In this document: one piece after another, positions 1-64,000 of the stretch
Numbering within the stretch: position 1 is the stretch's first letter
How the letters are laid out: the number at the start of each line of letters is the position of its first letter
Source: an uncultured Chitinophaga sp.
Lineage (GTDB): Bacteria; Bacteroidota; Bacteroidia; 2-12-FULL-35-15
Assembly: GCA_964549315.1 (NCBI GenBank)
Contig: CAZJUY010000003.1
Location: 45,729-109,728, forward strand
Length of the DNA: 64,000 bases
Direction of reading: 5' to 3'
The notes under the pieces: model-generated
Seen by the model: only the letters and a program-made list of their open reading frames with translations
Told to the model about the DNA's origin: nothing
Database searches by the model: none
Made by a program: the position numbers and the translations under genes

Positions 1-132
1 CAAGAAGAACATATAAAAAATAAAAAATATACAATTGTAGTTTTAGGAAAAAAAGAAAACTTAGATATCAAAACACTTGAAAAATATGGCAAGGTAACTT
101 TCTTGACTCTTGAGGATGTTTTTGGGTATTAA
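1..132 (+). CDS. 3' end of an unidentified protein-coding gene (C-terminal 43 codons, ...VVLGKKENLDIKTLEKYGKVTFLTLEDVFGY*)
   Basis: Open frame from window edge to TAA at 130-132; no start in window; product not recognised. Confidence 0.45.
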   Translation, partial: QEEHIKNKKYTIVVLGKKENLDIKTLEKYGKVTFLTLEDVFGY

Positions 133-163
133 TGATTTTAAAGTATTTTAATTTTATTAAATT

Positions 164-200
164 GTTCTCGACTCATCCAGATAGCTATCGGGACGAACTA
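164..200. repeat. Short interspersed repeat X, copy 1 (gttctcgac..atagctatcgggacgaact); contains palindrome gatagctatc
   Basis: Near-identical copy at 910..947 and a truncated copy at 789..815, seen by direct reading. Confidence 0.7.
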
Positions 201-207
201 ACTGCCT

Positions 208-250
208 ATTATTATTCTAGAATAAAACAGTGTGTAAGGTCATACTGAGC
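208..250. repeat. Short interspersed repeat Y, copy 1 (attattattct..gtgtgt.agg..atactgagc)
   Basis: Second copy at 828..870 with ~80% identity. Confidence 0.65.
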
Positions 251-381
251 TAGTTTATCCTGAGTTTATCGAAGGAAAGTATATGCGATGGCTTCCCATA
301 CTCTTCGACACTTCGATAACCTCGGTACAGGCTAAACTCAGAGTGGCAACAAGCAGCTGGCAAGTAAAAATTTTATTAGTA

Positions 382-485
382 GTCATTGCGAGGTACGAAG
401 CAATCCATAACCAAACCTTTGTGTAGAGATTGCTTCAGTCGTACCTCCTTCGCAATGACGGAATACGTTCTCGACTCTGCTCAAA
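382..485. repeat. Hairpin repeat R1, copy a: left arm gtcattgcgaggtacgaagcaatc (382-405) is an imperfect inverted repeat of gattgcttcagtcgtacctccttcgcaatgac (428-459); 428..485 is the direct-repeat unit
   Basis: The 58-bp unit is repeated at 560..617 with 1 mismatch; a diverged copy lies at 1076..1113. Confidence 0.75.
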
Positions 486-559
486 CTAGCAGTAGACAAA
501 TTCCCCTCCTCGGAGGGGTTAGGGGTGGGTAAAGAAATCTATTGACTACACTAACTAGA

Positions 560-617
560 GATTTCTTCAGTCGTACCTCCTTCGCAATGACGGAATACGT
601 TCTCGACTCTGCTCAAA
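560..617. repeat. Hairpin repeat R1, copy b (direct repeat of 428..485)
   Basis: 53 of 54 core bases identical (cttcagtcgtacctccttcgcaatgacggaatacgttctcgactctgctcaaa). Confidence 0.8.
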
Positions 618-618
618 T

Positions 619-640
619 TGACAACACACAATTTATTATT
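619..640. repeat. 22-bp repeat R2 (tgacaacacacaatttattatt), copy 1
   Basis: Identical copy at 1035..1056; each follows an R1 or hairpin-rich unit. Confidence 0.7.
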
Positions 641-671
641 TTTGTATTATTACGAAGCAGCGGGAAGGAAT

Positions 672-732
672 GACGGCAAACGATGCCGAGTCGCTTTGCG
701 GGAAGCGATTTTGCCGTCTTGATTTTTTGTTT
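672..732 (+). terminator. Candidate rho-independent terminator or 3' end of a small RNA: nested GC-rich hairpin (gacggcaaa...tttgccgtc with inner tcgctt/aagcga) followed by a T-run
   Basis: Stem-loop plus tttttt seen in sequence; it lies between convergent genes, about 540 bp after the upstream CDS stop. Confidence 0.4.
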
Positions 733-909
733 CTTTTTTATCAAGAAAAAAGAAAACACAAAGAAATTTAATATAGAGCTGCAGCCCATTCTCGACCACT
801 CAAGAAGCTATCGAAAAAAATTGAAAAATTATTATTCTGCAATGAAGAAGTGTGTGAGGTAATACTGAGCCTGTCGAAGTATAAGCGTAGAATTTACTAT
901 ACTACGCGC

Positions 910-947
910 GTTCTCGACTACTCCCGATAGCAATCGGGACGAACTGA
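910..947. repeat. Repeat X, copy 2 (gttctcgactactcccgatagcaatcgggacgaactga); contains hairpin cccgat-agca-atcggg
   Basis: Matches 164..200. Confidence 0.7.
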
Positions 948-1034
948 GATTGTTCCGTCACCCTGAACTTGTTTCAGGGTCTCATGAGATGCTGAAACAA
1001 GTTCAGCATGACTTCGACATTTTGTTCCTTCGCC

Positions 1035-1056
1035 TGACAACACACAATTTATTATT
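1035..1056. repeat. Repeat R2, copy 2
   Basis: Identical to 619..640. Confidence 0.7.
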
Positions 1057-1075
1057 AATTATTAAACTTCCTTTA

Positions 1076-1113
1076 GATTGCTTCAATCGTTCCTCCTTCG
1101 CAATGATGGAACG
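1076..1113. repeat. Diverged R1-like hairpin (gattgcttcaatcgttcctccttcgcaatgatggaacg), just downstream of the hutU stop
   Basis: Shares gattgcttca..cctccttcgcaatga with R1; internal stem cgttcc/ggaacg. Confidence 0.55.
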
Positions 1114-1117
1114 TTTA

Positions 1118-3133
1118 TTAAAACAAGCCGTCTAAAAGAGTATCATCTACTATATTTGGCAGTGTTATTTTTAATTCAGGAGTACGTTCCATTTCACGTT
1201 TAATTGCAAACAATGCTTCTTCATTTCTAGCCCAGCTTCTGCGAGCTATTCCGTTGTTTACGTCCCAAAAAAGCATGGATTTTAATCGCCTATCACTTTC
1301 GGCTGTGCCATCTAACACCATTCCAAAACCTCCATTAATTACTTCTCCCCAACCTACTCCACCACCATTGTGCAAACTAATCCATGTTGCTCCTCTAAAT
1401 CCATCACCAACAAAATTTTGTACGGCCATATCAGCTGTAAAACTTGATCCATCATAAATATTTGATGTTTCACGATAAGGGGAATCCGTTCCTGAAACAT
1501 CATGATGATCACGACCCAATACAACAGGTGCTGAAATTTTTCCTGATTTAATTGCATTGTTAAAACGTTCTGCAATTTTTACTCGAGCTTCTGAATCAGC
1601 ATATAAAATACGTGCTTGAGAACCAACCACTAAATTATTTTTCATTGCATCCTTTATCCAAACTATATTATCACTCAATTGTTGTTTAATTTCATTTGGA
1701 GCAGTTTTATACATTTCTTCTAAAACTTCTAGTGCTAACTCATCCGTAGTTTGTAAATCTTTTGCATCGCAGGAAGTACAAACCCAACGGAAAGGACCAA
1801 ATCCATAATCAAAACACATTGGACCTAAAATATCTTGAACATATGAATTATATTTAAAAGTGCCATCTGTATTTAAAATATCGGCTCCTGCCCTACTTGC
1901 TTCCAACAAAAATGCATTACCATAATCAAAAAAATACATCCCTTTCGATGATAAAGTATTTATTGCATTTGCATGACGAACCAATGTTTTTTGAACTTCT
2001 TTTTTAAATTGTTCCGGATTATTTGCCATCATTTCATTTGCTTGTTCAAATGAAATGCCCGCTGGGTAATAACCACCCGCCCATGGATTGTGCAATGAGG
2101 TTTGGTCTGAACCTATGTCCACTTTTATTTTTTCTTCAACTAAACGCTCCCACAAATCCACTACATTGCCTTGATATGCTAATGAAATTGCTTCTTTCGA
2201 AGCTTGTGCATTTTTTATCCGTTCGATTAGTTTTGTTAAATCTTCATACACTTCATCTACCCAACCTTGCGAATGTCTTGTTTTTGTTGCTTTTGGATTA
2301 ATCTCTGCAACCACAGTAACCAAACCTGAAATTTTTCCAGCTTTGGGTTGAGCTCCACTCATCCCTCCTAATCCGCAGGTTACAAAAAGCATTCCCGACC
2401 CAACAGATTCTGAATCAAGTTTAGAATCACTACTACGCACCTTGCGCGCAGCATTCATAACAGTTATTGTTGTGCCATGTACAATTCCTTGCGGACCAAT
2501 ATACATGTATGAACCTGCTGTCATTTGTCCATATTGTGTAACTCCAAGCGCATTAAATTTTTCCCAATCATCTGGTTTACTATAATTAGGAATCATCATT
2601 CCATTCGTAATAACAACTCTTGGAGCATCTTTGTGTGAAGGAAATAATCCCATTGGATGACCAGAATACATCACCAAAGTTTGTTCATCTGTCATCTCTG
2701 CCAAATACTTCATAGTTAAAAGATACTGTGCCCAATTTTGAAACACAGATCCATTTCCACCATACGTAATTAATTCATGCGGATGTTGAGCAACAGCATA
2801 ATCCAAATTGTTTTGCAACATCAGCATAATAGCTGCTGCTTGTTTTGACTGATGAGGATATTCGTTAATGTGACGCGCGTGAATTTTATAATCAGGACGA
2901 AAACGATACATATAAATGCGTCCGTAATCTTTTAATTCTTGAGCAAACTCTTTTGATAAAACAGCATGATGCTTTTTATCGAAATAGCGCAAGGCATTAC
3001 GAATAGCTAATTTTTTTTCTTCTTTATTAAGAATATCTTTTCGCTTAGGAGCATGATTGATTGTAGAATCGTAAGGTTTAACTGGGGGTAATTCGCTGGG
3101 TATTCCTTGTAAAATTTGTTGTTTGAATGTCAT
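1118..3133 (-). CDS. hutU: Urocanate hydratase (urocanase), long Bacteroidetes-type form of 671 aa
   Basis: Full-length ORF; conserved urocanase blocks (GGMSGAQPKA, NAD-binding Gly-rich region, C-terminal ...GIARRSWARNE). Confidence 0.9.
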   Translation of the reverse strand: MTFKQQILQGIPSELPPVKPYDSTINHAPKRKDILNKEEKKLAIRNALRYFDKKHHAVLSKEFAQELKDYGRIYMYRFRPDYKIHARHINEYPHQSKQAAAIMLMLQNNLDYAVAQHPHELITYGGNGSVFQNWAQYLLTMKYLAEMTDEQTLVMYSGHPMGLFPSHKDAPRVVITNGMMIPNYSKPDDWEKFNALGVTQYGQMTAGSYMYIGPQGIVHGTTITVMNAARKVRSSDSKLDSESVGSGMLFVTCGLGGMSGAQPKAGKISGLVTVVAEINPKATKTRHSQGWVDEVYEDLTKLIERIKNAQASKEAISLAYQGNVVDLWERLVEEKIKVDIGSDQTSLHNPWAGGYYPAGISFEQANEMMANNPEQFKKEVQKTLVRHANAINTLSSKGMYFFDYGNAFLLEASRAGADILNTDGTFKYNSYVQDILGPMCFDYGFGPFRWVCTSCDAKDLQTTDELALEVLEEMYKTAPNEIKQQLSDNIVWIKDAMKNNLVVGSQARILYADSEARVKIAERFNNAIKSGKISAPVVLGRDHHDVSGTDSPYRETSNIYDGSSFTADMAVQNFVGDGFRGATWISLHNGGGVGWGEVINGGFGMVLDGTAESDRRLKSMLFWDVNNGIARRSWARNEEALFAIKREMERTPELKITLPNIVDDTLLDGLF

Positions 3134-3163
3134 ATTATTTTAATTAGCTAATTAACGCAACAA

Positions 3164-3343
3164 TTATTTCTTTTTTTCTATTCTTCCTTTTTCTTTATTA
3201 AAACCATACGGGCAATGTCTGCATCCATTTTGACAACAATACCCTCTTTTTAATAAATACTTTTCAGTAAATACTTTAAAACCTTCAGGTGTTAAATAAT
3301 AATCATCAGGTTCTAATTCATTTTTTGGTGGAATAGTATCCAT
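3164..3343 (-). CDS. Small Cys-rich protein of 59 aa (MDTIPPKNELEPDDYYLTPEGFKVFTEKYLLKRGYCCQNGCRHCPYGFNKEKGRIEKKK), not in the ORF track because it is under 60 aa
   Basis: ATG..TAA ORF directly downstream of hutU on the same strand; CC-x3-C-x2-C cluster suggests a metal-binding mini-protein. Confidence 0.5.
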   Translation of the reverse strand: MDTIPPKNELEPDDYYLTPEGFKVFTEKYLLKRGYCCQNGCRHCPYGFNKEKGRIEKKK

Positions 3344-3366
3344 AGCAACAAAAATACTAATTTTAC

Positions 3367-4259
3367 ATGATGCTTAACTTAAATTTTATTCCCCCATTAC
3401 AAGCAATTGAAGAACCTTTTTTAATCGAAAAAGGAATAAAACTCTATGTTTTAAGATTGGATTTAAATCACGCAGAAATAAGCGGAAATAAAATTTACAA
3501 ATTAAAATACAACCTTGATAAAGCAAAGCAAGAAAACAAAAACACCCTACTCACTTTTGGTGGTGCTTTTTCAAATCATATAGCCGCAACTGCTGCTGCT
3601 GGAAACGAAAACGGATTAAAAACAATTGGTATCATTAGAGGAGATAAATTACCCGATTTAAATCCAACCTTACAACTTGCCGAAAAAAACGGAATGCAAT
3701 TGGATTTTGTTTCGCGTGAACTGTACCGCAATAAAATAGCTTTGATGGATTATGTGAATAATAGATATAATAACGATTCTGTATATATTATTCCAGAAGG
3801 TGGTTCAAATGAATTAGGAGTAAAAGGATGCGCAGAAATTGTTGAACAAATAAACATTGATTTTGATTTTATTTGTACCCCTTGCGGAACAGGAGCAACC
3901 ATTTCCGGAATTATTCTTTCATTAAAACAAAACCAAAAAGCAATTGGATTTCAAGTATTAAAAGCTGAAAATTATATAAAAAACGAAGTTGCAAACTGGT
4001 TAAACACATTTGATAGAACACTAAAAATTGGAAAATAAATGAAGATTACCATTTTGGTGGCTATGCAAAAACAAGTGCCGAATTATTAAATTTTGTTTCT
4101 GACTTTAAACAAAAACACAACATACAATTGGATTATATTTACACAGGAAAAATGATGTTTGGTATATTTGATTTAATAAATAAAAATTATTTTGAAAAAG
4201 GAAAAACAATCGTTGTTATTCATACTGGAGGGTTGCAAGGGAATAGTAGTTTTGATTGA
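3367..4259 (+). pseudogene. 1-aminocyclopropane-1-carboxylate deaminase / D-cysteine desulfhydrase family (PLP-dependent) gene interrupted by a frameshift near 4017-4038
   Basis: N-terminal 223 codons (FGGAFSNHIAATAAAG, PLP fold type II) stop at 4038; the C-terminal part (...NEDYHFGGYAKTSAELL...HTGGLQGNSSFD*) continues in the -1 frame from 4017 to 4259; the shift falls in an A-run (aaaaattggaaaataaat). Confidence 0.7.
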
Positions 4260-4396
4260 ATATTTTAATTTTTTGGTAATACTGTATAATCTAATCTATC
4301 CTGACAAAAAATGTAAGTAAAACTTACAAAATTAAAAACAAGCTAATATCTTCTTCACAATAAAATCAAATTTCGGCTTAGCTCGTACAGGGGCAT

Positions 4397-5071
4397 CTAT
4401 TTCAATTTGTAATTCAAATTAAATAATTTCAAAACATCATTATTAAATCTGTTTTTAGATTCAATAGTTATAATAAAAAAGCCAGCTTCATTGTTTAAAA
4501 AAAGAACAAATAAATTTTTCCATTTCTGAGGAGTTTCATAAATCATAAATGGTTTTGAGTCAACATCTTGAAATGTTAATCTATCAATATCTCCATAAAA
4601 TCCTTTATAATTATTTCCATAAAAATAATCGACATTGTTTGATTTTCTTCCTAATGAAATTTTTAAATTTTTTCCCATAGAGTAGCCATGCTTAACTTTT
4701 ATAGGTCTATTACTCTTCTTGTCCATAATTTCACAATCATCAAAATCAATAGAAGTATTGTCCAAAATGGTATCAATGTGAACTTCATTAGCAATAATAG
4801 AATTAGAACCTTTGATATCCCAAATTACAATACTTGTATCAAATCTAATGGAATATAATGTGTAAGCATCATTATCATTCACTAGACTAATATTAAACCC
4901 CTCATTTTTGATAACATTTGCAATAGAATCATTAAAAAGAACCAGATACTTTTGTGGAAGTCTGAAATCTGTCTTACGATTATAATAATTATTTTCAATA
5001 ATTGGATAAAAAAACACAAGTGCTAATAACAAAAACATTAAACCAAGAATAATAACATATATATTTTTCAT
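4397..5071 (-). CDS. Hypothetical membrane-anchored protein of 224 aa (N-terminal TM helix, Asn/Ile-rich)
   Basis: ORF with hydrophobic N-terminus; no recognisable domain; very AT-rich. Confidence 0.5.
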   Translation of the reverse strand: MKNIYVIILGLMFLLLALVFFYPIIENNYYNRKTDFRLPQKYLVLFNDSIANVIKNEGFNISLVNDNDAYTLYSIRFDTSIVIWDIKGSNSIIANEVHIDTILDNTSIDFDDCEIMDKKSNRPIKVKHGYSMGKNLKISLGRKSNNVDYFYGNNYKGFYGDIDRLTFQDVDSKPFMIYETPQKWKNLFVLFLNNEAGFFIITIESKNRFNNDVLKLFNLNYKLK

Positions 5072-5227
5072 AATAATTAAATGTTTAAAGCTATCGTAAA
5101 TACCAACGTAAAATAATTAGAGTTATACAAAAAGACTTTAGACTGGTTCAAAACCAAATTTCAGGATTGTGAATCGTAATATTTCAAACCAATATTTCAC
5201 CAAATTTTCACTTTTTCGAAGAAAGCC

Positions 5228-8200
5228 CTACAACTCAAAATTCTTAACCAAATCAAATGGGTTAATTAAATTTAGGTTAAGTGTAAAACGTATTGTTTCG
5301 GGGTATTTAATTCCATTGGCTTGTTTATAGTTTTCAAAATCTTTTGAAAGTAATAAAGGAAAATAAATTTCAAATAAATTTTTTCTGAATGACAAACAAA
5401 TTCCTGCATCATATAAAATACTTTCTTTTAATAATCCATCCGTTCCGCTTGTTCCAATATCTGCATACAATCTAATAGGCAATTTCATATTACCTAAAGA
5501 TGATTTTAAATTTACAGCAGCTACAAATTCAGATGATTGCCCCAATGGTGAATAAAACTTAAATGCGCCATCCGTTTCTGTAAATTGGCTAGCAAGTATT
5601 CCATCTGTTTCTGTTCTTCCAAAATAAATATTGTCATACATATAATCTTGGTAGCCTCTCCAACCACTCAAACGGTAACGGTAAGGGCCTGCATCTGCTG
5701 CTTTGGTGCCCACAAATGTTCCCATAAAAAATCGCACATCAAAACTTTTATTTTTTTGTTTAAAGTTGTAAGTATAATTTGCGGTAAGAGATGTTTTAAA
5801 AACACGTTTGGTTTGTTGTAAATTAACACTAATACTATAAGGAGTAATGGTATGCTTTTTTGAAATATTTATCACCAAATCGTTGAAATTTAAATTAAGC
5901 GTATCATAAGCATACACAGGTGGCGTAAATTTATAATCTGCTTTGTAATAATCTTGTATAATAGAAATATTGCGGTAACGCAAACTCACAGTTGTAGGGT
6001 TGCGCAATTGTTTCTTTTTAAATTCTATAAATAATTCAGGTGCAATTTTGTTATAATTTAAATCAAATGGTTTGTTTGTATATGCGTAACGTGAAGCTGT
6101 TACACCTAATGAAACACGCTGAAAAATATTTCCATTAGGAAAAATATTATACATCATTTTTCCGTAACCCGCAATATCTTTTGTGCTGTGGCTATACATT
6201 GGCATCAATTGGTATTCAAACTTTTTTTGTGGCAATACACTACTATAAAAAGCCATTCCAAACATCCATTTATTGTATTCATTCCAGCCAGCAACAGGTG
6301 TAAAATATATTTGTGTTTTATCTGGATTATCCACACTTGCAAGAAACTGCAATTTTAATGGTTCTACTTTTTTAAATAAACCATGCGTTTTAATTCTATT
6401 GTTATTACGGTTTATTTCGGGTGAAACCTGCATGTAATCTATTTTAAAATAATCTACATCAGCCGGAGGAAAACTCAACACTTGTTTGCCTTCAAATCCT
6501 TCATACACTATTTGTCCTACTACCTTTTCATCTTTTACCGCTTGAATAATAACTGGTGCTTTTATCTCCCCAGTGTTTTTTACAGCAATATCCCAAGAAT
6601 TGTTTTTTAGCCTTTGAACAAGTGCTACTTTATAATCTAATTTTTTTGTGCTGTTTATTAAATCATCAAAAAACCAAGACAAATTTTTTCCTGTTTCTTG
6701 TTCCAAAATTTTTCTTAAATCGTTTGGTTCTGGATGCTTAAAATGCCATTCGTCAAAATATTTTTGCATGGCTTTATCCATTGCACTTTCGCCAACATAA
6801 GCCATTAAATAATCAAACACTACAGCTGTTTTTGAATAAACTACTCCGGCATAATTTAGTTCGGTATAATCATAGGCTTTATACTCTATTGGCTGATCAA
6901 TATTTTTTGCTGCATTAATAATATACGTGTAATAATATTGAACATGACGTGGGTAGTTATTTATGTCCAACATTTTTCCAAGAGCCGGCTTAAAATCACC
7001 AACTAATTTTCTATCAGGATATTTTGTTCTAACATAACGTAACTCATTAAAAGAATTTATTCCTTCATCCATCCATGGATGCACACGTTCATTTGAGCCC
7101 AACATACCATAAAACCAATTGTGCCCAACTTCATGTGCAATTACTACATCCAACTGAAAAGCATTTCCACTACTTCCTATCACAGTAATATTAGGGTATT
7201 CCATCCCCCCTCCTGCACTAATTGTTCCATCCACAGCTGTGCAATGATTGTATTGATAATCTCCATTCCACAAAGAATAATAATACACTGCATCATTCAC
7301 ATATTTAACAGCATCTTTCCATAAATTACCTTCGGCATTGGTAAACATTACCCAAGTAGTTACTTTTTTATTGGTATGTGGTGTTGTAACTTCTCCTTTT
7401 AAAACATGATAACGTTTATCACAAAACCAAGCAAAGTCATGCACATTTTTTTGTTTAAAACGAAGTGTTTTCGTTTCTTTTGAAGATTCAGGAAAGCTTA
7501 AATCTTTTGAATCATACGTTTTAATTGCTTCTGTTTCTTTTACTTTTTCATTTAACCAATTCAATTCTTCATCCCCATCCACCATATCACCTGTTGCGCC
7601 AAGCACATAATTTTTAGGAACAATAATTTGCACATCGTAACTTCCAAACTCCGAATAAAATTCTCCTTGATTTAAATATGGCATATAATTCCAACCATTT
7701 CTATCATAAACTGCAGGCTTTGGATACCATTGTGTTATTTGATAGGATTGACCGATATGTCCTAAACGAGAAAATTCTCCAGACGGAATTTTTACATGAA
7801 AGGGTGTGCTGATGTATATTTTGCCACCACTTTTTAAAGGTTCATTCAAATAAATTTTACAAACATCTATTGTATCTTTTACATATTCCCATTTTACAGG
7901 TTTGGTGTCCACTTTAAATTCCAGCATATCAATATATCCTCTATCTTCTTCTTTACTGTAATAAAATTTAGTAGAGCCATTATCCAAAAGTTGTTTCCCC
8001 AATTCGGTAGTGTTGTCTTTATAGGCATTTGGCCAAATGTGCATATAAATAAAAGTTAATTCTTGCGGAGAATTATTTTTATACTCAATAATTTCATCCC
8101 CCAACAATTCATGTTTCACATCATCTAACCTTACTTGTATGGTGTAATTTACTTCCTGTTGAAAATAAGGTTGCGAAGACTGAGCTTTTGTATTAACAGA

Positions 8201-8269
8201 AAATAAAACGAAAGCTAATGCAAGTTGTAGCATTAGCTTTTGAGCAATAACAGATTTTAACTGTATCAT
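5228..8269 (-). CDS. Secreted M1-family (gluzincin) metallopeptidase of 1013 aa with a long C-terminal extension
   Basis: Signal peptide; HEVGHNWFYG...(18 residues)...WMDEG, i.e. the HEXXH-X18-E zinc motif with the M1 'W.NEG' third ligand. Confidence 0.8.
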   Translation of the reverse strand: MIQLKSVIAQKLMLQLALAFVLFSVNTKAQSSQPYFQQEVNYTIQVRLDDVKHELLGDEIIEYKNNSPQELTFIYMHIWPNAYKDNTTELGKQLLDNGSTKFYYSKEEDRGYIDMLEFKVDTKPVKWEYVKDTIDVCKIYLNEPLKSGGKIYISTPFHVKIPSGEFSRLGHIGQSYQITQWYPKPAVYDRNGWNYMPYLNQGEFYSEFGSYDVQIIVPKNYVLGATGDMVDGDEELNWLNEKVKETEAIKTYDSKDLSFPESSKETKTLRFKQKNVHDFAWFCDKRYHVLKGEVTTPHTNKKVTTWVMFTNAEGNLWKDAVKYVNDAVYYYSLWNGDYQYNHCTAVDGTISAGGGMEYPNITVIGSSGNAFQLDVVIAHEVGHNWFYGMLGSNERVHPWMDEGINSFNELRYVRTKYPDRKLVGDFKPALGKMLDINNYPRHVQYYYTYIINAAKNIDQPIEYKAYDYTELNYAGVVYSKTAVVFDYLMAYVGESAMDKAMQKYFDEWHFKHPEPNDLRKILEQETGKNLSWFFDDLINSTKKLDYKVALVQRLKNNSWDIAVKNTGEIKAPVIIQAVKDEKVVGQIVYEGFEGKQVLSFPPADVDYFKIDYMQVSPEINRNNNRIKTHGLFKKVEPLKLQFLASVDNPDKTQIYFTPVAGWNEYNKWMFGMAFYSSVLPQKKFEYQLMPMYSHSTKDIAGYGKMMYNIFPNGNIFQRVSLGVTASRYAYTNKPFDLNYNKIAPELFIEFKKKQLRNPTTVSLRYRNISIIQDYYKADYKFTPPVYAYDTLNLNFNDLVINISKKHTITPYSISVNLQQTKRVFKTSLTANYTYNFKQKNKSFDVRFFMGTFVGTKAADAGPYRYRLSGWRGYQDYMYDNIYFGRTETDGILASQFTETDGAFKFYSPLGQSSEFVAAVNLKSSLGNMKLPIRLYADIGTSGTDGLLKESILYDAGICLSFRKNLFEIYFPLLLSKDFENYKQANGIKYPETIRFTLNLNLINPFDLVKNFEL

Positions 8270-8301
8270 TTTACAATAAGATTATTAACAATGGGGTGAA
8301 A

Positions 8302-9444
8302 TTATTTAAACACTTCTTCTAATTTTTTTTCTAAATCTTCTCCACGTAAATTTTTTGCAATAATATTTCCTTTTTTATCAATCAATACATTGTAAGGAAT
8401 ACCAGTAAAATTATATAATTGAACAACTGGTGTTTGCCAAAATTTAAAATCGCAAACATGGTTTGGCCATGATAGATTATCTTTTTGAATAGCAGCCATC
8501 CATTTATCTTTATCCTTATCTAAAGAAACACTATAAATATCGAATCCTTTAGATTTATATTTATTGTAGGCCTTAACAACATTTGGATTTTCTGCTCTGC
8601 ATGGCCCACACCAACTAGCCCAAAAATCTACCAAAACCACTTTCCCTTTTAATGATGACAAAGCCAATGGTTTATCATCAGGTGTATTCATAACAATTTC
8701 AGGTGCAGGTGAACCAGTTGCTAATTTTTTTTGTGTTTCAACACTCTCATGAAATTTTTGAATGTATTCTGATTTAGGATATTTCTTGAATAAGCCCTCA
8801 TCTAATTTTACATAAGTAGGAAAAAAATTATCTGCTGGTAATTGCTGAATAGCAGCCAAAGAAGCGAATGAAGTATTATTTTTTTCAATAAACTTCATCA
8901 AATAATTATTATGATTATCTAAAAGCTGGTTGTAAGGTTTTTCTAAATAATTACCAATAGAATCTACTTTATCCTGCGGCAAAGTAACACCTGGATTCAT
9001 ATTAATTACTGCTTGAAAATATTTTTGAATAGAATCGCGTTGGCGATAATTGTTAGCAGAAATTTTATTTAATTCCCAAAATAATTTTGAATCTACTGAA
9101 CCTTCTACAGTATATGTATTCCCTAAATCATTTGCATCGCCTGTAATTTTCACTTTTTCATTCGGACTAAGAATTAATGTTGCAAAGTTTTTTTCTGAAA
9201 TTTTTAAGCGATAAAAACCTGTTTCAGGAACATCTGCTGCTATTTTAAATTCACCTGCTTCATTCACAGTTACAGTATCTACTGGAGTTACACCAGTTGT
9301 AGAAAGTTTTTCTAATACTACCGTTTGATTATTTCCATTAGAAAATTTTCCATTCAATTCAAATCCTGCAGAAGCAGAATTACTGTTTGAACACGCTACA
9401 AATGCAACGATGATTGTAAAAATTGTGATTAATCTTAATTTCAT
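8302..9444 (-). CDS. TlpA/AhpC-family thiol-disulfide oxidoreductase lipoprotein with an N-terminal DUF4369-like domain
   Basis: Lipobox (VACSN); thioredoxin motif FWASWCGPCR near the C-terminus. Confidence 0.85.
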   Translation of the reverse strand: MKLRLITIFTIIVAFVACSNSNSASAGFELNGKFSNGNNQTVVLEKLSTTGVTPVDTVTVNEAGEFKIAADVPETGFYRLKISEKNFATLILSPNEKVKITGDANDLGNTYTVEGSVDSKLFWELNKISANNYRQRDSIQKYFQAVINMNPGVTLPQDKVDSIGNYLEKPYNQLLDNHNNYLMKFIEKNNTSFASLAAIQQLPADNFFPTYVKLDEGLFKKYPKSEYIQKFHESVETQKKLATGSPAPEIVMNTPDDKPLALSSLKGKVVLVDFWASWCGPCRAENPNVVKAYNKYKSKGFDIYSVSLDKDKDKWMAAIQKDNLSWPNHVCDFKFWQTPVVQLYNFTGIPYNVLIDKKGNIIAKNLRGEDLEKKLEEVFK

Positions 9445-9456
9445 TTCAATTTAATT

Positions 9457-10905
9457 TTAGTTTTCTAACATTTGTTTTACCAATTCTGTTGCCACTTTCG
9501 GGTCAGCTTTTCCTTTTGATAATTTCATTACTTCTCCCATAAACAAGCCTAACAGATTTGTTTTTCCTCCTTTGTATTCTGTTACTTTTTCTGGGTATTT
9601 TGCAATCGCTTGTTTTACAAATTCCGTTAATGCACCAGTATCACTTTCTTGCACCCAACCATTTTCTTCTGCAATTTGAGATGGCGTTTTATCCGTTCCC
9701 TCTAACATAACAGGAAATATTTTTTGAATTGCAATTGTATGACTTACTTTTCCTGAATCAATAAAATCAACCAACTGAGCAATACGTTCTGGTGTAACTT
9801 TAAAATCAGAGATATGAATTGCATTGTCATTCAAATAAGATTTTACCTGAACAGTAAGCCAATTAGCTGCTGCTTTTGTATTTTTTGTTTTTGAAATTAT
9901 TTCTTCGAAGTACAAAGCAATTTCTTTGCTATCTGTTAAAACCCCTGCATCATATTCTGACAATCCCAACGAAATATATTTCATCAATAAATCATTTGGC
10001 AAAGGAGGTAAAGTGCTTTTTACTTTTGCGATATATTCTTGTGAAACAATTACTGGTTGTAAATCTGGTTCAGGAAAATAACGATAATCATTCGCCATTT
10101 CTTTACTACGCATAATAAATGTAGTTCCTGCAACTGCATCAAAACTTCTTGTATCTTGTGTTATTACCTCTCCTTTTTCAATTGCCTCTATCTGGCGCTT
10201 TATTTCAAACTCTATAGCACGTTGTACATTACGTATAGAGTTCATGTTTTTCACCTCTGTACGTTTACCAAATTCTGCAGCTCCTTTTAAACGAACAGAA
10301 ACATTGGCATCACAACGCAAACTACCTTCTTCCATATTTCCATCACAAATTTCTAAGTAGCGAACCAACTTACGGACTTCAGTTAAATATTTGTAAGCTT
10401 CCTCTCCACTTCTTAAATCGGGAGCACTTACAATTTCCACAAGAGGAACACCAGCACGGTTTAAGTCTATTAAAGTATCAAATGGATCAATATCATGAAT
10501 GCTTTTTCCAGCATCTTCTTCCATATGAATCCTAATTAAATTTATTTTTTTCTCAGAACCATCCGTTTGTTTAATTGAAATATATCCTCCTTCACAAATT
10601 GGGGTTTTATCTTGTGTAATTTGATATCCTTTTGGCAAATCGGCATAAAAATAATTTTTACGAGCATACTCATTTACTTCTCGGATAGTACTTTTGCATG
10701 CTAAACCTAAACGAACAGCATACTCAATTACTTTTTTGTTTGATTTTGGCAATGTTCCTGGATGTCCTAATGTTATTGGACTGATATTGGTATTTGGTAA
10801 AACACCATATTCAGTGGAATCACTTGAATACGCTTTGCTTTTTGTTAATAGTTGAGCGTGAACTTCTAAACCTATTACTGCTTCGTATTTATCGTAAATA
10901 CTCAT
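9457..10905 (-). CDS. gatB: Asp-tRNA(Asn)/Glu-tRNA(Gln) amidotransferase subunit B
   Basis: 482 aa; characteristic N-terminus MSIYDKYEAVIGLEVHAQL and GatB/YqeY C-terminal domain. Confidence 0.93.
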   Translation of the reverse strand: MSIYDKYEAVIGLEVHAQLLTKSKAYSSDSTEYGVLPNTNISPITLGHPGTLPKSNKKVIEYAVRLGLACKSTIREVNEYARKNYFYADLPKGYQITQDKTPICEGGYISIKQTDGSEKKINLIRIHMEEDAGKSIHDIDPFDTLIDLNRAGVPLVEIVSAPDLRSGEEAYKYLTEVRKLVRYLEICDGNMEEGSLRCDANVSVRLKGAAEFGKRTEVKNMNSIRNVQRAIEFEIKRQIEAIEKGEVITQDTRSFDAVAGTTFIMRSKEMANDYRYFPEPDLQPVIVSQEYIAKVKSTLPPLPNDLLMKYISLGLSEYDAGVLTDSKEIALYFEEIISKTKNTKAAANWLTVQVKSYLNDNAIHISDFKVTPERIAQLVDFIDSGKVSHTIAIQKIFPVMLEGTDKTPSQIAEENGWVQESDTGALTEFVKQAIAKYPEKVTEYKGGKTNLLGLFMGEVMKLSKGKADPKVATELVKQMLEN

Positions 10906-10980
10906 TTTTTATTTTAAAATTTTAAAGCGTGAAGATACAAAAAATTAACAACAGTATTTTTGACTAAACTTCCATTTGTC

Positions 10981-11024
10981 AAATAAAACAACAACCCTTC
11001 TGAAAGCTAGTTTCAAAAGGGTTG
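10981..11024 (-). terminator. Rho-independent terminator after the DUF1573 gene (stem caaccctt/aagggttg, then T-run on the minus strand)
   Basis: Hairpin at 10992..11024 with ttgttttattt following on the minus strand. Confidence 0.55.
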
Positions 11025-11048
11025 AAGAGATATTAATTAACTACTTTT

Positions 11049-11498
11049 TTATTTTTTCTCTGCTGGAGCAGGAGTACCTTCTGCTGGAGTTGGATCTGGT
11101 TTTACCACACCTTTAATTTTTAATACTTTACTTGGAGTATCAGCATTTGAAGTAATAGTAACTGTTTTTTCAAACTGCCCTACTCTATCTGTTGCATAGT
11201 GAACTTTAATAACAGCAGTAGCGCCTGGTTTAATTGGTTCTTTTGGCCATACAGGAGTTGTGCAACCACATGAACCAACTGCATTTGTAATAATTAAAGG
11301 TTCTTTACCAACATTTGTAAATTTAAATTCACGGTCACCATTTGCATTATGCTCAATCGTTCCGTAATCAATTACTTCTGATTCGAATTTAAATTTTGCC
11401 GCATTAGGATTAACTGGATTTGGTGTTGTTGTTTCTTGTGCATTAGCTGCTACTGCAACACACACAAATAATCCGATTGATAAGATTGCTTTTTTCAT
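11049..11498 (-). CDS. DUF1573 domain secreted protein (149 aa)
   Basis: Signal peptide; conserved GSCGCT block. Confidence 0.75.
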   Translation of the reverse strand: MKKAILSIGLFVCVAVAANAQETTTPNPVNPNAAKFKFESEVIDYGTIEHNANGDREFKFTNVGKEPLIITNAVGSCGCTTPVWPKEPIKPGATAVIKVHYATDRVGQFEKTVTITSNADTPSKVLKIKGVVKPDPTPAEGTPAPAEKK

Positions 11499-11535
11499 TT
11501 TTGTTGGTTTTTTAATTGATTTTTTATTTTGTTAG

Positions 11536-12006
11536 TTAGTGTTTTTCATAAGGAATTGCTCCATCATCTTTTTTTCCGTTACTTGGAAAAGCTTCTTCAA
11601 CTGGAGCAGGTGATACAGTACCTTTAATTGTAATCACTTTTGAAGGTGTTTTTGCATTTGAATTAACTGTTACGGTTTTAGTAAAAGCACCAGCGCGTTT
11701 TGTATCATATGTAACTTTAATGTATTCTACTTGCCCTGGTTTTATAGGTATATTTTTAGGGTATGTAGGTACCGTACAACCACAAGAACCATGAGCTTCA
11801 GAAATAATCAAGGGATCTTTTCCAGTGTTTTTGAATCGAAACTCATAGGTTCCATTACCTGCATATTCAATTGTACCAAAATCGTGAACCTCTTTATCAA
11901 ATGTAATTTCAGCATTGCTTGTAGGTGCTGCTGCTGCTGTTTCTTGTGCATTAATTGCAAAAATGCTTAACAAAATTGTTCCAAAAGTAAGTACTGTTTT
12001 TTTCAT
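11536..12006 (-). CDS. DUF1573 domain secreted protein, tandem paralog of the previous gene (156 aa from the internal start MKKTVLTF)
   Basis: Same GSCGCTVP block; the track's longer 225-aa ORF overlaps the valS start, so the internal ATG at 12006 (signal peptide) is preferred. Confidence 0.7.
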   Translation of the reverse strand: MKKTVLTFGTILLSIFAINAQETAAAAPTSNAEITFDKEVHDFGTIEYAGNGTYEFRFKNTGKDPLIISEAHGSCGCTVPTYPKNIPIKPGQVEYIKVTYDTKRAGAFTKTVTVNSNAKTPSKVITIKGTVSPAPVEEAFPSNGKKDDGAIPYEKH

Positions 12007-12107
12007 GATATAAAATTGAATTTTTAATGTTTTTATTGTTCCAATTTCTTGTTTCGAAATTAGCCAAAATCGTGCCATATTCTGAATTTTAAGAAATTTA
12101 TTTTTAG

Positions 12108-12115
12108 TAAATTTG
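12108..12115 (+). promoter_or_regulatory. Bacteroidetes-type -7 promoter element TAaaTTTG upstream of valS
   Basis: Matches the TAnnTTTG consensus ~40 bp upstream of the ATG at 12157. Confidence 0.35.
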
Positions 12116-12156
12116 TCGTCCTTAAAATAAAGCACAAACGAAGTAAGTAATAAATT

Positions 12157-14835
12157 ATGGAAATTCCAAAAACATACGACCCCAAAAGTACCGAGAACAA
12201 ATGGTATGCTCATTGGCTAAAACATCAATTCTTTAAATCAACACCAGATGACCGTGAGCCCTATACAATTGTTATCCCACCACCAAATGTTACGGGAGTT
12301 TTACACATGGGGCACATGCTTAACAATACCATCCAAGATGTGTTGATTCGTAAGGCGCGTATGCAAGGAAAAAATGCTTGTTGGGTTCCAGGAACCGACC
12401 ATGCTTCTATTGCTACAGAAGCTAAAGTAGTTTCTTTATTAAAAGAAAAAGGTATTAAAAAATCGGATTTATCACGTGAAGATTTTTTGAAACATGCTTG
12501 GGAATGGAAAGAAAAATACGGTGGAATTATCCTAAAACAACTAGAAAAATTGGGGGCTTCTTGTGACTGGGACAGAACCCGATTTACAATGGAGAACGAT
12601 TTAAGTGAAGCAGTTATCGATGTTTTTATTGATTTATATAATAAAGGACATATTTATCGTGGGGTAAGGATGGTAAACTGGGATCCAGTTGGACTCACTG
12701 CTGTTTCGGATGAAGAAGTACAATACAAAGAAAAAGATAGTCAGTTAGTTTATATAAAATACAAAATAAAACACACCCCTAGCACCTCTCAAGAGGGGAA
12801 TTCGGATGAGTACATTACCATTGCCACTACCCGACCAGAAACAATTATGGCGGATACCGCAGTTTGTGTTCATCCTGAAGATGAAAGATATATTCACTTA
12901 AAAGGGAAAATGGCAATTATTCCTCTTATCAATAAAGAAGTGCCGATTATTTTTGATGATTATATTGATAAAGAATTTGGAACGGGCGCATTAAAAGTAA
13001 CTCCTGCTCATGATATCAATGACTATAATTTAGGAATAAAACACAAATTACCTGTTGTTGATGGCTTAACAGCTGATGGAAAAATTAGCGAGGCGGCTCA
13101 AATTTATGTTGGAATGGACCGCTTTGCATGTAGAAAACAAATCATCAAAGATTTGCAAGAGCAAGGTTTTGTTTCAAAAATTGATACTATTAAAAACAAA
13201 GTTGGGCACAGTGAAAGAACAGATGCCGTCATAGAACCTAAATTATCAATGCAATGGTTTTTGAAAATGGAAAATGTTTCGAAACCAGCTTTGGAAAACG
13301 TATTGAATGGAAACATCAATTTAATTCCTGAAAAATTTGTAAACACTTACAAGCATTGGATGGAAAATGTTCACGATTGGTGTATATCCCGTCAGTTGTG
13401 GTGGGGACAACGAATTCCAGCATGGTATGATGGAAAAGGAAATACGGTTGTTGCAAAAACAATTGATGAAGCATTTGAAAAATTAAAAACTCAAAATTCA
13501 GAAGTAAAAAAAGAAAACATTTCTCAAGATGAAGATGTTTTAGATACTTGGTTTTCTTCTTGGTTGTGGCCACTAACAGTTTTTGACCCTAAAGTAATTC
13601 AGAATGGTTGGGACAATGCAAACAAAGATTTGAAATATTATTACCCAACAAATGATTTGGTTACTGCACCCGAAATTTTATTTTTCTGGGTTGCCCGTAT
13701 GATTATTGCTGGTTATGAATATACAGGACAAAAACCTTTTACAAATGTTTACTTAACAGGAATTGTAAGAGATAAGCAAGGAAGAAAAATGAGTAAATCA
13801 TTGGGTAATTCACCTGACCCAATTGATTTAATTGAAAAATTTGGAGCAGATGGAGTACGTGTTGGAATGATGCTTTGCTCGCCAGCTGGTAACGATTTAC
13901 CATTTGATGAAAGTTATTGCGAACAAGGAAGAAATTTTTCAAACAAGGTTTGGAATGCTTTCCGATTAATTCAAGGATTCGAAGTTGAAGAAGTAGAACA
14001 ACCAAAAATAAATTCTACAGCAGTTGAATGGTTTGAAAATAGATTTAACGAGCAGCTTATTGAGATTAATGATTTATACTCTAAATACAGAATGAGTGAA
14101 GCATTAATGACAACTTATAAATTGGTTTGGGACGATTTCTGTGCTTGGTATTTAGAAATGATAAAGCCAGAATTTGTTGATGGCAAAGCAAAACCTTTGG
14201 ATAAGGCAACTTATGATGCAACAATTCTTTTCTTCGAACAAATACTTAAAGTGATGCATCCTTGGATGCCTTTTATTACCGAAGAAATTTGGCATTTGAT
14301 AAAAGAGAGAAAAGATAAGGATTGTATCATTATTGCTGAATGGCCGAAAGAGAAAAATGCATTTAACAAAGATATTTTATTGTATTTTAATCAAACACAG
14401 TCTGTTATTTCTCAAATTAGGAATCTTAGAAAACAAAAAAACATTTCTCCAAAAGAAAAATTAGATTTATTTGTTTTAGAAAAAGAAATTATCCCTGCTA
14501 ACTACCGTTTTTCAGACGTATTTATTAAACTGTGTAATTTATCCAAGGTAGAAGGAATAAAAGAACGAATGGAGAGTACGTATTCTTTCTCGGAAAGAAA
14601 GGATGAATACTTCATCCCTCTTCCTAACAATATAAATATAGATGAGGAACGTGCCCGATTAACAAAAGATCTAGATTACAGCATCGGCTTTTTAAAATCT
14701 GTTCAGATGAAACTTGCAAATGAAAAATTTGTAAACAATGCCAAACCTGAACTCATAGAAAACGAACGCAAAAAGCAAGCAGATGCAGAAGCAAAAATAA
14801 AGGCAATTGAAGAACAGCTTGCATCATTAAAATAA
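12157..14835 (+). CDS. valS: Valine--tRNA ligase
   Basis: 892 aa; HIGH-type motif (PPPNVTGVLHMGHM), KMSKS, C-terminal coiled coil. Confidence 0.95.
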   Translation: MEIPKTYDPKSTENKWYAHWLKHQFFKSTPDDREPYTIVIPPPNVTGVLHMGHMLNNTIQDVLIRKARMQGKNACWVPGTDHASIATEAKVVSLLKEKGIKKSDLSREDFLKHAWEWKEKYGGIILKQLEKLGASCDWDRTRFTMENDLSEAVIDVFIDLYNKGHIYRGVRMVNWDPVGLTAVSDEEVQYKEKDSQLVYIKYKIKHTPSTSQEGNSDEYITIATTRPETIMADTAVCVHPEDERYIHLKGKMAIIPLINKEVPIIFDDYIDKEFGTGALKVTPAHDINDYNLGIKHKLPVVDGLTADGKISEAAQIYVGMDRFACRKQIIKDLQEQGFVSKIDTIKNKVGHSERTDAVIEPKLSMQWFLKMENVSKPALENVLNGNINLIPEKFVNTYKHWMENVHDWCISRQLWWGQRIPAWYDGKGNTVVAKTIDEAFEKLKTQNSEVKKENISQDEDVLDTWFSSWLWPLTVFDPKVIQNGWDNANKDLKYYYPTNDLVTAPEILFFWVARMIIAGYEYTGQKPFTNVYLTGIVRDKQGRKMSKSLGNSPDPIDLIEKFGADGVRVGMMLCSPAGNDLPFDESYCEQGRNFSNKVWNAFRLIQGFEVEEVEQPKINSTAVEWFENRFNEQLIEINDLYSKYRMSEALMTTYKLVWDDFCAWYLEMIKPEFVDGKAKPLDKATYDATILFFEQILKVMHPWMPFITEEIWHLIKERKDKDCIIIAEWPKEKNAFNKDILLYFNQTQSVISQIRNLRKQKNISPKEKLDLFVLEKEIIPANYRFSDVFIKLCNLSKVEGIKERMESTYSFSERKDEYFIPLPNNINIDEERARLTKDLDYSIGFLKSVQMKLANEKFVNNAKPELIENERKKQADAEAKIKAIEEQLASLK

Positions 14836-14859
14836 TAATTTAAACTAAAAACAAAAAAA

Positions 14860-15138
14860 ATGGCAAATCGCAGAGAGATTAAAAGAAACATCAATGGATT
14901 ATTAGGAGACGTTATTGAAGAATGTTATGAATCGCTATTGAACAATGAAGGCAAAAACGAAAAGGAAGTAGAAGCTTTAGTTGATAATTGTGTTGATTTA
15001 GCAGATGAATTAATTACAAAAGTCAACAGTGCAAAAAAATTAAAAACCAGAGCTGAAGTAAAAAAGCTGTTTTCGGAGGTGAAAGAAACATTGGGTGATA
15101 ATGTTATTGACTATATCGAAAAACTAAACGCACTTTAA
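14860..15138 (+). CDS. Small hypothetical protein of 92 aa, probably co-transcribed with valS
   Basis: ORF 24 bp after valS, followed by a terminator. Confidence 0.5.
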   Translation: MANRREIKRNINGLLGDVIEECYESLLNNEGKNEKEVEALVDNCVDLADELITKVNSAKKLKTRAEVKKLFSEVKETLGDNVIDYIEKLNAL

Positions 15139-15163
15139 AATATAAATTGTGTTAAAAATGAAG

Positions 15164-15200
15164 GAAGAGAAAGCTATATTGGCTTTCTCTTCTTATTTTT
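15164..15200 (+). terminator. Rho-independent terminator (stem gaagagaaagc/gctttctcttc, loop tatattg, then T-run)
   Basis: Perfect 11-bp stem followed by ttattttt. Confidence 0.7.
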
Positions 15201-15242
15201 GGTAATGTCACACTATTCGTTGAATATATTCGTTAGATAACA

Positions 15243-15842
15243 ATGAACAAAAAATATTTTTTATTTTTTTTATCAATTTCTATTTTTTTATTCTCTTTAA
15301 AAGTTGACAAAAAAACTTTTGAAAGACTGAAAGCAAAATCAACTGAAGCAAAAGCATTTTGCATAAAAAATAATTACAATTCTGAGTTTTGCATTCTTAT
15401 AGATATGAGTCTTCATTCAGGCAAACAAAGAGCATTTTTATGGGACTTTAAAAAAGATACAATTTTATATTCTGGAATGTGTGCACATGGTTGTGGAAAT
15501 AAACCGTGGGGAGAAACTCAAACAAAAGAAAAACCAACATTTAGCAACACTCCAGATAGTCATTGTTCTTCATTGGGCAAATACAAAATCGGAAAACGAG
15601 GATATAGCCAATGGGGAATTAATGTAAATTACTTATTGCATGGCTTAGAATCGAGTAATAACAATGCCTTGAAACGACAAATCGTTTTGCATTCTTGGGC
15701 AGATGTTTCAGAAAAAGAAGTTTACCCTGAAGGAGTTCCTGAAGGCTGGGGATGCCCAGCAGTAAATAATGAATTTATGAAAAGTGTAGATTCAAAGCTA
15801 AAAAATTGTGAAAAACCAGTATTACTTTGGATTTTTAATTAA
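15243..15842 (+). CDS. Putative murein L,D-transpeptidase catalytic-domain family protein (YkuD_2-like), 199 aa
   Basis: N-terminal TM/signal; conserved His and Cys blocks (LHSWADVS...GWGCPAV); family assignment is by recollection and is weak. Confidence 0.45.
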   Translation: MNKKYFLFFLSISIFLFSLKVDKKTFERLKAKSTEAKAFCIKNNYNSEFCILIDMSLHSGKQRAFLWDFKKDTILYSGMCAHGCGNKPWGETQTKEKPTFSNTPDSHCSSLGKYKIGKRGYSQWGINVNYLLHGLESSNNNALKRQIVLHSWADVSEKEVYPEGVPEGWGCPAVNNEFMKSVDSKLKNCEKPVLLWIFN

Positions 15843-15863
15843 TGTTTGTATGGTTAATTTAAT

Positions 15864-17840
15864 TTGCTTTATTTTTGGTATGTGATAAATAGATACTCAC
15901 TTTTTATAGCTCTACTTTTTTCATCACTTATTTGTTTTTCTCAAAACGATAAGATTGACTCTCTATTAAATCTACTTTCCACAACTAAAAATGATTCTGA
16001 AAAAACTAGAATATTACAATATCTGTCTATTAATTATGAATCAGTAGATCGACTTAAAGCTTTTGAGTACGCAAATAAAGCCTTGACTTCCGCTCAAAAA
16101 TTTCAACAACAAGAAAAAATTGGAGAATGCTTAAACTTTCTAGGCGATTTATATTGGTTTTCTGGAGACTTTACAACTTCAACTGAAAATTATATTAAAG
16201 CACTAGGCATTTATGAATCTCTTCAAGATGAAGAAGGAATGGCAATCTGTTATCGAAATATCGGGTGGATTTACCAAGGTCAAAAAAATTATAATCTAAC
16301 AATAACATATTACTTTAAGGCTTTAGAAATAAATGAACGACTAGGTAAAACTAGAAACCTATTAGCAAACTACGATGATCTAGGCATCGTTTACAAACTA
16401 AAAAAAGATTATACAAAAGCAATAGAATATTGTAACAAAACATTAGAATTAGGAAAAAAACTAGAATCTAGCAAAGGTATTGCTACTGGATATGGGAATC
16501 TAGGTTCTATTTATTATGAAATGGGAAAATATGATGATGCAATAAAAAATTTCGAACTATCAAACATTATTTTAGCCAAAAACAGAGATTTTTACAACCT
16601 AGCAGAAGGGTATAATGGAATTGCAGAGTCTTTTTTAAGACAAAAAGAGTACAACAAAACAATCGAATATGCAGCAAAAGCTCTAAACATAGGAATAGAG
16701 AACGACTTTAAAATTGTAGCATCTTCTGCTTACTTTAAGCTTGCAAATGCCTACTCACAAAAAAAAGAATTTGCTAACGCATATAAATATTTAGAACTAT
16801 TTTCTCAATTGCAGGATTCTACCTATAATGAAAAAAATAGTCGACAAATAAATGAAATGTCTGCAAAGTATGAATCAGAAAAAAAAGAATTACTAATTTC
16901 TTCCTTGGAAAATGAAAAAGCATTAAGCAATGAAAAACTAGCTCAAGAAAAAAAATTCAAACTATACTTGATCGTTTTTTGTTTAATGGTTGCAATTTTT
17001 GCTTTGTTTTTGTATAGAAACATAATTCAAAAAAAGAAAGCAAATAATGCTCTTTCTGAAGCATACAAACAAATTGAAGTAAAAAACAAAGACATTACTG
17101 ATAGTATAAATTATTCAAAACGAATTCAGGAAGCTATACTTCCACCAGAAAAATTAAAATTCAAATTATTTAATGATATTTTTATTTTATACAAACCAAA
17201 AGATATTGTAAGCGGAGATTTTTATTGGTATTCTGAAAAGGATGGAAAAAGATTAATTGCAGCATGTGATTGTACCGGACATGGAGTTCCTGGGGCATTA
17301 ATGAGCATGATTGGAAACAACCTCTTAAATCAAATTGTTAATGAAAAAGGGATTACGTCTCCCGATGAAGTATTGTATCAATTGAATTATGAAATAAAAA
17401 AATCTTTAAAACAAAATGAAAATGCAGAAACCAAAGATGGAATGGATTTAGCTTTTGTCTGTTTTAATAATGATAACGAAATTGAATTTTCAGGGGCTCA
17501 ACGTCCACTATGGATAGTAAGAAACAATGAATTAAGAGAAATAAAAGCTAACAAACATTCTATTGGAGGCATCCAAAATGACGATAATAGGCAATTTGAA
17601 AAGCATAAAATAAGTTTGCAAAAAGGAGATTCTATTTATTTATTTACGGATGGATTTGTTGACCAGTTTGGAGGAAATGAAGGAAAAAAATTTATGAGCA
17701 AGCGATTTAAGGAAGTTATTATCTCCATTCACACAAAAACTATGAAAGAACAACAAGCTATTCTGGAAAACACATTAAACGAATGGAAAGGAAATTTAGA
17801 GCAAGTAGATGATGTTTTAGTAATTGGCATTAAAATATAA
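15864..17840 (+). CDS. TPR-repeat sensor with a TM helix and a C-terminal PP2C-type SpoIIE/RsbU-like serine phosphatase domain (658 aa)
   Basis: Multiple TPR units; TM segment LYLIVFCLMVAIFALFLY; phosphatase start motif SKRIQEAILPP followed by the SGDFYW...DCTGHGVPGALMS...FTDGFVDQ blocks. Confidence 0.8.
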   Translation: MLYFWYVINRYSLFIALLFSSLICFSQNDKIDSLLNLLSTTKNDSEKTRILQYLSINYESVDRLKAFEYANKALTSAQKFQQQEKIGECLNFLGDLYWFSGDFTTSTENYIKALGIYESLQDEEGMAICYRNIGWIYQGQKNYNLTITYYFKALEINERLGKTRNLLANYDDLGIVYKLKKDYTKAIEYCNKTLELGKKLESSKGIATGYGNLGSIYYEMGKYDDAIKNFELSNIILAKNRDFYNLAEGYNGIAESFLRQKEYNKTIEYAAKALNIGIENDFKIVASSAYFKLANAYSQKKEFANAYKYLELFSQLQDSTYNEKNSRQINEMSAKYESEKKELLISSLENEKALSNEKLAQEKKFKLYLIVFCLMVAIFALFLYRNIIQKKKANNALSEAYKQIEVKNKDITDSINYSKRIQEAILPPEKLKFKLFNDIFILYKPKDIVSGDFYWYSEKDGKRLIAACDCTGHGVPGALMSMIGNNLLNQIVNEKGITSPDEVLYQLNYEIKKSLKQNENAETKDGMDLAFVCFNNDNEIEFSGAQRPLWIVRNNELREIKANKHSIGGIQNDDNRQFEKHKISLQKGDSIYLFTDGFVDQFGGNEGKKFMSKRFKEVIISIHTKTMKEQQAILENTLNEWKGNLEQVDDVLVIGIKI

Positions 17841-17843
17841 TAG

Positions 17844-18605
17844 TTAAGCATATCCCATCATTTTATAAATAATATATCCAACAACTTCATGTATTAGATT
17901 ATTCCAATCGTTTAAGGCAGAAACATTAGGAATAAATAAATGATCAAATTCAAATTTTCTTGGCCCCGCATATCTATCAGTACTATAAGGCGTAACAATA
18001 AAGCCTTGTTTTTTGAAACAACCTAAACTTCTGCGCATATGAAATGCAGATGTAATCAACAAATAATCATTTTTTAATTGCAAAGAATCCACTATTGTTT
18101 TTGTAAATACAGCATTTTCTTTTGTGTTTTTAGATTCATTTTCTATCAATAAATCTTCTTCCAAAACACCCATTTTCAAAATGTAAGGCTTAAGTAATTC
18201 AGCCTCTTTCATCTCCGGTTTTAAGATTCTGCCAGATCCGCCTGTAAAAATTATTTTTTTGATTTTGCCTCGTTTATACAGATCAATTGTTTGAATCAAC
18301 CTATCCACTCCTCTATAAAATTGAACTCTATCAAGTTCTTCATCATTTACGCTCATACCACCAAGCACAATACCATAATCAAAGGTTTTTACGCTTTCGT
18401 AAGGTATGGCAGGAATTTCCCACAATCGAACAGCCTCATCAAAAATAAATGAATTGGTAAAAAAAAGCATTAATCCAAAAGCCCATTTCAAACATTTTTT
18501 TTTGCGCGTATCGTTTTTTGAAAAAACAGCAAAAAAAAGTAATCCAATCATCCAGGTAATTGGAGCAATTGTAAATGCTAATATTTTTGAGAAGATAAAA
18601 AACAT
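17844..18605 (-). CDS. DUF218/YdcF (SanA-like) family membrane-associated protein
   Basis: 253 aa; N-terminal TM; GGMS...FTGGSG...NTKENA blocks typical of DUF218. Confidence 0.65.
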   Translation of the reverse strand: MFFIFSKILAFTIAPITWMIGLLFFAVFSKNDTRKKKCLKWAFGLMLFFTNSFIFDEAVRLWEIPAIPYESVKTFDYGIVLGGMSVNDEELDRVQFYRGVDRLIQTIDLYKRGKIKKIIFTGGSGRILKPEMKEAELLKPYILKMGVLEEDLLIENESKNTKENAVFTKTIVDSLQLKNDYLLITSAFHMRRSLGCFKKQGFIVTPYSTDRYAGPRKFEFDHLFIPNVSALNDWNNLIHEVVGYIIYKMMGYA

Positions 18606-18661
18606 AAATTATTTTATTAACCAAAAATACAATTTTATTAAATGTAGTTTACCTTTGTTTT

Positions 18662-19705
18662 ATGTTTAAAGTTGTGCTCAAGTTTTTGTTTCATTTGTTG
18701 TTTGTGTTTTTCATGATGATTTGCCTTTTGTTTCATGAACTAATCATTTACGGAATTGAACAAGGGAAAGGTCAATTGAGAATTGTTACAGATTCAGAAC
18801 CCATAGAACAAGTGCTATCAAGTGCAGCTATAAGCGATAGCATAAAGCAAAAATTAATTTTAATTCAAGAAATAAAACAATTTGCAATTGATAGTTTAGC
18901 AATAAATCCGAGTGAAAATTATTCTACTTTTTATGACCAAACCAACAAACCAAAATTATTAACTATTTCAGCATCTGAACCATATTCCTTTACTGCAAAA
19001 GAATGGACTTTCCCATTTTTAGGAACCGTTTCTTACAAAGGATTTTTCAATAAAGAAAAAGCAAGAAAAGAAATTTTAAGTTTAAAAATACAAAACTATG
19101 ATATTGATGTTTACAGTCCTTCAGGCTGGTCAACATTAGGTTGGTTTAACGACCCAATTCTTTCTTCTATGTTAAAACGTAATGAAGGACAATTATCAAA
19201 TTTAATTATTCATGAGCTAACACACGGGACATTGTATGTAAAAAACAATGTAACATTTAATGAAAATCTTGCCAATTTTATTGGCGACAAAGGTGCGCAA
19301 CAATTTTTGATTTACAAATATGGTAACAATTCAAAAGAATATTTGGATTATGAAAAACGTAAAAAAGATGAAAAAACTTTCAATGATTATATATTGAATG
19401 GAAAACAAAAACTAGATAGTTTGTATAAGACTTTTTCTAAAATAGATAGTGAAGAAGTGAAAAAAGAGAAGAAAAAAACATTAATAATGCAAATCGTATT
19501 GGGAGTAAACAAACTTCAGTTAAGTAACAAAAAGAATTATTTCGAATACTGTTTACAAGCTTTTTCAGAAGGCAATGCTTTTTTTATGGCTTTTGATAGA
19601 TACGATTCACAATACGATAAATTTGAAAAAGAATACAAAGAGAACTACAATTCAGATTTGAAAAAGTATTTAAATGTATTAAAGGAAAAATATCCATCGT
19701 TGTAA
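18662..19705 (+). CDS. Putative HExxH zinc aminopeptidase (PF10023-like 'Aminopep' family)
   Basis: 347 aa; N-terminal hydrophobic segment; motif IIHELTHGTLY. Confidence 0.5.
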   Translation: MFKVVLKFLFHLLFVFFMMICLLFHELIIYGIEQGKGQLRIVTDSEPIEQVLSSAAISDSIKQKLILIQEIKQFAIDSLAINPSENYSTFYDQTNKPKLLTISASEPYSFTAKEWTFPFLGTVSYKGFFNKEKARKEILSLKIQNYDIDVYSPSGWSTLGWFNDPILSSMLKRNEGQLSNLIIHELTHGTLYVKNNVTFNENLANFIGDKGAQQFLIYKYGNNSKEYLDYEKRKKDEKTFNDYILNGKQKLDSLYKTFSKIDSEEVKKEKKKTLIMQIVLGVNKLQLSNKKNYFEYCLQAFSEGNAFFMAFDRYDSQYDKFEKEYKENYNSDLKKYLNVLKEKYPSL

Positions 19706-19751
19706 ATAATCAAATGGTATTATTAATACATTTGCAAATCTATTAACAAAA

Positions 19752-19831
19752 GCCCGGGTGGCGAAACTGGCAGACGCACCATCTTGAGGGGGTGGCGAGC
19801 AATCGTACGAGTTCGAATCTCGTTCCGGGCA
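19752..19831 (+). tRNA. tRNA-Leu (anticodon GAG) with a short 11-nt variable region
   Basis: Manual fold: acceptor GCCCGGG/TCCGGGC (one G-U), anticodon stem CCATC/GGTGG, loop TTGAGGG, T-arm ACGAG-TTCGAAT-CTCGT, discriminator A; no encoded CCA. Confidence 0.75.
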
Positions 19832-19838
19832 CTCAACT

Positions 19839-21110
19839 TTACAATGCAGGCAATACTTTTGCTTTACATTCTCCAAAACCAATTCTTACACCATTTTTAC
19901 TACAAAATCCTTTTACTATTACGGTATCGTTATCATTGATAAATTTTCTTTCCGTGCCATCATTCATCTTAATTGGTTTTGTTCCTCGCCAAGTTAACTC
20001 AAGCATTGAACCGAATGAATCTGGAGTAGGGCCACTAATAGTTCCTGAAGCCATCATATCACCAATATTTACATTGCAACCATTCACTGTATGATGTGCT
20101 AATTGCTGTTCCATTGTCCAATACATAAACTTGTAGTTTGAATTACAAATTTTTGTTTCGGAAGATTTTTCGGGTTGAATATAAACTTCCAAATTAATAT
20201 CTAAATTTTTATTCCCAGTATATTCCAAATAAGGAAGAACTTTTGGTTCTTGCTTATAACCTTCTACTCTATATGGTTCCAAAGCATCTAATGTAACAAT
20301 CCATGGAGAAATAGTAGAGGCAAAATTTTTAGCTAAAAATGGTCCAAGTGGCACATACTCCCATGTTTGAATATCACGTGCACTCCAATCATTAAACAAA
20401 ACCATTCCAAAAATATGTTCATCTGCCTTATCAGTAGAAATTGTTTCGCCCATTTTTGTTTCTTTACCAACGATGAATGCAACTTCTAATTCAAAATCCA
20501 AAAGTTTTGTTGGTCCAAAAACAGGAACTTCTGCATCAGCAGGTTTTGTTTGCCCTTTGGGCCGATGAAAATCTGTTCCTGAAATAGTGATAGAAGAAGC
20601 TCTTCCATGATATCCTACTGGCAAATGTTTCCAGTTTGGAAGCAAAGCATTTGCAGGGTCACGAAACATTGTTCCCACATTTGTTGCATGGTCGATACTA
20701 GAATAAAAATCGGTATAGTCACGCACAAAAACAGGCATTAACATTTGTACATTTTTAATCGAGTGCAAAACTTTTTCTTTTGCTTCCTTATTATTTTGTA
20801 ATTCTAAATTGGTCTTATCTAAAAGTTCCGAAACTCGTTCTCTAACAGCACTCGTTGTTGATTTTCCTAAAGCAATAAAATCGTTTAAATACTGATTCGT
20901 AAAAATTGAATTGTCTATTTTTAATTTTTCGAAATAACCCAATTTATTTAACAATGCTAAATCAATTACATTATCTCCAATTGCAATGCCTACTCTAGGG
21001 CTTGATGATTGTGTTTTAAAAATACCAAAAGGCAAATTTTGAATCGGAAAATCACTGTTCGCTTCTACTTCTATCCAAGAAACTAATTCGGGGTTATTTG
21101 CTTTACTCAT
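19839..21110 (-). CDS. Fumarylacetoacetase (FAH)
   Basis: 423 aa with the FAH N-terminal domain and C-terminal hydrolase fold blocks. Confidence 0.85.
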   Translation of the reverse strand: MSKANNPELVSWIEVEANSDFPIQNLPFGIFKTQSSSPRVGIAIGDNVIDLALLNKLGYFEKLKIDNSIFTNQYLNDFIALGKSTTSAVRERVSELLDKTNLELQNNKEAKEKVLHSIKNVQMLMPVFVRDYTDFYSSIDHATNVGTMFRDPANALLPNWKHLPVGYHGRASSITISGTDFHRPKGQTKPADAEVPVFGPTKLLDFELEVAFIVGKETKMGETISTDKADEHIFGMVLFNDWSARDIQTWEYVPLGPFLAKNFASTISPWIVTLDALEPYRVEGYKQEPKVLPYLEYTGNKNLDINLEVYIQPEKSSETKICNSNYKFMYWTMEQQLAHHTVNGCNVNIGDMMASGTISGPTPDSFGSMLELTWRGTKPIKMNDGTERKFINDNDTVIVKGFCSKNGVRIGFGECKAKVLPAL

Positions 21111-21142
21111 ATTAAAATTTTTGTTTGCCTAAAATTACAATT

Positions 21143-21724
21143 TTATTTTACAATTTGAGAATCGACATAACTACGCAACTCAGGAAAAAAAAGTGTAAAT
21201 TCTTCTTCGAATAAATGATAATGTTCTTTTAAATCAATAATTGAATGTTCCATATTCGATTCGAACGTTGTCCTATTTGCCATCCCCTGCATAACTCTCT
21301 CAATACCTTCTAGCTTTGAATATGCAACCAAAATATTGTACTTCACCATATATTGATTGAACATACTTGATTTATAAGGAAGGATATTTTTATTCTTCGC
21401 GATAATATTATAAACATTTTGGGCAAAATCATTCAAACTTTGATTTGAATATTTATTCCAATTTATTGCCAAAAAATGATCGTAATAAACATCAACAATT
21501 ACGCTTGCGTATTTTTTATATTTCAAACGAAGCCTTTTTTTACTTTCTTCTACTATTGGATGAGCATCTGTGAAAGTATCTATTTTTCGGTGAAGAATAA
21601 TGCCTTCTTGAATTTCAGCAGAAAAATTTTGCATAGCACTTCCCTTTACAGAATCGGCAATAAAATTACCAATCAACAAATCAGTTGATTCCCCTGATAA
21701 ATAAAGATGGGATAAAAAATTCAT
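21143..21724 (-). CDS. acpH: Acyl carrier protein phosphodiesterase
   Basis: 193 aa; N-terminus MNFLSHLYLS...HRKIDTFTD aligns with E. coli AcpH (MNFLAHLHLA...HRRIDVLTD). Confidence 0.8.
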   Translation of the reverse strand: MNFLSHLYLSGESTDLLIGNFIADSVKGSAMQNFSAEIQEGIILHRKIDTFTDAHPIVEESKKRLRLKYKKYASVIVDVYYDHFLAINWNKYSNQSLNDFAQNVYNIIAKNKNILPYKSSMFNQYMVKYNILVAYSKLEGIERVMQGMANRTTFESNMEHSIIDLKEHYHLFEEEFTLFFPELRSYVDSQIVK

Positions 21725-21750
21725 TTGTTATGAAAAGCAAAAAAATAGAA

Positions 21751-22518
21751 TTACAACTCTTTCGCTTTATTCCAGTATATGTCCATTTCTGCAAGCGACA
21801 TTTCACTCAACTGCTTTCCTGCTTTACTTGCTTCTTGTTCTAGATATTGAAATCGTTTGATAAACTTTTTATTCGTTTTTTCTAATGCGTCTTCTGGATT
21901 TATGTCCATAAATCGAGCATAATTTATAAGAGAAAAAAGAACGTCTCCAAATTCATTTTCGATTTTTTCTTTTGAAGCTTTTGTTTCTACTTCATGCTTA
22001 AATTCTAAAATTTCCTCTTGCACTTTTTCCCAAACTTGTTCTGGCTTTTCCCAATCAAAACCAACTGCTCTTGCTTTTTCTTGAATTCTTGATGCTTTTA
22101 TTAATGAAGGCAATGATTTTGGAACACCACCCAATACAGACTTATTACCTTCTTTTAGCTTTAGTTTCTCCCAATTCTCTTTTACTTGTTCTTCGTTCTC
22201 AACTTTAACATCGCCATAAATATGAGGATGACGATGTATTAATTTTTCGCATAAAGAATTAATCACATCTGTAATATTAAATTCATCTGTTTCTGAAGCA
22301 ATACGAGCATAAAAAACAATGTGTAACAGTATATCTCCTAATTCTTTTTTTACATTTTTTAAATCATTATCTAGAATGGCATCGGAAAGCTCATAGGTTT
22401 CTTCGATGGTAAGGTGTCTAATACTTTCTATGGTCTGCTTTTTATCCCAAGGGCATTTTTCACGCAACTCATCCATTATTATGAGTAAGCGTTCAAATGC
22501 TTTTAATTTTTCTTCCAT
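21751..22518 (-). CDS. mazG: Nucleoside triphosphate pyrophosphohydrolase MazG
   Basis: 255 aa; tandem MazG domains (EETYEL...GDIL; EEILEF...GDVL). Confidence 0.9.
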   Translation of the reverse strand: MEEKLKAFERLLIIMDELREKCPWDKKQTIESIRHLTIEETYELSDAILDNDLKNVKKELGDILLHIVFYARIASETDEFNITDVINSLCEKLIHRHPHIYGDVKVENEEQVKENWEKLKLKEGNKSVLGGVPKSLPSLIKASRIQEKARAVGFDWEKPEQVWEKVQEEILEFKHEVETKASKEKIENEFGDVLFSLINYARFMDINPEDALEKTNKKFIKRFQYLEQEASKAGKQLSEMSLAEMDIYWNKAKEL

Positions 22519-22524
22519 ATATTT

Positions 22525-23403
22525 TTAGAAAATATGCTTTTCAGCATGGTAAGATGAACGAACCAATGGTCCGCTTTCTACAAACCGAAATCCTTTGCTT
22601 AACCCAATCTGTTTATGTTTAGCAAATACTTCGGGACGAATAAATTCAGCAACGGGTAAATGTTTTGGTGTAGGTTGTAAATATTGTCCCATTGTTAAAA
22701 CATCACATCCAGCAGCACGTAAATCGTCCATTGTTTCATAAATTTCTTCTTCTGTCTCCCCTAAGCCTAACATAATACCAGATTTTGTTTTCACGCCAGC
22801 ATCATGCAATCTTTTTATTACTTCTAAACTTCTATCATACTTTGCTTGAATACGAACTTGTTTGGTAAGCCTTCTTACTGTTTCTAAATTATGAGAAACA
22901 ATATCTGGATTCACATCAATTATCATTTGTAAATTTTGCCACTTACCTTGAAAATCTGGAATGAGCGTTTCAAATTTTGTTTGAGGACTAACTCTTCTAA
23001 TTGCATTAATAGTTTCTACCCAAATTCCAGCACCACCATCTTTTAAATCATCTCTATCCACAGAAGTAATCACACAATGTTTGATATTCATTAATCGAAC
23101 AGACTCAGCAACTCTTTCTGGTTCCTGCAAATCAACAGCTTTCGGTCTTCCTGTAGCAACAGCACAAAAACCACATGAGCGTGTACAAATATTTCCAAGA
23201 ATCATAAATGTAGCAGTTCCTGCTCCCCAACATTCCCCCATATTTGGGCAGTTTCCACTTTCGCAAATAGTATGCAATTTGTGTGTAGAAACTATTTGAC
23301 GAACCTGAGCGTACTCTTTTCCTGTAGGCAATTTTACTCTTAACCAATCTGGTTTTCGAACAAATTGTTTTTCTTCAATAATATTAGTGTTGTTTTCTGA
23401 CAT
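22525..23403 (-). CDS. lipA: Lipoyl synthase
   Basis: 292 aa; two Cys clusters ([13 protein letters not shown] and radical-SAM CTRSCGFC). Confidence 0.95.
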
Positions 23404-23439
23404 TTTATTTTTGAGATATTGTTTGAAAAAAACTTATGG

Positions 23440-24213
23440 TTAAAACCATTTTTTCCCAAACATAAATTTTAAATACAACTGAACATAAACTTGTTGGTTT
23501 CTATTATAAGCCATCATAGGCAATACCCAAGGATAAGCATCCACAACTGAACCAACTTCAATAGCTTTTATTGAGTTGTATCTATCGGCATATTCAAAGC
23601 TCAAAGCAAATTTTGCGTACAAGCCAGGATGAATTGTTGTTTTGTCAAGTCCTTTAAAAAAAGGTGCTTTACCATAAATATTGTTTGTGTAATGAATATC
23701 CGGATTATACTTTTCGGTAGAAATTGTATAGATTAAAGGATCGGAAGTTGGCTTAATAATTTCTAAATAAACTGGCTTTGCAAATGTCAAATCCAAACCC
23801 AAAAAAGTATGTGCTCTTATTTCAACACTTTTTTTATCCCCTTTTTGATACAATACATTTTGATAACCAATTCCAGGTCTAATAATTAAAAATGAATTTA
23901 ATTTTCCATAGATAAATCCCTTTGAGTTATCATAATATGAGTTTACACTTTTAACCTCTTTAGGGTGTTTAAAATTTTGGGCATCAATTTCAAACATACG
24001 CTTGCGTTTACCTGTAACATGCTTACCCCTACGATAAGATAAGCCAAAACCACCTGCAGAATGGGCATAAAACCCAAACGTGGATTCATTACGGTAAAGC
24101 ACGTTTAAATCTTCACCGTTTTGCAAACGAGTTAAATCATCTTTCAGCTCCTGAGAAACAAGCTGAAGAGAAAATAAACTTAATATTATAAGTGTTATTT
24201 TATTTTTAAACAT
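23440..24213 (-). CDS. Hypothetical secreted protein (start taken at the internal MFKNKITLIILSLFSL signal peptide; the track ORF extends to 24255)
   Basis: Signal peptide; no recognisable domain. Confidence 0.5.
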   Translation of the reverse strand: MFKNKITLIILSLFSLQLVSQELKDDLTRLQNGEDLNVLYRNESTFGFYAHSAGGFGLSYRRGKHVTGKRKRMFEIDAQNFKHPKEVKSVNSYYDNSKGFIYGKLNSFLIIRPGIGYQNVLYQKGDKKSVEIRAHTFLGLDLTFAKPVYLEIIKPTSDPLIYTISTEKYNPDIHYTNNIYGKAPFFKGLDKTTIHPGLYAKFALSFEYADRYNSIKAIEVGSVVDAYPWVLPMMAYNRNQQVYVQLYLKFMFGKKWF

Positions 24214-24277
24214 TGTACTACCTTTACTCTTACAAATGTAAGAATTATAACGCAAAAAACACTAATTTGTTTTACGT

Positions 24278-24682
24278 ATGAAAACATCAAAAATAGTATA
24301 TAGTGGAAACCTTAGAACCCTTTCTACACATTTAAAATCTGGACAATCAATTATTACAGATGCGCCAACTGATAATAATGGAAAAGGAGAAGCTTTTTCT
24401 CCAACTGATTTATTAGCCACATCATTAGGCTGCTGTATGATTACAATTATGGGAATAGTTGCCGAAAGACATCACATTTCGCTGGAAGGAACAAGTATTG
24501 AAATAACAAAAATCATGGAATCAAATCCAAGAAGAGTTGGGGAAATAATTGTAGAATTTACAATGCCAAAAAAGAATTATTCTGATAAAGAAAAAGAGCT
24601 TTTAGAGCATGCTGCCCATACTTGTCCTGTCGCTAAAAGCTTGAGTTCTGAGTTAAAACAAACTATTATTTTTAATTATTAA
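24278..24682 (+). CDS. OsmC/Ohr-family peroxiredoxin-like protein
   Basis: 134 aa; conserved Cys pair (LGCCMIT...HTCPVAKSL). Confidence 0.85.
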   Translation: MKTSKIVYSGNLRTLSTHLKSGQSIITDAPTDNNGKGEAFSPTDLLATSLGCCMITIMGIVAERHHISLEGTSIEITKIMESNPRRVGEIIVEFTMPKKNYSDKEKELLEHAAHTCPVAKSLSSELKQTIIFNY

Positions 24683-24698
24683 TTTTTTGCAAAAAAAA

Positions 24699-24727
24699 AT
24701 CCTTGAACAAGGCTCAAGGATTTTTTA
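24699..24727 (+). terminator. Rho-independent terminator (atccttga/tcaaggat stem, then tttttt)
   Basis: Hairpin immediately after the OsmC stop. Confidence 0.65.
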
Positions 24728-24748
24728 AGTTAATATTTTTCGTTTTTA

Positions 24749-24870
24749 TTAAATAGCTTTTGTGTGTTTTACTGGCACATCTGCTTTAGAATAAGCAGCG
24801 CATCCTCCATGAGATTTACAAGATGAAACAGCGATTGAAAGAACAAATGCCAATACTAAAAGGGTTGCGA
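24749..24870 (-). CDS. Unannotated mini-lipoprotein of 40 aa: MKKIATLLVLAFVLSIAVSSCKSHGGCAAYSKADVPVKHTKAI
   Basis: ATG..TAA; signal peptide with lipobox-like VSSC; under 60 aa so absent from the track; paralog is adjacent. Confidence 0.55.
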
Positions 24871-24904
24871 TTTTTTTCATCTAATAAAATTTAAGGATAT
24901 GGTA

Positions 24905-25057
24905 TTAAATTGACTTTTCAGATTTGTCAACAAAAGGTTTTGCTGTTTCAATTTTATTAATTTTTCCATAAGCAGCACAACGCTCATGACTGCGGCAAGA
25001 ACTTAACATACCACTTAATATTACTGCTGAAGCAAAAAATAAAAGAAACTTTTTCAT
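24905..25057 (-). CDS. Unannotated mini-lipoprotein of 50 aa: MKKFLLFFASAVILSGMLSSCRSHERCAAYGKINKIETAKPFVDKSEKSI
   Basis: ATG..TAA; same architecture and a shared SSC[KR]SH..CAAY motif with 24749..24870. Confidence 0.55.
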   Translation of the reverse strand: MKKFLLFFASAVILSGMLSSCRSHERCAAYGKINKIETAKPFVDKSEKSI

Positions 25058-25201
25058 GTTGTTTGTCTGTCTTTTAAAATAGTAATGAATTGCAAAGTTA
25101 TGAGAATTCTTAAATTATACAAACTTCGAATAAAATATTTTTTACACATAAAATATATAAAACCATACTTTTGGATTTTCTAAACACAAAATACACTATT
25201 A

Positions 25202-25876
25202 ATGAGTCGAGATATTAATATCCATAAAAGCTGGAAATCCCTATTGGAAAAGGAATTTGACGCTGAGTATTTTAGTGAATTAAAGTCTTTTTTAGTAGAA
25301 GAAAAAAAGAAATACAAGGTCTATCCTCCTGGAAATCAAATATTTTCAGCATTTGACTATACCCCTTTTGAGAATGTGAAGGTTGTAATTATAGGTCAAG
25401 ATCCATATCATGGACAAGGACAAGCAAATGGATTGTGTTTTTCCGTAAGTTCTGGTATGCCAAAACCTCCATCATTAAATAACATTTTTAAAGAAATTAA
25501 TAGCGATTTAGGAATTCCAATTCCTCAAACAGGGAATTTGGAACCATGGGCAAAACAAGGAATACTACTTTTAAATGCAACATTAACTGTCAGAGCAAAT
25601 CATCCTGGTTCTCACCAAAAAAAAGGTTGGGAAAAATTTACTGATGCGGTTATCAAATCCATTTCCGACAATAAAAAAGGCATCATTTTTTTACTTTGGG
25701 GCAACTTTGCTCAAACAAAAGAAGCACTTGTCGATACAAATAAACATTATGTTTTAAAAGCTGCGCATCCTTCACCATTAGCACGTGGGGCTTTTTTTGG
25801 ATGTAAACACTTTTCGAAAACTAACAAAATACTTGAACATGAAGGTATTCAACCCATAGATTGGAGAGTAGAATAA
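25202..25876 (+). CDS. ung: Uracil-DNA glycosylase (family 1)
   Basis: 224 aa; GQDPYHGQGQANGLCFSV and the C-terminal HPSPLA motif. Confidence 0.95.
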   Translation: MSRDINIHKSWKSLLEKEFDAEYFSELKSFLVEEKKKYKVYPPGNQIFSAFDYTPFENVKVVIIGQDPYHGQGQANGLCFSVSSGMPKPPSLNNIFKEINSDLGIPIPQTGNLEPWAKQGILLLNATLTVRANHPGSHQKKGWEKFTDAVIKSISDNKKGIIFLLWGNFAQTKEALVDTNKHYVLKAAHPSPLARGAFFGCKHFSKTNKILEHEGIQPIDWRVE

Positions 25877-25880
25877 GAAA

Positions 25881-27263
25881 TTATTTTTTCAATACCTTTT
25901 CTACTTTATAAAATGTTTCCGAGTTTAGTTGTATAAAATAAATACCGCTTTCATATTGAGAAATATCAATTTTTTTGGAATTAGAGCCTGACTTTGAACC
26001 TATTAATTGCTCAAAATATAATTGCTTCCCTAAAACATTTGTAATTTCTAATGTAGTATTTACTCCTGAATATATTTCCCAATTAATAATCAAATAATCA
26101 TTTGCTGGGTTTGGGTAAATTAAAACATTATCTTGAATAGAGCTTTCTTGAATGTTTGTAATAGTTATAGATATTGTATTTGAAACATAAGGACAAGCAT
26201 CTGCATAAGTAACTTCTACATAATAGTTTCCGGACAAAGTGAAATTATATGTTTGACTATTTGCTCCAGCAATCGGATTTCCATTTAAATACCATTGATA
26301 GGTTGTTGCCAGAGTAGATTGTAGCACAGAACCAGTTTGACTAATAACAGGATTTGAATTATTAATGCAAGATTGTAAATAGTTTATTCTTGGAGAAGCG
26401 ACTAAAGAATCATTAAATATATTTCTTGAATTACAAATATCTTTTAAGTAGTACTCAAGCCACAATTTTAGAAAATCAGAAACCACATCTTTTTGCTGAG
26501 CACCAGTTATCGCAGGTGCTGGTGTACATGTTGACTGACCAAAAGAACAATTTGCATTAAAATTTGCAAACTCGCAATGTGCGCCACCTTTTACGCTAAT
26601 AAATGTTTTGCAATTAGAGATTAACGAATCATACATTGGTGTTTGATGTTGATTTGCAGGTGCAACACAATCATTTTGTCCAGAAAAAACTAAACAAGGA
26701 ACGGTAATATTTTGAGCCGCTGTTATTGCAGATGGTGTTGTATTTGCTGCCGCCATTGAAACCATAGTAGTGATATTTGTGTTATTTTTCGCTGCTAAAA
26801 AGGAACTTCCACCACCCATAGAATGACCCATAATTGCGGACTTAAAATTTATGTGATTATAAAATAATGATGACGAATTAGTTGCACTTTCATTTTGCAT
26901 TTTAGTAACTAAAAAGGCTAAATCTTTACCAAACTCTAAATGATTGGGTGAAAAACTACCTTCCGTTCTTGGAAATGCTAAAATGTAACCTTGAGGAACT
27001 AAATCATTCCAAATATTTTGATACGCATCCCATGTCATCACAAACCCATGACCAAAAACAATTAAAGGAAACTGCCCAGCAGATACTGGAACACTAGTTC
27101 CTGCAGTTGTTGTTGGATAATATATCTCTGTTTGAATACTTCTTCCTCCACGAGCAGGATCAGTATAAGTTATTTGAACGTGACCTATTTGATAGGTTTG
27201 TGCATTTACGTTCGCGAATGTTGCAAACAACCCAAATAATGTTAAAAATAATTTCTTTTTCAT
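25881..27263 (-). CDS. Secreted alpha/beta-hydrolase of the cutinase/PETase-like (dienelactone-hydrolase-fold) type with a T9SS type-A C-terminal sorting domain
   Basis: Signal peptide; blocks aligning with Thermobifida cutinase and Ideonella PETase as recalled: IYYPT, MGHSMGGG (nucleophile Ser), VPCLVFSGQNDCVAPA...MYDSL (Asp), GGAHCEFAN (His); C-terminal IYPNPANDYLII...GIYFIQL sorting domain. Confidence 0.7.
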   Translation of the reverse strand: MKKKLFLTLFGLFATFANVNAQTYQIGHVQITYTDPARGGRSIQTEIYYPTTTAGTSVPVSAGQFPLIVFGHGFVMTWDAYQNIWNDLVPQGYILAFPRTEGSFSPNHLEFGKDLAFLVTKMQNESATNSSSLFYNHINFKSAIMGHSMGGGSSFLAAKNNTNITTMVSMAAANTTPSAITAAQNITVPCLVFSGQNDCVAPANQHQTPMYDSLISNCKTFISVKGGAHCEFANFNANCSFGQSTCTPAPAITGAQQKDVVSDFLKLWLEYYLKDICNSRNIFNDSLVASPRINYLQSCINNSNPVISQTGSVLQSTLATTYQWYLNGNPIAGANSQTYNFTLSGNYYVEVTYADACPYVSNTISITITNIQESSIQDNVLIYPNPANDYLIINWEIYSGVNTTLEITNVLGKQLYFEQLIGSKSGSNSKKIDISQYESGIYFIQLNSETFYKVEKVLKK

Positions 27264-27562
27264 CTTTTAATTTTTTATTACAAAATTATTTCAGACTAGG
27301 TTGTGTTACAACTCTTATGTTCTAACTTGTAATCAGACAGAATTTGTCATCCTTATTTTTTTAAAGACCATTAAAAACAGTCATTTTTTTTTGTTTTTAC
27401 ACTTGCAATTTTTGAAAAATCAGAAAGGAAACATTTATTCATTAAAAAACATAACCCTCAACACTAGAAAGCTCTACAAGGGAATGAAAATGAAATAAAA
27501 TTATTTTTTTATTTATAGCGTATTTTTATTTATTTTGGGCGGATTAAAACTACTAAAGAATA

Positions 27563-29068
27563 ATGTTAAGCATACAAAAAGTAATATTACTACTTGACGA
27601 TTTTCATTTCGATGAATTCAAAACTCATTTAAAAGAAAGCGGTGCAGAATTGCCTCATAAACTAATAACACAAATTAGAAAAGATTCAGACAACCAAAAA
27701 GAATCTGATGATTTGTGTATTGCTGTTTATGGCAATAAAGAGGAAAAAAGCAAAAAGAAATTTTTTCAGTTGGTTCATTACACATTTCGCTTGACATCTT
27801 ATTTAAGCAGAAACCACCCAGCATACCTTACTCACAATGTTTCCGAAATACAAAAACACATTAATAGAGGTGATTTAGATAAAGCGAATAAGTTAGCGGA
27901 TATTCTTTTGGACATAGCAGAGAAAATTGAAGACTTTAACACTGCTATAGCTGTGTTAAAATATTATGCGCAACAAGCTCACATTACAGAAAATAAAAAT
28001 GCCGCAATAAAACATCATCAACAAATAAGCGAGTATTTAAAATACGAACATATCATCAATCAAATTTATTTGTACATGCGCCAAAACCTAAATTTCAAAG
28101 GGAAGAGTGTACTTACAGATAAAGAAATGGAAGAACATTTAAGTTTTTACGATAAATACAGAAATCACAAGACATTAAGCATCCAATTTTTAAGCCGATT
28201 TGCATATTGCCAAACGCTTAATTATTTGAATGACCCTTATTTCTTTGATAAAAAAATTGAAGAAGAAGTAGATTCTTTAATGGATGAATTAGAAAAAAAC
28301 GCGTTTATCATTTTTTCTTTTTCAGATGATATCCAACTAAATGTTGATTACTTGAAGTTAAAACATTTAATATATAAGCTAGATAAAGATTCATTACAAA
28401 AAGAGGCGGGAGCATTAATTAAAAAACGTGAGCCATTGCGTTTTTGGAAAAACTATGTGCCACCACCTGAAATAATTTATTTAAGTATTCAAGCAAGTTA
28501 TTATGTTACTCATTATAGCCACGGTTATAAACAAAATTATTTAGAAACATTACCTAAAGATGTAAAAAACCAAATTGCTAATTATAAAAAACGTTGCGAG
28601 GACATTCTTGCAAAGCCAATGTGGAATGAGGGTTTGTATGTTAGGTATATAAATTTGAATAATATATATTGCTGCTTTTTAATTCTTGGAACAAAAGAGG
28701 ATATCAAAAAAGCAATCGAAAAAATTGAATCACTACTTGTAAACTTTCAACAAATTGCTTTTCAAAGACTTTATGATGCATTATTTGCAACTCTTATTTT
28801 AGGATATTTCTTCCTACAAGAACATGAAAATATTCAAGAATGTTATAAACGCTACGAAAAACTAACTGCTGGTACTAGTAAAAATATTGAGAATGATTTA
28901 ACTATTAAAGCAGTGTACTACGCATCTCAATGGTTGTTTACACAGCGCAAACAATATCTTGAAAAACTAAAAGGAATTTTGGATAAATCAAAAGAAAATG
29001 AAAAATGGAGATACGTTGAAACTTCTATAAACGACATGATAGAATATTTTAATATTCCAATCAAATAG
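27563..29068 (+). CDS. Hypothetical protein of 501 aa with no recognisable domain
   Basis: Long ORF after a 300-bp AT-rich intergenic region; predicted cytoplasmic and helical. Confidence 0.5.
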   Translation: MLSIQKVILLLDDFHFDEFKTHLKESGAELPHKLITQIRKDSDNQKESDDLCIAVYGNKEEKSKKKFFQLVHYTFRLTSYLSRNHPAYLTHNVSEIQKHINRGDLDKANKLADILLDIAEKIEDFNTAIAVLKYYAQQAHITENKNAAIKHHQQISEYLKYEHIINQIYLYMRQNLNFKGKSVLTDKEMEEHLSFYDKYRNHKTLSIQFLSRFAYCQTLNYLNDPYFFDKKIEEEVDSLMDELEKNAFIIFSFSDDIQLNVDYLKLKHLIYKLDKDSLQKEAGALIKKREPLRFWKNYVPPPEIIYLSIQASYYVTHYSHGYKQNYLETLPKDVKNQIANYKKRCEDILAKPMWNEGLYVRYINLNNIYCCFLILGTKEDIKKAIEKIESLLVNFQQIAFQRLYDALFATLILGYFFLQEHENIQECYKRYEKLTAGTSKNIENDLTIKAVYYASQWLFTQRKQYLEKLKGILDKSKENEKWRYVETSINDMIEYFNIPIK

Positions 29069-29714
29069 TTTTTCTCTTTTGTAAATTTTCAAAAAACTTA
29101 CACCATTTTTTTAGCTCACATTCACTGCATTTCGGATTACGTGCAACGCAAATGTATCTTCCATGCAAAATCAACCAATGGTGAGCAATGGCAATTTTAT
29201 CTTTTGGAATATATTTCACCAACTGCTTTTCAGTATCTAACGGAGTTTTTGAATTTGTAGTTAACCCCAATCTTGCCGACACTCTGAAAACATGCGTATC
29301 AACAGCCATTGCAGGCTTATCATAAACTACTGATGCTATTACGTTTGCTGTTTTTCTTCCAACTCCAGGTAATTTTTGTAAATCGTTTATATCATTTGGC
29401 ACAACACTTTTAAAATCTTTTACCAACATATTTGCCATCCCAACTAAATGTTTTGCTTTATTATTTGGATAGCTTATACTTTTTATATATTGAAAAACTT
29501 CATCACTCGAAGCAGCCGCTAAAACTTCTGCAGTAGGAAAAGATTTAAACAAACTGGGTGTTACCATATTCACGCGCTTATCTGTACACTGTGCAGATAA
29601 AATAACAGCAACCAATAACTCATACGGATTAGAATATTTTAACTCCGTTTCAGCTATTGGTTGATGTTCACTAAAATAATTAATTATGTGCTCAAATTTT
29701 TCTTTCTTATTCAT
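29061..29714 (-). CDS. nth: Endonuclease III
   Basis: HhH-GPD motif (LPGVGRKTANV) and the 4Fe-4S Cys cluster C-x6-C-x2-C-x5-C; start taken at the internal MNKKEKF. Confidence 0.92.
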   Translation of the reverse strand: MNKKEKFEHIINYFSEHQPIAETELKYSNPYELLVAVILSAQCTDKRVNMVTPSLFKSFPTAEVLAAASSDEVFQYIKSISYPNNKAKHLVGMANMLVKDFKSVVPNDINDLQKLPGVGRKTANVIASVVYDKPAMAVDTHVFRVSARLGLTTNSKTPLDTEKQLVKYIPKDKIAIAHHWLILHGRYICVARNPKCSECELKKWCKFFENLQKRKTI

Positions 29715-29762
29715 ACAAGTAAACAATTATGTCGAGTACAATTATACAACAAGATTTATTAT

Positions 29763-30827
29763 TTACTTTTTTCTTGGGCCTTTATTTTGTTGGGGAGGCT
29801 TTGTATTACTTGGTCTTTGTTGGGGTTTAACATTAGGTGAATTTGGTTTACTCTGAGGTTTAACCTTATTTGGTTTCGACTTAGGAGAATTGTCAACTGG
29901 TTTCATAACAGGCTTACTATCTGATTTCGGTTCAGATTTATTATAGTTTGGTTTACCTTCTGTTTTAATATTTGAATTTAAAGGTTTTGCTTCTGCTTTA
30001 GATGGTTTAAATGCAGGATTAGTTGTCATTGGTTTACCTTTATTTGGCGAATCGTACGTTTTAACATAAGATCCTTTAGTTCTATTTTGCATTACCATTG
30101 GAGATGAAGACTTTCTTTGTCCGTAATATGTATGTGTATTAGGGCTTCTATAAATTGGAGTTCTATGATAATGTCCATGATAATGATTATGGTAATGATG
30201 ATGATGCCAATAGTAATTATGCCAATACCAAGGTTTCCATGGATTCCACCAAACAGGATAATAATGCCAATACCAAGGCGATACATACACTACATAAACA
30301 GGCGAATAAACATGTCTAATAATAGGCCAATGTCTAACCGTTACATATACTCTTGTATCTGGCGCACTTGAATAATTATTATTAGTTGTATTATTATTTA
30401 CAATTACTGTTTTTCCATCGTTTGAAGAAACATCGGCTTGATTTGATTTTGGAATTGGTGTTTCACTAACTTGTTTTTGATTTGAATCATTTTCTTTTGG
30501 TTCAACAATATAATCCTTGCCATATAAATCTTCATTCCCGACTATTTGAACCAAATAATTATCGTCTTTGCTTTTTTCAATTTCGATAACAGCTACATCT
30601 TGGTTTTCTTTTTCATTTATAGGAATTTGCAAAACCACAGCATGATTGTCTCCATTTTTATTATCAATAACTTTTATGTAATCCGTTTTACCATCATTAT
30701 TCAAATCCAAGTTGTTTATTTTGGAATCTTCTTGGTTTAATTTTTTCTCAAACTCCTCAAAAGTTGCACATTGCTGAAATAAATCTAGCACAGCATACAA
30801 ATTTAAATTATCGCCTGGCAATCCCAA
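29763..30827 (-). CDS. Low-complexity secreted(?) protein with an acidic EF-hand-like N-domain, a His/Tyr/Trp-rich core (WYWHYYPVWWNPWKPWYWHNYYWHHHHYHNHYHGHYH) and a Lys/Pro-rich basic tail. The track ORF starts at TTG; an upstream ATG at 30914 encodes a signal peptide but is separated from the body by an in-frame TGA at 30876..30878
   Basis: Direct reading of composition; upstream frame reads MKKVVFTLVLLR-TGA-FFIKHSFSQSVEKADSLGLPGD... Confidence 0.55.
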   Translation of the reverse strand: MGLPGDNLNLYAVLDLFQQCATFEEFEKKLNQEDSKINNLDLNNDGKTDYIKVIDNKNGDNHAVVLQIPINEKENQDVAVIEIEKSKDDNYLVQIVGNEDLYGKDYIVEPKENDSNQKQVSETPIPKSNQADVSSNDGKTVIVNNNTTNNNYSSAPDTRVYVTVRHWPIIRHVYSPVYVVYVSPWYWHYYPVWWNPWKPWYWHNYYWHHHHYHNHYHGHYHRTPIYRSPNTHTYYGQRKSSSPMVMQNRTKGSYVKTYDSPNKGKPMTTNPAFKPSKAEAKPLNSNIKTEGKPNYNKSEPKSDSKPVMKPVDNSPKSKPNKVKPQSKPNSPNVKPQQRPSNTKPPQQNKGPRKK

Positions 30828-31037
30828 AGAATCTGCCTTTTCAACTGATTGAGAAAAGCTATGTTTTATAAAAAATCATCTTAACAAAACTAATGTAAAA
30901 ACTACTTTTTTCATGGATTATTTTTTTAATGTATAATTCTTTGACAAAAAAGATACCAAAAGGTTTAAAATAAAAAAATAAATGGATTATATAAATAGGA
31001 CTACATGTGCTTACTTGCTGATTTCAATCTAATTATG

Positions 31038-31045
31038 TAGTTTTG
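31038..31045 (+). promoter_or_regulatory. Bacteroidetes-type -7 element TAgtTTTG upstream of the isocitrate dehydrogenase gene
   Basis: TAnnTTTG match 45 bp upstream of the ATG at 31090. Confidence 0.35.
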
Positions 31046-31089
31046 TCGCTCTCAAAAAAAAGAATAATAAATACTAAACAAATACTATT

Positions 31090-32319
31090 ATGAGCAAAAT
31101 TAAAGTAGCCAACCCTGTGGTTGAATTAGACGGAGATGAAATGACTCGCATCATCTGGAAATTTATTAAAGATAAATTAATCCTCCCTTATTTGGATTTA
31201 GATATTAAGTATTACGACTTAGGAGTTGAATATCGTGATCAAACCAATGACCAAGTTACTATTGATGCTGCTGAAGCAATAAAAAAATATAATGTTGGAA
31301 TTAAATGTGCTACCATCACTCCTGACGAGCAACGTGTAGAAGAGTTTAAACTTAAACAAATGTGGAAATCACCAAATGGTACTATCCGTAATATTTTAGA
31401 CGGAACTGTTTTTCGTGAACCAATCGTTTGTAAAAATGTTCCACGTTTGGTTCCAAATTGGACAGCACCTATTTGCATTGGTCGTCATGCTTTTGGGGAT
31501 CAATACCGTGCTACCGATTTCGTTACAAAAGGAAAAGGAAAATTAACCGTTAGTTTTACTCCAGAAGACGGAAGTGCTCCTCAATCATTTGAAGTATTTA
31601 ATTTTAAGGGCGATGGAGTTGCTTTAACAATGTATAACACAGATGAATCAATTAAAGGTTTTGCACATTCATGTTTTAACACTGCATTAGCAAAAAAATG
31701 GCCATTGTACTTATCTACAAAAAATACAATCTTAAAAAAATACGATGGTCGATTCAAAGACATCTTTGAAGAAATTTATCAAAAAGATTATAAAGCAAAA
31801 TTTGATGCTGCCGGAATTGTATATGAGCACCGTTTAATTGATGATATGGTTGCATCTGCATTAAAATGGAATGGAAATTTTGTTTGGGCTTGTAAAAATT
31901 ATGATGGTGATGTTCAATCTGATACTGTTGCTCAAGGTTTTGGTTCATTAGGATTAATGACTTCTGTTTTGGTAACACCAGATGGAAAAACTATGGAAGC
32001 AGAAGCTGCTCATGGAACAGTAACACGTCACTATCGTGACCACCAAGCAGGAAAACCAACATCAACAAATCCAATTGCATCTATTTTTGCTTGGACAAGA
32101 GGGTTAGAGTTCAGAGGAAAATTAGATGGGAATCAAGAGTTAATTAACTTCTGTCAAACACTTGAAAAAGTTTGTATTGAAACTGTTGAGAGTGGTAAAA
32201 TGACAAAAGATTTAGCAGTTTGTATTCATGGAAATAAAGTAAATCATGGAGAACATTATTTATACACTGAAGAATTTTTAACTGCTTTGGATAACAATCT
32301 TAAAGCAAAACTTTCATAA
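31090..32319 (+). CDS. icd: NADP-dependent isocitrate dehydrogenase (eukaryotic-like subfamily II, 409 aa)
   Basis: N-terminus [23 protein letters not shown] and length are typical of subfamily II IDH. Confidence 0.93.
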
Positions 32320-32341
32320 AATTTATTTCAGTTATTCTAAA

Positions 32342-32376
32342 GAAAAGGAGCAGTTATTAACTGCTCCTTTTCTTTG
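32342..32376 (+). terminator. Rho-independent terminator (gaaaaggagcagtt / aactgctccttttc, then T-run)
   Basis: 14-bp stem with a 3-nt loop directly after the icd stop. Confidence 0.7.
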
Positions 32377-32420
32377 TAAGAATATTGAAAGTTTTCAATG
32401 AAATATTTTATTTTTCATTT

Positions 32421-32428
32421 TACATTTG
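32421..32428 (+). promoter_or_regulatory. Bacteroidetes-type -7 element TAcaTTTG upstream of mscL
   Basis: 44 bp upstream of the ATG at 32472. Confidence 0.35.
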
Positions 32429-32471
32429 CATCCATTAAACTAAACAAATAATAAACTAAAAATTAAAATTT

Positions 32472-32870
32472 ATGGGAGTGTTTTCAGAATTTAAGTCCTT
32501 TGCAATGAGAGGCAATGTTATTGATTTGGCTGTCGGTGTGGTTATTGGTGGTGCATTTGGAAAAATTGTATCATCACTTGTAGATGATATCATTACTCCA
32601 GCCATTTTAACTCCAGCATTAAAAGCAGCTCAATTAACAGATTTAGCTCAACTAGTTATTCCAGGAACGGCTATAAAGTATGGCAATTTCATATCTCAAA
32701 TTATTTCATTTATTATAGTTGCATTTGCATTATTCTTAATGATAAAAGCTATAAACACTGCAAAAAAACGCGCTGAAGCAAAAGCTGCAGCTGAAGCTCC
32801 TCCTGCTCCTCCTACTGGACCAAGCCAAGAACAACTATTAACGGAAATCAGAGATTTACTAAAAAAATAG
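32472..32870 (+). CDS. mscL: Large-conductance mechanosensitive channel
   Basis: 132 aa; [33 protein letters not shown] is the hallmark MscL N-terminus. Confidence 0.95.
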
Positions 32871-32873
32871 ATT

Positions 32874-33845
32874 ATGAAAAAAATTAAATTGATATTAGTA
32901 GTAACAATTACTGCCACTACTGTAACTTTCGCCCAAACTCCTGATTCAATAAAACCTGCACCAATCTACTGGACAAAGGGTGGAGTTGCAGCTTTAAATT
33001 TTACTCAATCAAGTTTTACAAATTGGGCTGCAGGTGGTGAAAATGCCGTTTCTGCTTCTGGTATGATAAGTTTATTTTCAAATTATAAAAAAGATAATGT
33101 TAGTTGGGATAATAGTATTGATTTAGCTTACGGATTATTACAATCAGGAACTACAAAGTTCAGAAAGAATGAAGATAAAATTGACTTTAGTTCTAAGTTT
33201 GGTCGTTATGCTTTTTATAAACATTGGTACTACACTGCCTTAGTCAACTTTAAGAGTCAGTTTGATAATGGATATAACTTACCAAACGACTCAACCGTTA
33301 TATCTCATTTTTTAGCACCAGGTTATGTAATTGGTTCGATAGGTTTGGATTATAAATCAAAGGACAATAGCTTCAATGTTTTCATCTCTCCTGTTACTTC
33401 AAGAACGACAATTGTAAACGACCAACGACTTGCAGATGCGGGTGCTTATGGTGTTCAAGCAGCAAAATACGATACACTTTTTGGTGTTTATCAAATTGTT
33501 GAATACGGAGAAAAAATAAGATCAGAATTTGGTGGGTACTTAAAATTGACTTACAAAAAAGAGATTTTTAAAAATGTAACTTACGGAACAAAACTAGAAT
33601 TGTTTTCAAACTATACAGATAGACCACAAAACATAGATGTTTTATGGGAGAATATTTTATCGATGAAAGTAAATAAACTTTTTTCTGCTAGTATTACAAC
33701 CAATATGATTTACGACCATGACATTCCCGTACCAGTAAAAAGAACAGAAAATGGAATCACAACAACGGGAACTGGCCCTCGCCTTCAATTTAAGCAAGTA
33801 TTGGCAATAGGTTTGTCTTATAAATTTGGGAACGGGAAAAAATAA
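32874..33845 (+). CDS. DUF3078-family putative outer-membrane beta-barrel protein
   Basis: Signal peptide; block WTKGGVAALNFTQSSFTNWAAGGENAVS. Confidence 0.65.
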   Translation: MKKIKLILVVTITATTVTFAQTPDSIKPAPIYWTKGGVAALNFTQSSFTNWAAGGENAVSASGMISLFSNYKKDNVSWDNSIDLAYGLLQSGTTKFRKNEDKIDFSSKFGRYAFYKHWYYTALVNFKSQFDNGYNLPNDSTVISHFLAPGYVIGSIGLDYKSKDNSFNVFISPVTSRTTIVNDQRLADAGAYGVQAAKYDTLFGVYQIVEYGEKIRSEFGGYLKLTYKKEIFKNVTYGTKLELFSNYTDRPQNIDVLWENILSMKVNKLFSASITTNMIYDHDIPVPVKRTENGITTTGTGPRLQFKQVLAIGLSYKFGNGKK

Positions 33846-33866
33846 TTTAATAAATAGTTGAGCTCA

Positions 33867-33906
33867 CAAAATGCTGCGAATAATATCGCAGCATTTTTTA
33901 TTTTTT
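33867..33906 (+). terminator. Rho-independent terminator (aaaatgctgcga / tcgcagcatttt, then T-run)
   Basis: Perfect 12-bp stem followed by ttttatttttttt. Confidence 0.7.
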
Positions 33907-33938
33907 TCATATATTTACTAGTCTAAAAAATACTACTA

Positions 33939-36900
33939 ATGAAAAAACTACTATTCATCTTTGCGTTTTTAATTTCTTCACTTATTACCACTTCAAATGA
34001 ATTAATTAAAAACCCTTACGAAATTTATTTTGCCAAAGCCTATACATTAAACCCTAATATCCCAAAGGGAATTTTAGAATCTGTCGCGTTTTGCAATACA
34101 CGCTTTGCTCACATTACCCATACATCTACGCAATCCGAAAGTTGTGCGGGAATTCCAAATGCATATGGTGTAATGGGGCTTACATTAAATGGGGAAAATT
34201 ATTTCTCAAATAATTTAATTCTTGTTTCAACACTATCTGGGTATCCTATAAATGAAATAATTAATTCTCCTGAAAAAAACATTTTGGCATATGCAAAAGC
34301 TTATGAAGCTGTCCAGCAAAAACTTAGTATCAAAGATAATTCTATTACCTCTCAAATTTTAGTTTTAAAATATTTGAGTGAGTTGCCAACTAAAACAATT
34401 GGTCAAGAATATGCATTAAATACGCAACTATACGGCTATTTAGATTTTTTAAGCAATGTAGATTACCAACAATTTTACGGTTTCCCAAATTATGAAATAG
34501 ATTTTATAAAAATATTCGGAGAAAATAATTTTTCTATTTTAAGTTCGCAAAGTATAACCGTTACAGATGAAAATGTATTTAACAAAAGTGGGTTAACTTA
34601 TTCTCCATCTCAAAACAAATCTCCACTATCAGCAGATTACCCTCCTGCCCTGTGGAACCCTGCAGCATCCTGCAACTATAGTTCACGAAGTGGGACTGCA
34701 ATTTCTGCTGTAACAATACATACCGTTCAAGGCAGTTATGCAGGTTGTATATCATGGTTTCAAAATTGTTCGGCAGGAGTTTCTGCACATTATGTTTTGC
34801 GCTCCAGCGATGGGCAAGTAACACAAATGGTTTTGGAGGCACAAAAAGCATGGCATGTTGGTTCCGAAAACCCCTATACTATTGGATTAGAACATGAAGG
34901 CTACATCAGTAATCCTGCTTGGTACACAAATGCAATGTACAATGGATCTGCAGCTTTAGTCCGTGATATCTGTAGTAGCGGTTATGGAATTAATCCTTTG
35001 AGAACATACTATGGACCTGGCTGCTCTGGTGGTTATTCAAATTGCTTACTTGGAAATTGTACTAAAATCAAAGGTCATCAAATGTTTGCAAACCAAACTC
35101 ATACTGATCCTGGCCCAAATTGGAATTGGTCGTTATATTATCATTTAATAAATAATGCTCCAACCATTAATACTGTATCTACTGCTAGCGGAAATTTTTA
35201 TGATAGTGGTGGAGCTGCAGGAAACTATACAAATGATGAACGTTTACTTACACTCATTCAACCTGCAGGAGCAACTACAATTACATTAACGTTCACAAGT
35301 TTTAATATTGAAGCTAATTGGGATTACTTATTTATTTATGATGGAGCTACAACTTCAGCTCCTTTGATTGGAACATATACTGGCACAAGCAGCCCTGGTA
35401 CCGTTAGTTCAAGTGGAGGAAGTTTATTAATTGAATTTAGAAGTGATTGTGCAACTGTATCATCTGGCTGGGTAGCAAATTGGACAAGCAATGCAACTCC
35501 ACCTCCAGTTAGTGATAATACTCCTCCAACAACGATTGTATCAACAACAAATGCCTGGGAAACAGCAAATTTTACTGCAAACTATACTGATACTGATAAC
35601 ACAGGAGGGAGTGGTTTAGAAAAAAGTTATTATCAAGTAATTGATTATAATGGAACCGAATGGAGAGCAAATAATAACAATGGTTTTTTTGCAGATAATT
35701 TTGACTATGCTATTCACTCTGATTGGACAAGTGCAACAGGAACTTGGAATATTAATGCAGGAGCATTGTATCAAAGTGATGAAGTATTGGGCAATACGAA
35801 CATTTATGCTCCACTCAATCAAACATTATCCAACCGATACCTATATAATTTTTATGGAAAAATAGATGGTTCAGGAACTACAAGAAGAGCTGGCTTTCAT
35901 TTCTTTTGTGATGATGGAAGTTTAACAAATAGAGGAAACTCTTATTTTGTTTGGTTCCGAGTGGATGACGCTAAATTGCAAATTTATAAAGTTATAAGTG
36001 ATGTATTTGGTTCACCAGTTGTTGACATTCCACTTACAACAGCTGCAGGTCAATGGTATGATTATAAAATTATTTACGACAGAATTACTGGAAAAATTTC
36101 TGTGTATAGAGACAATTCATTTATTACAAGTTGGACTGACTCTTCACCTTATAGTTCTGGAAATGCAATTTCATTTAGAAGTGGAAATGCAAATTTTGCA
36201 ATAAATGAATTGAAAGTTTATCGTTCAAGAAATCCTTTAACTACCAATGTTTCTGTAGGTCCCGCTTCAACGAATGATATACGATTTCAAAACCCTAATC
36301 CAACAACATTTGCAGGAAAAATAAAATCTATTTGTGCTGACTCAGCTGGAAACTTATCAGCAATCTATTATCACAATTTAAATATTGATTGGACACCTCC
36401 AAGTATTGCTGATACAATTAATGATGGATTAGGTTCGGATATTGTTTATACAAACTCAGCAACACAATTATCTGCAAATTGGAGTTCTTCTATTGATACT
36501 AACTCAGCCATAGCAAGATATTGGTATGCAATTGGAACAACTGCTGGCGCAACAGATGTTGTTAGCTGGACCGACAATTGGTTTAACACAAGCGTCACAC
36601 ACACAGGATTAAGTTTAGTAGATGGACAGATTTACTTTTTTAGTGTTAAGGCTGAAAATGGTGCAGGATTGCAATCTGCCATATTTACAAGCAATGGACA
36701 AACTGTGGATTTAACTCCTACTTCTATTGAAGATAATACTTCAGAAAATTTTCAATTCTCTGTTTATCCAAATCCTTTTACAAATTTCACTACATTAAAT
36801 TATCAACTAAAAGAAAATTCAAAAGTTGAAATAACCTTGTCTGATGTTTTAGGAAAACAAATTATCTTATATAATAATTTACAAACTGCAGGAAAACATG

Positions 36901-37004
36901 ATTTGACAATTGATTCTAAAGCATTAGAATTAAGCAAAGGAATATATTTTATACGAATTAATGTAAATGGAGAAATTAAAACAAATAAAATTTTATTAAA
37001 ATAA
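33939..37004 (+). CDS. T9SS-secreted multidomain N-acetylmuramoyl-L-alanine amidase (Amidase_2/PGRP-type) of 1021 aa: unknown N-domain, amidase, CUB-like, LamG/lectin-like, FN3-like, T9SS type-A CTD
   Basis: Amidase_2 blocks (AHYVL..., IGLEHEG, GHQMF..THTDPGPNWNW); CUB-like WDYLFIYDG; C-terminal VYPNPF...GIYFIRI sorting domain. Confidence 0.7.
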   Translation: MKKLLFIFAFLISSLITTSNELIKNPYEIYFAKAYTLNPNIPKGILESVAFCNTRFAHITHTSTQSESCAGIPNAYGVMGLTLNGENYFSNNLILVSTLSGYPINEIINSPEKNILAYAKAYEAVQQKLSIKDNSITSQILVLKYLSELPTKTIGQEYALNTQLYGYLDFLSNVDYQQFYGFPNYEIDFIKIFGENNFSILSSQSITVTDENVFNKSGLTYSPSQNKSPLSADYPPALWNPAASCNYSSRSGTAISAVTIHTVQGSYAGCISWFQNCSAGVSAHYVLRSSDGQVTQMVLEAQKAWHVGSENPYTIGLEHEGYISNPAWYTNAMYNGSAALVRDICSSGYGINPLRTYYGPGCSGGYSNCLLGNCTKIKGHQMFANQTHTDPGPNWNWSLYYHLINNAPTINTVSTASGNFYDSGGAAGNYTNDERLLTLIQPAGATTITLTFTSFNIEANWDYLFIYDGATTSAPLIGTYTGTSSPGTVSSSGGSLLIEFRSDCATVSSGWVANWTSNATPPPVSDNTPPTTIVSTTNAWETANFTANYTDTDNTGGSGLEKSYYQVIDYNGTEWRANNNNGFFADNFDYAIHSDWTSATGTWNINAGALYQSDEVLGNTNIYAPLNQTLSNRYLYNFYGKIDGSGTTRRAGFHFFCDDGSLTNRGNSYFVWFRVDDAKLQIYKVISDVFGSPVVDIPLTTAAGQWYDYKIIYDRITGKISVYRDNSFITSWTDSSPYSSGNAISFRSGNANFAINELKVYRSRNPLTTNVSVGPASTNDIRFQNPNPTTFAGKIKSICADSAGNLSAIYYHNLNIDWTPPSIADTINDGLGSDIVYTNSATQLSANWSSSIDTNSAIARYWYAIGTTAGATDVVSWTDNWFNTSVTHTGLSLVDGQIYFFSVKAENGAGLQSAIFTSNGQTVDLTPTSIEDNTSENFQFSVYPNPFTNFTTLNYQLKENSKVEITLSDVLGKQIILYNNLQTAGKHDLTIDSKALELSKGIYFIRINVNGEIKTNKILLK

Positions 37005-37008
37005 GAAA

Positions 37009-39999
37009 ATGAAAAAAAATATTTTAATTCTATTTTATTTAATCTCGTTTGGTTGTTTTTCACAACTAAACAATTTCAAATCTGTTCATCAAGAAGAAGC
37101 TGAAAAATATTCAACATATAATTTAGAAACAGATTCGGAATGGGACAGCTTGAGAAGTTTTATCTCTGGCACAAACAAATCATTTACAACTAAAAATAAC
37201 AGAGCATGTAATTTACAAAAACGTGTTTATGGTTGGCATCCATACTGGAGCAATGGATTACAAACTAATTATGATTGGAATGGACTAACCGACTTGTGCT
37301 ATTTTTCTTATGAAGTTAATTCAAGCAATGGAAATGCTGTTACAACTCATGGTTGGAGCACAGCAACAGTAGTTACAGATGCTCAAACAAATGGAGTAAA
37401 TGTTACATTATGTGCAACATTATTCAGTGGACATACTACTTTTTTTGGAAGCTCTACAGCTCAACAAACACTTATTACAAATTTGATTAATCTTGTTCAA
37501 TCAAGAAATGCAAAAGGCGTAAATATTGATTTTGAAGGAATGGGAGCATCTCATAAAGTTCCATTCACAAATTTCATGATTAACTTATGTAATCAAATGC
37601 ATACAGCGATTCCAGGTTCTGAAGTTAGCATTGCGTTGTATGCAGTAGATTGGAATAGTGTTTTTGATATGACTGCCCTTAATCCTTATGTGGATTTATT
37701 TATTATAATGGGATATGATTACTACTGGAGTGGAAGCTCTACTGCAGGACCTGGAGACCCATTGTATAATTTTCAAACATCTTATAATTATACTTTAACA
37801 AAATCCATAACCTATTATTTAAAACAAGGTGCATCACAAAATAAATTATTATTAGGATTGCCTTATTACGGGAGAGAATGGAGTACTTCCTCAACTTCTA
37901 TTTATTCCACTACAACTGGAAGCAGCAATACTGTTACATACAGAACTTTTCGTCAGAATGCCAATGGCTATTACAACTCTCGACAATGGGATGGAATTAG
38001 TTTTTCAACCTGGTTTCCTTCTACAAGAGCTGGAACCCCTTGGCAATGTTTTATAGATGATGCTTATGCATTAGGAAAAAGATTCGACATAGTAAATCAA
38101 AGAGGTATTGGTGGAATTGGTATTTGGGCTTTAGGCTACGATGATGGATACAATAATTTTTGGAATTTAATACGAGATAAATTTACTGATTGTGCTATCA
38201 TTCCATGCACTGATACCATATATGATATGGGAGGCCCAGCCAGAAATTATTATGATAATGAAGCTTATGTTTACACAATTGCTCCTACAGGCGCATCTAA
38301 TGTTACATTAAATTTTTCATCTTTTAGTACTGAATTAAATTATGATACTTTGTGGATATACAATGGCAATTCAACAGCTTCCCCATTAATTGGATTTTAT
38401 CATGGTGCCACTTCTCCTGGAATAGTTACTTCAACTGCTGGTGCATTGACAATTCGTTTCAAGTCTGACAACGCCACTAACCAAGCAGGTTGGCAAGCAA
38501 TCTGGAATTGCACAATAGACAATATTGCTCCTACCACAACTATTAGCACCCCTTCGAATTGGCAAACAGGAAATTTTTCGGCATCATTTACTGATATAGA
38601 TAATTTTGGTGGAACAGGGATAGAAAAAAGTTTTTATCAAGTGTTAGAATATACAGGAACAGAATGGAGAGCAAATAATTCTCGCGGTTTTTTTAGCGAT
38701 AATTTTGATTTAATAATTCACCCAGACTGGACAACACAAGTTGGAACTTGGGCTATTAATAGTAGTTACTTGCAGCAATCTGACCAGACAAATGCAAATA
38801 CAAACATGTGGGCACCATTAACACAAAATTTATCAAATAGATACTTATACAACTTTCAAGCTAAAATAGATGGCACAGGAACAAACAGAAGAGCTGGATT
38901 CCATTTTTTTTGTGACGATGCAACACAAACAAATAGAGGCAATTCTTATTTTGTTTGGTTTAGAGTTGACCAAAGTGTTTGCGAATTTTATAAAGTCAAT
39001 AGCAATGTATTTACCTTAATGGGTTCTGTTCCTATGACTGTGAATGCAGCTCAATGGTACGATTACAAAATATTTTATGATAGAATTACGGGGGAAATGG
39101 AAGTTTACCAAAACGATAATTTTGTTGGTGAATGGACAGATCCAACTCCGCTCTCAAATGGAAATGCAATTTCTTTCCGAAGCGGAAACTGTGATTTTAT
39201 GGTAAATGACTTGAAAGTTTATCGTTCAAGAAATGCAACTGCAAACATCACTGTAGGTTCTGCAAGTACAAATGATGTTCGTTATCAAAACCCAAATCCT
39301 ACACAGCCATCATGCAGAATAAAATCTATCACAAAAGATAATGCAAGAAATATTTCTGCTATTGTAAGTCAAGATATAGATATCGATTGGACACCACCAA
39401 GCTCTCCGGTTATTTATGATGGACTTTCAAGTGATATAGATACTTCTTATTCTTTAACTCAACTTTCATCAAATTGGACAATTTGTACCGACACAAATTC
39501 AAATGTTGTAAAATATTGGTACAGCATAGGAAGTTCAGTTGGTGCAACAGATATTCTAAATTGGACAGACAATCTATTAAGTACTTCTATAACTCAATCT
39601 GGACTCTCACTAACACAAAATCAAATTTATTACTTCAATGTGAAATCTGAAGATGGCGCAGGTTTGCAATCCAGCATAGAAAGTTCTGACGGACAATTGG
39701 TATTAATTTCAACTGCAATTCATGAAAGTTTAGATAATATTAATTTAAGCGCTTACCCTAATCCGTTTAATGATAACCTAAACATAATCTACAATTTAAA
39801 AAGTAACGCTACAATTGAAATAAAATTAACGGATGTTATTGGCAAGGAGATTGTGATTCTAAATTCATTAGACCAATCAAAAGGAAAACACTTTTATACA
39901 ATTAATAAACAAAATTTAAATCTTTCTGAAGGAATCTATTTTTTAAAATTCACTTTAAATAATTCTACAGAAACAATTATTAAAATTATTGTTCAATAA
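37009..39999 (+). CDS. T9SS-secreted multidomain glycoside hydrolase family 18 protein (996 aa) whose C-terminal ~550 aa parallels 33939..37004
   Basis: GH18 blocks (YGWHPYW, KGVNIDFEG catalytic region with a variant DxxDxDxE motif, LLGLPYYG, GIWALGYDD); CUB-like region, then the same lectin/FN3/CTD tail. Confidence 0.7.
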   Translation: MKKNILILFYLISFGCFSQLNNFKSVHQEEAEKYSTYNLETDSEWDSLRSFISGTNKSFTTKNNRACNLQKRVYGWHPYWSNGLQTNYDWNGLTDLCYFSYEVNSSNGNAVTTHGWSTATVVTDAQTNGVNVTLCATLFSGHTTFFGSSTAQQTLITNLINLVQSRNAKGVNIDFEGMGASHKVPFTNFMINLCNQMHTAIPGSEVSIALYAVDWNSVFDMTALNPYVDLFIIMGYDYYWSGSSTAGPGDPLYNFQTSYNYTLTKSITYYLKQGASQNKLLLGLPYYGREWSTSSTSIYSTTTGSSNTVTYRTFRQNANGYYNSRQWDGISFSTWFPSTRAGTPWQCFIDDAYALGKRFDIVNQRGIGGIGIWALGYDDGYNNFWNLIRDKFTDCAIIPCTDTIYDMGGPARNYYDNEAYVYTIAPTGASNVTLNFSSFSTELNYDTLWIYNGNSTASPLIGFYHGATSPGIVTSTAGALTIRFKSDNATNQAGWQAIWNCTIDNIAPTTTISTPSNWQTGNFSASFTDIDNFGGTGIEKSFYQVLEYTGTEWRANNSRGFFSDNFDLIIHPDWTTQVGTWAINSSYLQQSDQTNANTNMWAPLTQNLSNRYLYNFQAKIDGTGTNRRAGFHFFCDDATQTNRGNSYFVWFRVDQSVCEFYKVNSNVFTLMGSVPMTVNAAQWYDYKIFYDRITGEMEVYQNDNFVGEWTDPTPLSNGNAISFRSGNCDFMVNDLKVYRSRNATANITVGSASTNDVRYQNPNPTQPSCRIKSITKDNARNISAIVSQDIDIDWTPPSSPVIYDGLSSDIDTSYSLTQLSSNWTICTDTNSNVVKYWYSIGSSVGATDILNWTDNLLSTSITQSGLSLTQNQIYYFNVKSEDGAGLQSSIESSDGQLVLISTAIHESLDNINLSAYPNPFNDNLNIIYNLKSNATIEIKLTDVIGKEIVILNSLDQSKGKHFYTINKQNLNLSEGIYFLKFTLNNSTETIIKIIVQ

Positions 40000-40470
40000 A
40001 TGACAGAAGAAAAATTCATGAACGAAGCAATTCGACTTTCATTCGAAACAATGAGAAGCGGAAAAGGAGGACCATTTGGCTGTGTAGTTGTAAAAGATGG
40101 AAAAATTATTGCAGAAGGATTTAATCAAGTAACTGCGAATAATGATCCTACAGCACATGCCGAAGTAGTTGCAATTCGAGAAGCGTGCAAAAAGCTAAAT
40201 ACTTTTCAATTAACAGGTTGCGAAATTTATACAAGTTGTGAACCCTGTCCTATGTGCTTAGGAGCAATTTACTGGGCTCGGCCAGATAAATTATTTTATG
40301 CAAATACAAAATCAGATGCGGCTAAAATTGGTTTTGACGATGATTTTATTTATCAAGAAATAAATTTATCTTTAGATAAACGAAAAATACCTACTGCGCA
40401 GATAGGAAGAATGACTGCGTTGAAAGCTTTTGAAGAATGGGAAAACAAAAAAGATAAGATTGAATATTAA
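40000..40470 (+). CDS. CDA-fold nucleoside deaminase (guanine deaminase / TadA-like, 156 aa)
   Basis: HAE...PCPMC zinc-binding motif; ATG abuts the stop of the upstream gene. Confidence 0.8.
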   Translation: MTEEKFMNEAIRLSFETMRSGKGGPFGCVVVKDGKIIAEGFNQVTANNDPTAHAEVVAIREACKKLNTFQLTGCEIYTSCEPCPMCLGAIYWARPDKLFYANTKSDAAKIGFDDDFIYQEINLSLDKRKIPTAQIGRMTALKAFEEWENKKDKIEY

Positions 40471-41337
40471 ATGAAAAAACACCTTTTTATACTTTGCTTC
40501 ATTGTTTCGAATTTTGTTTTTTCACAAGAAGAAATCGATCCATTTCAAAAATACGGACCACCTGACACGCATATTTATACGGATTTAAAAGAAGCAGTAA
40601 AAGAATATAAGCTTGTTTATAAACTAAAGCTTGATCATCAAACATTTGATGTGAAACTATTACCAAAAATTGGAAAACTAACTGAAACACAAGTTTTACA
40701 ATTTACTTCGAATGGATTAACTCAATTACCAACTGAAATTGTGAATTTTAAAAACCTAATTTATTTCAATTGTGTTGGAAATGAAATTACTAGCCTTCCA
40801 AACAATTTTAGCAACTGGCAACAACTTGTTGAATTGCATTTACATGGAACAAAATTAGATTCTATCCCGACAGAAATAGCTTATATAGGTCGGTTAAAAT
40901 TATTGGAAATACAGAACAACAAGGCAGATACATTTTACTTCCCAAATTCTATTGGGTATATGGCTAACCTAAATGAAATAGTACTATTTAATACAACATT
41001 AGACACTTTACCTGATACATTTAGCCAATTCAAAAAACTAAAAAGCTTATCTCTGATAATGTGTAAAATAAATTCAGTACCAAAAGTAATCTGTAAAATG
41101 AACAGCTTAGAGTATCTAAACTTGGATAATAATAATTTAATTGAACTACCAAAAAATATTAATAAACTAAAAAATTTAAAATATTTGTCATTAAGAAACA
41201 ATAAACTATCCTACATTTCAGACTACATCTGTTTTCTTAAAAACCTTGAAGTACTTGATTTAAGAGGAAATAAATTTAAGGAATATGATATTGCAATATT
41301 AAAAGCATTGTTGCCAAAGTGCAGAATATACGTCTAG
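40471..41337 (+). CDS. Secreted leucine-rich-repeat (LRR) protein
   Basis: Signal peptide; ~9 LRR units (LxxLxLxxNxL) such as LEYLNLDNNNLIELPKNINKLKNLKYLSLRNNKL. Confidence 0.75.
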   Translation: MKKHLFILCFIVSNFVFSQEEIDPFQKYGPPDTHIYTDLKEAVKEYKLVYKLKLDHQTFDVKLLPKIGKLTETQVLQFTSNGLTQLPTEIVNFKNLIYFNCVGNEITSLPNNFSNWQQLVELHLHGTKLDSIPTEIAYIGRLKLLEIQNNKADTFYFPNSIGYMANLNEIVLFNTTLDTLPDTFSQFKKLKSLSLIMCKINSVPKVICKMNSLEYLNLDNNNLIELPKNINKLKNLKYLSLRNNKLSYISDYICFLKNLEVLDLRGNKFKEYDIAILKALLPKCRIYV

Positions 41338-42683
41338 ACAATCCTTTTACTAATATAATTGAATCGTAAAAAAAGTAAAATTGCTGCACTTGTTAATCCT
41401 AGCAGCAATCCATACCAAATTCCTTTAACACCAAAATTAAAAACAAATGCAAATACATAACTCATAGGTAATCCAATCACCCAATACGATAACAGTGTTA
41501 TAACTGTTGGAATTTTCACATCTTTTACTCCACGTAAAGCACCTAGAGAAACAACTTGTATTCCATCGCTTATTTGAAAAAAAGCAGCTATAACCAATAA
41601 AGAGGCAGAAATTTTTATCACTTCAAAATCATTTGTAAATAATATTGGCAGTTGATTTCTAAAAACTAAAAACAAAATTGCTGTAATTAACATAAAAACT
41701 ATAACCATAATAAAAGCTGAAAATCCCGCCATCCGAACACCTTCTGAACTTTTTAGTCCCATTTGATTACCAACCTTAACGGATGCAGCTGCTGACAAAC
41801 CACTTGCCATCATGTACGTTACTGCAGCTAAACTCAATGCCACTTGATGAGCTGCTTGTTGTTTATGACCTATCCAACCTATCATCACAACTGCAAATGC
41901 AAATGCTCCTACTTCAAACATCCATTGTAAACCCGAAGGAATACCAATTGCAAGAATTTTTTTTGTAATTTCTTTTGAATAATTTTTCAATGAAAAATCT
42001 TGCCAATAAATTTGATAGCGTTTATTATAATATACATATAAAAACATTGCAATCGCCATCAACATTCGAGCGATAAAGCTTGCCCAACAAGAACCCATCA
42101 AGCCCATTTTAGGAAAACCCCAATGACCAAAAATCATAACATAGTTTAAAACTATATTTAACAAATTTGAAAAAATACTTATCACCATCGCTGTTCTGGT
42201 ATCTGACAGGCCTTCTAAAAATTGTTTTAACCCAGAAAAAAAACAGAGGGGAATCATTCCTAACATCATTACATTCAAAAAAGGAATTGCATTATTCACA
42301 ACTTCTTGTTTTTGATTAAATAAATTTAAAGCGGGTGAAAGAAAAAATAAAAGAACAAATAATAAAATTCCTAATGCAGTATTAATGATTATAGACTGAT
42401 TTAAAAGCTGTGCATTTTCTTTTTGATTATTTGAACCATCGGCAGCAGCAACTAAAGGTGTAACACCATAAGAAACACCTAAACCGAAAACTAATAATAA
42501 AGTGTACAAACTATTTGAAAGTGCCACTGCTGCTTGTTCAACCGTTCCAATTTGCCCTACCATTGCAGTATCTACAACCCCCACAAGTATGTGTCCAAAT
42601 TGACTCATAACGATAGGAAAAGCCAACAAAAAAGTCGATTTATAATTTTTTATATATTCAGGTGATAACATAAAAGCCTGCAA
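41334..42683 (-). CDS. MATE-family multidrug efflux transporter
   Basis: 449 aa; 12 TM helices; typical MATE N-terminus. Confidence 0.85.
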   Translation of the reverse strand: MQAFMLSPEYIKNYKSTFLLAFPIVMSQFGHILVGVVDTAMVGQIGTVEQAAVALSNSLYTLLLVFGLGVSYGVTPLVAAADGSNNQKENAQLLNQSIIINTALGILLFVLLFFLSPALNLFNQKQEVVNNAIPFLNVMMLGMIPLCFFSGLKQFLEGLSDTRTAMVISIFSNLLNIVLNYVMIFGHWGFPKMGLMGSCWASFIARMLMAIAMFLYVYYNKRYQIYWQDFSLKNYSKEITKKILAIGIPSGLQWMFEVGAFAFAVVMIGWIGHKQQAAHQVALSLAAVTYMMASGLSAAASVKVGNQMGLKSSEGVRMAGFSAFIMVIVFMLITAILFLVFRNQLPILFTNDFEVIKISASLLVIAAFFQISDGIQVVSLGALRGVKDVKIPTVITLLSYWVIGLPMSYVFAFVFNFGVKGIWYGLLLGLTSAAILLFLRFNYISKRIV

Positions 42684-42798
42684 ATGTAAATATTTATTAC
42701 AATTGCACTATCGAAACCTAAAAACAGAGTCTATTTTTATAGGATTTTATTGCTAATTTTTGTAGGTTTGATAGATTATAAATTTTAACTCATTAGAA

Positions 42799-45180
42799 AT
42801 GAAAAAAATCAGTTTACTAATTTTCGTTTTATTAATTACCACAACTTTATTTGCTCAAAAAGTTCTTTTACCACAACAATCTTATGATGAGATGAAAAAG
42901 AAAGGGACATTAAAAAATAACGTGGAATATGTGATTATCAATAAAAATGAAAACTTAGCTGCGCCTTCTGTTCCCGTAACGAAAGAACATTTAGATAAAA
43001 TGAATTATAAAAGTGGTGGTGGTGCTACCAGTTGCAGTTGTATCGTTCCATTAGATGGCACTTTTAATGTTGCTGAATTTCAAGGCTACCCTGCTCCAGA
43101 TTATAGAAATGATGATGGATCTACTGCAGCCAAAACAATACCTTTCAACTTTTGTTTATATGGTACTAATTATACGCAACTGTATATAAATAACAATGGC
43201 AATATCTCTTTTGGAGCTCCGTATACTACATTTTCTTCAAATCCATTTCCAGACCCAGCTTATATTATGGTTGCTCCTTTTTGGGGAGATGTAGATACAA
43301 GACCTGCAGCAAGTGGTTTAGTATATTATAAAATTACCCCAACTTATATGATAGTAAAATGGCAAGATGTGGGTTATTACGCTAACCATACTGACAAGAA
43401 AAATACTTTTCAATTAATTATAACAGATGGAACTGATCCTATTTTACCTGGTGGGAACAATATTGCTTTTTGTTATGGTGATATGCAATGGACTACTGGA
43501 GATGCATCTTCTGGAGTAGGAGGATTTGGTGGGATTCCATCTACTGTTGGTGTAAATAAAGGAGATGGAGTTAACTATATCCAAATTGGGCGATTTGATC
43601 AAGCAGGTGCTGCTTATGATGGAGGCTATGGTGCAAATGATGGTGTTAGTTGGTTGGACAATCAGACATTTTATTTTAATTCTTGCAGTGGAACAAATAT
43701 AGCTCCTATAGCAAATGGATTAAATAATTGTGATACAATTCATATTTGTAGTAGTGGTGACACATTAATATTAAATGGGTTATTCTTAGCACCCGAAATT
43801 GGTCAAAATACAACTATTACAATTAATTTAAATAGTACTCCAGGAGCAAGTATTGTGAGTAATACGCCTGGGAACAGTGCAAGCGCCCAAGTGATGATAA
43901 TAGCAAGTGCTGCCAATGCAGGGAATAATGTAATAACATTTACTGCTACGGATGATGGAACTCCTGCTGCTACAACAATTGTGAATGTAAATGTGTATGT
44001 TGATACTACAGGCCTAGCTGGCTTCAACCCTGTTTTAAGTGGCAATTTAGAATTTTGTCAAGGTGGTAGCACTACTTTAACTGTTGCTCCAACAACATAT
44101 GATAGCTATATCTGGAATACAGGATCAACGAATACATCTATTAATGTAAATACAACTGGACAATATTGGGTAACATCAACTTTAAATGGTTGTTCTAAAA
44201 CTAACATTGTTGATGTAACTGTTAATCCTTTACCAACACCAGCTATTACTGGACCTACATTTACTTGTGGCTCGAATCCAACAACACTCACAATAGATTC
44301 ACTATCGTTATATACAGCATATACTTGGTCAAATGCTGCAACAACTAGTTCAATTACAGTATTGAATGGAACATATTCTGTTACCGTAACTGACACAAAC
44401 GGATGTGTTGGAACATCTCCATCTGTAACTGTTACCAATGCGAATCCACAGGTAAATATAACAGGTAATCAATTATTTTGCCCCGGAGATAGTATTCCTT
44501 TAAATGCAGTTCCTACTTTACCTTCTGGTGCTAATTACAGTTGGAATACGGGAGCAAACACTCAAGTTGAGTATATTACATCAGCTGGAACATATTATGT
44601 AAATGTTACTTATGTGAATGGTTGTTTCTGTGGCGATACTGTAACTGTTTCGCAATATGGTTCACCTAATGCAAATTACACTTCTAATCCATTAGGTTCA
44701 TCTCCTCCAAACACACCTGTTAATTTCACGGATTTGTCAAATGTTTCTCCTGGAACCATAACAAATTGGGTTTGGAATTTTGGTGATAGTGTAGGCGTAT
44801 TTAATTTCACCCAAAATCCAATTCATACTTATTCTCAAGATGGAACTTATATTGTTACACTTGCTGTACAAAGCAGTAATGGATGTTGGGATACAATTCA
44901 ATATTCTTATACAGTAGTTTCTGAAGTGTTTGTACCAAATGTATTTACTCCTAATAATGATGGAAGTAATGACTTATTGGTGTTTAGAAATTTAGAATAT
45001 CATCCAAATAGTTCATTAACTATTTTTAATCGTTGGGGAAATAAAATCTATGAAAGTTCAGATTATAAAAACAACTGGAATGGTGATAATCAAAAAGACG
45101 GAGTGTATTACTTTATTTTAAAATTAAGTGACGTTGAAAAACCTATTACTGGTTATGTTCAACTGATTCGAGGAAAATAA
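42799..45180 (+). CDS. Large surface protein with an N-terminal NIDO-like domain, Ig/PKD-like repeats and a T9SS type-B ('gliding motility-associated') C-terminal domain
   Basis: NIDO-like block APFWGDVDTRPAASGLVYY; PKD-like WNFGD...HTYSQDGTY; C-terminus VFVPNVFTPNNDGSNDLLVF...GVYYF. Confidence 0.7.
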   Translation: MKKISLLIFVLLITTTLFAQKVLLPQQSYDEMKKKGTLKNNVEYVIINKNENLAAPSVPVTKEHLDKMNYKSGGGATSCSCIVPLDGTFNVAEFQGYPAPDYRNDDGSTAAKTIPFNFCLYGTNYTQLYINNNGNISFGAPYTTFSSNPFPDPAYIMVAPFWGDVDTRPAASGLVYYKITPTYMIVKWQDVGYYANHTDKKNTFQLIITDGTDPILPGGNNIAFCYGDMQWTTGDASSGVGGFGGIPSTVGVNKGDGVNYIQIGRFDQAGAAYDGGYGANDGVSWLDNQTFYFNSCSGTNIAPIANGLNNCDTIHICSSGDTLILNGLFLAPEIGQNTTITINLNSTPGASIVSNTPGNSASAQVMIIASAANAGNNVITFTATDDGTPAATTIVNVNVYVDTTGLAGFNPVLSGNLEFCQGGSTTLTVAPTTYDSYIWNTGSTNTSINVNTTGQYWVTSTLNGCSKTNIVDVTVNPLPTPAITGPTFTCGSNPTTLTIDSLSLYTAYTWSNAATTSSITVLNGTYSVTVTDTNGCVGTSPSVTVTNANPQVNITGNQLFCPGDSIPLNAVPTLPSGANYSWNTGANTQVEYITSAGTYYVNVTYVNGCFCGDTVTVSQYGSPNANYTSNPLGSSPPNTPVNFTDLSNVSPGTITNWVWNFGDSVGVFNFTQNPIHTYSQDGTYIVTLAVQSSNGCWDTIQYSYTVVSEVFVPNVFTPNNDGSNDLLVFRNLEYHPNSSLTIFNRWGNKIYESSDYKNNWNGDNQKDGVYYFILKLSDVEKPITGYVQLIRGK

Positions 45181-45193
45181 AAAGTTTTAAATA

Positions 45194-45230
45194 AAAAAAT
45201 CCCCGATTATGTTAATCGGGGATTTTTTTA
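45194..45230. terminator. Bidirectional terminator between convergent genes (aaaaatccccgatta / taatcggggattttt)
   Basis: 15-bp stem flanked by A-run and T-run. Confidence 0.7.
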
Positions 45231-45935
45231 TTTTATGTTATGATAAACCTTTTGAACATCATCGTCTTCTTCCAATTTTTCTACTAGATTCATTACTTCT
45301 GCCATTTGTTCATCGCTTAATTCAACAGTAGAAGTTGGAACTCTTTCAAGTTCAGAACTAACAATATTAAAACCCTTTGCCTCCAATGCTTTTTGCATAG
45401 CACCAAAATCTGTAAAAGCTGTATAAATAATGATTTCATTTTCATCGCTTTCTATTTCTTCAGCACCAAAATCAATTAATTCTAACTCTAACTCTTCAGC
45501 ATTAATATTTTCATTTTTCAGGGTAAAAACGCCTTTTCTTTCAAATAAATAATCCAAAGAACCTGTTTTGCCCAGCTCTCCACCATTACGATTAAAATGC
45601 ATACGCACATTTGCAACAGTACGTGTTGGATTATCGGTAGCGCACTCAATTAATATACCTATACCAAACGGCCCTTTCCCTTCATAAACAACTTCTTCTA
45701 ACCCTTTTTCATCTTTTGATGAAGCACGTTTAATTGCTGCTTCTATCCTATCTTTAGGCATATTAATACCTTTTGCATTTTGTACAGCAATACGAAGTCT
45801 TGCGTTTCCATTCGGATCTGGACCACCAAGTTTTACTGCAATTGCAATCTCTTTTCCAGCTCTCGTAAAACCTTTTGCCATTTTATCAAATCTGGCAAAC
45901 ATTTTATGTTTCCGTTTTTCAAATATACGTCCCAT
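45228..45935 (-). CDS. yebC: YebC/PmpR-family transcriptional regulator
   Basis: 235 aa; characteristic N-terminus MGRIFEKRKHKM..AKGFTRAGKEI. Confidence 0.92.
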   Translation of the reverse strand: MGRIFEKRKHKMFARFDKMAKGFTRAGKEIAIAVKLGGPDPNGNARLRIAVQNAKGINMPKDRIEAAIKRASSKDEKGLEEVVYEGKGPFGIGILIECATDNPTRTVANVRMHFNRNGGELGKTGSLDYLFERKGVFTLKNENINAEELELELIDFGAEEIESDENEIIIYTAFTDFGAMQKALEAKGFNIVSSELERVPTSTVELSDEQMAEVMNLVEKLEEDDDVQKVYHNIK

Positions 45936-45988
45936 AATATTTATTAAATAATCAAGTAAACAAATTTAAGAAAAATAAAATCCTAAGA

Positions 45989-47467
45989 TTAATGCTCAAT
46001 AATAATTTTTTGAGCACCCATAATTCTTCCAGAATAATCTATTAAACTTACTATATACATCCCTTTAATAAAAGAACTAACATCAATAAGTTGTGTCCCC
46101 TTAAAAATATCATTGAGTTCTTTTTCAAAAATATTTTCACCTAAAATATTTGAAATTCTTAAAAAATATTTTTTTTCAGTAAAGTTGTTCTTGAAATCAA
46201 CATAAATCATATGGTTAGCAGGATTGGGATAAATATTAAAAAGAAAATTATTGGAAGAGTAGCTATTACTGATTGAAAGTGGAGCATCTATATCTGACGA
46301 AGTAGAGAAGCCTAAAGTATCTGTTTTTATAATATATGCATCTTCAAGAAGATTTGAAGTGTTATTGGTTTGTCCACAGATAAAAAATCCATTATCCTCA
46401 GTAACTTCAATTGAATAGGCATTTTCTTTTTCGTAACTACCAAATGTTGTTGCATTAACAAAAGACCAGTCTTGTCCTAAAACGACTATTAAAACCTCTC
46501 CATTGGCATTTGCAAATCCAAAACTTGTAGTTTTCCCAGTCATTGCAATTTTACCATCCAATCGTTCTGTAATTGATTCAAAACTATCAAAACTCGAACC
46601 TCCAAAGGTGTAGTTAACCCCTGTAATTCCTGAAGTTGAAATTTGATAAACCACACCATCCGAATCCCCGGCTCCTAAACTTTTAGTTTCTCCACATACA
46701 ATATAATAACCCGAACTGCTTTCTAATAAGTCATTTCCAAAATCAGCTTGCACACCACCGAATCTATTTGTCCAAAGCGTATCGCCATTATAATCAATTT
46801 TAACGGTATAAAAATCCCCCAAAGTATCGCCAAGACTTTTTGAAAAACCTGTTACTAAATAAGCATTATCCAAAGTTTCAATAACAGATTTAGCAACATC
46901 TTGTTTTGCTCCACCAAAGGTTTTAGTCCAAGTTGTATCTCCAAGATTATTTGTTTTAACAAGATAATAATCTTCATCTCCATTACCAAAGCTATAGGTA
47001 CTTCCACAAATTAAATATCCTCCATCACTAGTTTGAATAACACTATTTCCAAAATCCCAATCATCGCCACCATAAATTTTAGACCATTGCTCTGTTAAGT
47101 TTGAATCCAATTTAATTAAATAAACATCATATCCACCAACACTAAAACTATTTGTAAACCCAGTAATAATGTACCCATTATCAGCAGTTCTTTTTATACA
47201 ATTTCCTCTATCAACATTTATTCCTCCGTACATCCCATAAATTCCAGGGTTTCCAACCGAATCAACCTTTACAACTAAAACATCTGAATTTCCATTTCCA
47301 TAACTACTAGATGAACCACAAACAATGTAGCCTTTATTTGCTATCTGAAAACCAGACATTGCATAGTCATAGCCTTGAGCTCCAATTTTTTTTCGAAATT
47401 TAATTTGTCCAAAAGCAGAAAAAAAACAAACTAAAAAGACAAACAATATAAAATTATGTTTATTCAT
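45989..47467 (-). CDS. T9SS type-A CTD cargo protein with repeated Gly/Asp-rich beta-propeller-like units
   Basis: Repeats of the Y..G.T.SFG.G..D..L.K.D..G...W type; C-terminal IYPNPANHMIYVDF...GMYIVSL; start chosen at the internal MNKHNF to avoid overlap. Confidence 0.6.
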   Translation of the reverse strand: MNKHNFILFVFLVCFFSAFGQIKFRKKIGAQGYDYAMSGFQIANKGYIVCGSSSSYGNGNSDVLVVKVDSVGNPGIYGMYGGINVDRGNCIKRTADNGYIITGFTNSFSVGGYDVYLIKLDSNLTEQWSKIYGGDDWDFGNSVIQTSDGGYLICGSTYSFGNGDEDYYLVKTNNLGDTTWTKTFGGAKQDVAKSVIETLDNAYLVTGFSKSLGDTLGDFYTVKIDYNGDTLWTNRFGGVQADFGNDLLESSSGYYIVCGETKSLGAGDSDGVVYQISTSGITGVNYTFGGSSFDSFESITERLDGKIAMTGKTTSFGFANANGEVLIVVLGQDWSFVNATTFGSYEKENAYSIEVTEDNGFFICGQTNNTSNLLEDAYIIKTDTLGFSTSSDIDAPLSISNSYSSNNFLFNIYPNPANHMIYVDFKNNFTEKKYFLRISNILGENIFEKELNDIFKGTQLIDVSSFIKGMYIVSLIDYSGRIMGAQKIIIEH

Positions 47468-47468
47468 A

Positions 47469-48734
47469 TTATCTAAAATTTTTAACCAATGATACATAAG
47501 CGCCCATTCCTCCGGCTTTATTGGGTGCTATAAGACCTTCTAAATTATTGCTTCCTAAATAAAACATATATCCTTTTCCTATGTTGCCGTATAAACCCAA
47601 CCCATAATTAAAATTTCCATAACCACCCCAAGCAAATGTTGTAGAAATATTTATATTTTTATTTATCCAGCAATCTGCTTTAGCGTATAATAATAAATTA
47701 TAATTACCATTGTAAACATATCTTGCTCCTTCTGCTAAACCAAATCTTTTGTTTAATTGAATTCGGTAATCTATTGTTAAAATTGTAGGCAAAGTATAAG
47801 TAACAGATTGTTTTTTAAATGGTGCTATTTTTTTTGTTATTGAATCCTGAGATGTTGCATTAAATGTTGAATCTTGTAAATCATAAATGTTATTTATTTG
47901 AAATCCTTCAAAATGAAATGTAGAATCTTGATTTAAATAAAGAGAATTTTTATTAAACCGTATCAAACCAATATCAGAGACCGAAACAGATAGTTTAGCA
48001 TCTCCAATTTTAGTTTTAAATGGTGCTTCAAAAAAAATGTCGATACTCGCTCCTGCTCCATTAAATGCGCTAATTCCTTTTTTAGCAGTATCACTTTGTG
48101 CAATTTGCATCTCAGTTTCAAAATCAATGTATTGCCCATCTTCACTAGTAAATAAGTTTGCTTTTTTTGCATAAATAGATGCATACTGTTCTCCTTTTAA
48201 AAAAGATACAGATACTCCAAATCGAGTTGCACTATCTAAACGAGAAGAAAAAAAACCAAATTGCACCTGCTGATACCTAACAAAATTCATATTAAAATCA
48301 CTCAAATTGGCAGTTTTTCCGGCAAATTGAGAATTACCATAAAAAGCCAACTTATAAAAGTCTTTTGAAAAGCGTGTGTCAAAATGCTGTCTATCTCTCA
48401 AAGAAAAAAAGAAGCTAATATTTTTCTTATGCATAAAAGAGTCGGGAGCAAATGCAGCGTAAATACCATAATTCACATCAGCTCCTACTCTGTTTTTCTG
48501 TTTTACCCTATCTAAAACAACATTTTTTAGTTCGTTGTCTACGTAGCCACCGTTATAAAATTTGTTAAAGAAATCTACTGTTAAACAATTTGAATTTATT
48601 CCAAAATCGCCAGCAATACCCACTCTGTATTTTGCAGAATCTGGAAATTCATCAGAAAAAATAATAGACATTTGAGAGTTTGCAATTGTACTTATAAACA
48701 AAAACAGAGAAAGTATATATCCTACCTTTTTCAC
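47469..48734 (-). CDS. Hypothetical outer-membrane (beta-barrel-like) protein
   Basis: Signal peptide; alternating amphipathic strands; C-terminal ...YVSLVKNFR. Confidence 0.5.
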   Translation of the reverse strand: MKKVGYILSLFLFISTIANSQMSIIFSDEFPDSAKYRVGIAGDFGINSNCLTVDFFNKFYNGGYVDNELKNVVLDRVKQKNRVGADVNYGIYAAFAPDSFMHKKNISFFFSLRDRQHFDTRFSKDFYKLAFYGNSQFAGKTANLSDFNMNFVRYQQVQFGFFSSRLDSATRFGVSVSFLKGEQYASIYAKKANLFTSEDGQYIDFETEMQIAQSDTAKKGISAFNGAGASIDIFFEAPFKTKIGDAKLSVSVSDIGLIRFNKNSLYLNQDSTFHFEGFQINNIYDLQDSTFNATSQDSITKKIAPFKKQSVTYTLPTILTIDYRIQLNKRFGLAEGARYVYNGNYNLLLYAKADCWINKNINISTTFAWGGYGNFNYGLGLYGNIGKGYMFYLGSNNLEGLIAPNKAGGMGAYVSLVKNFR

Positions 48735-48742
48735 AAAAAATA

Positions 48743-50341
48743 TTATTGAATTTGAACGGTGTAATTAAAATCGCCCACAACTTTCACATCAATTTTATAA
48801 TCGCTATAAATTTTGATGTAATTAGGTTGAGCAGAAGTATTAAATTTTATTTTCATAATTGCTTTTTTGGTATTATATAATTTGCTTACTTTTTGTTCAG
48901 ATAATGGAACAACAATTTTGGTTAATTTTTTACCAGTTGCTCTATAAGCTCCATTTATTGGTGCTTCGTCTATTGTATTTACATAACCAAAAATACTGTC
49001 TGTAACCACATTTTGGTCATTCAACAAATACATTTGCATAGATGCATCAAAAGGGAAACCGTTATTGGCAAATAGTGTAAGAGACCCACTGCGAATATTA
49101 TTAGTTCCACCACCATTCGATATATTAAAATTCACTGTGTCTAATAATGTTAAATTAGAAGCAACCAATGATAAAGGGATTTCCATATTCATCTTTGCAT
49201 TTAACAATTTGTCATAATAAACAAAATCATTTGAACCCGATATATTACCAAGTGGATTTGTTATCATTTGTATTTGATATCCAAATTTATCCGGTAAGTT
49301 TTCAATCATTGATTTTATATTTGAATTACTAGTTGTTAAAGGAAAAGATGCATAAGTTGGAAAAACTGTTGTGCCAGATTCAGCAGCTCTATTAATATTA
49401 ATTGGTGCACCGATCATTGAATTTGAAAGATTGATAGTTGTACCAGTTCGAGTATTTATAGAGCTCAAATTATTAATATAAACTCGTGCATCTAAACCAA
49501 TATAATTTTCAAGTTTCAATGTAAAATTTACATCCTCTAATTGCAGTGTTCCATCAACTATTCTTTTAAACAAATCAAAATTGGAAGTTTCTGGACCAAT
49601 ATTAAAAGTATTATTACCAAAGTACCCTTTTGCATAGTAAGGAATCAAATCAAAAAACTTATTCTCAATAATTAAGCTGTCCGTATTTAAAACAGTGACA
49701 GGACCAGCGGCAGCTGGATTGATAGTTGCTATAATTGAAGTATAAATTGTATTTACTCGATTATTAGCAACTCCTGTTAAATCAATTACATACCCTGACA
49801 AATCAAAAATTTGATTATACTCACCAGGAACACTGCCAACTGCAGCAGGAACTGAAACATTAATAGAGAATGGCACTCCATTTAGTTTTGCGCAAGGAAT
49901 GGAATAACTAAAATTTGTTATTTCATGTATTTTACTTTTAACTTTATAGCTTACAAAACCAGATTTAATGATGACAGTTCTTAGCTCTGCATCAACTATT
50001 TGATAACGTGTTTCATTATTTACACTATTTATTACATTTTGTCCTGGATTAAAAACATAAGAAGTTATCGGTAGATTATAAGTTGTTTTTATAGTAGTGT
50101 CAGGTATTTTAAATAAGGTATCAATATCTAGTTTATAAATGTCATTTTCATAAACAATTTTCAAGGAACTATCGGAATTTACTTGCAGAATAGAATCAGG
50201 CAATAGATTATTAATACCTAGTGATGCATTTATTAATGGAGCTAGTATTTGAGTATCCCAAGATGGTTTTTCAAAATCCTTACGACAGGATACTATAAAC
50301 AATACCACCGTTGACAATACTAATAGTGCTATTTTTTTCAT
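48743..50341 (-). CDS. Hypothetical lipoprotein of 532 aa
   Basis: Lipobox LFIVSCRKD; first gene of a three-gene same-strand cluster. Confidence 0.55.
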   Translation of the reverse strand: MKKIALLVLSTVVLFIVSCRKDFEKPSWDTQILAPLINASLGINNLLPDSILQVNSDSSLKIVYENDIYKLDIDTLFKIPDTTIKTTYNLPITSYVFNPGQNVINSVNNETRYQIVDAELRTVIIKSGFVSYKVKSKIHEITNFSYSIPCAKLNGVPFSINVSVPAAVGSVPGEYNQIFDLSGYVIDLTGVANNRVNTIYTSIIATINPAAAGPVTVLNTDSLIIENKFFDLIPYYAKGYFGNNTFNIGPETSNFDLFKRIVDGTLQLEDVNFTLKLENYIGLDARVYINNLSSINTRTGTTINLSNSMIGAPININRAAESGTTVFPTYASFPLTTSNSNIKSMIENLPDKFGYQIQMITNPLGNISGSNDFVYYDKLLNAKMNMEIPLSLVASNLTLLDTVNFNISNGGGTNNIRSGSLTLFANNGFPFDASMQMYLLNDQNVVTDSIFGYVNTIDEAPINGAYRATGKKLTKIVVPLSEQKVSKLYNTKKAIMKIKFNTSAQPNYIKIYSDYKIDVKVVGDFNYTVQIQ

Positions 50342-50413
50342 TTAGATACAGATTGTTCCTATAAAGATAATAATTAATATCTAAAAAAGATAGTTTTAAA
50401 AAATACAAATAAT

Positions 50414-51658
50414 TCAGGTAATAGTTCTTATATCTAAGTTTTTCAATTTTTTAGCTGCTCTTGAAGTAATGCTAACAACAATTATCGTCATTAGTCCTCC
50501 AAAAACAACAGAATTTACCAAGCCCATGAACTTGGCTGTTACTCCAGATTCAAAAGCTCCAATTTCGTTTGAAGAGCCAATAAAAATGCTATTTACGGCC
50601 GAAACCCTTCCTCTCATTTCGTTAGGAGTAGATAACTGCAAAATTGTATGCCGAATTACAACACTCACATTATCAAATGCTCCTGTTAAAAACAAACAAA
50701 AAAGTGACAAATAAAAATTAGATGACAATGCAAAACCAATTGTAGCTATCCCAAATCCAGCTACTGAAAGCAGTAGGCTTCTTCCTGCATTTTTAGTTGG
50801 CGGTTTATAAGCTATAATAATTGCAATAATAACGGCTCCAAATGCCGGAGCTGCACGCATAAAACCCAGTTCTATTGCTCCTACAAATAAAATTTCATCT
50901 GCAAAAGCAGGCAATAAAGCCACAGCTCCACCAAAAAGTACAGCAAATAAATCAAGTGACAACGCACCTAAAATAATTTGATTTTTAAAAACAAATTTTA
51001 TTCCTGCTGATAAACTCTCAACAATTGTTTCTTTTTGCTCTTTTTTATTTAATGGTTTTGACTTAATAAATAAAAAAGAAAATATAGCTATGAACAATAA
51101 AATAATATTTACAGCGTATGCAGTTGAAAAACTTATTGCACAAATAAATCCTGCCATTGCAGGACCAATAATTGAACCTATGTGCCAGACCGTACTATTC
51201 CATGTTGCACTATTTACATACAAGCTCCTATCCACCAATTGAGACATAAATGCTGGAAATGCTGGAGAGATAAATCCACGAACAACACCAATACATCCTA
51301 CAACAATAAATATTGGTAACACACCGTATTTATCTAAAAAAACAGAATTATCAATTGAAAAATAAAACAAAACTGAAGTGCAAACAAGCAGCAAAAAAGT
51401 AAATATTACAATTATATATTTACGATTATATGTATCTGCAATATGCCCAGAAAAAAGAGAAACAGCAATAAATGGAATGGCTTCTGCCAACCCAATTATT
51501 CCTAAATCTAATACGTTTTTTGTTATTTGATAAACTTGCCACCCAACAATTACACTCTGCATTTGAATTGCAAGCGTTAAAAAAAAACGAGTAGTTAAAA
51601 AGAATAAAAAATCTTTTACTCTAAGAGAAGCATAAGGATCGTGCTGGATTAATACCAT
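50414..51658 (-). CDS. MFS transporter
   Basis: 414 aa with 12 predicted TM helices. Confidence 0.8.
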   Translation of the reverse strand: MVLIQHDPYASLRVKDFLFFLTTRFFLTLAIQMQSVIVGWQVYQITKNVLDLGIIGLAEAIPFIAVSLFSGHIADTYNRKYIIVIFTFLLLVCTSVLFYFSIDNSVFLDKYGVLPIFIVVGCIGVVRGFISPAFPAFMSQLVDRSLYVNSATWNSTVWHIGSIIGPAMAGFICAISFSTAYAVNIILLFIAIFSFLFIKSKPLNKKEQKETIVESLSAGIKFVFKNQIILGALSLDLFAVLFGGAVALLPAFADEILFVGAIELGFMRAAPAFGAVIIAIIIAYKPPTKNAGRSLLLSVAGFGIATIGFALSSNFYLSLFCLFLTGAFDNVSVVIRHTILQLSTPNEMRGRVSAVNSIFIGSSNEIGAFESGVTAKFMGLVNSVVFGGLMTIIVVSITSRAAKKLKNLDIRTIT

Positions 51659-51720
51659 AATAAAAAACTATCGAGCTTTATGCTCGATAGTTTGGGTTTT
51701 TAAATACTTGTTCAAAGTAA

Positions 51721-54537
51721 TTAATTGATTTTTTTGTTAAAAAAATTATTTGCGATTAATTCTTGTAACAACATCCTATTTCCTTGATACCATGCTGTAA
51801 TCCACGCATCTGTTGTTCCTAAACGAATACATTCCTGGCGAAATATTTCGGCATCTTTCAATGTAGAAAATTCTCTCATTGTAAATCGTGTTATTCCATC
51901 TGGATATGGTTTTACTGCTGCTGGAGGTGGCTCTAGACTATTCAAATTTTTGTGCTTAAAGTTTTGAGGAAAACGATAAGCTCCAATTTGAACTGTAAAT
52001 TTTAATCCTTCAGCACATATTCCACCACCTTGCACAATCAATTTGTTATAAATTTCTTTATCATTTAAGTCTTTTCCAACAAAGAATGAAAAATCTTGAG
52101 GAGCTCCTGGGTCGCACGGATTTAGGTGTTCTTCCATAGTTTTTCTAACACCAAAGAAGAATACTGTTACAAAAGATTTAGCAGCCTCTGCTTCTTTCTC
52201 AACCAACATTTTTTTGAACGATTCAGCTTCTGCTAAGGTTTTAAACGGCCCAAATGTGTATCTGATTGTTCCGTCTGGATATTTCTTGCTACCTATCTTT
52301 CCGTATTTTTCAAGATACTGTAACTTAAAATCTGCAGGATCCTGAACTGCTCCTATTTCAACCTTGTAGGTCAATCCTGAAATTTCAGATTTCCCTTCAT
52401 CATTTTGCAACTGTTTTATTTCTTGTCCACTTGTTAAGTCAACAACTTTTGGGTTAGATTTAATTACTTTTGTTTCTGTTGGAGCAATATAATCTTTTCG
52501 TTTATACTCTGTTTTGTAGTACTGTTGGATTAATTTTCTCTCTCCTTTATCTAAAACAGTAACTACAATATCATGTAAAGAAGTATCTCTAGAAGCCAAC
52601 TTATATTTGAATATTTCCGCATCTAACAAAGATTTAAATGGGCCAACGGAATAAGTTGTATTGCCATTTTTATCCAATTTTGCCTTAATGTCAGCCATTC
52701 CTGCTATCTTTTGTGGATTAAAATCGGCAGCATTTTCATATGTTCCAATTTCTACTGTAAATTCCGTAGTATCTGTTTTTACGTCTCCATATTTTTTTAA
52801 TAAGTCTTGATATACACGTGCTTCATAAACTGCTGCTTGTTTCTCCTCATTATATTTATCAACCTGTTTATTAATTTGTTCTTGTAGTTTTTGAGGTGAT
52901 TCCTGAACTGATGTAGCTCCTTCTCCTTTTTTAACAGTTAAATTAAAATCTTGTTGAACTTGTACATATGTCTCAAGGCTTTTTACATCTACATACTGGT
53001 ACTGTGCTTCATATCCTTCTACTTCAATCGCAACTTTGTATTTATTTCCAGGTGTAAGAGCAATCAAATACTTTCCTGTGGAAGAGTTTGAATGATAAGA
53101 ACCTTGCTGTTCTCCTGTTTCTGCATTTGTTACATTTATTGTTGCATCTACGGGTTGATTATCTGCAGTAACAACACCCACCACTAAAGCCAAAACGGGT
53201 TTTTCTCCAAAAAAGCCTGGATTAACTGTATAAATATCTTGCTGACCAAATCCTCCCTTTCTATCTGACGAATAGTAGCCGTGTTCACCATCTGCAGTTA
53301 AAACATAAAAACGTTCATCTTCAGTTGTGTTTATTGGATACCCTAAATTTGTTGGTTCATTCCATTGACCATTTTGAAAAGTAGAATACATAATATCATA
53401 TCCACCTATGCTATTATGGCCTTCCGAGCTAAAGAATAATGTTATTCCATCAGGATGTATAAAAGGCGAATCATCGTTGTATTTTGTATTAATAGCGGGA
53501 CCTAAATTTTGTGCTTTTCCCCAAGTTCCATCTTTTTCTTTTTTACACATGTATAAATCTCTTCCACCCAAACCTCCTGGTCTATCACTTGCAAAATATA
53601 AAGTCTTTTCATCTGCAGAAAGCGAAACACTACCTTCCCAATATTTTGTATTTATGTTCTCATTTAATCGCACAGGCTTTTCCCACACATTACCTTTCAA
53701 TTGGCTCATGTATATATCTCCTCCGTCTTTTTCTGTGCTATGAAAAACAAATAATTTTTGCCCATCGGCAGAAAGCGCAATACAAGCATCATGATTCTTT
53801 GAATTAATATTTTCTCCTATACTTGCTGGAGTAGTCCAAGAGTTTCCAATCCTATTAGCAATAAATACATCTTCATAATAATAACCATTGGGATCTGGAT
53901 TAAACTCGTCATCCATCAAACCTCCAGTACTATTAGGACCCGTATAAGTATAAATCAAAACGGATTCGTCAGATGAAATCACAGGAACATATTCTTGGTT
54001 TTCGGTATTTATACCGTCACCAATGTTTGTAATTTCACACTGTACTTTTAATTCAATGAATGCTTTCCCATTTTTACTATTCTCAATGTATCGCTGAGCT
54101 AATAATCTTTGATTAATAGGTGGGTTCATTTTCAAATACTCATTAAAAGCTTCAATTGCTTTATCAAATTTGTAATTCAAATGATAAGCCCTTCCCAAAT
54201 AAAACTGAATTTCAAGTGTTTTAGTTGTTTTAGATGCGACTTCCTCTAATAATGTAATCGACTTTTCTTTTTCATCACTATTATATAAATAACAAATTCC
54301 CGATCGATATTTAAAATATAAGTCTGCTTGATGAGCATTCATTAAATCAGTATATGTTGGAAGTGCTCTTAAATACATTTCTTGATTAAAGAAATTTTCA
54401 GCTATCTGCAACTTAGTTTTTTCATCCTTATTTAATTTTTTCAAATCAACAGCTAAGCCTTTGTCACCCTTCTGAGCAAGGACTACACCAGAAGAAACAA
54501 ATAAAAAAATTAAACTCTTTAAAAATATTTTTTTCAT
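51721..54537 (-). CDS. Large secreted protein with N-terminal TPR, TolB-like PD40 beta-propeller repeats, a carboxypeptidase-regulatory-like domain and three C-terminal SPOR-like repeats
   Basis: PD40-like units (SLSADGQKLFF.S...GGGDIY); three tandem ~90-aa repeats each containing V[EQ]IGA...F..L.[DE]AE.F. Confidence 0.55.
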   Translation of the reverse strand: MKKIFLKSLIFLFVSSGVVLAQKGDKGLAVDLKKLNKDEKTKLQIAENFFNQEMYLRALPTYTDLMNAHQADLYFKYRSGICYLYNSDEKEKSITLLEEVASKTTKTLEIQFYLGRAYHLNYKFDKAIEAFNEYLKMNPPINQRLLAQRYIENSKNGKAFIELKVQCEITNIGDGINTENQEYVPVISSDESVLIYTYTGPNSTGGLMDDEFNPDPNGYYYEDVFIANRIGNSWTTPASIGENINSKNHDACIALSADGQKLFVFHSTEKDGGDIYMSQLKGNVWEKPVRLNENINTKYWEGSVSLSADEKTLYFASDRPGGLGGRDLYMCKKEKDGTWGKAQNLGPAINTKYNDDSPFIHPDGITLFFSSEGHNSIGGYDIMYSTFQNGQWNEPTNLGYPINTTEDERFYVLTADGEHGYYSSDRKGGFGQQDIYTVNPGFFGEKPVLALVVGVVTADNQPVDATINVTNAETGEQQGSYHSNSSTGKYLIALTPGNKYKVAIEVEGYEAQYQYVDVKSLETYVQVQQDFNLTVKKGEGATSVQESPQKLQEQINKQVDKYNEEKQAAVYEARVYQDLLKKYGDVKTDTTEFTVEIGTYENAADFNPQKIAGMADIKAKLDKNGNTTYSVGPFKSLLDAEIFKYKLASRDTSLHDIVVTVLDKGERKLIQQYYKTEYKRKDYIAPTETKVIKSNPKVVDLTSGQEIKQLQNDEGKSEISGLTYKVEIGAVQDPADFKLQYLEKYGKIGSKKYPDGTIRYTFGPFKTLAEAESFKKMLVEKEAEAAKSFVTVFFFGVRKTMEEHLNPCDPGAPQDFSFFVGKDLNDKEIYNKLIVQGGGICAEGLKFTVQIGAYRFPQNFKHKNLNSLEPPPAAVKPYPDGITRFTMREFSTLKDAEIFRQECIRLGTTDAWITAWYQGNRMLLQELIANNFFNKKIN

Positions 54538-54777
54538 AGTGCTTTTTTAATGCTGTTAGCAATTACCCCAACTACCTAATACATTATATTAGCGATAAAA
54601 TTGAAAATAATAAAGAGCATACAAACAAGAGGATAATCAAACTTATAAACATATGAAAGTTAAAAACCACAATAAAAAAATAATAAATGCCTTTATTGAA
54701 GAGTACTTCAAGAAGATTTAAAACTTATATAATTGAGCCGGAATTATGATTATTTTAGCCATATAAAAATATTTGAA

Positions 54778-55413
54778 ATGGAATTTATTGACGAAAAAAT
54801 AGAATCGTATTCTTTAAATCATTCAGAAGAGGAGTTGCCTATTCTAAAAAAAATTAGCAGAGAAACGCATTCGAAAATTTTAATGCCACGAATGCTTTCA
54901 GGACACATGCAAGGAAATTTTTTAACCCAATTGAGCAAAATGATAAAACCTTCGTGTGTTTTGGAAATAGGCACTTATACAGGCTATTCCGCTATTTGTT
55001 TGGCCCAAGGCTTAATAAATGATGGCAAAATAATTACTATTGATATAAATGAGGAACTAGAAAAAATAGTTCGATCGTTTTTTGCTGAGTCCGGCTTGAA
55101 TGATAAAATAATTTATAAAATAGGAAACGCAGTTGATTTAATTCCTAAAATAAAAGATACTTTTGATATAGTGTTTATTGATGCTGACAAAAAAAACTAC
55201 TCAAATTATTATGATTTAGTTTTTGATAAAGTAAAAACAGGAGGCTATATAATAGCAGACAATGTTTTATGGAGTGGAAAAGTATTAGAGCAAAATATGG
55301 ATGCTGACACAAAAGCAATTGATGATTTTAACAAAAAAGTGCATGCTGACGACAGAGTAGAAAACATGCTACTTCCATTAAGAGATGGCTTAATGATAAT
55401 TAGAAAAAAATAA
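54778..55413 (+). CDS. Class I SAM-dependent O-methyltransferase (family 3, caffeoyl-CoA-OMT-like)
   Basis: LEIGTYTGYSAICLA SAM motif; VFIDADKKNY; start taken at the internal MEFIDEK. Confidence 0.8.
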   Translation: MEFIDEKIESYSLNHSEEELPILKKISRETHSKILMPRMLSGHMQGNFLTQLSKMIKPSCVLEIGTYTGYSAICLAQGLINDGKIITIDINEELEKIVRSFFAESGLNDKIIYKIGNAVDLIPKIKDTFDIVFIDADKKNYSNYYDLVFDKVKTGGYIIADNVLWSGKVLEQNMDADTKAIDDFNKKVHADDRVENMLLPLRDGLMIIRKK

Positions 55414-55416
55414 ATT

Positions 55417-56436
55417 ATGATTATAGATTTGAGAAGCGACACAGTCACTAAACCTTCAAAACAAATGCTTGAAGCAATGATGAATGCAGAAGTAGGCGAT
55501 GACGTTTTCAATGAAGAACCAACTGTAATAGCACTAGAAGAAAAAGCTGCAAAGATGTTTAATATGGAAGCTGCACTTTTTTGTCCTTCTGGTACAATGA
55601 CCAACCAAATCGCTATTAAAGTACACACTCAGCCAGGCGATGAACTATTGTGTGATACTACTTCTCATATTTATAACTATGAAGGAGGAGGCATTGCTTT
55701 TAATTCGGGTGTTCAAGCTAAATTAATTCAAGGTGACAGAGGGAGAATTTCTGCCCAGCAAGTTTTAGAAAACATAAACCCGAATTATGATTGGTTAACA
55801 AAAACAAGTTTAGTTTCCATAGAAAATACTGCAAATAGAGCTGGGGGAAGTTGCTACTCGTTAGAAAAGATGAAAGAATTGTCTGATGTTTGCAAAACAA
55901 ACAATTTAAAAATTCATTTAGATGGCGCTAGAATTTTTAATGCAATAGTTGAAAATAATTATTCCGCTTCTGAAATTGGAATTTTTTTTGACAGCATCTC
56001 TATTTGTTTATCAAAAGGATTGGGAGCCCCAATAGGTTCTCTATTATTAGGCAATAAAGAATACATACAAAAATCAAGAAAAGTTAGAAAAGTATTTGGA
56101 GGTGGAATGCGACAAGCTGGATATATTGCTGCTGCTGGCATATATGCATTAGGCAACAACATTGAAAGGTTAAAGGAAGATCATAAAAGAGCAAAATATT
56201 TATCTGAAGTATTATCAAAATTAAGCTATGTTGATTCTATTTTACCAGTTGATACAAACATTGTAATTTTTAATTTGAATAAAAATATTGATGCAGATAA
56301 TTTTATTCAAAAGCTGTTAGATAATAATATTAAGGTTGTAGGATTCGGGAAACAAGCAATAAGGCTTGTAACGCATTTAGACTATACTGATGATATGGCA
56401 TTAATAACAGAAGAAGTACTTAAAAAAATTAATTAA
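55417..56436 (+). CDS. ltaE: Low-specificity L-threonine aldolase
   Basis: 339 aa; N-terminus MIIDLRSDTVTKPS and PLP fold type I. Confidence 0.88.
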   Translation: MIIDLRSDTVTKPSKQMLEAMMNAEVGDDVFNEEPTVIALEEKAAKMFNMEAALFCPSGTMTNQIAIKVHTQPGDELLCDTTSHIYNYEGGGIAFNSGVQAKLIQGDRGRISAQQVLENINPNYDWLTKTSLVSIENTANRAGGSCYSLEKMKELSDVCKTNNLKIHLDGARIFNAIVENNYSASEIGIFFDSISICLSKGLGAPIGSLLLGNKEYIQKSRKVRKVFGGGMRQAGYIAAAGIYALGNNIERLKEDHKRAKYLSEVLSKLSYVDSILPVDTNIVIFNLNKNIDADNFIQKLLDNNIKVVGFGKQAIRLVTHLDYTDDMALITEEVLKKIN

Positions 56437-57727
56437 TTTTTTTTAATCTATTCAAAGTTGATTCAATATGCTTTTCGGATGGAAGTTGTGAAGTTTGAAT
56501 TCGCTGCGCATATTTAATGCTATCAATAATTTCTTTTTGCCTTTCTTCTACTAAACGCTTTTGCTCAAAAACAAGTTTATTTATTTTTCTTTTTTGAGTG
56601 TATGCAAAAAATACTATTAAAAACAATAACAATATTCCGGCTATCATCAAAAGCATTACATTCTGTTGTTTATTTTTTAATTTTAATTCAAGCTCGTTTT
56701 TTTTAATTTGCTCTTCTTTTCTAGAAATATCATATTTAACCTCCATTTCCAATATTTTTGACTCTACCTCTTCCTTTAATATGCTATCATTAATTTCCTT
56801 ATATCTTTTTTGAGAGATATAAGCCTCTTTAAAGTCCCCCAACTTGGACTGGCATTCAGCCAAACTCAAATAGGCATCTCTTTTAATATTCATAAAATTA
56901 ATTAATTGCGCGAAATTAATTGCTTCGTTAAAATAATCTTTTGCGTTTGAATAGTCTTTTATCTTATAGTTTATTTCTCCTATTACAAAATTGGAATTTG
57001 CTACCCCTAATTTATTTTTAGTTTTTTTGTACAGGCTTAAAGCTGTCAATGCTGCATTATTAGCTAATTCAATATTATCTTTTTTAAGCATAATTTCAGA
57101 ATATCCTAATAAAGAATTAGCGTAAGCAGATGTGTCTTTGTTATATTTAAATATCTTGGAACACATTGAGTTGTATATAAGAGCACTATCGTACAAGCCT
57201 GTATTCAAAAAAATAATACTAATATTATTGTAAACATTTGCAATATTTACATAATCTTTTTTTGATTTATAATAAACATAAGCTTTGTCATAATAAATCC
57301 TTGCTACTTTATATTTTTTCTGACTACTCAATATATTTGCATAAGCTTTATAAAACTTTGATAGATCTTCAAATAATTTATTTTTTTCTAAATATTGAAT
57401 GTACTCCATACTATACCCCATAGCAACATCATCCATCTTCCTATGTGAAAGTATATTTATTAGAGCAGTAAAATGTTTATTTATTAATTGAGAGTTTTGA
57501 GACTGTTTTGAAAATCGAACTGCTTCTATTAAATAATCTATTCTTTCTTTTGATTTAAAATAGTCATATTGTCTTGATAGCTCAAAATAAAGCTGAGCTT
57601 TATTGCTATCGCTCTCACATTTACTAATTTCTATATTGAGAGAATCTCTTTTTTCTATTATTCTATTTTCAGCTTGATTATCTGTTGAAGAAAATAAATT
57701 TGTATTTGACGATAAAAAGGTCAACAA
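56429..57727 (-). CDS. TPR-repeat / single-TM protein ending ~20 residues into a SpoIIE-type phosphatase domain (truncated paralog of 15864..17840)
   Basis: TPR units, TM segment LMIAGILLLFLIVFFAY, then ...IIDSIKYAQRIQTSQLPSEKHIESTLNRLKKIN*. Confidence 0.65.
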   Translation of the reverse strand: MLTFLSSNTNLFSSTDNQAENRIIEKRDSLNIEISKCESDSNKAQLYFELSRQYDYFKSKERIDYLIEAVRFSKQSQNSQLINKHFTALINILSHRKMDDVAMGYSMEYIQYLEKNKLFEDLSKFYKAYANILSSQKKYKVARIYYDKAYVYYKSKKDYVNIANVYNNISIIFLNTGLYDSALIYNSMCSKIFKYNKDTSAYANSLLGYSEIMLKKDNIELANNAALTALSLYKKTKNKLGVANSNFVIGEINYKIKDYSNAKDYFNEAINFAQLINFMNIKRDAYLSLAECQSKLGDFKEAYISQKRYKEINDSILKEEVESKILEMEVKYDISRKEEQIKKNELELKLKNKQQNVMLLMIAGILLLFLIVFFAYTQKRKINKLVFEQKRLVEERQKEIIDSIKYAQRIQTSQLPSEKHIESTLNRLKKIN

Positions 57728-57764
57728 AAATAGGAATAGTATATATCTTGCTGGTTTAATCGTT

Positions 57765-59180
57765 CTAATGTTTTTGTGAATTTTTATTCATTTTTTTTAG
57801 AGTCCTATCAATATATTTTTCGGAAGGAAGTTGTGACAATTGAATCCTTTTGGCATATTCAATACTATCAATAATTTCTTTTTGTTTCCCTTCAATAATT
57901 TTTTTCTGTTGTGTAATTTCTTGGTTGGCCTTTATCTTTTGTTTGTACCCTCTAAAAGACAATACGGCAATAATTAACATTAAAACAAAACCAAGAACGC
58001 CACCATAAGTGTAAGAACGTTGTTTAGCAATCTCATGCTCGTGCTTAAGTTGTTCTGTTTTTTTTATCTCAAAATTTCTAACACTATCAGCTGTTACTTT
58101 TTTCTCATACTCAAATTCAAAAGATTTTTTTATTGCTTCATTTTTATTCTCTTCATTTAGAATACTATCTTTCATTTCAATATACAATTCGAACATTTGA
58201 TATGCTAGAACGTAATTTTTTTGTTTCAAATAAACTTCACGTAATAAGTTTGATGCTCTTTTAATATACTCCGGATATCCTAATTCTTTTGAAATTTTTA
58301 AAGCTTTTTGTCCGTACTCTAATGATTTAGAAACATTATTTTGTTTTAAATAAATTACACCTAAATTATTTAAAGATTCTGCGATACCCTGTTGATCGTT
58401 AATTTCAGTTCTAATTTTTAAGCTTTTTTCATAAAAGTCAAAAGCTTTTTGTAATGAAGATTGTTTGTCATAAAAATATCCAATATTATTCAATGTAAGA
58501 GCAACAAGAATTTCATCTCCTATTTCTTCTGCCATTTTTAAACTTTTAGAATAAGAATCTAGAGTAAGTAAAGTATCGTTTATTTCTTCATACAAGCTTC
58601 CTAGATTATTGTACAAACGTGCAATTCCCCTTTTATCACCTATTTCTTCTTTTATTTTCAAACTTCTCTTAAAATAAAGCAAAGCATTTTCATAATCATT
58701 TAAGCTTTCGTACAGGTAACCAATATTATTTAAGGTACTTGAAATAGCCTTATTTTCTTTTAAAGACTCTTTAATAGCCAAACTTTTATGAAAATAAATC
58801 AGTGCCTTTTTAATATCTCCTTTTTGGCTTAAGATAGCACCAATATTATTTAAACAATTAGCTTTAACAGCCAATAGGGTGTGAGATAAGTTTTCATCTG
58901 AGTTAACCATAGCTTTTTCAACTATTTCAATCAATTCTTCTGAAAGCGGTATAACTTTATCGGGATTAATCGCGTATGTTTCTTCTATTATAGATAAATA
59001 AATTGGAACTTTGGATGAATCGTATTTTGCTAAGTTGAGTTCATTATACAAAGAATCTAAACGACTACTGACAAGAGCATCACAATTACTGATTGAAAAA
59101 ATGCTAAAAATTGTAAAAAAAATAAATTGAGGAAATAAAGCCTTCATACCAAGAACAAATATAGAAAAAAATAGCCCCAA
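57765..59180 (-). CDS. TPR-repeat / single-TM protein ending ~20 residues into a SpoIIE-type phosphatase domain (second truncated paralog)
   Basis: TPR units, TM segment VLGFVLMLIIAVLSF, then ...IIDSIEYAKRIQLSQLPSEKYIDRTLKKMNKNSQKH*. Confidence 0.65.
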   Translation of the reverse strand: MGLFFSIFVLGMKALFPQFIFFTIFSIFSISNCDALVSSRLDSLYNELNLAKYDSSKVPIYLSIIEETYAINPDKVIPLSEELIEIVEKAMVNSDENLSHTLLAVKANCLNNIGAILSQKGDIKKALIYFHKSLAIKESLKENKAISSTLNNIGYLYESLNDYENALLYFKRSLKIKEEIGDKRGIARLYNNLGSLYEEINDTLLTLDSYSKSLKMAEEIGDEILVALTLNNIGYFYDKQSSLQKAFDFYEKSLKIRTEINDQQGIAESLNNLGVIYLKQNNVSKSLEYGQKALKISKELGYPEYIKRASNLLREVYLKQKNYVLAYQMFELYIEMKDSILNEENKNEAIKKSFEFEYEKKVTADSVRNFEIKKTEQLKHEHEIAKQRSYTYGGVLGFVLMLIIAVLSFRGYKQKIKANQEITQQKKIIEGKQKEIIDSIEYAKRIQLSQLPSEKYIDRTLKKMNKNSQKH

Positions 59181-59205
59181 ATTTGGGGCTATTTCAATAA
59201 TAAAA

Positions 59206-61203
59206 TCAATACTTCCACAAATCTAAAAGTTGCTTTTCAAAGCGTGCTTTTGGTAAAAAATTCCATTCTAAATCTACATTCATTGGAACGGGAGTATCTA
59301 AACTTGCGCAACGAACAATCGGTGCATCTAAATTTTCAAAACAATTTTCTGAAATCAATGCTGCCAACTCTCCTCCTATTCCACCTGTTAAAGTATCTTC
59401 ATGCAAAACAATTACTTTTCCAGTTTTATTTACAGAATTTAAAATAGAATTCAAATCCAAAGGAATAAGGGTTCTTAAATCAACCAAGTCTGCTTTTATT
59501 TGGGCGTGTTTATCTAATATTTCCATTGCCCAATGAACTCCTAAGCCGTAAGTAACAATAGTTAAATCTTCTCCCTCTCTTACTAATTTTGCTTGACCAA
59601 ATGGAATCGTATAATAGTCATCTGAAACATCTTCGGCAACACTTCTATAAAGTGCTTTGTGCTCAAAAAACATAACTGGATTAGTGTCTTCAAAAGCAGT
59701 AAGTAACAATCCTTTTGCATCACTTGGGAAAGCAGGATAAGCAATTTTCAAACCTGGTGTATGAAAAAACCAAGCTTCGTTGCTTTGTGAATGAAAAGGA
59801 CCAGCAGCCACAGCTGCACCTGTTGGCATACGAACAACAACATCTGCATTTTGTCCCCAACGATAATGTGACTTTGCAAGGTTGTTCACTATTTGATTAA
59901 ATCCTTCTGTAACAAAATCCGCAAATTGCATTTCAACCATTGCCTTCATCCCATTAATTGATAAACCAAATCCTGTACCCACAATTGCTGCCTCACACAA
60001 TGGAGTGTTCCTAACTCTACCCTTACCAAATTCTTCAACAAATCCTTCTGTTATTTTAAAAACACCTCCATATTCAGCAATGTCTTGACCCATCAAAACT
60101 AGGTTATCATGTTTTCTCATTGCCAAACGCAGACCATCAGAAATTGCATCTATAAAGCGTTTATTCGATTTTTTTTCATTGGGTTTTATTTCGTTTAGTT
60201 CAAAAGGAGCATACATGTCTTTCAACTCCAATTGAGTATTAGGTGGTGGCAAAGTTTCTGCAAAAGCCAACTCCAATCCTTTTTCAATTTCTGTTTTTAT
60301 TTCTGCACGAAAATCTTCTATCATTTTTTCATCCAAAACACCTTCTTCCAAAAGATAACGTTCAAAATTATTTAAAGGATCTTTCTTACCCCATATTTCA
60401 AGCAATTCTTTTGGGACATACTTTGTACCAGATGCCTCCTCATGGCCACGCATTCTGAATGTTATTAATTCCAATAAAATTGGTCTTGGGTTTTTGCGAA
60501 TAGATTCAGCAAGTTTTTTTACTGTATCATAAACTTCCAAAATATTATTACCATCCACTTGAACAGCTTCCATTCCATATCCAATTCCTTTATCAATAAA
60601 CTGTTTGCATTTGAATTGTTCATTACTAGGGGTTGACAAACCATAGCCATTATTTTCAATTGCAAAAATCACTGGCAAATCCCAAACAGCAGCTACATTT
60701 AATGATTCATGAAAATCTCCTTCACTTGCCCCTCCATCTCCAGAGTAAACAAGAGTTGCTTTGTTGGCATCACGTAACTTGTTCGCTAATGCGATTCCAT
60801 CTGCTAAACCTAATTGTGGACCAAGATGCGATATCATTCCTACAATTTTATATTCTTGAGTACCAAAATGAAATGAACGATCACGGCCTTTGGTAAACCC
60901 ACTTGGCTTACCTTGAAACTGAGAAAACAAACGATTTAATGGGATTTCACGGACCGTAAAAACGCCCAAATTTCTATGCATTGGCAATATATATTCATCT
61001 TTCTCCAGTGCCATTGCAGCTCCAACCGAACCTGCTTCTTGCCCTATTCCACTAAACCATTTAGCTATTTTTCCTTGACGTAACAATACAAGCATTTTCT
61101 CTTCAATCATTCTTGGTTTCAAAATGCCTTTGTAAAGAGCAATTAAAGTATCGTCTTTGTATTTTTTTCTATCGTAACGAATAGGTGTTTCTGCTGTAAT
61201 CAT
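59206..61203 (-). CDS. Fused alpha/beta E1 component of a 2-oxoacid (probably branched-chain) dehydrogenase complex, TPP-dependent
   Basis: 665 aa; E1-alpha TPP motif SGDGGASEGDFHESLN...ENNGYG followed by a transketolase-like E1-beta half. Confidence 0.85.
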   Translation of the reverse strand: MITAETPIRYDRKKYKDDTLIALYKGILKPRMIEEKMLVLLRQGKIAKWFSGIGQEAGSVGAAMALEKDEYILPMHRNLGVFTVREIPLNRLFSQFQGKPSGFTKGRDRSFHFGTQEYKIVGMISHLGPQLGLADGIALANKLRDANKATLVYSGDGGASEGDFHESLNVAAVWDLPVIFAIENNGYGLSTPSNEQFKCKQFIDKGIGYGMEAVQVDGNNILEVYDTVKKLAESIRKNPRPILLELITFRMRGHEEASGTKYVPKELLEIWGKKDPLNNFERYLLEEGVLDEKMIEDFRAEIKTEIEKGLELAFAETLPPPNTQLELKDMYAPFELNEIKPNEKKSNKRFIDAISDGLRLAMRKHDNLVLMGQDIAEYGGVFKITEGFVEEFGKGRVRNTPLCEAAIVGTGFGLSINGMKAMVEMQFADFVTEGFNQIVNNLAKSHYRWGQNADVVVRMPTGAAVAAGPFHSQSNEAWFFHTPGLKIAYPAFPSDAKGLLLTAFEDTNPVMFFEHKALYRSVAEDVSDDYYTIPFGQAKLVREGEDLTIVTYGLGVHWAMEILDKHAQIKADLVDLRTLIPLDLNSILNSVNKTGKVIVLHEDTLTGGIGGELAALISENCFENLDAPIVRCASLDTPVPMNVDLEWNFLPKARFEKQLLDLWKY

Positions 61204-61287
61204 ATTAACAAATATATATTGGCGTCAAAATTATTAAAATTTAGGGACTTAGGGTGGTATATTTTTGTGTAATTTTGTGGTACAAAA

Positions 61288-61428
61288 ATGGTACAGGAAA
61301 TAATAATATACACTATTTTATCACTAGCAATTATATATGTTGCATATCGTTTTTACTTAAGTATCAAAAAAAAACAAGCATGCGATAAATGTGAATTGAT
61401 GAAAGCTACGAAAGAAAAAAGCAATTAA
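61288..61428 (+). CDS. Unannotated 46-aa single-TM peptide with a C-x2-C motif (MVQEIIIYTILSLAIIYVAYRFYLSIKKKQACDKCELMKATKEKSN), resembling the 'FeoB-associated Cys-rich membrane protein' class
   Basis: ATG..TAA; under 60 aa so not in the track; TM helix, then a basic stretch and CDKC. Confidence 0.4.
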   Translation: MVQEIIIYTILSLAIIYVAYRFYLSIKKKQACDKCELMKATKEKSN

Positions 61429-61430
61429 AT

Positions 61431-61991
61431 TTGAAAAAAACAGCATACATATTATTCCTAACCATATTCGCAAAAGTCGCTTTTGCACAAGTAACAGACT
61501 CTTCAAATGTTTCGCTATTATTTGGTAGGAATCATGCTTATTATTTAACTGCTCCAAAAGGCTGGATAATAGACAGAGAAGCAGGAAAAGATGAAGGCTT
61601 GAATGCTGTTGTATATCCGAAAAAAGAAACTTGGGCTAGTGCCGAAACAGCTATGTACACTCATTGGGTAACCTACGACACTACTAAAAATGAAAAATTT
61701 AATGATGTTATTAATTTCGACATTATGGAATTTGAAAAAAATAACAAAAACATAAAAATCAAGAAAGAAAAAGCAGTAAAAATTGACAAAACAAAAACCG
61801 CTGTTATCTATACTTTTACTGATGAAACAGAAAATTTTTACGAAAGAGTTGCTTATATTCAAGAAAAAAAAGGCGCAGTATTAATTGTTCTTACATCCCG
61901 AAATTTAAAAGGAATTGAAGATAATAACGACATGTTTATCAAATTAATTCTTTCCTATTCTTTCTTAACCGACAAGGTTAATTTCCATTAA
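61431..61991 (+). CDS. Hypothetical secreted protein of 186 aa (TTG start)
   Basis: Signal peptide MKKTAYILFLTIFAKVAFAQ; no recognisable domain. Confidence 0.5.
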   Translation: MKKTAYILFLTIFAKVAFAQVTDSSNVSLLFGRNHAYYLTAPKGWIIDREAGKDEGLNAVVYPKKETWASAETAMYTHWVTYDTTKNEKFNDVINFDIMEFEKNNKNIKIKKEKAVKIDKTKTAVIYTFTDETENFYERVAYIQEKKGAVLIVLTSRNLKGIEDNNDMFIKLILSYSFLTDKVNFH

Positions 61992-62104
61992 AATTAGGTG
62001 ATTTTCACAATTATTAGCCATTGATTACTAATAATAAAATCAACTTTTATCTACTGTTTTAAGATTAGATTTTATCTTGCATTAGATTATTAAATAAACT
62101 AAAC

Positions 62105-64000
62105 ATGAAAAAACATTTATTACTTTATTTATTTTTTATTTCATTAAAAATAGCTGCAAATCCAGGAGATACAATCACCGTTCAAACATTTACGTTTGGC
62201 TCTCCTCAAGATGCATGGTTTGTTTTTCCAAGTGATACAGTTAAGTTTGAAAAAATATTAATGTTATATACATTAAAATGCAACCCCGCTCAAAGTCCAG
62301 CTTGTGGCGAATGGGATTATTTAACATATACTTATTTGTATAAAAACACGGGGCTACTTGATTCTTCCTTAATACATCAACCAACATATACTGTTAATGG
62401 TAGTTCTCCCGATAGTATCATGTATATGAATACTCCATCTTATTCCTATAATGCAAATTGGCAATATAATATCACACATTCTGATACTACTTCACTTAAT
62501 AATTATCAAGTTGGTAGCGGAAGCACCAGCAGCACCAAACCATTAGGAGCAAGTATTCCTATTTCAAAAACTCAATATTTATGGAAAGCTAGCGAAATTT
62601 CTTCAGCAGGAATGTTTGCAGGAAATATTTCTGGATTGCAGTTTTTCGTTCAATCAATAGGTAGTGAGCTAAGAAATTTAACAATCAAAATAAAATCAAC
62701 AGGTTTAGATTCACTTACCAACAATAATTATTCATCCTCTGGATTTTCAGCTGTTTATTCAAGAAACACTTTATTCCAATCTGGATGGAATAGTTTACAG
62801 CTTGATTCTCCTTTTAATTGGGACGGAACATCAAATTTAATTATTGAAATTACTTATGATAATATTTCTAGCGGGGTTGATAATATTGTAAGTTCCACAT
62901 CTACAAGTTTCAGTAGTGGCATTTATAATTCAAATGCTGATAGAGTTGCTTCTTTTCATACATACGGATATATTGAAGTTCCAATGAACAACAAATTAAC
63001 AGCACTTGATTCTTTTGTAACAGTTGCTTATTGGGCTTATGGCGACCCAGCATATCAACCACAAAATGGAACTTGTTTTGAAGCAGTAGATTCAATGGGA
63101 AATAGAATACTAAATTCCCACATGCCTTGGTCAGACAGTAGAGTTTATTGGGATGCAGGTTATGGCGGAACAGGTTACGATAGAATTGACAAAGCTGCAA
63201 CTTCATCAGAAATTAAAGGGCAATGGAATTATTGGGCATTCACTAAAAATGTGGCTACTGGTTCAATGAAAATTTATTTAAATGGTAATTTGTGGCATAG
63301 CGCTGTTGCAAAAACAAAACGCATGCGAAATATCAAAACTTTTAAAATCGGAAGAAGTAATTGGTCCGGCTCACAAACGTATGAAGGTAAAATTGATGAG
63401 TTTGCTGTTTTTAATACTGAATTATCTCAAGCTACAATTCAGGCTTGGATGAATAAACAAATTGATGCTAATCATCCAAACTATAATAATCTTGCCCTCT
63501 ATTATCAATTTAATGATGGAAATTACATATCAGCAGCAGATGCCGCTCCAGGCTCACACAACAATGCTACTCTAATAAGTGTCGACAATCCATTAAAAAC
63601 ATCGAATGAAATTTTTAATAATTTTTCGCAAACTAACTTACGTCCTAATATAACATTTGAGCAAGGTATTTTTACCTCACAACTAGACTCCATACTTATT
63701 GTTGATTCAACCATGAATGCCCCAATGCAAATAATCACTTACAATGATTCTATTAATAATCCAGGGGTTCCTACTGATACAATGATTGTGTGGCCGACTT
63801 ACTATAACAACTATCAGTATAATGCACAAGGTGTGGCAACAGATTCAACTTTTGTAACACCTGATAGCACTATGTATCTCTTGTATTACGATTGGTATAA
63901 AAAATTCCCTCAAGTTATACGATATGAATTAGGAAGATACATTACTCCTTATGGAAATAATTTGAGCTTAGGAACTGGGTGGACTTGGACTTTTGATGTG
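62105..64000 (+). CDS. Peptide-N-glycosidase F (PNGase F)-like secreted protein with an inserted LamG/concanavalin-like module; 3' end lies outside the window
   Basis: ATG at 62105 and open to the window end, so absent from the track; N-terminal TFTFGS...CNPAQSPACGEWDY and late GRYITPYG blocks parallel Elizabethkingia PNGase F (TFTFPA...CPNKTCDEWDR; GRFITPYW) as recalled; LamG-like GKIDEFAVFNTELSQATIQAWM. Confidence 0.6.
   Translation, partial: MKKHLLLYLFFISLKIAANPGDTITVQTFTFGSPQDAWFVFPSDTVKFEKILMLYTLKCNPAQSPACGEWDYLTYTYLYKNTGLLDSSLIHQPTYTVNGSSPDSIMYMNTPSYSYNANWQYNITHSDTTSLNNYQVGSGSTSSTKPLGASIPISKTQYLWKASEISSAGMFAGNISGLQFFVQSIGSELRNLTIKIKSTGLDSLTNNNYSSSGFSAVYSRNTLFQSGWNSLQLDSPFNWDGTSNLIIEITYDNISSGVDNIVSSTSTSFSSGIYNSNADRVASFHTYGYIEVPMNNKLTALDSFVTVAYWAYGDPAYQPQNGTCFEAVDSMGNRILNSHMPWSDSRVYWDAGYGGTGYDRIDKAATSSEIKGQWNYWAFTKNVATGSMKIYLNGNLWHSAVAKTKRMRNIKTFKIGRSNWSGSQTYEGKIDEFAVFNTELSQATIQAWMNKQIDANHPNYNNLALYYQFNDGNYISAADAAPGSHNNATLISVDNPLKTSNEIFNNFSQTNLRPNITFEQGIFTSQLDSILIVDSTMNAPMQIITYNDSINNPGVPTDTMIVWPTYYNNYQYNAQGVATDSTFVTPDSTMYLLYYDWYKKFPQVIRYELGRYITPYGNNLSLGTGWTWTFDV

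Follow-up and report, generated by a model that had tools for sequence, protein, structure and literature searches.

Hpn of Helicobacter and SmbP of Nitrosomonas are His-rich bacterial metal-binding proteins. In Escherichia coli, YacH, a protein of the DUF3300 type, is regulated by the Cpx envelope stress system and has been linked to sensitivity to cationic peptides (PMC9600279). Many proteins leave the cytoplasm of Bacteroidetes with a leader that obeys the Q-rule for signal peptidase I substrates, in which cleavage falls at an [S/A/G]↓Q site (Bochtler et al., 2018, PMC5837995; PMC10653852). We describe here a gene that is compared below with each of these systems and that carries an in-frame TGA in its leader. 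It lies in a stretch of 64,000 nucleotides, analysed as a whole and called the window below. The locus is a copy of an ordinary, widespread but uncharacterised exported-protein gene, and its stop codon is no new reading of the genetic code. Our preferred reading, to which we give a probability of roughly 0.58, is that the window holds a real and very recent loss-of-function allele of an ordinary Sec-exported gene.

Direct reading of the window sequence on the minus strand gives an ATG at 30914..30912 that begins MKKVVFTLVLLR. Past the TGA the frame resumes as FFIKHSFSQSVEKADSLGLPGDN... and ends at a TAA (29765..29763). The listed open reading frame starts at a TTG (30827), 87 nt 3' of the ATG, and its annotated product has 354 aa. 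The first-pass annotation had described the ATG, the TGA codon, the frame and the TTG start in just this way, and had offered four explanations for the arrangement: a recent nonsense mutation or pseudogene, a sequencing error, TTG-initiated cytoplasmic expression, and stop-codon readthrough. The first two are supported by what follows and the last two are not. Because the TTG encodes the invariant Leu30 of the family and lies past the signal-peptide cleavage site, it is not a credible native start, and cytoplasmic expression from it loses its footing; judging from the alignment, the TTG "start" is a gene-caller rescue. Rescue of the leader by a frameshift was considered and rejected, as the +1 and -1 frames around AGA TGA stop within 4-7 codons. 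The upstream block listed in Table 1 is probably a promoter. The features of the locus are collected in that table.

Table 1. Coordinates of the features of the locus (window numbering) and the observations behind them.
Feature	Coordinates	Strand	Observation
Upstream block TTTTGGTATCTTTTTTGTC	30943..30961	-	Invariant across window, L083 and L001
Full ancestral coding region, 383 codons plus stop, single interruption at codon 13	29763..30914	-	End-to-end alignment with intact P0121 (393 aa) and P0002
Signal-peptide remnant, codons 1-21, MKKVVFTLVLLR-stop-FFIKHSFS	30852..30914	-	Predicted signal peptidase I site Ser21/Gln22
AGA (Arg), codon 12	30879..30881	-	Derived from AGT (Ser)
In-frame TGA, codon 13	30876..30878	-	Derived from TGT (Cys); L083 and L001 both TGT
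TTG, listed ORF start, Leu30 in motif SLGLPGDN	30825..30827	-	Leu30 invariant in alignment A1, present in all relatives
Acidic N-terminal alpha/beta domain, residues about 23-140	30495..30848	-	AF2 pLDDT 91-97 for nearly all of P0001 1-110; pI 4.3
DLNNDGKTD loop, D70..D78, DxNxDxxxD type	30681..30707	-	D70, N72 and D78 invariant in family alignment
Disordered Asn/Thr/Ser-rich linker with NNTTNNY motif	30354..30494	-	pLDDT 42-58
Trp/Tyr/His/Pro-rich core, residues 188-256	30147..30353	-	Invariant S, P, W, Y, P positions; high-confidence model except His run
Disordered polycationic Lys/Pro/Ser/Asn tail	29766..30146	-	pLDDT about 50-59; pI 10.4

Two relatives allowed the ancestral codons to be read. 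L083, the Logan assembly of SRR18313630, has 94.7% nucleotide identity to the window over 7.2 kb and the same gene order, with DUF3078, mscL and icd on one side of the gene and nth, a 501-aa ORF and an esterase on the other; it encodes the intact 393-aa protein P0121, which starts MKKVVFTFVFFSCFVIKHSFSQ. The second relative (L001/L003), with about 78% nucleotide identity, comes from a MAG that carries the label Arcticibacter sp. MAG_38, and its leader is in frame from the upstream ATG as MKKIVFISVLMMSCFVVKNSFSQ. At the site of the window's AGA TGA, L083 and L001 have AGT TGT (Ser-Cys); polarisation with L001 as the outgroup places S>R, C>stop and V>F on the window branch, each as a derived change. 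The ancestral codon, according to these two relatives, was TGT (Cys) and not the TGG that the sequencing-error explanation had supposed. Comparison with orthologues had itself been proposed in the first-pass annotation, which held that a sense codon at this position in them would point to an ordinary secreted protein. Both orthologues have such a codon, and the more striking readings therefore fall by the annotation's own standard.

If the allele is real, the change from AGT TGT (Ser-Cys) to AGA TGA (Arg-stop) would have struck the signal peptide in its hydrophobic part. A ribosome that starts at the native ATG would stop after 12 residues, and the remaining 370 codons would be left with no credible start and no export signal. 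Arg12 is in itself a charged residue within the hydrophobic part.

What the leader ought to look like was established from a survey of 82 related copies at 78 loci in genomes and metagenomes. The signal peptide is uninterrupted in 81 of the 82 related copies; the window copy is interrupted at codon 13. An [S/A/G]↓Q cleavage site ends the leader in 79 of the 81 uninterrupted copies, and the leader takes the same form in 79 of 81: M-K-K, a hydrophobic stretch, [F/Y][S/A], and then Gln as the first mature residue. From these leaders we take the family to be one of Sec-exported proteins cut by signal peptidase I. A Cys occurs anywhere in the leader in 26 of the 81 uninterrupted copies, at no fixed position and often after non-lipobox residues. 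The Ser-Cys of the relatives was also considered as a lipoprotein signal (signal peptidase II; lipobox [LVI][ASTVI][GAS]C), a reading that we rejected as conservation is seen at the [S/A]↓Q site but not at the Cys. The C-terminus of the family is a disordered tail of the GG[KR][KR] type and not a sorting domain, and the type IX C-terminal Por_Secre_tail (PF18962) was absent from the window protein and from the Pfam families listed for 120 homologues. Since there is no type IX C-terminal domain, the periplasm would be the default destination. Neighbouring genes do carry PF18962.

The alignment of the TGA with Cys TGT in L083 and L001 is the classical signature by which selenoproteins are found, and it could be taken to mean that the codon encodes selenocysteine, in a Sec/Cys pair with the two closest homologues. 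The position, however, lies within a signal peptide that is cleaved off, a leader Cys is present in only 26 of 81 uninterrupted copies without a fixed position, and the preceding residue is also changed, to Arg. The 86 nt that begin with the TGA fold with a minimum free energy of -10.8 kcal/mol (z = +0.79), and 155 of 200 shuffled sequences fold as well. The fold is no better than that of the shuffles, so that the site lacks a structure of the SECIS-like or readthrough-stimulating kind. The only tRNA in the 64-kb window is a tRNA-Leu; a tRNA-Sec is absent from it. We regard the selenocysteine reading as effectively refuted.

The genes around the locus show how TGA is used. Forty-five long ORFs cover 86% of the window and end in TAA (35), TAG (7) or TGA (3, the adjacent nth among them), and no other gene in the window is split by TGA or by any other stop (long ORFs, code 11). 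An organism that reads TGA as sense (genetic code 4 or 25) would have an uninterrupted ORF here, and the low GC content of the genome (31.7%) and the rarity of TGA as a stop would be in keeping with this. The long ORFs are, however, intact under code 11 with three of them ending at TGA; the length of nth fits termination there (221 aa from a TTG or 217 aa from an ATG in the window versus 216 and 220 aa in two relatives), and no other gene needs TGA as sense. These observations refute the alternative code.

A product might nonetheless still be made from a real stop, either by UGA readthrough, with Trp or Cys at codon 13 and export of the protein, or by re-initiation at TTG 30827, which would give a leaderless cytoplasmic form. 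UGA is the leakiest bacterial stop, it ends the fewest of the long ORFs in the window (3 of 45), and the downstream frame is intact with no decay. The sister genomes, however, lack the stop, so it is not a conserved recoding site, and the sequence after the TGA offers no stimulatory RNA structure (z = +0.79). In E. coli, a UGA followed by U terminates translation comparatively efficiently. The TTG encodes an internal Leu that is invariant and has no distinguishing context upstream, and a Sec substrate made without its leader would end up in the wrong compartment. We consider such residual synthesis improbable and unsupported; the readthrough proposed at first pass finds no support in a TGA that ends neighbouring genes and has no structure behind it.

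Selection on the rest of the gene bears on the age of the lesion. Between the window and L083, dS is 0.31 and dN 0.041, with an omega of 0.13 overall and of 0.045 for codons 30-260. Polarised with L001, the whole gene has gained 14 nonsynonymous and 24 synonymous changes on the window branch and 13 and 29, respectively, on the L083 branch; in the folded part (codons 25-260) the window branch carries 1 nonsynonymous and 14 synonymous changes. Neither relaxed constraint nor a frameshift or second stop was found in the window gene from the branch counts and the alignment with L083. By the usual marks of a pseudogene, then, the window gene has the disabling lesion and shows neither relaxed constraint nor further lesions. 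As there is no decay elsewhere in the gene, the lesion is either very recent or not real, and the complete lack of relaxed constraint is equally compatible with an error, with a gene that still works and with a very recent mutation.

The TGA, and perhaps the AGA with it, could accordingly be an artefact of assembly, consensus calling or sequencing, in which case the true leader would read ...LL[S/R]CFFIKHSFSQ and the gene would encode an ordinary exported protein. The remainder of the gene is under purifying selection equal in strength to that in the sister lineage, the 64 kb contain no further gene that is visibly broken, only one assembly has the allele, and the six differences from L083 that fall within 27 nt could mark a mis-assembled patch. 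Against this, the changes are substitutions and not a homopolymer-length problem, two independent damaging substitutions would both have to be errors, and the flanking sequence matches up cleanly with that of L083, showing nothing that would point to a chimeric junction. We take the artefact seriously but judge it unlikely. A real allele is favoured because the two damaging substitutions stand 3 nt apart in cleanly aligned sequence, a pattern that one miscalled base would be less expected to produce. We infer a correct base call and a gene that has fallen silent.

No second instance of the allele turned up in the databases searched, and it is known from one assembly. The 90% cluster of the window protein (P0001) consists of P0001 and the intact P0121 only, and exact P0001 was not found in assembly records. 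A DNA pattern tolerating six variable sites had no match in metagenomes. A protein-guided metagenome scan, which included the low-complexity pattern NNNTTNNN, returned among the matches listed only distant relatives with 41-51% identity and no contig of the same species.

Beyond the leader, the gene encodes a protein of unusual composition. In residues 212-250, His accounts for 28%, Tyr for 23%, Trp for 21% and Pro for 10%. The shares in the extended core (188-256, pI 9.7) are 20% for Tyr, 19% for His, 13% each for Val and Trp, and 10% for Pro, and those in the tail (287-383, pI 10.4) are 22% for Lys, 20% for Pro, 12% for Asn and 11% for Ser. Residue counts and pI values thus bear out the first-pass description of an aromatic and His-rich core between an acidic N-terminal part and a basic Lys/Pro tail. 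The EF-hand-like DLNNDGKTD loop that it had pointed out is also there (30707..30681), with D70, N72 and D78 invariant in the family. It is probably a calcium-binding loop, as its sequence pattern suggests, and it has only weak EF-hand and FG-GAP matches in Pfam (E 0.03-0.25, few members). The AF2 model, built from a 120-sequence alignment, has a pTM of 0.68. Its N-domain consists of three helices followed by a five-stranded sheet, with pLDDT >90 nearly throughout; the core reaches about 88-94 (P0001 161-200 and 221-250), and the His run 67-82. Because the pTM is high despite about 150 disordered residues, the model suggests that the N-domain and the aromatic core form one body, judged here from the pTM rather than from PAE.

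The protein belongs to a large family. At E <= 1e-3, 4511 homologues were retrieved from 5.8 billion clustered proteins, and the 120 matches listed of these range from E 1e-240 to 1e-82 with query coverage of 74-100%. A profile search of 1.84 billion representatives at 50% identity gave 1499 at E <= 1e-3 and 655 at E <= 1e-30; in the best 150 of the 1499, the N-domain was covered in all and the whole profile in most. The homologues have ~350-450 aa and are collinear end to end, and the window protein shares this full-length collinear similarity (family members P0001-P0267). All named sources are Bacteroidota: Flavobacterium, Chitinophagaceae, Ferruginibacter, and Bacteroidales or Bacteroidia MAGs. 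With thousands of uncharacterised homologues in existence, the window protein is no orphan.

The family has a five-part architecture of signal peptide, ~110-aa N-domain, Asn/Thr linker ending in NNTTNNY, core, and basic low-complexity tail. The N-domain carries the motifs SLGLPGDNLNLYAVLDLFQ, NNLDLNNDxKxDYI and LYGKDYIVEP, and its net charge is -6 to -17 across 120 homologues. In NNTTNNY, T177 is invariant and four adjoining residues are >=90% conserved. The core motif, VVYVSPWYWxYYPxWWxPWxPWYWHxYY, is followed by a His/Tyr-rich stretch, and His, Tyr and Trp together make up a median 55% of the 53-residue core (120 homologues). The cores of these homologues have 2-15 His (median 8), with the window copy at the high end, and no core His is invariant in the alignment. 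The tail is positive in 120 of 120 homologues, with a net charge of +6 to +24, and usually ends in GG[K/R][K/R]. A search for compositionally similar proteins had been suggested at first pass; the odd composition proves to be a family trait, conserved across 120 homologues, and is therefore not a product of chance.

The statement that there is no characterised homologue also holds, in that neither Pfam nor NCBIfam has a model for the family and nothing in the PDB matches it. Searches of the window protein against Pfam and NCBIfam gave nothing meaningful (sole match ribK_Meth, E 0.08), and Pfam searches with 19 and 120 homologues at E up to 10 gave low-complexity and weak EF-hand matches only (for the 120, among the matches listed, which cover 25 of 41 families). 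A sequence-profile search of the PDB found only His-tag artefacts. Foldseek of the AF2 model against the PDB gave none at E <= 0.001, and the best hit, a lipocalin/streptavidin-like barrel at E 1.2, was judged noise. The neighbourhoods of 80 loci have no universal partner gene, and synteny is kept only within genera, so that we draw no functional inference from the neighbours.

It is possible, and we advance it tentatively at somewhat short of even odds, that the family forms a class of periplasmic proteins, so far undescribed and spread across the phylum Bacteroidota, that has a new fold and a new function, such as metal buffering or the binding of an anionic envelope polymer; the Trp/Tyr/His/Pro-rich segment would in this case pack onto the acidic Ca-loop domain, and the polycationic tail would tether the protein to the envelope. 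A more specific proposal, which we consider doubtful, is that the intact protein is periplasmic, that its acidic Ca-loop domain and aromatic/His segment bind divalent metal, and that its polycationic tail keeps it on anionic envelope polymers. On this proposal, the acidic, loop-bearing domain, stabilised by Ca, would pack with the aromatic/His-rich segment to bind the metal. It is a functional guess drawn from composition and the AF2 model. The variation of the core His residues, in number (2-15 per core) and with none invariant, speaks against a metal role.

These results have consequences for annotation and for further work. The 354-aa protein that starts at the TTG is an artefact, and the locus should be flagged as a disrupted gene and not propagated as a protein. 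A TGA that aligns with Cys in the closest homologues mimics the selenoprotein signature and is a cautionary case for automated Sec and recoding screens. The family itself deserves attention as a large one without a Pfam or NCBIfam model and without a Foldseek match to solved PDB structures; it keeps its split of acidic domain and basic tail and its extreme aromatic/His core, and yet the core is modelled confidently. Its function is testable, as genetically tractable hosts such as Flavobacterium johnsoniae carry the family. If it is a new class of periplasmic proteins, its loss in a free-living lineage would inform when the gene is dispensable.

We lastly compared the locus with the known systems that it most resembles. 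The window leader is like those of Q-rule Sec/signal peptidase I substrates in its n-region (MKK) and its SFS↓Q site and differs in a hydrophobic region broken by Arg12 and the stop. Like unitary pseudogenes and recent nonsense alleles, the window gene differs by one disabling substitution from orthologues that are intact and share its gene order; unlike them, it is without a second lesion or a rise in nonsynonymous changes. An old pseudogene can be seen in the upstream tandem copy at L064, whose leader contains a TAG and whose aromatic core is gone as well, whereas the rest of the window gene is intact.

Among proteins, the DUF3300 name is given by UniRef to two Flavobacterium members of the family. 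We rejected an identity with DUF3300 (PF11737): the hhalign probability against E. coli YacH is 0.9%, and no Pfam match to it was found in 19 members or among the matches listed for 120 (25 of 41 families). YacH is like the family in being exported, in a VVY-Pro-aromatic stretch (PDVVYIPNYNPTVVYGNWANTAYPPVY), and in a His-rich run (HDHHHH…HHH) that is followed by a long charged low-complexity C-terminus; it has, in contrast, a different N-terminal domain without the LGLPGDN, NNLDLNND and LYGKDYIVEP motifs. The DLNNDGKTD loop resembles the Ca loops of DxDxDG/EF-hand-like and FG-GAP proteins in its invariant D-x-N-x-D-x-x-x-D-Y before a beta strand, but stands alone, outside any helix-loop-helix pair or propeller, and matches to EF-hand models (EF-hand_1, EF-hand_5) were sub-threshold (E 0.03-0.58) in <=6 of 120 members per model. 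With Hpn and SmbP the family shares a closely spaced His run (HHHHYHNHYHGHYH) in a small non-enzymatic protein, and it differs from them in having a His content that ranges from 2 to 15 per core with no invariant position.

The lesion in the signal peptide of the exported-protein gene lies in a short cluster of changes relative to its closest intact copy, on the sister contig L083. Within 27 nt of the leader there are six substitutions, among them Ser>Arg, Cys>stop and Val>Phe, compared with a divergence of 5.3% elsewhere. A G>T change in this cluster also extends the palindrome TTATAA to TTTTATAAAA. A mutation that was templated, or that changed several nucleotides at once, may account for the cluster, which does not reach significance once multiple windows and the fast evolution of leaders are allowed for. 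At the other end of the gene, the Lys/Pro tail of the window copy is missing ten codons (KPSVSKPEGG) that L083 and L001, a MAG labelled Arcticibacter sp. MAG_38, both have. This difference is an in-frame indel within the repetitive tail.

Features discussed in this part (window coordinates unless another sequence is named)
Feature	Location	Strand	Details
PETase/dienelactone-hydrolase-like esterase	25881-27263	-	460 aa; Por_Secre_tail
ORF kept in both L001 and L083	27563-29068	+	501 aa
Tail indel	~29960-29990
Leader substitution cluster	30867-30893	-	codons 8-16; compared with L083
Block TTTTGGTATCTTTTTTGTC	30943-30961	-	~30 nt upstream of the ATG
Amidase_2 + CUB protein	33939-37004	+	1021 aa; Por_Secre_tail
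Tandem upstream paralogue	L064, ~3200-3900		MAG UBA4416
yacH, E. coli K-12	NC_000913, 129407-131260		locus L088; DUF3300

Upstream of the gene, TTTTGGTATCTTTTTTGTC is identical in the window, L083 and L001, and the sequence flanking it has diverged in the same three-way comparison. The block is probably the promoter of the gene, with only a loose similarity to the Bacteroidetes TAnnTTTG -7 box. Among the neighbors, two type IX secretion cargo genes, for the esterase and the Amidase_2 + CUB protein, stand on either side of the region (for both, the Pfam calls were made on the L001 and L083 orthologues). The 501-aa ORF, which has no Pfam match, is convergent with nth, and their 3' ends overlap by 8 nt.

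Damage to a family member was also found at L064, where the signal peptide of the upstream paralogue contains a TAG and the aromatic core is gone; this copy is an old pseudogene with multiple lesions. Loci L045 and L050 also have tandem duplicates, which are seemingly intact. Across the family, all 120 homologues of alignment A3 have both an N-domain that is acidic, with a net charge between -6 and -17, and a tail that is basic, with one between +6 and +24. In the same alignment, the tail usually ends in GG[K/R][K/R] and Cys is nearly absent from the mature regions (median 0).

A similar layout is seen in E. coli YacH, which has a VVY-Pro-aromatic stretch, a His-rich run (HDHHHH…HHH) and a long tail of charged residues. 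Despite this similarity, homology between YacH and the family is undetectable, and the likeness may reflect either convergence or a kinship too remote for detection.

Follow-up and report, generated by a model that had tools for sequence, protein, structure and literature searches.

Two putative T9SS-exported cell wall hydrolases and a conserved LRR partner encoded at one Bacteroidota locus

What do two adjacent genes that carry different catalytic heads on a common tail accomplish together, and do the two small genes behind them belong to the same system? We addressed this question at a locus within a 64-kb window (the whole stretch of DNA analysed, 64,000 nucleotides from an uncultured Chitinophaga sp.). 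Judged from its sequence, the locus probably encodes a co-transcribed module of two T9SS-exported peptidoglycan (murein) hydrolases and a Sec-exported LRR partner, and this module would be part of a large, undescribed Bacteroidota family.

All four genes lie on the same strand (Table 1). Genes 1 and 2 are separated by a 4-bp spacer (taa-gaaa-atg), and the deaminase gene directly abuts its neighbors at either end (taa-atg), making co-transcription likely in the source genome. The open reading frames and spacers given in the earlier note all hold as read from the sequence. The predicted unit is bounded upstream by a terminator-like hairpin, likely its 5' limit, and downstream by a convergent MATE gene (41334-42683) that overlaps the LRR stop codon. 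The locus is chromosomal and surrounded by housekeeping genes.

Table 1. Coordinates of predicted features in the window
Feature	Position	Strand	Extent	Evidence or remarks
Terminator-like hairpin	33868..33897	+		12-bp stem and T-run, 3' of the upstream DUF3078 gene
Gene 1	33939..37004	+	1021 aa ORF	Order: signal peptide, SLT-fold domain, Amidase_2, CUB, lectin module, FN3-like, T9SS type-A CTD
Lytic-transglycosylase (lysozyme-like, GH23-type) fold domain, gene 1	33996..34583	+	residues 20-215	
Amidase_2 (MurNAc-L-Ala amidase), gene 1	34695..35117	+	residues 253-393	Pfam E 7e-23
CUB, gene 1	35181..35480	+	residues 415-514	PF00431 E 5e-13, 49.7 bits vs 21.4 cut-off
Shared middle module, gene 1	35484..36434	+	residues 516-832	Concanavalin-A-like lectin core ~35721-36218
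FN3-like domain, gene 1	36450..36671	+	residues 838-911	Pfam fn3 E 0.097, weak support
T9SS type-A sorting domain (Por_Secre_tail), gene 1	36762..37001	+	residues 942-1018	PF18962 5e-11; TIGR04183 7e-12
Gene 2	37009..39999	+	996 aa ORF	Order: signal peptide, conserved N-terminal segment, GH18, CUB, lectin module, FN3-like, T9SS type-A CTD
GH18 catalytic domain, gene 2	37243..38142	+	residues 79-378	Pfam E 3e-31
GH18 catalytic block KGVNIDFEG, gene 2	37513-37539	+		D174 codon 37528; E176 codon 37534
CUB, gene 2	38227..38499	+	residues 407-497	Pfam E 1.5e-14
Shared lectin module, gene 2	38512..39438	+		Lectin core ~38716-39234
T9SS type-A sorting domain (Por_Secre_tail), gene 2	39754..39996	+	residues 916-995	PF18962 9e-10; TIGR04183 1e-10
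GuaD-type guanine deaminase gene	40000..40470	+	156 aa ORF	
LRR gene (secreted LRR protein)	40471..41337	+	288 aa ORF	Signal peptide, Gln at +1, ~nine 23-residue repeats; Pfam LRR_8, LRR_14

Pairwise alignment of the C-terminal parts of the two large proteins gave 54% identity and 73% positives. The architecture described earlier is indeed shared, although it aligns over 617 residues rather than ~550. Pfam also bore out the description of paralogs with swapped heads on a common T9SS tail, with a CUB domain in both proteins; TIGR04183 exceeds its cut-off in each, and the type-A sorting domains are conserved in orthologs of both. The FN3-like domain placed in the tail has a weak Pfam match in gene 1 and a precomputed PF00041 match in the gene 1 homolog P0085. 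The two lectin cores are 64% identical, and the best structural match of the module is CBM66, a fructan-binding CBM. Low-confidence beta strands flanking the gene 1 core may represent an Ig-like domain. Repeated exchange of tails between the tandem paralogs has taken place in different lineages.

This lectin tail occurs in at least 712 protein clusters, and no description of the family was found in the literature searched. Among the best 150 of 712 cluster representatives, the heads were Amidase_2 (74), GH18 (19), GHL10 (5), C39-like (5, and 3 more), GH25 (4), SpoIID (3), NlpC/P60-like (3), Amidase_3 (2) and M23 (1). About ten kinds of head are thus found across the phylum, almost all of them cell wall hydrolase families, which points to an exported toolkit for cell wall degradation that had not been described before, with interchangeable heads on one tail. 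Pneumococcal LytA amidase, LytB glucosaminidase, LytC lysozyme and CbpD are choline-binding murein hydrolases, and these, like modular autolysins and phage endolysins, resemble the tail family in that varied peptidoglycan-cleaving domains are shuffled onto one wall-targeting module per lineage. In the tail family, by contrast, the shared part consists of CUB, concanavalin-A-like lectin and FN3 domains followed by a T9SS sorting domain, the heads are N-terminal, and a conserved LRR gene accompanies the hydrolases at this locus. Because the producing Bacteroidota are Gram-negative, the enzymes have to pass the outer membrane and have no access to the producer's own wall from outside.

Full-length homologs of gene 1 number more than 100 (55-100% identity), all from Bacteroidota MAGs or metagenomes. 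Its amidase domain, which shares an above-threshold Pfam Amidase_2 match with AmpD, AmiD, PGRP and T7-lysozyme-type zinc amidases, has an intact catalytic set by alignment: the zinc ligands and catalytic Glu of AmpD (1j3g) correspond to gene 1 residues (H380 to H154, D390 to D164, E320 to E116), and H261, E318, E320, H380, H388 and D390 are invariant in 108 of 108 homologs. AmpD Lys162 is replaced by the invariant His388, and the gene 1 enzyme differs further from AmpD-type amidases in being predicted extracellular and multidomain, with an SLT-fold domain and a lectin tail attached. The SLT-fold domain is a further cell-wall-related domain formed by the N-terminal 250 residues of protein 1, a part that the earlier note left uncommented. 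Its matches are weak (Foldseek E 0.3; hhalign E 0.035), and neither Pfam nor the PDB sequence profile supported the assignment. Unlike the family-1 lytic transglycosylases (Slt70, MltC, MltD, MltE and MltF; GH23), the domain lacks a Pfam SLT match and the catalytic Glu-Ser, which is Asn/Gln-Thr/Ser in all 108 homologs. The canonical Glu position is N53 (codon 34095), a state that resembles engineered inactive E-to-Q lytic transglycosylase mutants, while E47 (codon 34077) is invariant. Probably, this domain either serves in binding or is an enzyme of non-canonical type.

For gene 2, 178 related genomic loci were found. The block A168-KGVNIDFE-176 is present as noted earlier, with N172, I173, D174 and E176 invariant in 22 orthologs; K169 and N172 stand where the chitinase signature DxxDxDxE has its first two Asp, and Phe takes the place of Trp before Glu. 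Both aligned spore-type structures, 4wiw and YdhD (3cz8), share this 'IDFE', whereas the true chitinase 8hw6 has 'IDWE'. The proposal that 'DFE' marks a peptidoglycan-specific GH18 subfamily is not supported, because the family profile scores 8hw6 (1.5e-31) on par with 4wiw (4.6e-32) and YdhD (3.5e-30) and above SleL (6e-21) and YaaH (1e-16), with many chitinases at ~1e-26. YdhD and YaaH of B. subtilis, SleL of B. cereus and the uncharacterised 4wiw are among the best solved-structure matches of gene 2, and they have in common with it the xIDFE block and the missing second Asp. They differ in that gene 2 has no LysM domains, its organism is not a spore former and its predicted export is by T9SS; its profile similarity to them is no better than to true chitinases. 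JGI pipelines label gene 2 orthologs 'spore germination protein YaaH'.

From this domain content, both large proteins would cross the inner membrane via Sec, and their type-A CTDs would be recognized by the T9SS for release or surface attachment. The tail (CUB, CBM66-like lectin module and FN3-like spacer) would direct the two enzymes to one polymer, most probably cell wall material of foreign origin given the heads that co-occur on the tail. There, Amidase_2 would strip stem peptides from MurNAc, with the SLT-fold domain, devoid of the canonical Glu, probably holding the glycan strand rather than cutting it, and the GH18 domain, with its intact D-x-E, would cut the glycan backbone after GlcNAc. 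Because GH18 is found again and again beside amidases of two different folds, it probably works best on strands that the amidase has denuded. In the most speculative step, we hypothesize that the LRR protein stays periplasmic and most likely binds GH18, perhaps also the amidase, in transit, as an inhibitor (immunity protein) or as a holdase sparing the producer's own sacculus. Predation, competition and scavenging are all possible purposes of the enzyme pair.

The LRR gene had been suggested as an accessory partner, and its neighborhood agrees: it follows GH18, at junctions of -4 to +4 bp, in 24-26 of 80 genomic loci, and a reverse test from metagenome LRR homologs found a tail-bearing hydrolase gene directly upstream in 14 of 16 informative loci. 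It is a genuine, reciprocally conserved, start/stop-coupled partner of hydrolase genes. No T9SS sorting domain or lipobox was found in the protein, which is presumably periplasmic because it lacks the sorting domain. LRR immunity proteins have precedent in Imm-LRR, a type of repeat-protein immunity like Imm-Ank (Zhang et al. 2012, PMC3482391). Such toxin-immunity pairs and the T6SS Tsi/Tai periplasmic inhibitors of wall hydrolases resemble this locus in that the gene for a small secreted repeat protein follows directly on one for a wall-degrading enzyme, the stop and start codons being coupled; they differ in that the partnership here is known from gene order and the export route is T9SS, and a 2023 effector review contained no antibacterial effector-immunity pair with that route. 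Instead of protecting the producer, the LRR protein might act as a chaperone in the periplasm, as an adaptor for T9SS targeting or, outside the cell, as a binding subunit through which the hydrolases get to their target. We regard this as possible but rather doubtful, although the synteny fits any tight physical partnership. Repeat analysis placed LRR conservation mostly at structural positions, with no clear conserved binding or concave-face patch, and no LRR neighbor occurs beside the alternative-head family members examined, which would be odd if self-protection were generally needed. Against this alternative, an extracellular role would need another export route, and between clades the LRR protein is only 33-44% identical, with abutting or overlapping junctions kept, compared with 50-58% for its enzyme neighbor; such faster divergence is common for inhibitor and immunity proteins.

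Gene 2 could also be an ordinary secreted chitinase, chitodextrinase or endo-beta-N-acetylglucosaminidase used for polysaccharide or glycoprotein foraging, with a generic glycan-binding and surface-display tail and an amidase neighbor derived from paralog duplication. The profile scores for chitinases, as high as or higher than those for spore-cortex enzymes, suit this unlikely alternative, as do the fructan-binding match of the lectin module and the chitinase-type motifs MGYDYYW, PYYGR and GIWALGYDD, which are invariant in orthologs together with NIDxE. In addition, one locus (L088) has a short GH18-CUB-CTD gene without any amidase neighbor, adjoining genes for other glycan-active T9SS cargo, among them GH16 and a protein with an N-glycanase_C domain. 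The signature substitutions shared with 4wiw and YdhD argue otherwise, and the 64-kb window contains no chitin-utilization genes, with no SusC/D, GH20 or Nag genes nearby. The head-swap arrangement recurs in part: an Amidase_2 paralog lies upstream of GH18 in ~20 of 80 loci, but a ~445-aa Amidase_3 gene takes that place in 11 others. Where the paralog is absent, the Amidase_3 gene often precedes GH18, in one case (L090) a short GH18-CUB-CTD form. Across separate lineages and subfamilies, GH18 has amidase partners of two unrelated folds. Three independent lines of evidence strengthen the peptidoglycan-directed function proposed in the earlier note: the tail carries many other murein-hydrolase heads, the unrelated Amidase_3 replaces the Amidase_2 paralog beside GH18 elsewhere, and the amidase protein has a lytic-transglycosylase-fold domain.

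The second reading in the earlier note, that the enzymes remodel the producer's own wall (daughter-cell separation or room for envelope machines) under periplasmic regulation by the LRR protein, is improbable. The presumed location of the LRR protein and the chromosomal setting among housekeeping genes are compatible with it, and the clade B Amidase_3 neighbor has a signal peptide and no T9SS domain, like cell-division amidases. As a point against the main reading, this neighbor could be a housekeeping amidase of the periplasm, placed beside GH18 by common descent in a single clade. Remodelling is disfavored because the T9SS sorting domains, conserved and above curated cut-offs, send proteins out through the outer membrane and hence away from the producer's sacculus. 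Big tails of lectin, CUB and FN3 units usually belong to enzymes at the surface or outside the cell, and the patchy family, with many GH18-alone loci and varying heads, is unlike essential housekeeping autolysins.

The remaining gene was correctly described as a CDA-fold deaminase without a signal peptide, but it belongs with guanine (base) rather than nucleoside deaminases: it matches guanine deaminase (PDB 1tiy/1wkq) at E 2e-56 over its full length (residues 1-156) and is a housekeeping-type GuaD enzyme. Among 80 genomic and 17 metagenomic loci, L001, the closest relative, is the only one to share it with the window at this place, so it is a lineage-specific passenger, which would have entered the operon as an unrelated insertion in the source lineage, and not the accessory partner once suggested. 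That all four genes form one functional system is highly improbable, for all that the direct junctions favor co-transcription, given a signal-less, full-length ortholog of the B. subtilis enzyme that 79 of 80 genomic and 17 of 17 metagenomic loci lack at the corresponding place, and whose equivalent slot in locus L106 is filled by an unrelated MORN-repeat gene.

The gene pair very probably encodes an exported, putative peptidoglycan-degrading module whose LRR partner is conserved, and the pair forms part of a far larger family in which catalytic heads are swapped on a common tail. The central observation of the earlier note, an exported pair with swapped heads, stands; its deaminase partner does not, and its 'DFE' argument is not decisive. 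The four plus-strand ORFs and their spacings match that description exactly, with the junctions taa-gaaa-atg, taa-atg and taa-atg in order along the genes. Because of these junctions, a terminator-like hairpin on the 5' side and a convergent MATE transporter gene that overlaps the stop codon of the LRR gene on the 3' side, the four genes constitute a compact, clearly bounded unit; they likely share one transcript. A sigma-70 promoter scan returned fewer sites than were found in shuffled sequences, the sigma-70 model not being applicable to Bacteroidota promoters. The window (~31% G+C) represents ordinary chromosomal DNA, its housekeeping genes including those for ValRS, GatB, IDH and urocanase, and the closest relatives of the locus are all Bacteroidota metagenome-assembled genomes. 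Three further genes bearing C-terminal sorting domains (CTDs) show that the genome uses a T9SS. A 354-aa ORF on the minus strand (29763-30827), for which no Pfam match was found, has an unusual core rich in His, Tyr, Trp and Pro (WYWHYYPVWWNPWKPWYWHNYYWHHHHYHNHYHGHYH); the half after it is of low complexity and rich in Lys, Pro, Ser and Asn.

Features of the four-gene unit, its two large proteins and other T9SS cargo (window positions unless protein residues are stated)
Feature	Position	Strand	Details
Hairpin, terminator-like	33868-33897		12-bp stem and T-run; between upstream DUF3078 gene and gene 1
Gene 1 ORF	33939-37004	+	1021 aa
Amidase_2 (PF01510)	protein 1 residues 253-393		Pfam E 7e-23, 81.9 bits (cut-off 26)
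CUB (PF00431)	protein 1 residues 415-514		Pfam E 5e-13, 49.7 bits (cut-off 21.4)
T9SS type-A CTD	protein 1 residues 942-1018		PF18962 E 5e-11
Gene 2 ORF	37009-39999	+	996 aa
GH18	protein 2 residues 79-378		Pfam E 3e-31, 109.7 bits (against 29.6), profile positions 8-317 of 317
CUB (PF00431)	protein 2 residues 407-497		Pfam E 1.5e-14, 54.6 bits (cut-off 21.4)
T9SS type-A CTD	protein 2 residues 916-995		PF18962 E 9e-10
Deaminase ORF	40000-40470	+	156 aa
LRR ORF	40471-41337	+	288 aa
PETase-like / dienelactone-hydrolase-type alpha/beta hydrolase	25881-27263	-	Type-A sorting domain
NIDO and PKD protein	42799-45180	+	Type-B (CHU_C) sorting domain; close to operon
501-aa protein	45989-47497	-	Type-A sorting domain as sole Pfam match; close to operon

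Both catalytic heads were assigned to the families first proposed, with Pfam profiles above threshold and key residues kept. In a HMMER alignment of the Amidase_2 head to AmpD, H380, D390 and E320 correspond to H154, D164 and E116, comprising zinc ligands and the catalytic Glu, and the zinc ligand H261 was placed by motif. Six residues (H261, E318, E320, H380, H388 and D390) do not vary in any of 108 homologs, H388 occupying the position of AmpD K162. The head is predicted to cleave the MurNAc-L-Ala amide and looks active. Both large proteins carry an N-terminal signal peptide, read from the sequence, and match TIGR04183 (45.1 and 41.4 bits, cut-off 23); by domain content, signal peptide plus type-A CTD, they are T9SS type-A cargo, and T9SS-dependent secretion is predicted.

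Protein 1 has a further N-terminal domain that was overlooked in the first reading. Residues 20-215 are strongly conserved (63% mean column identity in 24 homologs) and match no Pfam family, PF01464 (SLT) giving no match at E <= 0.1; a family profile of the domain found no lytic transglycosylase in the PDB. Its AlphaFold model (mean pLDDT 76, core >90) has the lysozyme-like fold of a family-1 lytic transglycosylase (SLT, GH23), and lytic transglycosylases ranked first in a Foldseek search, at scores that carry no significance. The SLT domains of five characterised E. coli K-12 enzymes were aligned to the family profile using hhalign. In this weak alignment (E 0.035), GLMQ lies opposite GVMGL and DPETNI opposite SPEKNI, and the catalytic Glu-Ser of RQESAW (Slt70 E505-S506) falls opposite N53-T54. 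The canonical Glu column holds Asn in 67, Gln in 38 and Thr in three of 108 homologs, and never Glu or Asp. The domain is read as a lytic-transglycosylase fold whose canonical catalytic acid has been lost, most likely a glycan-strand-binding module. It may instead use non-canonical catalysis through E47, which lies six residues before N53 and is invariant in the same 108 homologs.

The GH18 head of protein 2 has the length of a TIM-barrel and looks catalytically active. The catalytic Asp-x-Glu that closes strand 4 (D174-F-E176) is invariant in 22 orthologs at 40-89% identity, which also show little or no variation in the motifs N172-I-D174-x-E176, MGYDYYW, PYYGR and GIWALGYDD. Behind the signal peptide, nearly all orthologs share a conserved (k)SIHQEExExY segment in front of the barrel (37078-37113, residues ~24-35 in the window's protein), which may act as a pro-segment or as a docking helix.

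The substrate of this head is less easily assigned. The chitinase signature DxxDxDxE is replaced by K169-G-V-N172-I-D174-F-E176, in which the first Asp has become Lys or His, the second an invariant Asn, and Trp has become Phe; as a pointer away from chitinase this is suggestive only. The earlier note had linked the 'DFE' block to peptidoglycan-active GH18s such as YaaH and SleL. A single-sequence search of solved structures did rank 4wiw and the spore protein YdhD best, both of which read xIDFE. A family profile failed to separate spore-cortex GH18s from chitinases, placing the true chitinase 8hw6 (1.5e-31) between 4wiw (4.6e-32) and YdhD (3.5e-30), with SleL at 6e-21 and YaaH at 1e-16, and for this reason we no longer treat the motif as decisive. 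LysM domains, as found in the SleL/YaaH/YdhD subgroup, gave no match in protein 2. Peptidoglycan as the probable GH18 substrate is thus a reading from context, namely the tail family and the gene neighborhood, homology by itself not being decisive.

The C-terminal parts of the two proteins share one architecture and align at 54% identity over 617 residues, in agreement with the common tail first described. Its CUB domain and CTD were recovered by Pfam and NCBIfam, and the FN3 assignment is weak (Pfam E 0.097). No Pfam family matches the stretch between CUB and FN3, for which the AlphaFold model, built with 17 homologs (core pLDDT >90), is a beta-sandwich matching the concanavalin-A-like lectin/glucanase superfamily (CBM66, LamG, DUF1080), so that the original 'LamG/lectin-like' label is right at the superfamily level.

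Searching 1.84 billion proteins with a profile of the lectin module retrieved 712 cluster representatives; 301 scored E <= 1e-30. The heads of the best 150 of these 712 were classified locally and with Pfam. Amidase_2 was the head in 74 (45 with the SLT-fold domain) and GH18 in 19, followed by GHL10 (five), to which the C. difficile lytic transglycosylase Cwp19 belongs, Peptidase_C39_2-like cysteine peptidases (five, plus three recognised by eye), GH25 muramidase (four), SpoIID (three), NlpC/P60-like (three, at a Pfam value of only 0.01, with a canonical DCSGFV...H motif), Amidase_3 (two) and Peptidase_M23 (one, Pfam 3e-17). Approximately 16 proteins were N-terminal truncations, and a few heads were not recognised. 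Since nearly every recognisable head among the best 150 belongs to a family known for peptidoglycan cleavage, the tail looks like a shared targeting module, and GH18 appears to be the only head type on it with a doubtful substrate. Many members of the tail family carry the lectin module twice, or have additional PKD, Golvesin_C or GBD_T9SS_assoc domains. Two tail proteins, P0285 (residues 1-322) and P0317 (residues 1-430), have unrecognised heads, one weakly similar to GH75 chitosanase (E 9e-4) and the other perhaps a beta-propeller; these may be new wall-active catalytic domains.

Gene neighborhoods were compared in 80 genomic loci fetched via the GH18 protein. The head-swap arrangement is found in some relatives and not in all, an Amidase_2 paralog lying directly 5' of the GH18 gene in ~20 of the 80 loci. 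Another 11, from a different clade (GH18 50-58% identical), have upstream a ~445-aa Amidase_3 gene whose product has a signal peptide and no T9SS domain. That two amidase folds with the same chemistry adjoin the same GH18 argues for a functional link, in which the amidase would remove stem peptides and the GH18 would then cut the leftover glycan. The Amidase_3 adjacency could alternatively be synteny inherited inside one clade; in a separate lineage, L090, an Amidase_3 gene precedes a short-form GH18-CUB-CTD gene. In six loci (L004, L011, L095, L096, L098 and L105), the tail of the amidase paralog is shortened or rearranged with fragmentary lectin-region matches, the L004 protein being 822 aa, and the L105 amidase gene is immediately followed by an LRR gene. 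At L057, L058, L066 and L069, in Brumimicrobium-like metagenome-assembled genomes, a convergent 1137-aa WD40 and caspase (Peptidase_C14) gene, at ~12960-16376 in L057, abuts the GH18 gene.

Of the proposed accessory partners, the LRR gene is a conserved one. At 24-26 of the 80 loci the gene after GH18 encodes an LRR protein of 287-293 aa, with junctions of -4 to +4 bp in many loci across clades that share 33-44% LRR identity. A reverse test, which started from LRR homologs in metagenome contigs, placed a tail-bearing hydrolase gene directly upstream in 14 of 16 informative loci (GH18 in nine, a head lying off the contig in four and an amidase type in one). One of the two remaining loci lacked any hydrolase; in the other, L106, an unrelated 1072-aa MORN-repeat gene (1730-4948) stands between the tail-bearing hydrolase and LRR genes. 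As this insertion parallels that of the deaminase gene in the window, the hydrolase-LRR junction seems to tolerate insertions.

With a signal peptide (Gln at +1), ~9 repeats and no sorting domain, the LRR protein is presumably periplasmic. Most simply, it would be an inhibitor (immunity protein) or a holdase for wall-degrading cargo in transit. Immunity proteins of the LRR type have precedent (Zhang et al. 2012, PMC3482391), and the gene has the arrangement of the Imm-LRR type, immediately downstream of a hydrolase gene and conserved with it; the protein may bind and neutralise the enzyme. No conserved binding (concave) face was detected on it, conservation being mostly at structural Leu/Asn positions and hence uninformative on this point, and tail proteins with other heads, P0278 (GH25) and P0345 (GHL10), have neither an LRR nor an amidase gene as neighbor.

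The deaminase, by comparison with the 80 loci, is regarded as a passenger gene outside the module, contrary to its original listing as an accessory partner: it occupies this position only in the window and the closest relative, L001. It aligns over its full length (residues 1-156) with the B. subtilis guanine deaminase GuaD (1tiy, E 2e-56), including the zinc motifs HAE and CEPCPMC (PCxxC) of the CDA fold, as expected of a GuaD-type ortholog. A toxin-like or secreted deaminase was rejected on account of the full-length alignment and the missing signal peptide; the CDA fold accounts for the weak Pfam matches (MafB19, SNAD4, Bd3614).

In a tree and an identity matrix covering 87 tails, those from one genome tend to be mutual closest relatives, and hence tails have been exchanged or homogenised between tandem genes several times. 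Amidase and GH18 tails of the same genome are 86% identical in L027 (next best tail 67-76%), 78% in L067 (59%) and 60% in L048 (51%); in the window's clade they are 56-60% identical, against a mean of 49% when compared with other clades' GH18 tails. Nucleotide identity between the window's two tails is 61%, with ~50% at third positions and a longest identical run of 24 nt. On these values recent gene conversion was rejected for the window, where the exchange is old. The lectin core is the most strongly conserved part of the tail. That tails have been re-matched repeatedly suggests that both enzymes are under selection to recognise one target.

Gram-positive bacteria and phages offer the classic examples of modular wall hydrolases that share a targeting domain. 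The family resembles pneumococcal choline-binding hydrolases and modular endolysins in joining varied catalytic heads to one wall-targeting module, but differs from them in the module itself, in predicted T9SS export, in a Gram-negative producer and in the LRR partner. The literature searched contained no description of this tail family, nor of an equivalent exported toolkit for Bacteroidota or T9SS. Amidases, lysozymes and muramidases go unmentioned in a 2023 review of T9SS effectors, as does antibacterial activity, and T9SS enters a 2025 review of contact-dependent predation only in connection with the Aureispira grappling hook. Public annotations of homologs are generic ('N-acetylmuramoyl-L-alanine amidase', 'AmpD', 'spore germination protein YaaH').

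The module may serve neighbor killing, prey digestion or scavenging of wall debris. A tentative and rather unlikely reading is that uncultured freshwater and soil Bacteroidota lyse other bacteria with murein hydrolases exported by T9SS, a polymorphic arsenal in which one lectin-type tail carries amidases, a GH18 glucosaminidase, muramidases, lytic transglycosylases or endopeptidases, with periplasmic LRR immunity and with tail exchange keeping co-acting enzymes on one target. T9SS would then serve antibacterial or predatory delivery in a way comparable with T6SS effector-immunity systems. If the module is confirmed, the known roles of T9SS in abundant uncultured Bacteroidota of lakes, soil and wastewater would come to include peptidoglycan turnover, by way of killing bacteria or recycling necromass. 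Confirmation would also provide a new cell-wall-targeting module in the CBM66-like lectin, a testable case of a peptidoglycan-acting GH18 outside sporulation and a candidate bacterial LRR-type inhibitor of a glycoside hydrolase. Both enzymes are candidate enzybiotics. One GH18-LRR contig of 3838 bp (L016) is binned in a 'Synechococcus sp. UW140' metagenome-assembled genome, which is probably mis-binning but may reflect co-abundance of the carrier with picocyanobacteria.
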